A DNA stretch of 40,755 bases from Xylographa opegraphella (taxonomy: Eukaryota), in NCBI GenBank assembly GCA_022813865.1, contig JALDZX010000067.1, positions 62,001 to 102,755 of the forward strand, read 5' to 3'. The position numbers and the translations under genes were made by a program. Shown in pieces: positions 1 through 40,755 of this stretch (positions are counted from its first letter, which is position 1; each line of letters starts with the position of its first letter). The notes below the pieces were generated by a model. It was not told the origin of the DNA, did not search any database, and worked only from the letters and a program-made list of their open reading frames with translations.

Positions 1-553
1 CAAGCTTCTCCACAAAGAAGTCCCGCAAACTTCTATCCGGAGGTACTGACGAGGTGTCGTTGCTGTATTTGAAAGCGTCTGCTATGATACCCCAGACCAG
101 ACCTGATAGTCGTTCTGCTTTCTTCTCATTCATAAAATCGCCGAGCTCATCATAAATTCCAGACCTTTCTCCTATCGACGAAGCCACCGTGTTCGTCTCC
201 TTTGCAAGATCCAGGATTGGATTACGATCGGTACCATGTATCCAGTTTGCACCCCTAGCGACGTCAGACAATGCTCCACGATAAAGGGTAAAGTGAAGGC
301 GAACATGTCCACAAGGTGGCCGAGATGGTTATCTTGATGGACCTATTCTTCTTAGTCCGTGTTCTGCTTTCACTACCACACCACCTACACGGCCTCCTAT
401 TCGGTCCCGTCCTTCTAGTATCGTGACCTTGATGCCTTTTTCCGATAAGACTTCTGCACATCTCAATCCAGAGAACCCTGCTCCCACGACGCAAACATGG
501 GGAGTCCTTGCAGCGGTGCCAACTTTATTGCGCATAGTCGCCCGTCCTAGCAT
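1..553 (-). CDS. Flavin-containing amine oxidase (polyamine oxidase-like), 5' part; runs off the window start
   Basis: FAD-binding [27 protein letters not shown]. After two short introns it reads [12 protein letters not shown] and [20 protein letters not shown]. Start ATG at 553 or 535. Confidence 0.88.
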
Positions 554-1325
554 AGTGGTGGTTTCCAATGTGATTGACGGTTCGGAGCCCAGTGAGCAAC
601 TGGAGAGATCGCGCTCAGTTCTAGAAAATCGGCCAGCCGGACTGTAATCCCGCCTGCAGTGAGCCTTGCCTTCCATCAGGGTTATATGAAGTTATCGATT
701 CCGAGTCGTAGTCAAAGAATAAACAAATAAGTGTACAATACAAAAGTGAGGAATGACTCTTCAAGGACTGACAGAACAGTTCTAGGAGTATTTATGCTAT
801 CGGTATTGAGCCATATATGCGATCAAAGTGTACAATCGCCACAAGACCATGAACCAACGTGTAAGAGGAAGCTACGTTCGACTCGTCCTTGCCACTATTG
901 TCGTAAATATTCATGAACAGCATCATAATACAACATCAGGAAGACTTTCGTGATTGACCAAGAGAATCCTACTTACAAATAGTGTGGTCTAGATGGTGGA
1001 ATCAAACTGCCGAGTCGTCACACCCCAACCATTCGAAAGCAGTGGCAAATATGAGGTGGAATATGTACGCAAGGTAGCGCCCGGTCTTGCAACGATGTTT
1101 GGCACGCACTCGGACCTATTGCAATTGGGTCATCCAACATGCCTACATAAGTACAACTAGGACCGCGGCACCTTCACAATACTGTACAGAGAACATGGTT
1201 ATATCATTCTATCTACATTCCTCGCATTCTCCATTTTCCACTGTCCAATAAACAGAACATAACAAGAACTCAAAACGGGCTAACCAATTCGTCAATAGCA
1301 ACCATACGGTTACAGCCGGAGCAGT

Positions 1326-3308
1326 TCAGTGCCAGGCACCTTGACTTAGTGATAGCAGATTCTGTACACACGCCAAGTCCACCTCTTCCCGATGCACGTC
1401 GTGCTCGCTCATGAAGGCTGTCACCTCCTGATCAACTCCTACATTCTCCTTATCCTCATAATTGCGCGGCTTTTTCATTTCTCTCCGTCGCGGTGTTGGA
1501 TTTTCCCGATTAAGTAATACCCCAAGACTTGTGCTGTGACTGGGTACACGTGTATTCTCTTGAAGTACTCCACGCGGTGGCCCTCCGGCTCTCTGCACCT
1601 GCAACGGGCGTCGTCGATGAGCATCGCTTGGATGTGTATCAGGTTCCCAGTTCTCCTTGTCCGAGTCACCAGATGACTCTCTCGTTAGCACTCGTTGTGA
1701 TTTGCTCTTCAAGTCCTTGTCTTTGGCCTTCGAGTTAAGCTTTTGGATATTGTGGTCAACCGTTTGTAATTTCGCGATTGATGAGGCTGTTCGTGCGATC
1801 TTGGGCCTCTCACTTCTGGACCCACCAAGAGACTTCCGCTTGGAAGAGTCTTGCTTTGCCTGTCTGGCGGTACTATTGAAGGCGGTCGGAAGCGAAATGC
1901 TCTTTGTAGAGCTAGACCTTATCAATCCAAGGACCCCGGAGGCAGAACCTTTTTGATCTTGCTCGGCTTGCACTGTCAACGCATTCCGTACATCGCTGTC
2001 GCAATAAAATTCCCATGCCCGAGCATCTCGGGACCTTCCAGAAGCAGGACGCCGTGGCCACGAGGATGTACCATTTATGTCTTGGTATGGCTGACTGCCA
2101 ACCTCTATAGCACTCTGGCTACGCTGTAGAGGTTTGGGTCGCCTATGTTGGATTGAAAAATTCAGTGGCACACGCGGTGGTGAGGGAGTGCTTCCATCTT
2201 CAATCACCTCCGCTTTACCGTCTAGAGATATGGAAAGTCGGAAAGAGGAGGATGTGCGCTTCAAGCTTCGAGAGGGTGAAGGTTTGGAGGAAGCGATTTC
2301 TTCAGATGCCTTAATTGCTTTGACGGGCAAACTCTCTGGCGGAGACGGCAATCCTTCACCTCCAACACCACAATTATGGCTGGTTGAGGTTCTCGAGTCC
2401 ATTACAGTCCGTACTACTTCCAATGATTTTTCTAATGGCCCTTCCATGCGTGTTGTTTCTGATGAATCTATGCTCCCAACTCCTTCACGAGGACTGTTCT
2501 CTATCAGCTCTACCGCTTTGTCATGTGTCTCAGCTTTTGTCACTGGATGTGTTTCCCCAAGTATGTTCTCTAGAGGAGCAGCGCGTTCATGTGTACCACT
2601 CCTGTGTATTTGGTAGCAGTTTACTCCTTCTAATTGTATGTCTGCCGTAGATGTTTGGCTGGATTGGACAAAATCCTGACTGTTCAGAACGAAGCTTGAA
2701 GATAAACCACCGTCTGTGCTCTCTTGGCTCGAATGGAGAGTCGAGAAGAGTTCGTGCGGCAAAAGTGGCCGTGATTTACGACGCGTTACTTGTCGCCTGT
2801 TCTGGAACCAAATCTATGCCGTATATCCAAGATTAGCTTTCTGCTGATACCTCATGACCTCGAAGCTATTCAATTGGATGATCTAAAAAGCTGGCCCTTC
2901 GACAGAGAAGCAATGATCGAATAAAACAAACCTGAACTTCTTTGTCGTTAAGGGCAACACGCTCCACGATCGCCGTTCTCGCAGCCTTGTCAGGCTTCGA
3001 ATTACGTTGATATTCTGACTCCAGAATTGCATGGTCCGCAGCACTAGATCGGGTCAGAGAGTGTTCCAGACATCGAGGGTGATGGAATACTACCTTGTCC
3101 GCTTCCGCTTGGAACGAGCGCGCTCATGGTGCTCAGAAGTTGGTAGTAGGTCGTCACTCATGCTGTCTTGGGATTGCAGGAAAAAGGTGGAGCTACCGCC
3201 ATTGGTATAATTGGACACCGTGTTAGAGGTGTTGGCTGTTTGTGGTGGACTGGCGGAGGAAGTACTACCGCCACTGCCTGACATCCCTTCGGGTGTGTTG
3301 CTACTCAT
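1326..3308 (-). CDS. Homeodomain transcription factor, Yox1/Yhp1-like (3 exons)
   Basis: Exons 3308-3094, 3043-2932 and 2813-1326 with GT-AG introns splice to SKRKRTSAADHAILESEYQRNSKPDKAARTAIVERVALNDKEVQ|IWFQNRRQ. Also FRLSISLDGKAEV, AWEFYCDSD and C-terminal CVQNLLSLSQGAW. Confidence 0.9.
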
Positions 3309-5963
3309 GAGAGCTTGCGATGGAAAGCGAGAATATCCAGTGTAACGAGGGTGTAAGTGGAATGAGAGATCAGGCGCGACACGTCTATGCGCGTCAATAT
3401 TAATGTGGGATGAAGATCGGGCGAAGTCGTAATTCTTCGGGTTCGGGCCGAAGCCAAGCTTCGAACCACAGAATTCACCACGAACTTTGTACCCAAGATT
3501 AGTTGGACGCCTACGAAGTGATCATCGCAATAGGACATGCGTGAAGCCTTCTTTACATCTATCTGAGAATACATGCAGATGCTACGGAAAACTAATTCTG
3601 TGTTGCTAAGGCTGGTCGTGTTAATTGTGCGCCATTCTGAATGGGGCCCATCAAAGTCATCAAGATCTTCACATTTCGGAGTAAAATATGAGCATTGTGC
3701 ACAGCCCCCGTCAACAGGCACCCGTTCTCCGACGGACTCACAGAGAAGCTGGTCTGTACGGTAGCATCCAATCAATGCGCGGTATGCCAGTGTCCCAACA
3801 AGAATCTGCGCTGCCGATGATGAACATGTTGAAGGTTATTTCGAAGCAGGTTCGTTAGTAATTGATGATTGTAGCCTCGAACAATTGTTATATCTGACCA
3901 GCTGGCAGGTCACTTACCGTGCGTCTCCGTTCTTAGACTTGTTTACCTAAAGTACTTGGACGCGCTGGCATTGCATGACGGAAGACGCGACGCGAATGTC
4001 CGTGCATCGCCAGGTCTTGTGATCCAGCCCTGCTTGAAAAGCGTGCTAGATTACCTTAGTTCGATGCAAGAAAACGAGGAAACGACCGTCTTTCTCCCGC
4101 GAGCTGCAGATCAGCATTAAGGCAAACTCCAGGCAACCCCAGCCGTCTGGCAACTGTCATATGCGCCTGGCATCGCTACTGCCTGAATCGATAGGATATC
4201 TGACTGTGCACTTTGCCTGATGCCCCCCTACGGCCACTCCGGTGGTTTTTGGACCCCACTCTACAACCCTCGGCTGAACGAAGGCACGACAGAGTCCACA
4301 ACAAGCCTGGAGAACCCTTCCTTGGTGATCACACCGATAAACGCTGAGCGACAACAGGCTCAATGAATCGACCAGGGGCGGCTGTCTGGATGAAGGGATG
4401 TCCAAGCGATACCAGCATGACGGCACTAGCATGAGGAGAGGGTCATCTGTTCCCTTGCGTGAGGTCGGCCTTGAAAGCTCGACTACCCCAAGGGACTGAG
4501 AGCGTAAAGGCTCCTTTCATTGGCTTTGGAATCCCTTCGGTCACCATTGGCTTTCGAATATGCGTTCTGCATCGTCATTCGGCGCTTTCTTGCCGCTACT
4601 TGCTTGCGAATTCGACACCAGTGCCTCCATGAGTCGATATCCTTGGTCTACTATGATGGAAGGCTTATCTATTTGTCCTACGAACACGCTCTAATGCAGC
4701 CCTCCTGCAGCCTTCCAAGGCCAATATGCAGGAAGACGCCTCATCATTTCACCGAACACCTCGAGTGGATCTGTAGCTGCCGTTGCCGGAATACGACTTC
4801 TCGACAGCCTCGATAACCCAACGGCTGCCTTGGTAAGGACCCGGTCGATTGGCAGTGTTCGGGATGCTAACGATAGGGGCGAAGCCGTAGTTCCGAACCT
4901 TGAAAACCCTTCGAAAGCGTGCTATATTCCCCGTCCGTCACTAAATCTAGGCTGCACGGACGTTTGCCCGTTGACTACCATGGGAGACCATGTCTAGACC
5001 GTGGCTGTCATCGGATGAAAAGGCGTAATGTCCCGGGATTCCATGTACTCGCAGACTACTACCGTCTGGATGCTGGAGATCCTCCCAGCGATCTCTATCC
5101 CAATGGTCGCATGACAATTATAGTACACGTGTTGTCGAACTTTGATCCACGTCCTTTGTTCCAGGCATCATCTCAGCCCTAGTATGCACTACAGAACAAT
5201 AAGAAAATGAAAAATCGCCATTGCTAACTTCTCCTTTCCTTCAATACCGACAGTGGTATGTACTGCAAGACCATATAATTCGTTCTCTGTTCTTGGTTCA
5301 ACGGTACCTTGTCTGCTTCAGATCAGACAATGACATGGTTCATAGAACTCATGCCGCAGCTTGACAACATCCTGTCAAACAGCAATACAAGCCTCCTCAG
5401 GGTCCTCAAGCCTTTGGGCTAAAGGAAGGATAAGCCAGGCAGCCAGAATGCTACTGCATGTGGATTTAAAACTTCTCGCTCGCTTACTAGGCACCTTGAC
5501 CAATTGACTGGTTATCCGGTGTGACCGTATTCGTAGTTGTTTGGTAATTATTGTGATGGTGTGTTGCCACTCCTGCTTGTGACCTTCTCTCATGATCTCA
5601 AGGGTATCAAGGGCTATTGGCTGTTTCTTGTTGTCGGTATCTTGCGATTCATTGGCGAGACTATTATCGTCTAAAAGATATGGGATCTGTACCCTACACC
5701 GCTAGGTATATTCTCCTGCGTGCCGCACCCAAGCTCTGCTGGGCTTGTCTATTGTATGCATATGATCTTTCCGCAGTCTTTGACTCATTTCGGCAATTCC
5801 GGCTGCCAATCGATTCTATGACGGGGAGGGAAGACAATCGATAGGGGTCCTAGAGCCTCATCTCAACAGAAGTCTCTTATGGAGTGCTGAATTGATAAAG
5901 AACATTCTTGGCTTTATACCGTCTCTTCTATCGAAGCCGTTGCACACCTGATCAAAGTTCATC

Positions 5964-6976
5964 ATGAGAATCGCTATAGCCGGCAGTAACAGCCTTGCGC
6001 ACTGGGTTGCTCACTTTCTTGCTGATGAAGGTCGGCACCAATTTATCTTGCTCTCTAGGACAGTACGTGAGAATCTGTTCGCAATTGGACATGGCATTGA
6101 TATAGAGTAGGCGAAACCTCCCTTGACAGCTCGAGGATGGCAAGTTATTATTGTCAACTACGGCAACCAGGGCAACCTGATCTTCAACCTGGCCGGAATA
6201 GATGTCGTCGTGTCAACGGTCACTGGAAACGCTCAATTGGCTCTCATTGACGCGGCGCTCAAGGCAGGCGTCGAGCGCTTCATACCCGCCGAATACGGAG
6301 GCTCTCTCACTCGTCGAATGCCCATTGATCCGCTGGATAGGGGTCAATCGGTAGCTATAAGTCGTTTACGGCAATATGAGTCACAAGGTATGGCTCACAC
6401 GGTCTTCGCATGCGGTGTTCTTTACGAACGATTCTGTCCCGGTGGGCTCAGGTTGGCGAACGTCGGACAAAGCTCTGGTGCAAGTGAAGAGGGTGACTAC
6501 ATTGTCAACATACGCTCCATGAGAGCCCAGGTACCGTATGATGCATCAGGTCGTCCAGCAATGATTTCGATGACAGCAGCACGGGACGTTGGGCATTTTA
6601 TCGTCGCTGCTCTGGATCTACCACAGAGACCGAGAGAGTTCCGCATGCGTGGAGACAGGATGAATGCCTCGGACCTTGTTCGAGTTGCTGAGGTGATGAG
6701 AGGTGCGCCTGATGATGCCCTGTCTCTAAGCGTCACTGATGACTTCCAGGAACGGACTTCGAACGAGCGCAACACAACTCAGCCACCTTGAGTGACCGTC
6801 TCACGCTAGCTAGGACCTCTCATAACGAGCAAGAGACCACTCGCGTTCATCTCCTCATGGCTACCGGGGAGGGCAGGTTCGACTTCGACGACGCGAACCT
6901 CAACAGTCTGGTCGATTTCACCCCCGTACGGTTCCAAGATTGGCTACACACGGTGTGGGCAGGAGACTTGCCATAG
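5964..6976 (+). CDS. NmrA-like / isoflavone reductase family protein (3 exons)
   Basis: Exons 5964-6062, 6111-6702 and 6750-6976 splice in frame: MRIAIAGSNSLA.., GIDVVVSTV, QLALIDAALKAGVERFIPAEYG, RDVGHFIVAALDLP. Confidence 0.88.
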
Positions 6977-7970
6977 GGTTCTCCAAACGTGCAGGTCATG
7001 AATACTTTCTTTCAAGGCATTCCGGAATATTTTTTTTCACCATTCACTTAGCTGGCTAAGCAAAGGATCATAGTTGATTATATCCGCGTTGATCTTTCAT
7101 TATCATAGGTGGCTGCCGTATTGGTACTCATTCAGAGCATATGCTACCTCGGTCACCGCTCGAGAAAGAATCCGCCCCGACAAGAGCAGCTCGTCCTCCA
7201 CTCTCCTCCTTATTCCTAATCAGTCGATTCCCACTCACGAGCGTAGCCTCGGTCATCACATAGATACGCTCTACCATCGCTATGGCTTCCCATCCACAGG
7301 GTCCAGACCTCACCGTTTATCCTCGCTGCTTCTATTATCACCCCAATTTCCCTACCCATCCGCCTCCGCCGCCCCTACCAAGACCCACAAATGCCGCATT
7401 TTGCCCATGAGTAGCATTCCGACATGCACCCTCCCAATTATCGTGTACTGCTTTACGATGGATGTGGCGCAGGGACGAGCGGGGATGGTAGGGAATGCTA
7501 TTCCGTGTAGCTGGCTTAGATGGTGCTCGTGCTTGACTGCGTACCTGGGGACCATGCCGTTCGGGTACGGATGGACAAAGACGCGCTTGCTTGTCCTAAA
7601 CGAAAATGAATGGGAGAAGATTGTACCTCGGGGTTGGATCTTGAGGCATGAATTATACATAGCAAAGCTCGGGTTCCCTGCTTGCTCGTGGCGGGGAGGT
7701 TGAGTCTTGATGCATGGGCTAGGAAGAGCGTGCGAGGTTTGTGCTTGCATCGCAAGGGTTCCGTTGGTTGTATGGGTCGTTGACACGTATCATATTTGGC
7801 GAGATAGCATAAGATATCTCAGACTCGCTCCCATCGCCTTCTCCAAAGCGCGAACGCCAGCGCCTCCTGTTCAAAGGCATAGGCGTGCCTCACAAGCAGC
7901 TTTCGCCTTTTGCGATTCTCTTTACGTAACCCCGTGCAGAGCCATCATAGTAAGCTGCGGAAGCCTTGCA

Positions 7971-9190
7971 TCAAGGCATACCCCAGATACACACGGTGCC
8001 TATCCACACGCATCAGCTCCGCCTCCAAGCATGGGCCACAGCAACACGTAGAATTAGTACTCACCGTCGCCCCCCGCGCTCGCCCACTCCCTACCCTTCC
8101 CGTTCCAAGCCACCGCGCTGGCCACCTTGCCCTCATGAGCCCTCATCTTCTCGACCACCTTCCCTTCGAGCAGGTCCCACGCGTACAAGTGGCCGTCCTC
8201 GCTCCCGCTCACCACCACCGCGTCATGAAGGCCCAAGCACGACCTCACCCGGTACTCGGTATTCGCGTGCCCGCAGAACGCCTGCAGCAGCTGGCCGTTC
8301 ACGCGGTCCATCAGCCGCAGCGTCGAATCCAGCGTCGACACCAGCACCGCCGTGCCGTCGGCCGTCAGGGCCACCGACGTGACCGGATCTAGAACCTCCA
8401 TATCAGCAATCCTCTCCTTCGTGAAAATAGCAAAGCAAAAGCACGGACGGCACTCACAGCCCAGCACATCCGTGTGCACGACCCCCATCCGCACATCATA
8501 CACCCTCACCCTCCCGTCCACACTTCCCGCCACGATCTCTGACCCCGCCACGACGACGCAGCTGACGCTGTCGCGCGCGTCCTCAAACACCTGCACGGGC
8601 TTCGTCGCCGCGCTCTTGGCGTCCCACACCCGCACCGTGGCATCGAAGCTGCCGCTGACGACCAGCTCCTGGGCGGGGCCGCCGAACGCCACCGCATTGA
8701 CCCGCCCGCCGTGGCCCGCCCACCGCCGCAGCGTGCGTCCCGTGGCCACGTCCCACAGGAAGACCTGCCGGTCGCCGCCCACGCTGGCGAAGCGCGCGTT
8801 GTCGTCCGACACCGCGAGGTCGAGCACTTCGTAGCCGTGCGCCGAGTACGTCTGGATGAGGCCGGCGGCGGCGGCGGCGGGGCCGGGCTTGCCGACGGGA
8901 GCGTCGCTGGCTAGGGCGGAGGGGGCGGCTTTGAGCGGGTTGTAGAGGCGGATGGTGCGGTCGGAGGAGCCGGTAAGGACCTGGGGCGTGGTTAGCGAGG
9001 AAGTGGGATGTGGGTAAGCAGCTGGCCGGCGGCTCGTACATATTGACCGGCGCCGGCGGAGAAGGTGACGCAGTGGACGGGGCCTGGTGGGGACGGCGGT
9101 CAGTTGGTTACCGTAGGGAACGGAGGGGCGGAGAGGGGGTCTACCGCCATGCCCGGTCAGCTTCGCGGTCAGGCGGTTGGGGAAAATCAT
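7971..9190 (-). CDS. WD40 repeat protein, MORG1/WDR83-like (about 5 exons)
   Basis: WD repeats VLTGSSDRTIRLYNP, TYSAHGYEVLDLAVSDDNARFASVGGDRQVFLWDVATG, SGSFDATVRVWD, STLDSTLRLMD, SGSEDG. Last exon GTVCIWGMP* with stop at 7971. Confidence 0.9.
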
Positions 9191-9944
9191 CCCATGTTCG
9201 GGCTCAGAGCTCGTTCTAGGTGCTGGTGGCGGCAGAGATTGTCGTCTGGGGGAATTTGCAGATAGCTATCGAGGACGAGCGTATTGACTTTTGAATTAAT
9301 GCTACTCGGTTCTGAATTGTTGACGCTAACGCTAAATCCCAATGCTCTCGCCCTGAACCCCGACAAAGAACAATGCTCGCGGGGTCGAAGGACACCGGTA
9401 TATTAAACCAATGCAGAAGGTGAGCCGAAAACCCTTTCGGCGTGTCTGATTCTCTAAGCAGGCTTGGCCAAATACCCTTCAGGTTCCCATAACTCTTTTC
9501 TTACCACTCCTGCTTGACCAGTTTTCCTGGCGAAACTTGACTCAGGTGCGGACTGCAACGGCGTCTAATACTCTCCTGCGTGTGCCGACCGCCCTTGTAC
9601 TTCTGCCACAAATACTCCTAAACCCCCTTTGTATTATTCCTGTATATCCATTGTTTTGAATTATCGACGGCCCAAAGGGGTTCATTCAACACAATGCCAA
9701 GAGTGCCGTATGAATCTTCCCCTCGTTGCCTCAAAATCTCGAGCGATGAGCGCCTCGAGCAACCAGTGCCACCGGCAAGCTGAAGCCCGAAATGCAGAAA
9801 CCGTAGTCCATGAGTATTTCACAACAGATGGAACGTGCTGAAGGAGCGAGGGAGATTTATCCTACTACATAGGAGCCTAAGAGGAATCCAATTTTCTACG
9901 ACTATTTGAAGGGACGCTGCAATCGAGTATACCCACGCATGTTG

Positions 9945-10569
9945 AAAGTTGTAGCGCGAATCAAGCGACGAAACATCAAAATTTTTGGATTTAAAAATCC
10001 TTTAAAATCACCCTTTTACGTCGCTACGTAACAACGGCAAGTCAGAATATGATATTAAAAATTAAAAATTTCAAAAGATTTAAATCTTATAAATTATTAT
10101 CGCGTATTTATTAAAATACTTAATGTGACGGCTATGACATCAGTCACAGGTAATAGGGGTCGGGCTGGATCAGGACTAGCACCTTTAGTATATAGTCTCG
10201 CCCATGGAGCAGCCTCACCGCTTCTCCTTCTTAATCTGGGTTGAAATCGTCCACCTAAAGCTTACGTTCTAGGCGTGCTTGTGTGGTGAGTTGATGAGCC
10301 GTAACACTTAAAAAATCGAGGATTTAACGGGCTTGAAACTTTTAAATTATTTCTTTTAAAATTATACAAATCGCTTTACTATTTATCATAAAAAATCGAA
10401 CCATATTATAAAGTTAGAATTAAATAACAATTAAATATATTTATAAAATTTAAACAATTTAATATATTCTAGCTTGCCGTTGTTGCGTAACAGCGTAAAA
10501 GGATAATTTTACAGAATTTTAAGATTAAAAAAATTTTATATTCCGTCGCTTGATTCCCGCTCCAACTTT
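9945..10569. mobile_element. AT-rich non-autonomous element with long imperfect terminal inverted repeats (MITE/foldback-like relic)
   Basis: Left arm AAAGTTGTAGCGCGAATCAAGCGACG..CCTTTTACG..AACAACGGCAAG (from 9945) matches the reverse complement of CTTGCCGTTGTTGCGT..CGTAAAAGG..CGTCGCTTGATTCCCGCTCCAACTTT (to 10569) over more than 100 bp. No ORF inside. Confidence 0.75.
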
Positions 10570-11262
10570 TTGCATATCGAGGTTGATGAGCGTTTTTTTC
10601 AGCCTTAGTACTTTGCTACCGCTAGCACACGACGGACCACCACCCCACACACTGGACATCTTAACCCAGTCGGTGCAAAATCAGCTGTGGCTGCTTGTAC
10701 AGCGCAGCAGGAGCTACATCGGACTATCCGAGACAGCACACGGTGGAAGATTATGATTGGCTCTGCCTCGTGCTAGCGACGGCACGTGATGACGATGACT
10801 AACTGCCAGAGGATCGTACTTAGACAAAGTGTGATATGTGACGATGTACAACAATTATGGTGATCGATCAAGATCAGCATAACGGCTAATGGCATCCCAA
10901 GCCAACCGTCTTTAACGCCTGGTATTAAATGTTCCTATCTGCACGCAGCTCGTATATAACGTGGAAAAGAGGCCATGATTATAATCCGTACAGCTCGATG
11001 GCAACAGCCAGTCTAGGTCAAATCAGCTTCGGCAGATAGCACACGCTACGAGTTCCTACGCGCAAGATGCATAGGCAATTTTTTTGGACTAGTTTACAAA
11101 CATGGGCACCACTGCGCGCAAGCACGATTTAACGAAACGCTTCGATGAGATACCCCACGCGGGCAGCTTTCCGGGGTGCAACTTTCCCTCCAGAGCAGCC
11201 AGTTGTTTGCCCTCATTCACAAACGCCAGAAGGCGAAAGGAAAAATTGGCCGGTAAGCAATG

Positions 11263-12464
11263 CTATATGGTGTCGCCGAGGTACAAAGGGTAGTCTCTGC
11301 CGATGTCGATATCGATGATGCGTTTCCGACACTGCTTGCTCTTGGACCAGGATTCGGGATCAATATCCCATGGCGGTCCTGCCGAAGGTGGTGTCAGTCG
11401 GCCGCTATAAAGTAAGTTATAGAGGGACAGGATGACGGCCACCAGCGACCACATTCGCCGCGCTCCGATCAGATCGGGAATTCTGGTGGCATCTAACTCA
11501 GGGTGCCGGTGAAGGTGTTGTCCTTGTTTCCCGGTCTTTGTACCCTAGCTGGCGGGCGGTTCCAAAATCGGCGAGGACGATTCTTGGAAACGGTCGCCAG
11601 CTCTGCGTGTGTGTCGCGCCGGTGAAACAGAATGGGTAGGGAAGCGTTTTCTCGACTTGCCGCTGGGTCAACCAAGGCCGGCAAAGGAAGATATAGCCAG
11701 TTTTACATCGCGATGCAGGATCGTGGGCCACTTCTTCCGGAGCTTCTCTGCGAGTGGAAGCTCTGTTCCGTTATGTGGCGTGATCGGGGACGCATTGCCA
11801 GGCTTGATACTGGGGTGGGATGTACTGAAGTGCGCTGGTGAGGCTCTGGAATACGTGCCAGATGAAAGATTCATGGATTCTGACGGAACGACCAGATGAT
11901 CGTTGAAAGTTGTATCTGAAAATGGAGTTGTCAGCGACAGTTCAAGGATTGCTGGCGATTATATTCAGCGTCAGAAGCGCCGCTCGGATTATGGTAGTAT
12001 GGGTTGGCTGTGAAGATTAGCTGGACAAGGGTTGTAATCAACTTATCAATGACCAGATGCAAAGGATTTGAGGGCCAGACACACTCTGGTTTTTTCTGAT
12101 GATCCAGCCCGATCCCGTGGCGCTGATAATACATACGATTCGACGGCTCTGTCCAAGCTACCAAGGTCACAAACTCGATGTAAAGACTGCCCTGTCGTGG
12201 AGGCAGCGTGGTGAAGGCGGTCACGAATTCGATATTATCGGGATGCTTCAGGTGATGCAAAACCTGTATCTCTCGCACCCGATACTTCTTTTTGCCGTCA
12301 ATCTGCTTTTGCACACAGGTTCTGGCGTCAGTCTTCTTCCGGATAAGATAGATGCCGAGCTTCAAGCCTCCGATTTTATCATGCCCTCCATCGGTCACTA
12401 TAGTTTGTGAAAAGTGACCCTCCAGGTTTGTACCCGGGATCTCAGCAGGACAGCGAGGCGGCAA
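11263..12464 (-). pseudogene. Ser/Thr protein kinase pseudogene (NIMA/NEK-like)
   Basis: Kinase motifs split over frames: CVQKQI..REIQVLHHLKHPDNIEFV..LYIEF, TILHRDVK, RIVLADFG, FTGTLS*MPPE, MWSLVAVI. Several frameshifts and in-frame stops. Confidence 0.8.
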
Positions 12465-12719
12465 TCTGTAAGCGTCGGTATAGCTTTGGCTCCATGATTG
12501 TGGAGCTATACTCGAAATTAACGGATATTCAATCTAATGCCGCAATCATTTATTCAATAATATCTATGATGAAGACGTCTTCTTCCTCGCGGTCGTGCCT
12601 TCTCAAACGAGTGGAACAGGAAATAATCATAAAGGATGTTCTTTCAGATATTCCGGTAAATTTGCGATCACAGTGACTCGTAGACCTTGATCTTATTACT
12701 TACCTATTCAGTTATTACT

Positions 12720-13550
12720 ATGCCTCATCCTATACAATCACATAAGTCAGAGGAAGGGCTGATGAGAAGGTTTTTCTCCGTCGATACTGCCAAGGTAGCC
12801 GCAAGGACTAGCTCCGTCCGACTCCAGCGACGACGACGACCAGCCGATGGCAAGTCGAAGATTAACGCGCGATCAGAATGCCATCACATATCTAACAGCA
12901 GGGCTTCGGATGTGATTGATGTAAAGGCAGTCACACCGGTTCCTCGTCGACCACGCTGCCCAAAGATTAGCAAGCCTCCAGCATCAGTGTTATCAGCGCC
13001 GGAGCAAGTGATTGCCGAGCCTGTCGCGCACACGAGGCTGAGCCGTCTTTACGATGGAAGGGAGAAGAGTGAGTGTGGAGCTGGGACTGATTGCAAGCAA
13101 GAGGGCGCCCGCACCACTGCAGCAGCGCAGACGCATGGCTCGATCAAGGTCGAAAGGCAAGACGTGGCGTGCGCCGTCGGTAAGGACAGCTCAAATGAGA
13201 GCGCCTCGAGCAAAAGCGTTGTTCGAGATACAGTTCTCGACAGCTCCACCGTCGCTCGGACCAGACCGGATCAACAGATAGGCGTGCAAATGAAGAGCGC
13301 CGAGCAGCTGCAGCAGGACGAGTGGAGATTAGTCCGAGCAGCGCTGCAGGTGGAGCTGGATCCTGGGCAGGACGTGTACGGAGACGGTGCCACCTTACAC
13401 GAGCGCCACGGACGGCAGAGGGCTTGGAAGCACGCTGAACGCAACTTCTTCCCGCCGGGCTCACAGCACCTGGATCCGGAGGACGTGGTTCGGAGCGTGC
13501 TGGAGAGGCATGTGAAACTGAAGGTTGGGCGAGTTCGCCCGGCGGGCTGA
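12720..13550 (+). CDS. Hypothetical protein (single exon, no recognisable domain)
   Basis: Open frame of about 276 codons from ATG 12720; low-complexity N-terminus, more ordered C-terminal region. Confidence 0.4.
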   Translation: MPHPIQSHKSEEGLMRRFFSVDTAKVAARTSSVRLQRRRRPADGKSKINARSECHHISNSRASDVIDVKAVTPVPRRPRCPKISKPPASVLSAPEQVIAEPVAHTRLSRLYDGREKSECGAGTDCKQEGARTTAAAQTHGSIKVERQDVACAVGKDSSNESASSKSVVRDTVLDSSTVARTRPDQQIGVQMKSAEQLQQDEWRLVRAALQVELDPGQDVYGDGATLHERHGRQRAWKHAERNFFPPGSQHLDPEDVVRSVLERHVKLKVGRVRPAG

Positions 13551-15272
13551 GGGCGCGAAGTGTCCAACACAAGATACTACTGTAACTCCGTATGTAGTCA
13601 GTGAAGTTAGTTAGGGGCCATCAGACGCATGGCGTTGGTCCCCCACGACGTGCTGTGTGCTGTGTGGATAGACAAAACAGCCAAAGAGCGAATCAGCAAG
13701 CCAATTTGCATCACAGTGCGGGATGGACAAGCCACGGAAGATGGACCGCAGTAGGGAGGCGACTCTTGGCAGTGGATGATTGATATGGCAGAGCCGCAGA
13801 AGCCGAAGCAGCAAGCAGCAAGCAGCATGACAGATAGGGGGGCGTTGGTGAGAAAGCAGCATGATTGTGATCGAGTCGCCCTCGAACCCATGCCTCCGTC
13901 CTCCGTGCCTTGACCGGATTGGGAAATGAGAAACACGTGGCCAAACACACTTTTGCCCTTTTCCTCTTTTCCTCTTTCTCGCTTTTCCTCTTTTCCTTAT
14001 CAGCACCGTCTCGACGCTTCCAACTCTAATAAATGGAACCGGCATATGAGCGAGTGAGTCAGCAGGAGCGCTAAGAAGGCAGTAAGCGTGCCGCTAAGGC
14101 AGTGCCGGGGTGGTCCGTCTGCAGAGCCCGCACACCAAACGGGGGTGCAGCAGCCCAAAAGGGGGGCCAGCTTCTGTTGATCGCGCCCTTCCAGGAGCGA
14201 CTAGGCTCGAAAGGACCCACTCTGCCCTAATTTCAGGGGCGGATCTAATGTCGCCTAGGTCCTTGGCGAGAGCCGCAACGCTCATCCTGACGTCTCGCCC
14301 AGAATTTGCCGCCACCGCTCTGGCGTTGTTCTGAAGTTGCCTGCACCTTGCACTGGGCACGGAAACAACTGACATCGCTGCTCGCTCATCCTCACAGTGG
14401 ACTCCAGTGGAACATCTCGAAGGACTGCTACTTGCAAGTACTTGCTTACACAGTACCACCACTATTGCCTCTTCTGCACCTAGCATTTCAACGGTGCCCA
14501 GTCCATGCCCAAGCGTGGTGGACTGGTGGGACATCCGAGGACGTGGACGACCACCGTGCTAGCCCCTCGCAAGTGCGGCGCCTAGTCGTTCTAAAAATTC
14601 CAAAAAAGACTGGTCCATGCCTATCCCCATGTAGGAACAGCCATCAAACAAAGCAAATGCCTCCTGGGCCCTGCTGCACTTTTCTTATCAGCATCAATCA
14701 GTGACCGAACACGCCAATCAGCGCTGCCGCTAAGCCCGAGTTGGCTGCCTCACGGACACTCCTGATCCAGGCTTTTCAGTCCCAATATTTGCATGCCGGC
14801 CGGTGTCAAATCATGGTCGTCCATGGTTCTGGCCGCCATGGGGGTTGGTACAATGTACTGTACCTAGAGTGGGTGTGCAAACGCCATCAACGCACCATCG
14901 TGGCCCCCAGTCCAATTCAGCTCAGGCCAAACGAGCCGGCAAACCACGACTTCACGCCCCCGACTGTTGTGATCGGCATCTGTGGGTAGGTAATAATAGT
15001 ATCTTCCCGTATCGCCCATACACTATCGCCTCGCGGATCTGCTGCCGCCGTCGAGCTACGGAGGTATCTGCTTTCTCTTTCCTGTTTCCTGAACTGTCCT
15101 CTTTGTCGAAACATCTTCGCTCGCTCGTGGCGTATATCGCTCTACACACATTCGTTGTAATCGTTCGTTTGGTGATGCATTGTTACTTCTTGATATAGCG
15201 CCGTCGTTGTCTGTCCACATTCTTTCGCACTTTTCAATTGCTCCAACTTTGACAACCTCGCCATCTGCAACC

Positions 15273-17990
15273 ATGAAGTCCTTCCGGGCTCATCTCCACC
15301 CCTCGTCGACGTCTCGAAAGACGCCCTCACCCACCTCCCCACTCGGCCCTCCAGCTTCATTCGAACTCGGCCAGCCAAGCTTCTCGAATACTCGGCGGAA
15401 CTCCAACGTGAGCTCAACGTATGCGGCCGGGGAATACAAGCACGGCTGGGGCGAAGATGTGGCGATGATCAAGGCCGATGTAGTGGTGAACTTTCTCCAT
15501 GCGAAGCAGACCCAGCTGCTATGGACGAAGACAGATATAGAAGAAGGTACGATCCTGAAACAGTCCCGAGATACCTTTGTGGCATGTCCCAAGGGATTGG
15601 CCGATGTTCGGGGAGGGCTGTTCGATGCAGTGGTGGGACTGAACGTTCGAGTATGTTGCATTCCGTAATCGATTGCGGTCACCTCAGCTAAACAAGATCA
15701 GGTGGCCATGACTGTCAACACTCCCGCGATCAGGATTCTGCTGTCCCAGCAAAACCAATCGTTCATCACGTTAGAAAACGGCCTTCGACTGCAGATCCTC
15801 CCGAACGTCAGTTACCTCCCGTCATGCCACAAACATCACTTCGCCGCATTCATCTACGACACGGCCACTCTCGTCGTCTGGGACGATCAACCAACCGACA
15901 TCATTCGCCGGATCACCAAGCTTGAAGAGCAGCTCCTTTCCGCCTCCCTCTCGGCTGCGCTTTACAGCGAGAAAGACAACAAAAGTCAAAGTGTATTGGT
16001 GACAGAGAAACCCGCCGATGACTTCGAAGAGGTCAAGGCACGACTGGAGCGACCACGACGGGTGGCCATCTACCATTCCATCATGACAGCCTGCACATTG
16101 GCCCTCGTCATGGCTGCTCTGGGCTCCGGCTGGCGGCAAATCGCCATCGAAATTGACATTGACAAGTCTATGATCCGTCTGGCGTTCCTCATCGTCGTAC
16201 CACTGCAAGCCTGGCTCGGTCTGTTCTTCTTTCAGACCATCGTGGGATGTGTTGCTCAGCTCATTGGCCCGACCAGTCAAACAGCCAGTAACTCGAAGTA
16301 CTATTCTGGTGTAGCGCCCATACGTATCAAAGGAGGGGGCTCGCAACCTCTCCCTCATATTACCATTCAATGTCCGGTCTACAAGGAAGGGCTGCATTCC
16401 GTCATCATGCCCACTGTGCAATCCATCAAAGCCGCCATGTCCACATATGAAATGCAAGGGGGCAGCGCCAACATCTTCATCAATGATGATGGAATGCAGC
16501 TCATCTCTGAGTCCGAGGCACAGCTACGACGAGACTTCTATAACGAAAACCATATCGGTTGGGTGGCCCGCCCCAAGCACAACATCGACTCTACTAATGG
16601 AGCTCCCATTTACATTCGAGAAGGTCGGTTCAAGAAGGCGTCGAACATGAACTATGCACTTGCTGTCAGTGCGCGTGTGGAAGACAAACTCAAGCGGTAC
16701 CATCGGACAAGTGGATGGATGCAAGCTGATGAAGAGAACGCTTACTACGATTGCTTATCGGAAGTCATCAAAGAAGATGGTGGTAAAACCTGGGCCGAAG
16801 GCAATATTCGCATCGGCGACTACATTCTTTTGATCGATTCGGATACTCGTGTGCCTGTTGACTGCTTTTTGGACCCTCTCTCGGAACTCGAGCAGTCTCC
16901 GGAAGTCGCAATCATACAGTTCCCATCTGGAGTCTTGAATATCACACACAGCTTTTTCGAGAATGGAATCTCATTTTTCACAAGTTTGGTTTATACCGCC
17001 ATTTCTTACGTCGTCGCTTGTGGGGACATTGCTCCATTCGTCGGTCACAACGCCTTTATTCGGTGGGCAGCGCTGCAAGAAGTTGCATTCGAGCACACCA
17101 CTACGACCACCGACGGCGAGACAACGGCTGAGAATTTCTGGTCATCCGAAACTGTATCCGAGGATTTCGAGCTGGCGTTGCGTCTTCAGACAGTGGGATA
17201 CATAATTCGACTTGCCTATTACAAAGGCACCGACTTCAAGGAGGGCGTATCACTGACTGTTTACGACGAGCTCGCGCGATGGAAAAAGTATGCCTATGGA
17301 TGTAGCGAGCTTATCTTCCACCCCTTGTACTACTGGCCAACGCGTGGTCCTTTCACCCCGTTGTTTCGCAAGTTTATCAAGTCCGGAATTTCCCTGCCGT
17401 CGAAGATATCCATCCTTTCCTATGTCGGGACATACTACGCAATTGCGTCCGCGTTCCTCCTGATCACCGCAAACTTCTTTCTCGTCGGCTGGTACCTCCA
17501 AAATCTTGATCACTACTACATCGATTCCTTCCGAATATTCTTCTCGGTCGCCATCGTTTTCAGCGGCTTCGGTATGCTCTCGCTCGCCGTCCTGCGGTAT
17601 CGCATGGGTGAGATGGGCCTCCTCGCCTCCATCTGGCAGAACGTCAAATGGGTTCTCCTCCTCTACATCTTTTTCGGCGGTATTTCCATCCACGTCAGCG
17701 GCGCCATCCTTTCGCACATGTTCGGCATCAACGTCCACTGGGGCGCCACGATCAAGGAAGCACAAAATACCACCTTCTTCGTCGAGATCGCGAAACTCCT
17801 CCGCAAATTCTGGGTGACCTTCGTCTTCTGCATCGTCATGACTGGGATTGTGATCTACACCACCAACTTCGCCCCCTCGGGCTGGCTCATCAACGAGTTC
17901 ATCGCCATCTTCCCGCTCAGTATGCTGATCTTCACGCACTTCATGATGCCTATCGCGCTGAACCCCAGCCTGATGTTGTTCACCTGGTAA
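15273..17990 (+). CDS. Membrane-integral processive-type glycosyltransferase family 2 protein
   Basis: Exons 15273-15650 and 15702-17990. Motifs TIQCPVYKEGL, INDDG, FKKASNMN, LIDSDTRVP, FVGHNAF, VSEDF, ELARW (QxxRW position); N- and C-terminal TM helices. Confidence 0.92.
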
Positions 17991-18959
17991 GGAAAACGTG
18001 AGGCCGGTCGGGGCTTCGGAAAGGGGGCGGGCTGGCGGTCTTCTCCTTTCGTCGCGTAGCACGAAATTAATCTTAATGTCTATAGAATACAGGGCACATC
18101 TGGATGGGAGGGCGATTTTGGTCGGCTCAACCAACAACGTACACGCTGGCTACCAGGGGGGGTGGGGCTGCTACCAGGATATACACACGGCGTTCTCCGC
18201 TATTTTTACACATACACATAGAGATGGACTTTTTTTCTCTCATCTTGTCTTTCGGGGAATAAATAGACGTGTCGGCGTTTGTTTCGCATGTGTGGTATGT
18301 TCACATGGAAAAACTCACAGGCCTGCTGCGGTGACTGCCGTTGAAATCTATAATTTTCCTGCTCCTGTGTCTCGTGCCTGGTGTTCTTGATCCTGTTCGC
18401 CGCGCGTGATTATCAGGCCATGAAAGTCCTAGAGATGATAGACGCGGTTAAAAAGCCGAAGAAGTGTTGTTAAGCTGACTGGCCGATTATGATACTCGAA
18501 TTATCCTCCACGCATTTCTTCCTCCGCCCCACTGGTACCACCCCTGAACAGCTTGAGCTCGTTACGGTTGACCTAAGGAGGACCTCCGAAGCCGAAGAGT
18601 GTGCTATTTAGATGGTATGTTCTTTTGGGTGATATATTCTTCTGGGGCGCGAAAGATTATGAGGGTCTGGTGTCTGTCTTGATTTAGCGGGCATTGCGGT
18701 TGGGTGTGGGTTCTTTAGAGGGATATTGTAGCTCTTTGAAGGGATATTGTATTCTATTAATTACTTATTACTAGGCTCGCTAGGTACAGATTACCAATGA
18801 GTGAGCGTTTCTGGATGGTTATGGCGGCTTGGTGGGGAGTCGCCTTGTCGCGGAGTATCTCATGGCCCGAAGTCAAGCTTTGGAAGCATGCATCACCATC
18901 TTCGTTTCGTTTCGTTCCAAACTTTTCAAAGAGCCCGCCGCGCTCATATTCCAGTAGGT

Positions 18960-19691
18960 ATGCCTCCAAACCACGCCACTGGGAGTAGTCGGTATTTCTT
19001 TGCTCGCTTCCATGACTACATATTGTCGCAGAACCCTTGCCATCAAGCAGTAGCTGCTTATCGACCTCGACTGGCTGCTGCGAGGGGCTTTCCACCACGA
19101 AATGTCAGATCATACACTGCATCTTGTGTGAAGCTGCGCAAAGAGTCCCTGGCGCCTCAAACACACTATGAAATCTTCCCGAACACCCTCCTCTCCGGAC
19201 CGCCACCGGAAGGACCTTTCGTCATCAACACGCGCGAGCTTCGAAAGGAGTTTCTGCAGCTACAAGCGAAAGCGCATCCAGATCGCCATCAAGGCGAGAA
19301 CAAAGCCCGCGCGGAAGGAGCGTCCGCTCGCATCAACGAAGCCTACAAGACGCTGCAGAATCCTCTGTTGAGGGCGCAATACCTGCTATCCCTACGCGGC
19401 ATCGATGTCGCGGAAGACGAGACTGCGAAAGTGGAGGATCCGGAGCTTCTGATGGAGGTGTTGGAGGCGAGGGAGGACATCGAGGCTGCGGAGGAGGAAG
19501 CGGAGCTGCAGCCGTTGAAGGAGCGTAATGAGGAGCGGATTAGGGAGAGCGAGAGGGTTCTGACGGCCGCGTTCGGGAGTGATGATATGGATGCTGCGAA
19601 GGAGGAGGCGGTGAGGCTGAGGTATTGGATTAATATCAAGGAGAGCTTGGATGCGTGGGAGAAGGGGAAGCCGGTTGTTCTTGTTCATTGA
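18960..19691 (+). CDS. JAC1: Mitochondrial Fe-S cluster co-chaperone Jac1/HscB
   Basis: J domain LRKEFLQLQAKAHPD..SARINEAYKTLQNPLLRAQYLL and HscB C-terminal LLMEVLEARE..LRYW. Start codon uncertain. Confidence 0.92.
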   Translation: MPPNHATGSSRYFFARFHDYILSQNPCHQAVAAYRPRLAAARGFPPRNVRSYTASCVKLRKESLAPQTHYEIFPNTLLSGPPPEGPFVINTRELRKEFLQLQAKAHPDRHQGENKARAEGASARINEAYKTLQNPLLRAQYLLSLRGIDVAEDETAKVEDPELLMEVLEAREDIEAAEEEAELQPLKERNEERIRESERVLTAAFGSDDMDAAKEEAVRLRYWINIKESLDAWEKGKPVVLVH

Positions 19692-19946
19692 GCTACATTG
19701 TATAATCTAGAAGTCTATGGAGGAAAGAGATTTTATATGAGTCGACAGGTAGATTTGTATTGTACATTTGGTTTTTCTCGCTCCTGTTAGCATATTCAGT
19801 GACTAGCAATATTGGCTCCTACAACATTTCCACTTGGCGCCCTGTCACGTGCTCTGTCATCTCGGCCCGACTCCGGCGAAGCATCCCGATGTGTATGACA
19901 TTCTGTCCAGATGTTCAGTGTGGTGTATCTTCTATCACCTAAAGCT

Positions 19947-21508
19947 ATGCGACGGCGAATAATACTGCTGGCTGCTGCCAGCTTTGTGTATAGTAGCCCT
20001 AGTGTTTTCAGCGTTCACGACGACCTCCTTGCTTTTCCACAAGCAAGTTCACTTCTACATTCCGGGGCTCAGACAGGCAACTAATGCGCTTCTAGTTTCA
20101 AGTCGTCTTCTCAGACAATCATATATCCGACGTCGATGCTGAATCCAGGCTTGCATTTGCCTCGTCGAGTTCATCGGCCAGAGCAAAGCCCACAAGCTCT
20201 TCTGGTGGAGATCATGCGGTGGAAACGAGCGCTGAGCTGTCCACTTGGAAGAATAAACCTGGAGACGCTGACACTAATGGTTCGAGCTCGGAATCTCGGG
20301 AAATACCACAGGAATATGAGTATATGATTTTAGATTCGTTGCCCTATCTGTGCTCGATACCGCAGGTCGGACATGCATCACAGAACAAGACGGCCGCTGC
20401 GAACAGTAAGGCGGATGAGGAGAAGGAATTGGCACGAGCGGCGGATCGCGGCTGGGAGCTTCTTAAGGAACTGGAGGGCCACTGTATGTACTTTGTGTCG
20501 GGATGGTGGTCATACTCGTTCTGTTACAACACGGATGTCAAACAATTTCATCAGCTACCTCCGGGCAGGGGTGGGGTCCCAGTCTTTCCGCCAATTGAGG
20601 ACCAAAAGGTACCATCATATGTTTTGGGTAAATACCAAGGAGAACGGTCGTATCGGACACAACCCGAGCGCCACCAAATTGGCGGAGCGGCTGACGAAAC
20701 ACCCATGACTTCGGACATTACACAATTACAAACCAAAGGCGATATGCGGTATCTTGTGCAGAAGCTGAGCGGAGGCACCACATGCGATCTCACTGGGAAA
20801 GACAGGAAGATCGAGGTGCAATTCCATTGCCACCCACAAAGTACAGATCGCATTGGCTGGATCAAGGAGGTCGCGACCTGTTCATACTTGATGGTCATCT
20901 ACACGCCCAGACTCTGTAATGATGTCGCCTTTCTCCCGCAGAAAGAGACAAATGCGCATCAGATCATCTGCCAGGAGATTGTGCCGGAAGACGACGTCGA
21001 CGATTGGCTGATCAAGAAGTCAGCTGAGGCGGACCGTAAGGCTCTCAACGCAGGCACAGCTGACGGGCCAGCCAAACCGATGGTTGGCGGCATCGAAGTC
21101 GGCGGCATGAAGATCATCGGCAAAGATGGACGGCGCATCGAGCCCCCTAAAGCGGCTACTCCCTCAGACAGCAAAGCTGACGTGGTGGCTAAATCGGACC
21201 CGAACCAGAAGGGCGGAAGGATACAAAAGCTGTCGGCGGAAGATCTGAAGAAACTGGACCTGGACCCGGAAGTTGTGGAGGAGTTGCGGAAAAAGCTGCA
21301 AGAGCTTGCGGGTGACAAGGGATGGATCCTGGAGGTCGTCGATGGCCCCGGAGGGTTTCGAGAATTGAGAGGCATCGTTGAAGGAGACGACGATGACGAT
21401 GAAGCACCGGGTGCCACAGCTGGTGGGAAAGTCCCGGACAGTGCGGCTGATCCGCAGGATACGGATTCGGAGGAGGGGAGCGAAGAGATATTTAAGGATG
21501 AATTGTAG
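19947..21508 (+). CDS. YOS9: ER lectin Yos9/OS-9 homolog
   Basis: Signal peptide MRRRIILLAAASFVYS then FSVHDDLLAFPQ|FQVVF across intron 20043-20095. MRH domain CMYFVSGWWSYSFCY..QFH..GTTCDLTGKDRKIEVQFHC..KEVATCSY. C-terminal KDEL. Confidence 0.93.
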
Positions 21509-21806
21509 CGCGTTGTGATACCCTATGTAATATTAGACGAATCACGGCTCGAGCGTGCTCCGAGAGACCACTCTCGAATTGACGATATATTCGATCAGTC
21601 TGGCGATGCATTTTGTGACGTGCACCCGGAACGCTTTGCCACATCCGTAATGCATCGAGCTGTCACTCTACCTTAATCACTGGCCTTTTTCCATCGCCCT
21701 CGACATGAGACTCGTATAACAAACAAGGAATAGAAACAACAAGCAGAACTCAGACTGCCAACCCGCTTCGGCTGCCATGCATACATATCAAAGCCACAGT
21801 TCTCTC

Positions 21807-23026
21807 CTACCCCTCGCCATCGTCCTCGACAACGACAGCCACCACAACGCAGATATCATCGACTTTACCTCCGCGCCACCCCTCCGCAGGATAATGCCTC
21901 TGCACCTCGCGCGCAAACGGCCCATCACGCCTCGCATCCTCGCTCGCGGCCTTCGCCTCCCCGGCAACGGCGACAGCCAAAAGCGCCTGCAAGCTGCTCT
22001 CGCGGTCCTTGGCCACCCCGCCCTCGACCGTGAGCGCATCCAGCTGCGCCGAAGCGGCTTTGCCGCCCGTCGCCACCCAGCCGTCGAAGCCGAGCATGTA
22101 GCGGCTCACGAGCCTCATCACGTCCGCGGCGCTGAGGTTGTCCCACACGCCGTCGGTGGCGAAGACGAGCACGTCGCCGTGCTGGACGGCGTGCTCGGTG
22201 ACGCTCGCGTCGTGGGGCTGGTCGCTTAGCGGGCGGTGGCCGAGCGCGACGGAGCGGGCGAGCATGCGCGCGGGGAAGATGGAGAGCTGGTAGGGCGTGT
22301 TGAAGGCGTGTGTTTGGGCCGTGGAGGCGAAGTGGACGGCGTGCGGCCGCAGCTGCACGAAGCCCGAGTCGCCGAGGCTGCGCATCTTGTGTCAGTGGAC
22401 GGAACGGGGGGGAGCGTAGATTCTCACTTTGCGACTTGGAACGTGCCGTTGCGGTGCCCGACGGCGATGCAGGCCGTGCTGCCGCCGCCGCGGATCTTCT
22501 TCTCCGCCACGATGACATCGTACGCCTGCTGCAGGAGCTCTCGGGGCCTGAGCCGATCCCCCGCCCACGGCAACGTGCCCGCTTTGCCCGCTATCGCCGC
22601 CATGCGCTCGCACAGCCCGTGCGAGAAGTCCGCGGAGTCGATGCCGGAGTCCGCCCAGCCGCCGACGCCGTCCGCGACGCCGAACGCCACGTCCCCACTG
22701 CCGCCCACTTCGCTGACGAAGAACGCGTCCTGCCCGCTATCGGGCCTCTTCCCGGCGCTCGTGTGCCTGCCGGGCTCGCCGGGCTTGTAGGAGAAGAGGT
22801 CCGTTTTCGGGTTGAAGCGGTGGCCCTTGGCGGAATAGGCGGCCGCGATGCGGAAGCTGAAGGTCGCGGGCGAGGGGGCGGTGGAGTAGGCCGCGCATTG
22901 CTGCTGCTGCTGCTGCTGCGGTACATCGCGGTGGAGCAAAGGGGAGGAGGCGCGGCAGGCGGTGGTGAGGAGGAAGGGGGTGAAGCCGAGGAGGTAAAGG
23001 GATTTGGTGGGCCACATCGCGGCCAT
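21807..23026 (-). CDS. PTC7: PP2C phosphatase Ptc7/Azr1 (2 exons)
   Basis: GQDAFF, GVADGVGGW, GGSTAC, AN|LGDSG across intron 22427-22378, QTHAFNTPYQL, ATDGVWDNL, GGKVDDICVVV. Confidence 0.93.
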
Positions 23027-23272
23027 CAAGGAGGGTTATTGCTGGCGTAGCAGCGCGTGGTCCATTGCCCGTGATGTGCTAGCCCAATGGATGTTGCGAG
23101 GTGGAGTGGAACTGAGTTTGTACATGGAAGGGCGCCTGTATGATGCGCGGAAAATAAATTGCGTCCATCGTGGAATATCCCGGGATGTGCCCCGATCGGA
23201 AATGGGGTGACGGTAGGGCCAGGGCGTTGGTTCTTGGCAACCGCACGGAATACCATAGATGCAGATACGCAC

Positions 23273-23328
23273 GATGCGGAACGCAAAATGCCAAGCGTAG
23301 ACTGATTAGTCGGCTCCAAATAGCGTAG
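23273..23328 (+). promoter_or_regulatory. Shared upstream motif, copy 1 (between divergent PTC7 and ValRS)
   Basis: Core TGCCAAGCGTAGACTGATTAGTCGGCTCCAAAT (23289-23321) is 31/33 identical to 32290-32322. The duplication is seen directly; regulatory function is inferred. Confidence 0.6.
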
Positions 23329-23391
23329 ATCAGTCTAAGGGTCTAATGTACGATCTACGCAAGATGCGGAACAGAGCAGCACGGGCAGTTC

Positions 23392-23398
23392 TGAGTCA
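23392..23398 (+). promoter_or_regulatory. Candidate Gcn4/CpcA element TGAGTCA upstream of ValRS
   Basis: Exact TGASTCA about 150 bp before ATG 23544. aaRS genes are known Gcn4/CpcA targets, but a 7-mer can occur by chance. Confidence 0.4.
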
Positions 23399-23543
23399 CT
23401 TCACCATCTCCAATATCATTCTCACCACTTCGACTACCTGCATCACCTGCACCACCTTCACCATACAGTCTTTCGCCCTTCGTCTCGGGCACCAGCTGTG
23501 CTGCTATCGTCCACGTCTTGTGCTTTTGTGTATGCCATTGAGG

Positions 23544-26500
23544 ATGGCTTCCACCCAAGCCTCGGCGAAGCCCATGAGCGAGAAGCAACGGCTGAAGCTT
23601 GAGAAGTTCACCAACAAGAAGGAGAAGCAAGAACAGCAGAAACAGCAACAACCCAGTGGTGCTTCCAAGGAGAAAAAAATCAAGAAGCAAGATATTCCTG
23701 CGGTCGAGTCGAAAGATTGGGTCGAGTCGACACCAGCTGGACAGAGAAAGATCTTAAAATCATTGGACGACGACTTCCACAAAGCTTACTTACCTAAGGT
23801 CGTCGAATCTGCCTGGTACAGCTTCTGGGAGGATCAAGGACTGTTCAAGCCACAAACAGAGAAGGATGGCAGTCTGAAGCCGAAAGGCAAATACGTTATT
23901 GCCATCCCGCCGCCAAATGTATGGATTCATGCACGTATTGATGGCGTGGTTACCAGCTAACGCTTTCGCAGGTGACGGGCAAACTACATATCGGACACGC
24001 TCTGGCACTCTCGTTAGAAGACACCCTGATCAGATGGCATCGTATGCGACAATTCTCAACACTCTACATCCCTGGCTGTGATCATGCAGGCATTGCGACC
24101 CAAGCTGTTGTTGAAAAGCAGCTCGCGAGACACCCGAAAGATGGCAAGTCTAAAAGACAAGATTTCAGTCGGGCTGAATTCGTACAGTTATGTCAGGACT
24201 GGAAGGAGGATTACCACCAAGCGATCAACAACACAATACGCAGACTCGGTGTCTCTGTAGACTGGTCGCGGGAAGCCTTCACAATGAGTCCGCAGTTGTC
24301 CAAAGCGGTCACTGAAACCTTCGTGCAGCTCCACTCAGAAGGCCTTATCTACCGAGCCAACAAGCTTGTACATTGGTCATGTCGCCTTTCCACAGCTTTA
24401 TCCACTCTTGAAGTCAACCAGAAAGAGCTCGAAGGGTCGACAAAGCTTGACGTGCCAGGCTATGACAAAAAGATTGAATTCGGAACACTCACGTTTTTCA
24501 AATACCCAATTGAGGGCTCTGATCAAACATTAGAAGTTGCAACAACAAGACCAGAGACGATGCTTGGCGATACTGGCATTGCTGTGCATCCTCAGGACGA
24601 TCGATACAAGGACTTTGTTGGCAGGACTGCGATACACCCGATCATCCCCGGTAGAAAGTTGAGGATCGTCGCCGACGAATATGTCGACAGGAAGTTCGGT
24701 ACTGGCGCTGTGAAGTTAACACCTGCTCATGATCAAAATGATTTCAACCTTGGCAAGAAACATGACCTGCCATTCATCAACATCCTAAACGAGGACGGTA
24801 CTCTTAATAGCAACGCTGGTCCCTATGCCGGAGAGAAGAGATTTAATGCAAGATACGGAGTTATCGAGGAACTCAAGAAACTCGGCCTCTATACGAGACA
24901 AGAGTCGAACAAGATGGTTGTTCCGATATGCAGCCGATCAGGGGATGTCATTGAGCCGCTTCTGAAACCCCAGTGGTGGATGAGAATGGAGCCGTTGGCA
25001 AAACCTGCCATAGCTGTGGTTGAAAGTGGCGAACTCGTCATTCGACCAGAGCTGCAGAAGCGACAATACTTGCAATGGATGCGAAACCTCCAGGACTGGT
25101 GCTTGTCGAGACAACTGTGGTGGGGTCATCAGATACCGGCATATTTCGTCAGTATCGAGGGTGAAGATGAAGGGAATGATGCTGATGACGACTACTGGAT
25201 TTGTGGCAGAACAGAACGGGAGGCTCAACAGAAGGCAGAACAAAAATTCCCTGGCAAGAAAGTAACACTCAGGCGAGACGAGGACGTTTTAGATACCTGG
25301 TTCAGCTCAGGACTTTGGCCGTTTAGTACCCTCGGATGGCCAGACAAGACGGCAGATCTCGAAAACTACTTTCCGAACACGACTCTGGAGACAGGTTGGG
25401 ACATTATACCGTTCTGGGTCAGCCGCATGATCGTTTTCTCTCTTAAATTGACTGGAAAAGTGCCTTTTACTGAGGTCTTCTGCCATGGTTTGATACGTGA
25501 TAGCGAAGGTCGAAAAATGTCGAAATCACTCGGTAATGTTGTTGACCCGCTTGACATAGTTGATGGTATCAGCCTCGACGGTCTGCATCAGAAGCTGCTA
25601 CAGGGCAATCTAGCCCAAAGCGAGGTCAAGAATGCCGAAAAGTACCAGAAGAAGGTCTTCCCACAAGGCATTCCTGAGGTTGGGGCCGATGCATTGCGGT
25701 TCTCGCTCATCAGTTACGCTCAGTCATCTGGCAGCGACATCAATTTCGACATAAAGACGATGTACGGCTACCGAAAATTTTGCAACAAGATCTATCAGGC
25801 CACGAAGTTTGTCCTCGGAAAGCTTGGTGATGATTTTATTCCTCGTGAGAGTAGTGCTTTAACAGGAATGGAGAGTCTACCAGAGAGATGGATTTTGACA
25901 AAAATGAACACCGCTGCAAAACGAATGAACCAGGCACTCGAAGAACGCGAGTTCGCAAGGTCAACCCAGATCAGTCACCGGTATCTGTACGATGAACTGT
26001 TTGATATCTACATCGAGAACTCAAAGTCGATCATCTCAGATGGTATCCCCGAAGAAGTTCGTTCAGCCATGGACACACTCTACACCACAATCGAATCTGG
26101 CTTGCGACTGGTGGCTCCATTCATGCCTTTTCTGACTGAAGAGCTTTGGCAGCGGCTACCGCGCAGACCAGGCAACAAAACATCCTCGATCACGATCGCT
26201 GAGTATCCAGAGTATGACTCGTCCTTCCATGACCCGAGATCGGAGGTAGCCTATGAGCTTGTACTGGGCTGCTCGAAAGGTATTCGTTCTCTCTTAGCGG
26301 ACTATGCCGTTAAGGATGAAGGTGTGGCTTACATCGCACCTCTCAATCAAATGTCACATGACACCGTGTCAGCACAGCTCTCCGCCATCGAGGCACTCAG
26401 TGGCAAGACACCAGTGAAGATCAGTATCTTGAAGGCTGGAGGAACCATTCCCACCGACTGTGCAGTATTTCCTGTTTCCGCTGACGCGAATGCCTATCTC

Positions 26501-26737
26501 GAAGTCAAGAATCGCATACAAGATGCCGCAAAGGAGGCTGACAAGTTCAAGGCCAAGGTGGATGAAGCAAGAAGAGAACATGTCGACATCGACGCCATCA
26601 TGGCAGAGCTGAGCAAGGTACAGGACAAAGATGTCAACGAGGCCAGGCAATCAGCCGAGAGCCGGAAGCGGGACGTTGAAGCCCGATTGCAGGCATTGCA
26701 AGCAACTGTTACGATGTTTGAGAAGATGAAGGTTTAG
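23544..26737 (+). CDS. VAS1: Valyl-tRNA synthetase (divergent, probably a second copy)
   Basis: Exons 23544-23918 and 23972-26737. Motifs PPPNVTGKLHIGH, PGCDHAGIATQ, ATTRPETMLGD, GTGAVKLTPAHD, WCLSRQLWWGH, DVLDTWFSSGLWP, KMSKS, GADALRF, PFMPFLTEELWQ. An in-frame extension runs to ATG 23346/23364. Confidence 0.96.
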
Positions 26738-26820
26738 GCTGGGTATTGACTGTCAAGGAATAGATGTCACAAAATAGGATGGTTTAAACAGTGTGGTCAA
26801 TAGATGGCGCTAATTCCGAC

Positions 26821-26920
26821 TGTCTAGATATCGATCTAGACCGATAGATTAGATTGGCCTAAATGTTGATCTAGACCGATCAGATCGGTGGTTGAAATCT
26901 ATCTAGATGATCTAGATCTT
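26821..26920. repeat. GATCTAGA/AGAT-rich short repeats
   Basis: GATCTAGACCGAT occurs twice, plus several TCTAGA/GATC palindromic units within 100 bp. Confidence 0.5.
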
Positions 26921-27169
26921 TTAAGGACGCCAAAGACATTGCGTCGGGAGGGAGGCAGTTCGGCCGTGGGAACGTCTAATAGCAGGTTGTGCCGGCCTCA
27001 GCCTTGGTGAAAAGTGGGCAAGATGGTAAAAATCAAATGAGTCTGTAATCCGACTCTATCAGCGCCAATTAAGACTTACTGTGAACATAGCCAAGTACTT
27101 GTACACTCTATGGGGCAAAGGCTCGTTTGCAGCCTCCTACGCCACGGTAGCTGCATCTTGTGGCTCTTC

Positions 27170-27860
27170 GACAGCGAATTCAACCAACTCTCTACTGCCT
27201 TCACTACAGTTGCCGCTGACTCAAAAAGGCAAATGCCCACTATTACAACTCTCCTCCTTCACCACCACCCCCATTGCCCTCATTTTTTGAACCTAGTTCG
27301 CTGAAACTCTATGGGCAAGGCTTGATCATCTTCGCTGTAAAGGTACGCAATAGAGTGATACTTGTATGCCACATACGAGAGGCGAATTATGCACCACTGC
27401 AGGGTTCGGGCGGAGTAGTGATACCCAGTGGTTGCGTTGTTCTTCAAAAGAACAGATCCATCTGGCTAAGTTTATGGCGTCAGTGGGGCGAGAAGGACAG
27501 ACAAGGGAAGTTGGAGAAGGAGGAATGAGTTTACCTGTAGGACAGATAGATGATGACCACCATCTCTGCTCATGAGCGATTGCCCCAATGGAAGTATTAA
27601 AGCACACATGTAGAACAGTCCTCCTACCCCTCCCTTCAAACCCAAGTTTTTTCTGTATTTCCTTCCCAAGCTCCCTTGTACAGCCTCTGTGCCGACCATT
27701 CCACCATATGAGTGCAACACTAGGACCACTTCTTTCCCTTCGCTTTCAACAAGTCCAGCCAGGGCAGAGCGGTTAGTGTAATCGTCGTCGTAAAGGTTCA
27801 TTGTTGTTATGGAGTTGTAGGTCGGGAGCTGGGGGCATAGAGCAAAGTAGGACTGCTGTG
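27170..27860 (-). pseudogene. Alpha/beta hydrolase (Abhydrolase_6-type) pseudogene, 5'-truncated
   Basis: ALCPQLPTY..LVESEGKEVVLVLHSYGGMVGTEA..GGVGGLFYMCA, then AYLYSEDDQALP and CNSGHLPF* in shifted frames. The N-terminal GAW/H oxyanion segment is absent. Confidence 0.75.
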
Positions 27861-27869
27861 AGACAGATT

Positions 27870-29830
27870 TCTCTTGCTTGGCCGTGACGCCTGCGCTGTC
27901 GTAGGACGAAGAACTCGTTTACCCGTTCTGAGTGGAGGTAAATACGGCGCTTGAGGGAGACCGTTCAGCAGTACCATTCCCTGCTGAATCAATGTTAGCA
28001 GACGGTCTCTGTTAAGATGAATTCAAGGCGCCAGACGCCTACTTAGACCTGCAGCCTCCGAGTAAAAGCAAACTTTCAGTTCTGAGCCTCGTGAATCGGA
28101 GCAGAGCTAGTTTGTACTCCAACTTGTAAAACTTGGCTCTTCGGTCGTCAGTTCTCTTCCCCGGTCGTAAGCCGAGCCTGTTCAGGTGTCGGTCCGAGGT
28201 ATTAAGTCAAGTTACAGCGCAAAAATGCTGCCAGATCATGACCCCACGCTTCACCCAACCTCGGGTGACATCTTTGCAGGCAATCCTCAGATTATATTCA
28301 TCGACCTCAATTCCGATTCGAAGGACCTTTTCGGCCTCTTTGATGCAGACTGAAGGCGTCGACAGTCCACTCTCCGTCGGTGTTCTCTTCTTGAGCCAAC
28401 GGGGTCCCGGTATCCTCAAGCGGACGTCCCTCCTTTTTGTTGGGGCTCTTTGGCCCGTCGCGTCTTTAGTCCTCGTCGTCCGTCCAACTCTTTTCTTTGC
28501 CTTTCGAAAGAAGGCGATCTCGCCACAGGCGTCTCCCCAATTGGTTCAACGAACGACTCGACGGTCTCACCAATTCTGCCTGCGCAGAGTGAGGAACTGT
28601 CTCTCCATAAGCGACAGGGTGACTCGGGGACGACAGTGTCTGGATGTCGTGATGTGATGATCCCATCATAGTCATCCCCTTGAGTCCACCCATCAACTGT
28701 CCGCCTTGAGTCCTCTTTATCTTCCCTCGGTCTTGCTTTGGTCATCCCTCTTGCGTCTGCTTTCTTTTCTCCCTTGGATCCTGAATGGTCGTCTTCCCAT
28801 CTCTCCGCACCAGCGTCAGAATTGGGTTGAGACCACTGTGACCTTTGTTGGGTGGCATTTGACATTCTTCACACGGCCAGTCTCTACCTGACGAAGGAGG
28901 TGCGGCCTTTCGGTACTCTGACTTCGTCGGTTATAGACTCTAGTAACCGGCCATTGGCTTCGGCGTCTTTGTCAAGCTGCCATGACGCGGCATGCATGCA
29001 ATCCGTAAGGGTTGGAAAGAGTGGCTGTTTGTCGAAAGGCTTCCCAGGGGCAACTGCCCTGCTCATCATCCAGTCGAAGCGATCGCGACTGGACCCATGG
29101 CCATGCTCTCCCAGGTTTCTTGCAGTTCCCTCCGTCTTACAGCAGGAACTTTCCGTCCTCTTGACTCTCCCGCAGCTCGTATATACTGATTTTCGGTCTC
29201 CCTCGTCCGATCGGTTGGGGTCGTCCTGCGCTCGTTTTCGTATCGTAGGGGTTCTACGGCTTCCCAGGCAGTTTCGGGCGCCTTCCCGACGTTCAGTTAT
29301 TGGCCTTATCCAGCACCCTGGTACCGCATTAGAGTTTGCTCCAAACGCGTTCCGTCGAGGTCTTCTCGCAACAGCGTCATCCTTCTTTCTGAGGTCATCA
29401 CGGATTGGGGGATCAGTCGGTCAGTTTGGTGTCCTGGGGAAGCCGTCCATTCCGTTTATTCACATTTTGGACCCATCCCACTATCGGATTCTACCCTTGA
29501 GACTTGGTCTATTGAGTCAGTCTTCGGGCTTCGATCGACGTGAGATTGCGCAAGAGATGAGGTTTCCTGGCTTTTACTCATCACCCCAAGCTCGTCGACG
29601 GCGGACTGACGGTACCTCATATATACAGGCTGATGACACACCGTATCTAGACGCGATGGTCAGTTTCTCCCGCTCCTCAAGATGTCGAGCAGGAGTCGGT
29701 TGCAGAGTGTGAGGAAGAGCAAACACCAGGAGAGAACGAGGGAGCCGGTCCTTTATACCAGAAGGGAGTGCGTTTGAGTCATCTTTTGCGGCTTTCGATC
29801 GGTGTGTCATGCCCCACACCGCATGCCCGA
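27870..29830 (-). pseudogene. Unidentified decayed coding relic
   Basis: Protein-like fragments in changing frames (KPFDKQPLFPTLTDCMHAASW.., EAEKVLRIGIEVDEYNLRIACKDV.., R/E/D-rich tracts) broken by stops. No family recognised. Confidence 0.3.
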
Positions 29831-29844
29831 TGTCGATCGTCGAT

Positions 29845-32139
29845 TCACAAACTGACGAGATTAGCGGCATCTCTGATTTTGGCCTGGATGATCTCCATCC
29901 ATCGCTTGACGTGGTCAGCATGACAGTCTGAGAACAGAAGAATTGAAGAAACTGCTTACCCGAGCTTCTTCCAAGTCTCCTGACTCAAGGCTCTTGAAAA
30001 GGTGAGGGAACTCTGGCGGGTCTGAGTAGAAAGCAGAAAATTCATAGATTAGATGCGCGCCTTTATAGCAGAATTGGCGTTCAAGATTCAAGTACTTTTG
30101 ATTCACCTGCTGAATTGTCTCATCGGTCTCTGTTGATCTGAGAGAGGACGCGTAAGCATCCAAGATTATGCTTGCATTGTGAAATTCTGCAATAGCATTC
30201 TCTAGAGGCCTAAGGTCAAAAGATGCCGAGCTTGGGATAGATTCTTTGATCCTTTCGACATACTTCTGCATTGCGACACCGTAGTCAGCCGCCTTGATTT
30301 GCAGGACGGGACTCTCGGACAAGTAAGCTGTTATCAAGGACCAAATCTTTGCAGTGGTGACGTGGTACTTCCATCCTGGATCTCCAGTGGTATTCATCCA
30401 TGTGAAGGTATCAAAGTTTGAGTGGTAGGGCCAATAAGTGGCACCGAAGCTGAGGTCAGAGGTCGACACACAAGCAGTCTCTAGGAATGGGATGGCATCT
30501 CCTCCTCCTGCCGCGACCATCTCTCCTCCCCAATGATCAAAGACCGTTCCACCTTCGGGAGAAGCAACTACCCTTGTGGCTCTGTGAATAACTTCTCGCA
30601 GGAGTGGGGTTGCTTTAACCTGGAACAGGGGCCCTGCTGCTGCAACGACGACGTTCAGATATGCTACGGCAGTCTTCTGAAGCCAGGGGAGATGAGAGGC
30701 TATCCAAGGCTCGGATCCAATCTGTCCGGTTTCTGCGCCTTCCCAGCTGACAAAAATGATGGTTCGTCGAGGCCGCCATCCCGTTCTGTATGCCGTTGCA
30801 AAGCTTCGAACGACTTCCATCAATGCTGCAGCACCACTGATAGAATCACCGGCCCCGGGTCCCCACGAGTCGCGGTGATTTCCTAGAATAATTACCTCAT
30901 CCTTAATGGAACCTCTGATGATGCCAAATGTTTGGTGCACGTCCTTGGTTGGAAAGCTCATTTGGTTATTTAAATTCAAGACAATATGCGACGGCGATGG
31001 ACCGACATAATATTCCACTTCTTTGTAGTATAGGCCACCCCCATGCCAATCGCTCCTCATGTCAGCTGCTTTGGGGCCATGACCATGGAGCGCTTTGAGG
31101 AGTGGTACTGCGTCGCTGTAGGACAGCGGAAGTGAGGGAATGGACTCTCCTGGTACACTGGGATTACCGGCACTGGCGTTGCCTGATCGTGATAATTCAT
31201 TATCTTAACCAGATGAGCGTAATGAACTCAAGCACAAGACTCACGGATTAAACCTATTGAACCTCTCTCAATACAGGTCTCTGGGCGAGCTGGTCCGTCT
31301 GGATATCCTTTGTACCCATGCCCTTCTGTGATGTTGCCGTCCTGTTGTGGATCCGTATAAATCAAAACCCCAACAAGGCCTCTCTCTGCTGCAGTGCTCA
31401 TTTTCGCCCCTCGCCAGACCATGCCAGATTTGACGATAGCTATCTTCCCTCTGAAATCGACGTAGTTTTGCTCCAAGTCATCGTAATCTTGCTCACGGCC
31501 AAAGTTTGCATATACGAACTGTGCGGTCACATTACCGCTCGATGATTGCCCATGGAAAGCGGGAGTCCGAATCTCTGACGGGTCATTGAATGGCAGCTCT
31601 TCCATCAACTTGGCTTCGTACATCACTGACGGGAATCGAGTCACTGAGGTGTCTATTAACGCCAGTCGTTGAAAGACCGGTGCGCTTATCGATGCATTGT
31701 ATTTGACGATCTCCGTCTCTGGTATGCCAAAGTCTTCCCATTTCTTCTTGGTCCAGAGGCCTTGTGCTTTGCCCTCGCCTGGGAAGTGGCTTTGCGAGGT
31801 GTAGTAATAGCTCCAGTCCGCGGCGCGGGACGTATCGAGCTCAGAGAGCAGGATGGTCTCCAAGTTTGAAAGCGGGAAGCCGTCTTTAAGTGTTAGGCTG
31901 GCGAAAAGATAAGATCTCCAGGGCTGGAAAATAGGCTGGTAGAGCAGGTATTGTGGGCCTCCTGAGAGTGCTGTCAGGGCGACTGTTGAGACCGCAATGG
32001 CGAAGAACAAGAAACGCCTTGTCGATTTCCATTGGAGCGCCGTTTTTGGAATACGGGTGTCTTGATCAATCTCATGCCATCCCTGGAGGTCGGTGGGTTT
32101 GACCGTCCGTGGAATCTGGGAGCCTGATATGCACAGCAT
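29845..32139 (-). CDS. Glutamate carboxypeptidase II / M28B homolog (TM-PA-M28-TfR dimer) with altered catalytic site
   Basis: Exons 32139-31245, 31182-~29960 and 29904-29845. N-terminal TM, PAFHGQSSSGNVTAQFVYANFG, LIYTDPQQDG, YPDGPARP, IPSLPLSYSDA, GNHRDSW, GWRPRRTIIFVSW, YHSNFDTFTWM. Confidence 0.9.
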
Positions 32140-32273
32140 GATTACTTCAAAAGCCCGAGGGTGGTATTGGCATCGTCCTCGTATGCCGAGGTTGAAGTGT
32201 GCCCTCGTACAGACACAGTCTACGACAGCGGACCGGATTATCGAGCTATGTAATCCGTATATGGAATGAAGCA

Positions 32274-32329
32274 GGTGAGGAACGCCAAGTGCCAAGCATA
32301 GACTGATTAGTCAGCTCCAAATTGTGTAG
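32274..32329 (+). promoter_or_regulatory. Shared upstream motif, copy 2 (between divergent M28 peptidase and MFS)
   Basis: TGCCAAGCATAGACTGATTAGTCAGCTCCAAAT (32290-32322), preceded by GGAACGC as in copy 1. Confidence 0.6.
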
Positions 32330-32856
32330 CCCTTAATGGATCGATCCGTCTCCCCCGGCCACTAAGATAGGGTGTTCCGCCCGTAAACCAGTTGAAAAGA
32401 TGCCTTTCGCCTCTTAGCCCAGCGGGCTTTAAGTGGCGGGTAACTGGTGAGCGTGCGGCTAGGCACGCTAGTGAGTGGGTAGTCAAAGGATAATTCAGGT
32501 CTCGAGCTGCGTAAGAGACGCCCCAACTGTGCACGAATTCTGCTTTTAAACCTTCGTACGGAGGTACTTGAGGAAGATTCTTGATATAAAGTGACTCCCG
32601 TGTACCTGATCTGCGTTTTCGTGGATATGTAAATTTTGTATGAACTGATCTAGATCAGATTGCTGCTTCAAAGAATTCAAATAGATTATAAAAGGTTTTA
32701 GGGGTCCAATCTGATCTGATCCATCTATTGGCCATAACGAAACGGATAAAATTAGCTCCGACAGGAGGATTTGTCTTTGCGCCTGACGGATTACCTAATA
32801 TTAGGCTACTACGCTTATCAAAACCCCATCATGCTCAAACTTCGTCTGTGATCCTG

Positions 32857-34723
32857 ATGGCCCCAACCACAGTCATGCTGGAAGACAGTCCTCTGCTATT
32901 GAATTATGGTGATGAGCGCCATGATGATGTTCTGGGCGAGACGGTGGAGGAAGAGAGTGCGTCTCAAGATGTGCAGCGAGATGCTAGATATAGATCCGCC
33001 TCGTCACGCTATGTACTTCAGTTGTGCGTCCTGACGCTTATTATCGATTTCTGCCAGTCTTCAGTCTGGGCTCCTCTGACGGCGGTCTTCGAGGAGATCA
33101 TCTGCAATCATTACTACTCCTCAACCGTTCACAGTCTTTTTCTCCTTCAACAAGACTGCAAGGTCATCCCTGTACAGCATGAGCTCGCACTTGTAAAAAG
33201 ATACAAAGACGCTTTCAGCCAGATACCAAGTATGTTGCCACGTTGTATTTTGCCGGTGATCGAATGTGGAGAAGATCCCAGGGCTTGATAACTGAATGTC
33301 GCGTACTCAGGCATCGTCCTTGGTATCCCACTTGGCCTATTAGCAGATCGCATAGGTCGAAAACCAGTGATATTACTATTCCTGCTCGGAATATTCCTCA
33401 ACGATTCATGGGTGAAAATTGTGTGTACGTGAATCCTTTATGAGGTGTGATACGATAGGAAGATTCGAAATCCTTGTTTAACGTTTAATTAGGCCTCTTT
33501 CCAAATCAGCTTCCTTTGCGTCTGGTCTGGCTTGGGCCCCTTCTAAAAGCCATTGGGGGCGGGGCGAATTTCGGCGCGTCGATGCTTTTCACAGCGGCTG
33601 ATGTTATCGAAGAGAAGGATCTGTAAGTTTCACGTACTACTCATTCTGAACTAGCTGACCAATGTCCTGGGAATCAGGGTTGATGCCTTCCTAAAGCTGT
33701 CTGCTATGGAAATGGTTGTGCAAATTGCGGGCGCCCCTTTGGTGTCGGCACTCATGAGCATCAGTAATTGGTATCCCCTTGGACTCTCCTCAATTCTCCT
33801 TGTGGTAGCGGGTCTCATCGCTCTTCTGCTTCCAGAGACAAGTCCACACCACCGAGGGACCATGTTCAAACCCCCAAACTCAGTGCACGGACAAACTTTC
33901 AATGCCGGCCGCAATGAAGAGGCCCAGCTAAAAGAATCTTATTTTCAAATGGTCCTGAAGCTGGCGCGTCGCTCTTACACGACATCAGGAGACTTTTTGA
34001 AAAATCCAGGCATTCTGTTTCTCTTGCTGTGTTTCTACTGGCTGCATGGGGAGCGCACGCGTGGGCACTGCTTTTGCAGTACGTTTCCCAAAGATTTAGA
34101 TGGGAATTCAGCACGGTGAGACCGAGTTCTATTTCATTTATACTCAATTTTACTTGGCGAATCAGACGAGGAAAAGTTTAAGAGAAGGAAACTGATTTGT
34201 AAAATAGGCAAACCTCTTATTTTCCCTACGCAGCTGTATCACTCTTTTACTTTCCCTGGTCATCATGCAAGCAATCGACAGATTTCTTCAGCGGAGGCTA
34301 CGCATCAAGTCTGCTCAGAAAGATCTGTTGCTCTCCATAGGAAGCTGTATCTTGATCATTGTTGGAGTTGCCGTAGTTGGGCTAGCACAAAGCTCAAGTG
34401 TTATGGTGGCAGGCGTCGCTGTCTCCGCGCTGGGGTCTTCGCTTTTAGTTTCCTTTCGATGTGCTATGATTGCTCTATTCCCACAGAGCCCAGTGGCATC
34501 GCTGAATGCGGTTGCTGCGATAGCACAAAGCGTTGGCGTGCTCATTTCTGGCCCGATCATAGCCGCAATATATGGTTGGGGACTCTCTAAAGGTGGTATC
34601 TGGACCGGAGCTCCATTTCTGCTTGCAAGCGGTCTGCACATCGTAGCGCTTGTCATCATATTCTATCTACGTCTAACTGATGTTCCAAAGCAAGTCTCTT
34701 TACTTGAGAGTCATGAGTCATGA
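32857..34723 (+). CDS. MFS efflux transporter (UstT-like secondary-metabolite type) with an apparent frameshift
   Basis: FEEIICNHYY..CKVIPVQHELA, GLLADRIGRKPV, LPLRLVW, LLLQYVSQRFRW, GLSKGGIWTGAPF; four GT-AG introns. Frame change at about 34032. Confidence 0.85.
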
Positions 34724-34825
34724 TAGCAGCGGCTATTGGCGTGCTGATATGTTTAAGAAGCTCTTGTCTGCAATCTCTTTTAGGTATCTCGAAGGGATGA
34801 AATGAAGTGAGATCAGAAGGTCAAG

Positions 34826-35006
34826 GGCACGGCGCTAAGGATGGGATATAGAGTCTCAGTAACTTTAGAGCTTTTTCCCCTTCTTTGTAGTAGACTCGTT
34901 GTACTATTTGGCCTCGGGCACGGCGCTAAGGGTGTGGTATAGAGGTTCAGGAGCTTTCTTCCCTTCTATAATCCATATACTTGAATCCTTATACTATTTG
35001 GCTTCT
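34826..35006 (+). repeat. Imperfect tandem duplication of about 90 bp, possibly LTR-derived
   Basis: Two units each start GGGCACGGCGCTAAGG, contain TATAGAG..GAGCTTT..CCCTTCT and end TACTATTTGGC. Confidence 0.65.
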
Positions 35007-35259
35007 CTACAAATATCGATTCTTCGATGCTATGTTAAAGACCCGTCGACAATGAGGTCGTACTAAGATTACGTGTATAGAAGAGGAATGCTGCAACTAC
35101 TGCAGGTTTCTCCAAGCTCATCGCATAGGACAGTGCGGTCTTGAATAAAGGTACACAGTGTACGGAGTACCTTTCTGACTTAGATATTTTTTGCTTATTT
35201 CTAATATCAATAGCTGCTCTTCTCCAAAGCCGGCTTTTTTGACTTACAGCGAAACTATC

Positions 35260-36168
35260 TTAGGGAATTCCTAGTCGGTCGACATGGGTTGAATGGAGCT
35301 GGTAGTCGCGACCCCGAGCCATGCTCAACGCCTGCTCTAAGTTGAATGACGCCACATGTAGCAGATCCTCAAGGGGGCTCGGCTTTGATGCCACCACCTC
35401 TGCGGTTAGGGTGTCAATGTCATTTGCAACGTTAGGGAGTTTCGATACAAAGTAGTCCCGGTAGGCTTCTACTACCAACTTGGTGGCATCATATTCTAAG
35501 GTCTGAGTCCGCGATATACGGCCCGTTGTGGAGTGAATGCGGTACCCATACCCTGGGCCTTCGATAAACCCAATCTCTGAGCGTTCATTTCGCGCCCATC
35601 TGCGCGCGAGCAAAGAGACGCCGAATGCCCAGTCCTGCCACTTCGGCACAGTCTCTATGTAAAGTAAACCATTTAAGATCTCGTTACGGCGATACACGAT
35701 AGCGATCGGTACGTGATGTTTTCGCGCGACCATTTCTTCACGTAGGGGATACGAGGAAATGGTCAAACCGTGGAAGTCTCCAAACATTCTCACCAGCGTA
35801 TGTACGAATGCGATGTCATCATTCGCAGAGAGGATCCGCGTTGCTTCAGATAGAAAGCTTTCGTACCCGGAGACTGGATACAAAACGTCATCACCATCCA
35901 TACAAACAACAAAATCACCGGTAGCTGCCTTCAAGCCTGTGTTGCGAGCGACTTGGACGCCACGATTTCTTTCATGACGAATGATCTTGAGATCCGGCTC
36001 AGAGTCTAAGTCGCTAATCACTCGGATGCTTGTCTCGTCTGTTGATCCATCGTCGACAATGATCATTTCAACCTCAATGCCAGTTGAATTCTCGCGGATC
36101 GAGGAAACACAATCGAGTAGGTATAGCCCAGTATTGAAGCTAGGAATAATAATGGAGACCTGATGCAT
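35260..36168 (-). CDS. Soluble GT-A glycosyltransferase family 2, intronless, bacterial-like (302 aa)
   Basis: MHQVSIIIPSFNTG..CVSSI..IIVDDGSTD..NRGVQVARNTGL..GDFVVCMDGDD and KWQDW. No intron or TM segment. Confidence 0.9.
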   Translation of the reverse strand: MHQVSIIIPSFNTGLYLLDCVSSIRENSTGIEVEMIIVDDGSTDETSIRVISDLDSEPDLKIIRHERNRGVQVARNTGLKAATGDFVVCMDGDDVLYPVSGYESFLSEATRILSANDDIAFVHTLVRMFGDFHGLTISSYPLREEMVARKHHVPIAIVYRRNEILNGLLYIETVPKWQDWAFGVSLLARRWARNERSEIGFIEGPGYGYRIHSTTGRISRTQTLEYDATKLVVEAYRDYFVSKLPNVANDIDTLTAEVVASKPSPLEDLLHVASFNLEQALSMARGRDYQLHSTHVDRLGIP

Positions 36169-37006
36169 CGCTAGATGATTTAAGGGGGACGCGAAATTCC
36201 ACCCAATAACGTCAAGGACGATGTTGGTAAGGCGACACTCGCACTCTGCGCGGTGACGCGGTTCGGAAAGATGGTTCCTCAGAGGAAAAGGGAAATGCTC
36301 AGGATCGAGAGAAAGGGGGTTATATTGAGGTCTTCTGGAAAGTGTCTTGGATTCAAAATTTTGATCGAGATGTTCTATGTAGGTTCTGAACTGCAAGTTT
36401 CAGCCCGAATATGCATAGGGTTTGCTTGTACGCCTGATTAGCTCCCTGAAAAGAAATAAAAGACTATATAGGAGAATAGAGATCGCGTATCCAGGGCTAC
36501 CACAATAGAGGATTTATCTATCGTAGTATCGGAGTAGTAGATTATGTTATATTCAAAGACTTCGCGGCTGTGAGAATGACAAGGGTATATCAGACAGATA
36601 TCTAAGGTCAAATAGCGTGGAGGATCATCAGATTACGGCGCTAAAACGTAATCCTCTGCGATATCCCGATGCCCCCATTCCGCAGTCTTACAACATACGT
36701 AGTTAATGAATTGAGTCCTCATAATTTAGCAAGTAAATATTTGAATACAAACGCGTAACATGTCTTAAAATGAGCCAAAACGGTCAAGAATTGCGTGCGT
36801 GGTGACCTCGCAAAGTTTTTGTTGACTTGCCCGGGCGCAAAAATCAGGCGAAATAGGGGCAGTCTATACAGAAAATGAGGGAGGAATTTACAAGGACTCT
36901 TTCTCCAACTGTTGTAGGCACATTTGTATGTAAATTAGTGGAGAAAATGTCTTCAATTGATCAGAATTTATTGGAAAATAACTATGTACAATTTGAACAA
37001 TTTTAC

Positions 37007-39862
37007 TCACCCTGCCCGATCCCTCTGTGCCTTCGCTGCTTTCAGGGCCTTAATAACCTTGTCCAGCGAGGCTCCAGGGGCTCCAGAGGCCATTCTCTCT
37101 GCCTCCATCTCCCCTACCACCGCACCAAGGTCCCCGTTTACCCCTGCCCGGCGCCTGACCTCGTCGATGATAACGCGGCGAGTACTATAGTACTGCCGCT
37201 CCTTCACCGACCTCCAGGCCGTGCCCCACACCCGATCCAGCTCCTCCACCGACGGCATTCCACCAAAGCCCACAGTCCACTCCCTCCAGAGTCCCGGGAT
37301 ATCCTTTACATCCCTCGACAGGCGATACGACGGCGCCGCCGCAGCGGCGGCGAGGGCGGCGATCGGCGACGGGGCGAAAGGCGCCGGTCCCGTCAAGCTG
37401 ACGGGACCACAAGGCGGACCACAAGACGGAGGAGGCTCGAAGGAGGGGCGGAGAGCAATCCGCACGCCGCCAAAGGAAGGCGACGGCGACTCGTCGCGGT
37501 GCCGCAGGGTTCTATCAAATCCCTGCGGCAGCAGTCTCGATCGACCCGGGGTAAAGGTCAGGCTTAGCTGACCGCCGAGGGAGTCCTCGACGGAGCTGCG
37601 CAAAGCCTTCACCTCCGCGGCTAGATCACTGATCTGCTTCGCGTGCTTCGCGTGCTTCGCGTCCCCTGTCTGGATGATACCAGTTAGAGTCCGCAAGCGC
37701 TCCGCGACCGCAGGCAGGGCCTTCTCTACCATCATCGAGTGTGGATCCTCCTCTTTTACTAGCTGAACAGCTCGGCGCATTTCCTGCGCGAACGCAGCGT
37801 ACTCCGAGGAGGCGAAAAGGGGGTCGCGGAAGATGGGGTGGTCCGGGAAGGCGTCCCGGAAGCAAACAGAGTCCTATAGTGTAATTAATTAGCTAGTTCA
37901 ACTCAAAGAAGGAGGCATACCTGTAGAAAAACCTCTCTGAGCCTCATCAAGAGGTCCAGAAAGGCACCAGCCGCACGGTTCGGCTCCACGGTCTCTGTCG
38001 CGCCGGGTAGCTGCATATGCGCAGCGAACCAGCCGTCCAGAGCCGGCCAGACACAACGGGAAAGGGAGGCGGAGGGCTTCACGGTCGCCCGAGGAAGAAA
38101 GTAGGAACCGGGATAGTCGGGGTCGAAGTCCGCTATCCCGCACATAAACCCGCGCGGCAGGGTCGTTAGATAGCAGCCAGTCATCTGGTCTGCGTTCCAA
38201 CGACCAGCGCGGCGAATCTGTAAACGTAGTTAGTAAATAGATATGGAAGGGGGGGGGGGGCTTACCTGGTCCTCGCTGATACCAGCATCCTCCGCATGCT
38301 TCGGCGCCATCTCCCGCGGAAGATGCCCAGTCCGAGAGCCTATGATGCCGGCAGCATCATAAATCTTGCGGATCCAGGACCCAGCCGTGGCGTCGGACAG
38401 CCGCTCGACGAGGTGCGCCTGATCCCGATGCAGAACTTTCATACTGTACCAGTTTTCACTGGTACGAAAGCACGGGAAGGGCTCGCCGGAGGACTGCCAC
38501 CGCCAAAAGAACCAGAAGGCAAGGCCGCCGACGGGGCAGGAGAAGACGTTTCGATGGCGCAGGGCGCCAGCTCGCTCGGCGCGGCCGTGCTGGTTGGTCT
38601 TGCCTATACCTACTGTTAGCCAACGCCTTCTACAGGGTGCTGGACAGCCCGAACACGGGCTGTCCAGCACAAACGAGCAAGCAAAGAAGCAGAAAAAAGG
38701 AGGGGGTTAGAAAGGAGGCGGAGGGGGGGACCGGCGCCTCGAAACAAGCAAGCAAGGGAAGAACTCGAGGACTCACTGTTGTCCATATGGGCTATCAGAG
38801 CCCAGTACTTGCTTCCAGGAGGACCTTCTTTCGGCAGCGGCATCGGCAGCAGATCGGGCAACTCCAGCCCAAGCCGGTTGCCCAACCGCATGCACATGAA
38901 GTGCCCAAGCAGAAAATCAGTCCGGGTGCGCAGGGCAGCCCCGACTGACTTCTGCGCCGTCCAAGAGAAGGCGGCGCGAGCGACGTCGGGTATCTGCTCA
39001 GGAGTATACCCATCGATGACGCTGCCTATGCCGCGGTCCACAAATTCGGACCGTCGGCGGGCATGCTCGCGCCGAGAGACGCTGATCTGTATCGCCTTCA
39101 AGGGAACACCTTGAGGGCGAGGGGCCTTATGCACCAGCTGCGAAACTTGGTGCGCCCACAACTCGTTGATCGCGGAGACATAGCTCCGAATGGTGTTATA
39201 TTGCAACACCAATTCGGAGCCATGCTCCTCGTCCTCGGAGCCAGAACCAGCGTCCTCTTCCTCCTCCCGCTCCCCCCCCGCTGCCGCCGGTTGTCCCCCC
39301 GCTGCTGCCCGTCTCTTTTTGACCTCCGCGAGGCCTTCCTGCTTCGCCAGCTTCTCCTAGTCTCTTTTCCTCTTCTGCCTCTTCTTCTCCGCCGCAAGGC
39401 GAGGACCGCCCGGGGCGCGCGTTCTGCTACCTGCTCTTTGATGAAGAGCAGGAGCTTCCCTTCGTCGACCCAGTCGCCCGGGAGGTATGCCGACCCCGAC
39501 GCAGGACCGCCGAAGCCCTGCGCTGCGCACCATTCCTGCGACGAAGTTAGCAAGCGGAAAGCGCAGAAGAGAAGAGAGGGGGAGGGGGGGGAGGGGGGGT
39601 GCGCGACGCAAAACAGAAGGGGAAGAGGAAACAGACGTACCCTCCACTCCTTCTGCTTCGGGCGATACGCCTTCGTAGTGTTCTTGGGTCTTACGGAATC
39701 GTGATTCCGTAAGACCTCCAAGACGGCCGCTTGCACGCGGAGGTCGACGAGGCGCTGCACCGCAGCAGCATCTTCCTCCGCCGTGCCGGCGGCCACAACA
39801 GGCTCGGATCGGGGAGGGGGGAGGCCAACGGAGGCAGGGAGGACGTTCACTATAGTAGCCAT
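37007..39862 (-). mobile_element. Crypton (CryptonF-type) tyrosine-recombinase transposon, inactivated
   Basis: Spliced reading gives RPKNTTKAYRPKQKEW, VDEGKLLLF, TIRSYVSAINELW, DFLLGHFMCMR, GKTNQHGR..RHRNVFSCPVGGLAFWFFWRW, GHLPR, IRRAGRW, MTGCY, FPDHPIF and a C-terminal GCR1_C-like YRLSRDVKDIPGLWREW..SVEELDRVWGTAWR. Frameshift at about 39410 and TAG at 39357-39359. Confidence 0.88.
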
Positions 39863-40755
39863 TAGTTAGTAAGAAGAGAGAAAAGAAGAAGCAGAAAGGG
39901 GAGCAGAAACCAGAGCGACCTGGGGGCGAGATGTTCGATCAATTGCCCCCGCAGCCAACGGCGGATCCGCGTGGAAGTCCTAAGGTCTGCTGGTAGTAGC
40001 AGACCTTCGAAAGCACTGTTAGCGCGGTCATCAAGGTGTAATCGGGAGGCCTTACACACCAAAACACCAGACCTTAATAAGGTCTGGTGGTGCAATCCGG
40101 CAGCCCGAACGGTAGAGGAATTCGCTGTGAAGGGGGGTGTCATCTGAGGTCTTGGCGTCATTCGATGATGCCAAGACCTCGGATACCAAAGGATATCATT
40201 GGGGTTGGATCAAAGCTAATCCTTGAAGAGTTTTCCAGAGTTGGTGTGTTCTTCTGTCCAAGTAGCTTCCCAGGCGCCAAGCCTTGAACTTGAACGGGCA
40301 CGGGCCTGATTTCCGGATTTTCCGTCTGACCCGGAGGGGCACAGGTGCAGCCACCTTCTTTAAAGCGATGTATAAGTTCAGCTACAAGGCGCCGCCAGAA
40401 AGTGAGTTTACTTGCCTAATCGGGGGATAATACATGGCCAGGGTCTGGCCAATCAGTCCGCCAGGATTGTCCCCACGTAATATAATGATAATTATTATTA
40501 CGCCCGGAGGCACTAAACCTAAAGGGCTCTACTACGCTAATTACATAATTCCGCTTCCTTCTTTGCCGACATAAACACCTAAATAACCCTTACAGATTGC
40601 TAGCACATATTATATCTTTTGGTATTGAATTTAGGGCGCAGTCTCACGTGATCACTAATTGACTAAGCAACGCTAGAACCTCTATAACGTGATTTATGTA
40701 ACGGCGTGTTACATGGCACCTTAACAAGTGATAGACGGAACGGGACTAAAGCGCG

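Follow-up and report, generated by a model that had tools for sequence, protein, structure and literature searches.

A bacterial-type GT2 glycosyltransferase gene and a second valyl-tRNA synthetase in Xylographa opegraphella: a possible means of protection from a small molecule directed at ValRS

The 40755-nucleotide stretch of Xylographa opegraphella DNA analysed in the present study (the window) carries an intronless gene for a short GT2 glycosyltransferase of bacterial appearance and, 8.5 kb away in convergent orientation, a gene for a divergent valyl-tRNA synthetase (ValRS). This arrangement raises the question of where the glycosyltransferase came from and whether the two genes have anything to do with each other. 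A sequence-only reading of the same DNA had proposed that the enzyme was horizontally acquired and might inactivate a toxic adenylate mimic, an overall interpretation that our data partly support.

The glycosyltransferase and its origin

The GT2 coding sequence occupies positions 35260..36168 on the minus strand and runs from ATG to stop (stop codon at 35260-35262), encoding 302 amino acids; this is exactly the ORF that had been proposed, to which we add the strand. The motifs recorded by the sequence-only reading (VSIIIPSFN, VDDGSTD, ARNTG and DGDD) are all present, with IIIPSFN at residue 6 and the others at residues 38, 74 and 91 respectively, and residues 5-98 match the Pfam model PF00535 (Glycos_transf_2; E-value 9.5e-28, 97.7 bits, cut-off 23.3). 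The highest Kyte–Doolittle mean over 19 residues is 1.34, which indicates no TM (transmembrane) helix, and AlphaFold predicts a compact globular protein with the Rossmann-like GT-A fold (pLDDT 95.4), in keeping with the soluble enzyme first suggested. As homologues of 301-310 amino acids, bacterial ones among them, align colinearly with 100% of the protein, and as the in-frame stretch upstream of the ORF contains no ATG, the gene needs no intron, and the description of it as intronless also stands.

In an alignment of 88 family members, D91, D94 and D179 are invariant, and D39 and D40 are nearly so. From general knowledge of GT-A enzymes, we take VDDGS (residues 38-42) to supply the probable donor-binding acidic residues, DGDD (residues 91-94) to be the DXD-type motif and the invariant WQDW (residues 177-180) to be the candidate catalytic base. 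The conserved acidic motifs expected of a GT2 enzyme, i.e. the nucleotide-binding DD, the DXD and the candidate base, are thus all present. In addition, dN/dS values of 0.10-0.26 show purifying selection to have kept the gene in the ascomycete lineage. The protein is an intact, soluble GT-A glycosyltransferase, functional-looking and predicted to be of the inverting, UDP-sugar-dependent kind. Searches for a more specific family gave little: 24 NCBIfam families matched the GT2, none near its curated cut-off, and a genome-contig search with the protein returned only distant GT2s, as partial matches of 28-44% identity. Source annotations of the homologues read 'glycosyltransferase involved in cell wall biosynthesis'.

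The fungal relatives are 70-86% identical with the window protein and come from nine named taxa among the matches listed, which we take to represent five classes, with Trichoderma and Claviceps contributing one species each and with Truncatella angustata and Trichoderma chlorosporum among the carriers; next come Rhizobium proteins at 64% and 55%. In an unrooted tree from a 'quick' search, the 29 fungal rows grouped as one clade (SH-aLRT 96) within the bacterial part of the tree; its successive outgroups were Rhizobium rows, the nearest bacterial sister being a Rhizobium mongolense sequence on a 9.8-kb contig, and then other bacterial rows. An unrooted 'quick' tree of 55 rows agreed. A topology test did not reject a single fungal clade (p-AU 0.558), and the nearest Atlas clusters are bacterial save for one that is phage-derived. 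The GC content of the gene (0.499; GC3 0.536) does not differ from that of the neighbouring ValRS gene (0.493; GC3 0.539), a similarity that points to long residence without speaking against transfer. Together, the nested phylogeny and the patchy fungal distribution support horizontal acquisition of the gene by an ascomycete lineage from bacteria, as the sequence-only reading had envisaged.

Bacterial loci of the family and their ValRS genes

The company kept by the bacterial homologues proved informative about the possible role of the family. Among 36 bacterial-type metagenome loci, a Gfo/Idh/MocA-fold oxidoreductase was found within the fetched flanks in 27 and a ValRS in 17, three pairs of the ValRS-bearing loci being near-duplicates; where at least 4 kb was present on both sides, ValRS occurred in ten of 14 loci and was absent from four. 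The 450-amino-acid oxidoreductase partner matched nothing in Pfam at E<=0.01 and was assigned by Foldseek (E-value 8.5e-17, probability 1.00), with a VEKP-type motif. A profile of it found no match at E<=1e-30 in 401 genomes of one phylum, a set that held no positive control genome, so that the result speaks at most for rarity. After removal of redundancy, the 32 remaining loci contained a SAM methyltransferase in 13 cases, a TupA-type ATP-grasp enzyme and a UDP-glucose/GDP-mannose dehydrogenase in five each, and an AMP-binding enzyme and an ABC exporter in four each. These counts place the bacterial GT2 family at the core of a rare predicted operon, which also contains the oxidoreductase, in many cases a SAM methyltransferase and in most a ValRS, presumably an extra copy; ligases of the ATP-grasp or adenylating kind, a UDP-sugar dehydrogenase and ABC exporters are occasional additions. 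Rhizobium azibense and a strain of Mesorhizobium loti with the genes on a plasmid are among its carriers. None of the PADLOC anti-phage models matched the fungal or bacterial GT2, the oxidoreductase, the ValRS or the ATP-grasp protein.

All 13 of the aminoacyl-tRNA synthetases (aaRSs) tested reached a valS model, and they fell into four types, three of them bacterial or archaeal (PRK05729 type, five; PRK13208 type, five; alt_ValS, two; eukaryote-type, one). The tested copies are full-length, have anticodon-binding domains and reach the curated valS cut-offs. Three loci have two ValRS genes, one of these loci being a near-duplicate of another, and one GT2–ValRS instance lies on a Mesorhizobium plasmid. 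A ValRS recurs in this way beside modifying enzymes or exporters across lineages, and its linkage with the GT2 appears to be independent of ValRS ancestry. That the linkage was rebuilt with four ValRS types, the eukaryotic one after the GT2 had entered fungi, argues for real functional coupling.

The same loci bear on two other readings of the family. It could comprise ordinary envelope-glycopolymer GT2s, working on teichoic acid, teichuronic acid or exopolysaccharide, with a meaningless ValRS neighbourhood, in which case the fungal enzyme would decorate a wall or secreted glycan. The top structural matches of the GT2 are indeed wall-teichoic-acid and polysaccharide enzymes, UDP-sugar dehydrogenase and TupA-type ATP-grasp genes, such as those nearby, typically go with uronic-acid polymers, and the source annotations name cell wall biosynthesis. 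However, ValRSs of four evolutionary types recur beside the GT2, whereas the sampled genomes with a match have a single valS (exactly one copy in each of 39, from 41 sampled); the annotated bacterial loci contained no recognizable flippase, polymerase or priming transferase; the GT2 itself is soluble; and its conserved fungal partner, described below, is a predicted efflux pump rather than wall machinery. We consider the glycopolymer reading improbable.

More weight, although still well on the unlikely side, attaches to a biosynthetic role, in which the GT2 would build a valine-containing glycoconjugate for which ValRS supplies Val-AMP or Val-tRNA, and the fungal GT2 and its transporter would make and export a simpler glycoside. 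aaRS-like enzymes do serve as biosynthetic ligases in the mycothiol (MshC) and ascamycin pathways. The bacterial operons have a biosynthetic look, with their methyltransferase, ATP-grasp, dehydrogenase, AMP-binding and exporter genes, and in many loci ValRS shares the strand of the GT2 and lies close to it (114-1507 bp in L014, L021, L033 and L034). Yet full-length synthetases with anticodon-binding domains exceed what an adenylating ligase needs, and no aminoacyl-tRNA-dependent transferase family was recognized among the bacterial neighbours, several of which have no Pfam match. The fungal loci also speak against it, as set out below.

The fungal neighbourhood and the ValRS paralog

Beside the GT2 in the window lies a multi-exon gene for an MFS transporter on the plus strand (32692..34723, these limits and the exon boundaries being approximate), with MFS_1 matches on two exon ORFs. 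Over 1.7 kb it is 74.7% identical in nucleotide sequence with the gene beside the GT2 in another fungal locus, L008, and exon by exon the two are 52-73% identical in amino acid sequence. Only seven longer homologues were found at E<=1e-10, one of them named 'Efflux pump ustT-like', and for three of the seven the longest contig is equal in size to that of the GT2 from the same species. These data show that the fungal GT2 forms a conserved pair with a predicted MFS efflux pump. Directly upstream of the GT2 is a recombinase-like/GCR1_C ORF set (37007-38706). The sequence-only reading had placed the gene amid repeat relics, a description that holds only in part: apart from this set, just two short pairs of direct repeats occur in the interval 26000-40755.

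Little else in the fungal loci resembles the bacterial operon. No core synthase (PKS, NRPS, terpene cyclase etc.) was present among the window ORFs scanned (25 + 17). A search of the window, L008, L009 and L010 for the bacterial oxidoreductase gave only tblastn noise at E<=10 and nothing by HMM, and no homologue of the methyltransferase, ATP-grasp enzyme or UDP-sugar dehydrogenase reached E<0.01 in the same four loci. With no other pathway enzyme there, it would seem that the fungus kept the GT2 and not the pathway, which weakens the biosynthetic reading. An unrelated M28 peptidase gene separates the GT2 from the ValRS gene, and the other window genes near the latter, encoding HscB and a PRKCSH-domain protein, are ordinary.

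The ValRS gene lies on the plus strand at 23310..26737, with a first-exon ORF at approximately 23310-23960 and a main ORF at 23942-26737. Its product scores 913 bits against TIGR00422 (valS; cut-off 612), and retains HIGH at residue 16 and KMSKS at residue 525 of the main ORF; 12 sites diagnostic of its clade were identified. Identities to other fungal ValRSs are bimodal, at 71-93% within the paralog clade and 58-62% with housekeeping VAS1, and one other fungus has both types (P0315, 75%; P0336, 60%). The paralog clade (SH-aLRT 100) has a long stem of 0.36 and a shallow, taxonomically scrambled crown. The source names for both types are 'Valine--tRNA ligase, mitochondrial'. We conclude that the fungal ValRS is probably a genuine extra paralog. 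That the GT2 lies next to an aaRS paralog, as the sequence-only reading put it, is correct as to the clade and true only loosely as to the distance of 8.5 kb.

Closer linkage is found elsewhere. In L010, a 76.6% identical ValRS copy lies 297 bp from the GT2, and GT2–ValRS pairs on the same contig are probable in two further fungal assemblies, co-occurrence of GT2, MFS and ValRS genes on one contig in other fungi being judged solely by equal-sized longest contigs. L008 contains the GT2 and MFS genes, and the 10 kb examined on one side of them hold no ValRS; the paralog is also present in genera with no GT2 match (e.g. Aspergillus, Penicillium and Botrytis). The GT2 and the paralog thus appear to be separable, as resistance determinants are, and the wide occurrence of the paralog without the GT2 counts further against a joint biosynthetic role. 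It might be supposed that the paralog is an organelle-dedicated or redundant housekeeping duplicate, close to the GT2 by an accident of synteny. The 'mitochondrial' source names, the intact HIGH and KMSKS motifs and neighbours of the HscB and PRKCSH kind would suit such a duplicate, but its patchy distribution and incongruent crown, the independent adjacency in L010, the probable same-contig pairs and the bacterial linkage make this explanation very improbable. No tRNA-Val gene was found in the window or in 16 loci.

One substitution may connect the fungal and bacterial copies. On the helix carrying the residues equivalent to I491 and W495 of Tth ValRS, all but two of the 68 fungal paralogs (66) have proline in place of phenylalanine, as do the ValRSs of the Mesorhizobium plasmid and of L034, whereas phenylalanine is retained in all 30 housekeeping proteobacterial ValRSs and in 45 of 48 housekeeping fungal ones; six of eight bacterial-type cluster ValRSs also keep it. 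The parallel change at this pocket-helix site is suggestive of inhibitor insensitivity in the paralog. Site 687 (the cysteine of FCDWY) was considered as a second site of convergent resistance and set aside as weak; because it varies in three actinobacterial comparators, it may reflect phylogeny.

We favour, at a little under an even chance, a protection module against a small molecule directed at ValRS, in which a glycosylating enzyme and an efflux pump are combined with a replacement target. The bacterial operon would make or handle a glycosylated small molecule acting on ValRS, e.g. a mimic of valine or valyl-adenylate, and the extra ValRS would be the insensitive replacement. In the fungus, the GT2 might transfer sugar from a UDP-sugar to the compound and so inactivate or mask it, the MFS pump would export it and the ValRS paralog would keep tRNA-Val charged, three independent layers that would act together. 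A bolder version, which we regard as rather doubtful, is that bacterial operons of this kind yield undescribed natural ValRS-directed glycosylated antimetabolites, and that fungi captured the GT2 by horizontal transfer and joined it to an efflux pump and to an insensitive ValRS of their own that spreads horizontally, forming a cross-kingdom mobile protection island.

A duplicate of an essential enzyme beside small-molecule enzymes and exporters is the signature sought in target-directed genome mining, here aimed at ValRS, and the linkage in bacteria and fungi hints at an undescribed toxin-and-resistance system with that target. If the coupling holds, the locus opens a way to a new chemotype of antibiotic or antifungal and to the mechanism of resistance against it, and would show clearly how a gene from bacteria became part of a multi-gene trait in a fungus; should the GT2 prove to act on glycopolymers, what is left is a transfer from bacterium to fungus that is well documented but ordinary.

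Comparison with known systems

The kinship suggested by the sequence-only reading was with NucGT and AvpGT, which, together with ScaGT, are soluble GT2 nucleoside 3′-O-glycosyltransferases of Streptomyces; NucGT (35.5 kDa) prefers sulfamoyl-adenosine to adenosine. Like the window GT2, these enzymes (PDB 9jma and 9jn3) are soluble, single-domain proteins of approximately 300 amino acids with a GT-A fold, and they act on adenosine-like small molecules, the chemistry that the ValRS linkage would suggest for the window enzyme. AvpGT is a detectable homologue (E-value 1.6e-8 over residues 4-186, or 2.7e-18 with the family profile), and its structure aligns over a wider stretch of the model (residues 2-292) than that of any other listed match of similar size. 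These alignments, and the fit of an adenylate mimic to ValRS linkage, would favour a GT2 of this type whose role is to mask a toxic analogue of adenosine or of an aminoacyl-adenylate. However, AvpGT was no closer than GT2s of other function, and the nucleoside-antibiotic cluster with a partner glucosidase that might have been expected was not recognized: the scanned window ORFs and the 75 neighbour ORFs of 13 bacterial loci contained no glycoside hydrolase, nucleoside or sulfamate pathway domain. We give a nucleoside-specific role a low probability.

The closest solved structures are the glycopolymer GT2s TarP (6h4m), TarS (5tze), RmlT (8bz6), K4CP (2z86) and WrtF (9oml), with heparosan synthase also among them. 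Unlike the window GT2, TarP, TarS, RmlT, K4CP and WrtF act on polymers and carry extra oligomerization or second catalytic domains, and the window family differs from TarP-type enzymes in having a C-terminal 200 residues with no PDB sequence match and in its neighbours, i.e. ValRS, the oxidoreductase and efflux pumps. The 450-amino-acid bacterial partner shares its fold with glycoside 3-dehydrogenases, namely glucuronide-3-dehydrogenase (8tdi), DgpA (7xre/9m37) and GFOR (1h6d), at 9-14% identity across the matches listed, and is approximately 100 residues longer.

Self-resistance by a second synthetase is familiar from IleRS for mupirocin, LeuRS AgnB2 for agrocin 84 and SerRS for albomycin. 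The portions accessible to us of the literature on ValRS, self-resistance and gene clusters, and of a self-resistance review, describe no ValRS self-resistance paralog, and we found no paper on GT2–ValRS linkage in the literature on ValRS paralogs, glycosyltransferases and gene clusters. As an aaRS-inhibitor review names no natural ValRS inhibitor in its accessible part, the proposed ligand class is hypothetical. More generally, aaRS copies are described as self-resistance markers in antibiotic clusters, as with ThrRS for the vibriomycins (PMC13515044, accessible portion). The present system differs from such cases in that GT2–ValRS linkage is found in bacteria as well as in fungi and its fungal form has no recognizable biosynthetic core; like them, it features an essential aaRS in a divergent, probably extra copy near genes for small-molecule enzymes and exporters, in one instance on a plasmid.

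A conserved glycosyltransferase of bacterial origin

The sequence-only reading had described a soluble family-2 glycosyltransferase (GT2) lacking transmembrane helices, and this observation is confirmed: the ORF lies at 35260..36168 on the minus strand (302 codons plus stop) with no in-frame ATG upstream of its start, the claimed motifs fall at residues 6, 38, 74 and 91 of the 302-aa protein, Pfam Glycos_transf_2 matches residues 5–98 (E 9.5e-28) and the top 19-residue hydropathy mean is 1.34. No NCBIfam model came close to its own cut-off, and an AlphaFold model from an 88-sequence alignment was compact (pLDDT 95.4). The ‘repeat relics’ said to surround the gene held up in part: minus-strand ORFs at 37007–38706, perhaps extending to ~39900, match GCR1_C (E 1.8e-17) and NDC10_II (E 7.5e-17), a pair typical of Crypton-type tyrosine-recombinase elements, but just two short direct-repeat pairs occur in 26000–40755. 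This block, immediately upstream of GT2, has a GC of 0.58–0.65 (0.39 in the GT2 upstream spacer) and may be a mobile-element relic bordering the segment that GT2 shares with an MFS gene.

GT2 is conserved, under selection and of bacterial origin. A word-indexed search returned 371 relatives at E≤1e-5; among the best 120 of these, the top matches (approx. 30 full-length) were 59–86% identical, nearly all full-length ones having 301–310 aa, and the named ones belonged to nine fungal taxa (Amylocarpus, Chaetomidium, Diatrype, Trichoderma chlorosporum, Truncatella, Dactylellina, Claviceps citrina, Cladorrhinum and cf. Caloplaca), followed by Rhizobium mongolense (64%), R. azibense (55%), Nocardia (43%) and Streptococcus agalactiae (39%). 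An exhaustive representative search gave 261 proteins at E≤1e-30, with approx. 40 full-length relatives of ~300 aa among the 150 listed. The protein of the lichen fungus cf. Caloplaca sp., at 379 aa longer than GT2 and with an additional PF20516 domain call, may represent either a fusion or an artefact of gene modelling.

The suspected horizontal acquisition was supported by phylogeny (quick searches, unrooted): in a 102-row tree 29 fungal rows form one clade (SH-aLRT 96) among bacterial rows, its successive outgroups being R. mongolense (putatively bacterial, on a 9.8-kb contig), the L010/P0030 lineage and R. azibense. As locus L010 is fungal by its valyl-tRNA synthetase (ValRS), we tested whether all 28 fungal rows of a separate tree fit a single clade; the constrained tree was 0.86 log-likelihood units better (p-AU 0.558), and one transfer therefore suffices. 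The bacterial family is broad (GC 0.26–0.70 across its loci) and the fungal clade shallow, from which we infer that transfer probably ran from bacteria to fungi. The dN/dS values of 0.10–0.26 among the copies in the window and the fungal loci L008, L009 and L010, together with GC and GC3 matching neighbouring genes, argue at the sequence level for a functional gene of long residence.

Bacterial loci with ValRS and an oxidoreductase

By tblastn of plasmids, a GT2 homologue (38.9% identity) was located on a Mesorhizobium loti plasmid, in a one-strand run of genes for, in this order, a 461-aa hypothetical protein, GT2, an FAD oxidoreductase, an NAD(P) oxidoreductase, a sugar-phosphate isomerase and a valine-tRNA ligase. 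Metagenome contigs, scanned by alignment, yielded 39 loci, 36 of them bacterial-type, with the 461-aa homologue in 27/36 and ValRS in 17/36; where both flanks reached at least 4 kb these figures were 13/14 and 10/14, ValRS being absent from L015, L026, L028 and L042. Two ValRS genes each were found in L011, L036 and L044, the latter two being near-duplicates, as are L033/L038 and L034/L035. All 13 aaRSs tested reached a curated valS model, namely PRK05729 (n=5), PRK13208 (n=5), alt_ValS (n=2) and, in L010, eukaryote-like TIGR00422 (n=1), against a baseline of a single valS in every one of 39 genomes that gave a match (41 sampled, one phylum). GT2 is physically linked to ValRS, and this linkage has been rebuilt with four ValRS types; that the neighbourhood is chance synteny seems very improbable. 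Tandem ValRS-like genes scoring 984 and 525 bits to TIGR00422 occur in G010 (C4:10407-13004 and 13171-15528; L048, L052), whose genome shares its phylum with the Acidimicrobiia MAG G002.

Clustering of 331 neighbouring ORFs from 32 non-redundant loci gave GT2 (28 loci), the oxidoreductase, i.e. the 461-aa family (25), ValRS (13), an SAM methyltransferase (13), TupA-type ATP-grasp (5), UDP-glucose/GDP-mannose dehydrogenase (5), SDR (4), an ABC exporter (4) and an AMP-binding enzyme (4); no PADLOC model matched. No Pfam entry matches the 461-aa family, and its model (pLDDT 90) adopts a Gfo/Idh/MocA oxidoreductase fold, with glucuronide-3-dehydrogenase 8tdi (E 8.5e-17), GFOR, NAD-dependent glycosidases and DgpA as top structural matches and Atlas neighbours in clusters carrying PF01408 in 46–78% of members. 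As its profile matched 0/401 genomes (one phylum), the bacterial operon appears rare. Mobile-element and defence-type genes (Schlafen AlbA_2, AbiEii toxin, SLOG-family protein, phage-type integrase and PD-(D/E)XK transposase) on the flanks of several bacterial modules, at L017:10970-11890, L027:2102-2725 and 9167-9685, L033:13263-14516 and L034:161-727, suggest that it travels on mobile islands.

The fungal ValRS paralog and its neighbours

The aaRS paralog noticed near GT2 is a ValRS (approx. 23310..26737, plus strand; TIGR00422, 913 bits; 37% identical to the plasmid ValRS). Its relatives are bimodal, with approx. 72 clusters at 71–93% identity, including Rutstroemia (91%), Dactylellina (87%), two Amylocarpus copies and Xylaria, Penicillium, Aspergillus, Trichoderma and Botrytis species, and ordinary VAS1 at 58–62%; Dothideomycetidae sp. 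11243 has one of each kind. In a 48-row tree (quick search, no mixture model) the paralogs form a clade (SH-aLRT 100, stem 0.36) nested within the radiation of Pezizomycotina housekeeping enzymes, whose rows sort by class, whereas the shallow paralog crown ignores taxonomy. Paralogs share a mean identity of 0.79 with one another, housekeeping enzymes 0.67, and members of the two groups 0.58, and 12 sites separate the groups at ≥90% within each.

The window paralog has kept both HIGH (residue 16) and KMSKS (residue 525). Site 490 aligns with Thermus thermophilus F493, on the helix carrying I491 and W495, two residues that reportedly line the valine pocket (1GAX work); the site is proline in 66/68 paralogs and phenylalanine in 45/48 fungal and 30/30 proteobacterial housekeeping ValRSs. 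Proline also occurs in two unrelated cluster-linked bacterial enzymes (Mesorhizobium plasmid and L034), phenylalanine being kept in the other six. Site 687 (Cys of FCDWY) is cysteine in 48/48 and 30/30 housekeeping enzymes and phenylalanine in 65/68 paralogs and the L013/L016/L017 lineage, but is given little weight as it varies in three actinobacterial comparators.

In L010 the paralog lies 297 bp from GT2 in convergent orientation, and the window pair, 8.5 kb apart, is likewise convergent. Longest contigs of equal size for both genes in Dactylellina (263,641) and one further assembly (71,216) suggest a common contig there. GT2 also forms a fungal pair with the MFS gene (approx. 32692..34723, plus strand), which recurs beside GT2 in L008 (74.7% nucleotide identity over 1.7 kb); its seven longer homologues, one named ‘Efflux pump ustT-like’, all come from the patchy species set of GT2, and longest contigs are equal in size for the two in Truncatella, Cladorrhinum and T. 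chlorosporum. Within a few kb of the L008 pair are a DDE_1 transposase fragment (6743-7186) and a large ABC transporter (8705-11878).

Between the window paralog and the MFS–GT2 pair, an M28 peptidase with PA and transferrin-receptor-like dimerization domains (29915–32310, minus strand) is probably outside the module, since it is missing at corresponding places in L008 and L010. A second GT2-superfamily gene (15093–17990, plus strand; Glyco_trans_2_3, PF13632, E 1.2e-48, with DUF7928) encodes a large polysaccharide-synthase-type protein unrelated to the 302-aa GT2. Of two high-GC 1-kb stretches (0.68–0.70), 8001–9000 overlaps a WD40-repeat ORF (8054–9265, minus strand), and scanned ORFs in 22001–23000 had no Pfam match.

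A putative protection module and comparison with known enzymes

The partners also occur separately (ValRS paralog without GT2; GT2–MFS pair without nearby ValRS), so each seems useful by itself. Such separable parts behave like resistance determinants, and we therefore favour, tentatively, a putative module that protects against a small molecule directed at ValRS, in which modification (GT2), efflux (MFS) and target replacement (ValRS paralog) would each help alone. Passages of a 2026 review (PMC13515044) describe aaRS copies as self-resistance probes, with ThrRS as the example; where an aaRS-inhibitor review deals with ValRS, it mentions no natural inhibitor of this enzyme, and our search of articles found none tying ValRS to self-resistance, to a paralog or to a cluster with a glycosyltransferase. 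A biosynthetic role for ValRS is a distinctly less likely reading, which the methyltransferase, ATP-grasp and AMP-binding neighbours in bacteria would suit; the window, L008, L009 and L010 contain no bacterial pathway genes, and scanned window ORFs include no PKS, NRPS or terpene synthase.

Sequence matches of GT2 to solved structures, and likewise its family profile, are confined to the N-terminal nucleotide-binding part, the best being K4CP chondroitin polymerase (E 5.3e-20). In structural comparison Leptospira GT2 6p61, K4CP, WrtF and TarP score 22.4–23.2, and an envelope-glycopolymer role for GT2, for which these matches speak and the ValRS linkage does not, seems improbable to us. We hold it equally doubtful that GT2 glycosylates nucleosides, as had been proposed from NucGT and AvpGT. 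The background to that proposal is sound, in that the NucGT passages of PMC7017864 describe a 35.5 kDa enzyme preferring sulfamoyl-adenosine. Since AvpGT structures exist (9jma and 9jn3), the proposal could be tested: AvpGT matched at E 1.6e-8 over residues 4–186 (E 2.7e-18 with the family profile), below K4CP, and in Foldseek its entries ranked 27 and 41 (TM 0.57). AvpGT thus has fold and size in common with the window GT2, but not a particular kinship.
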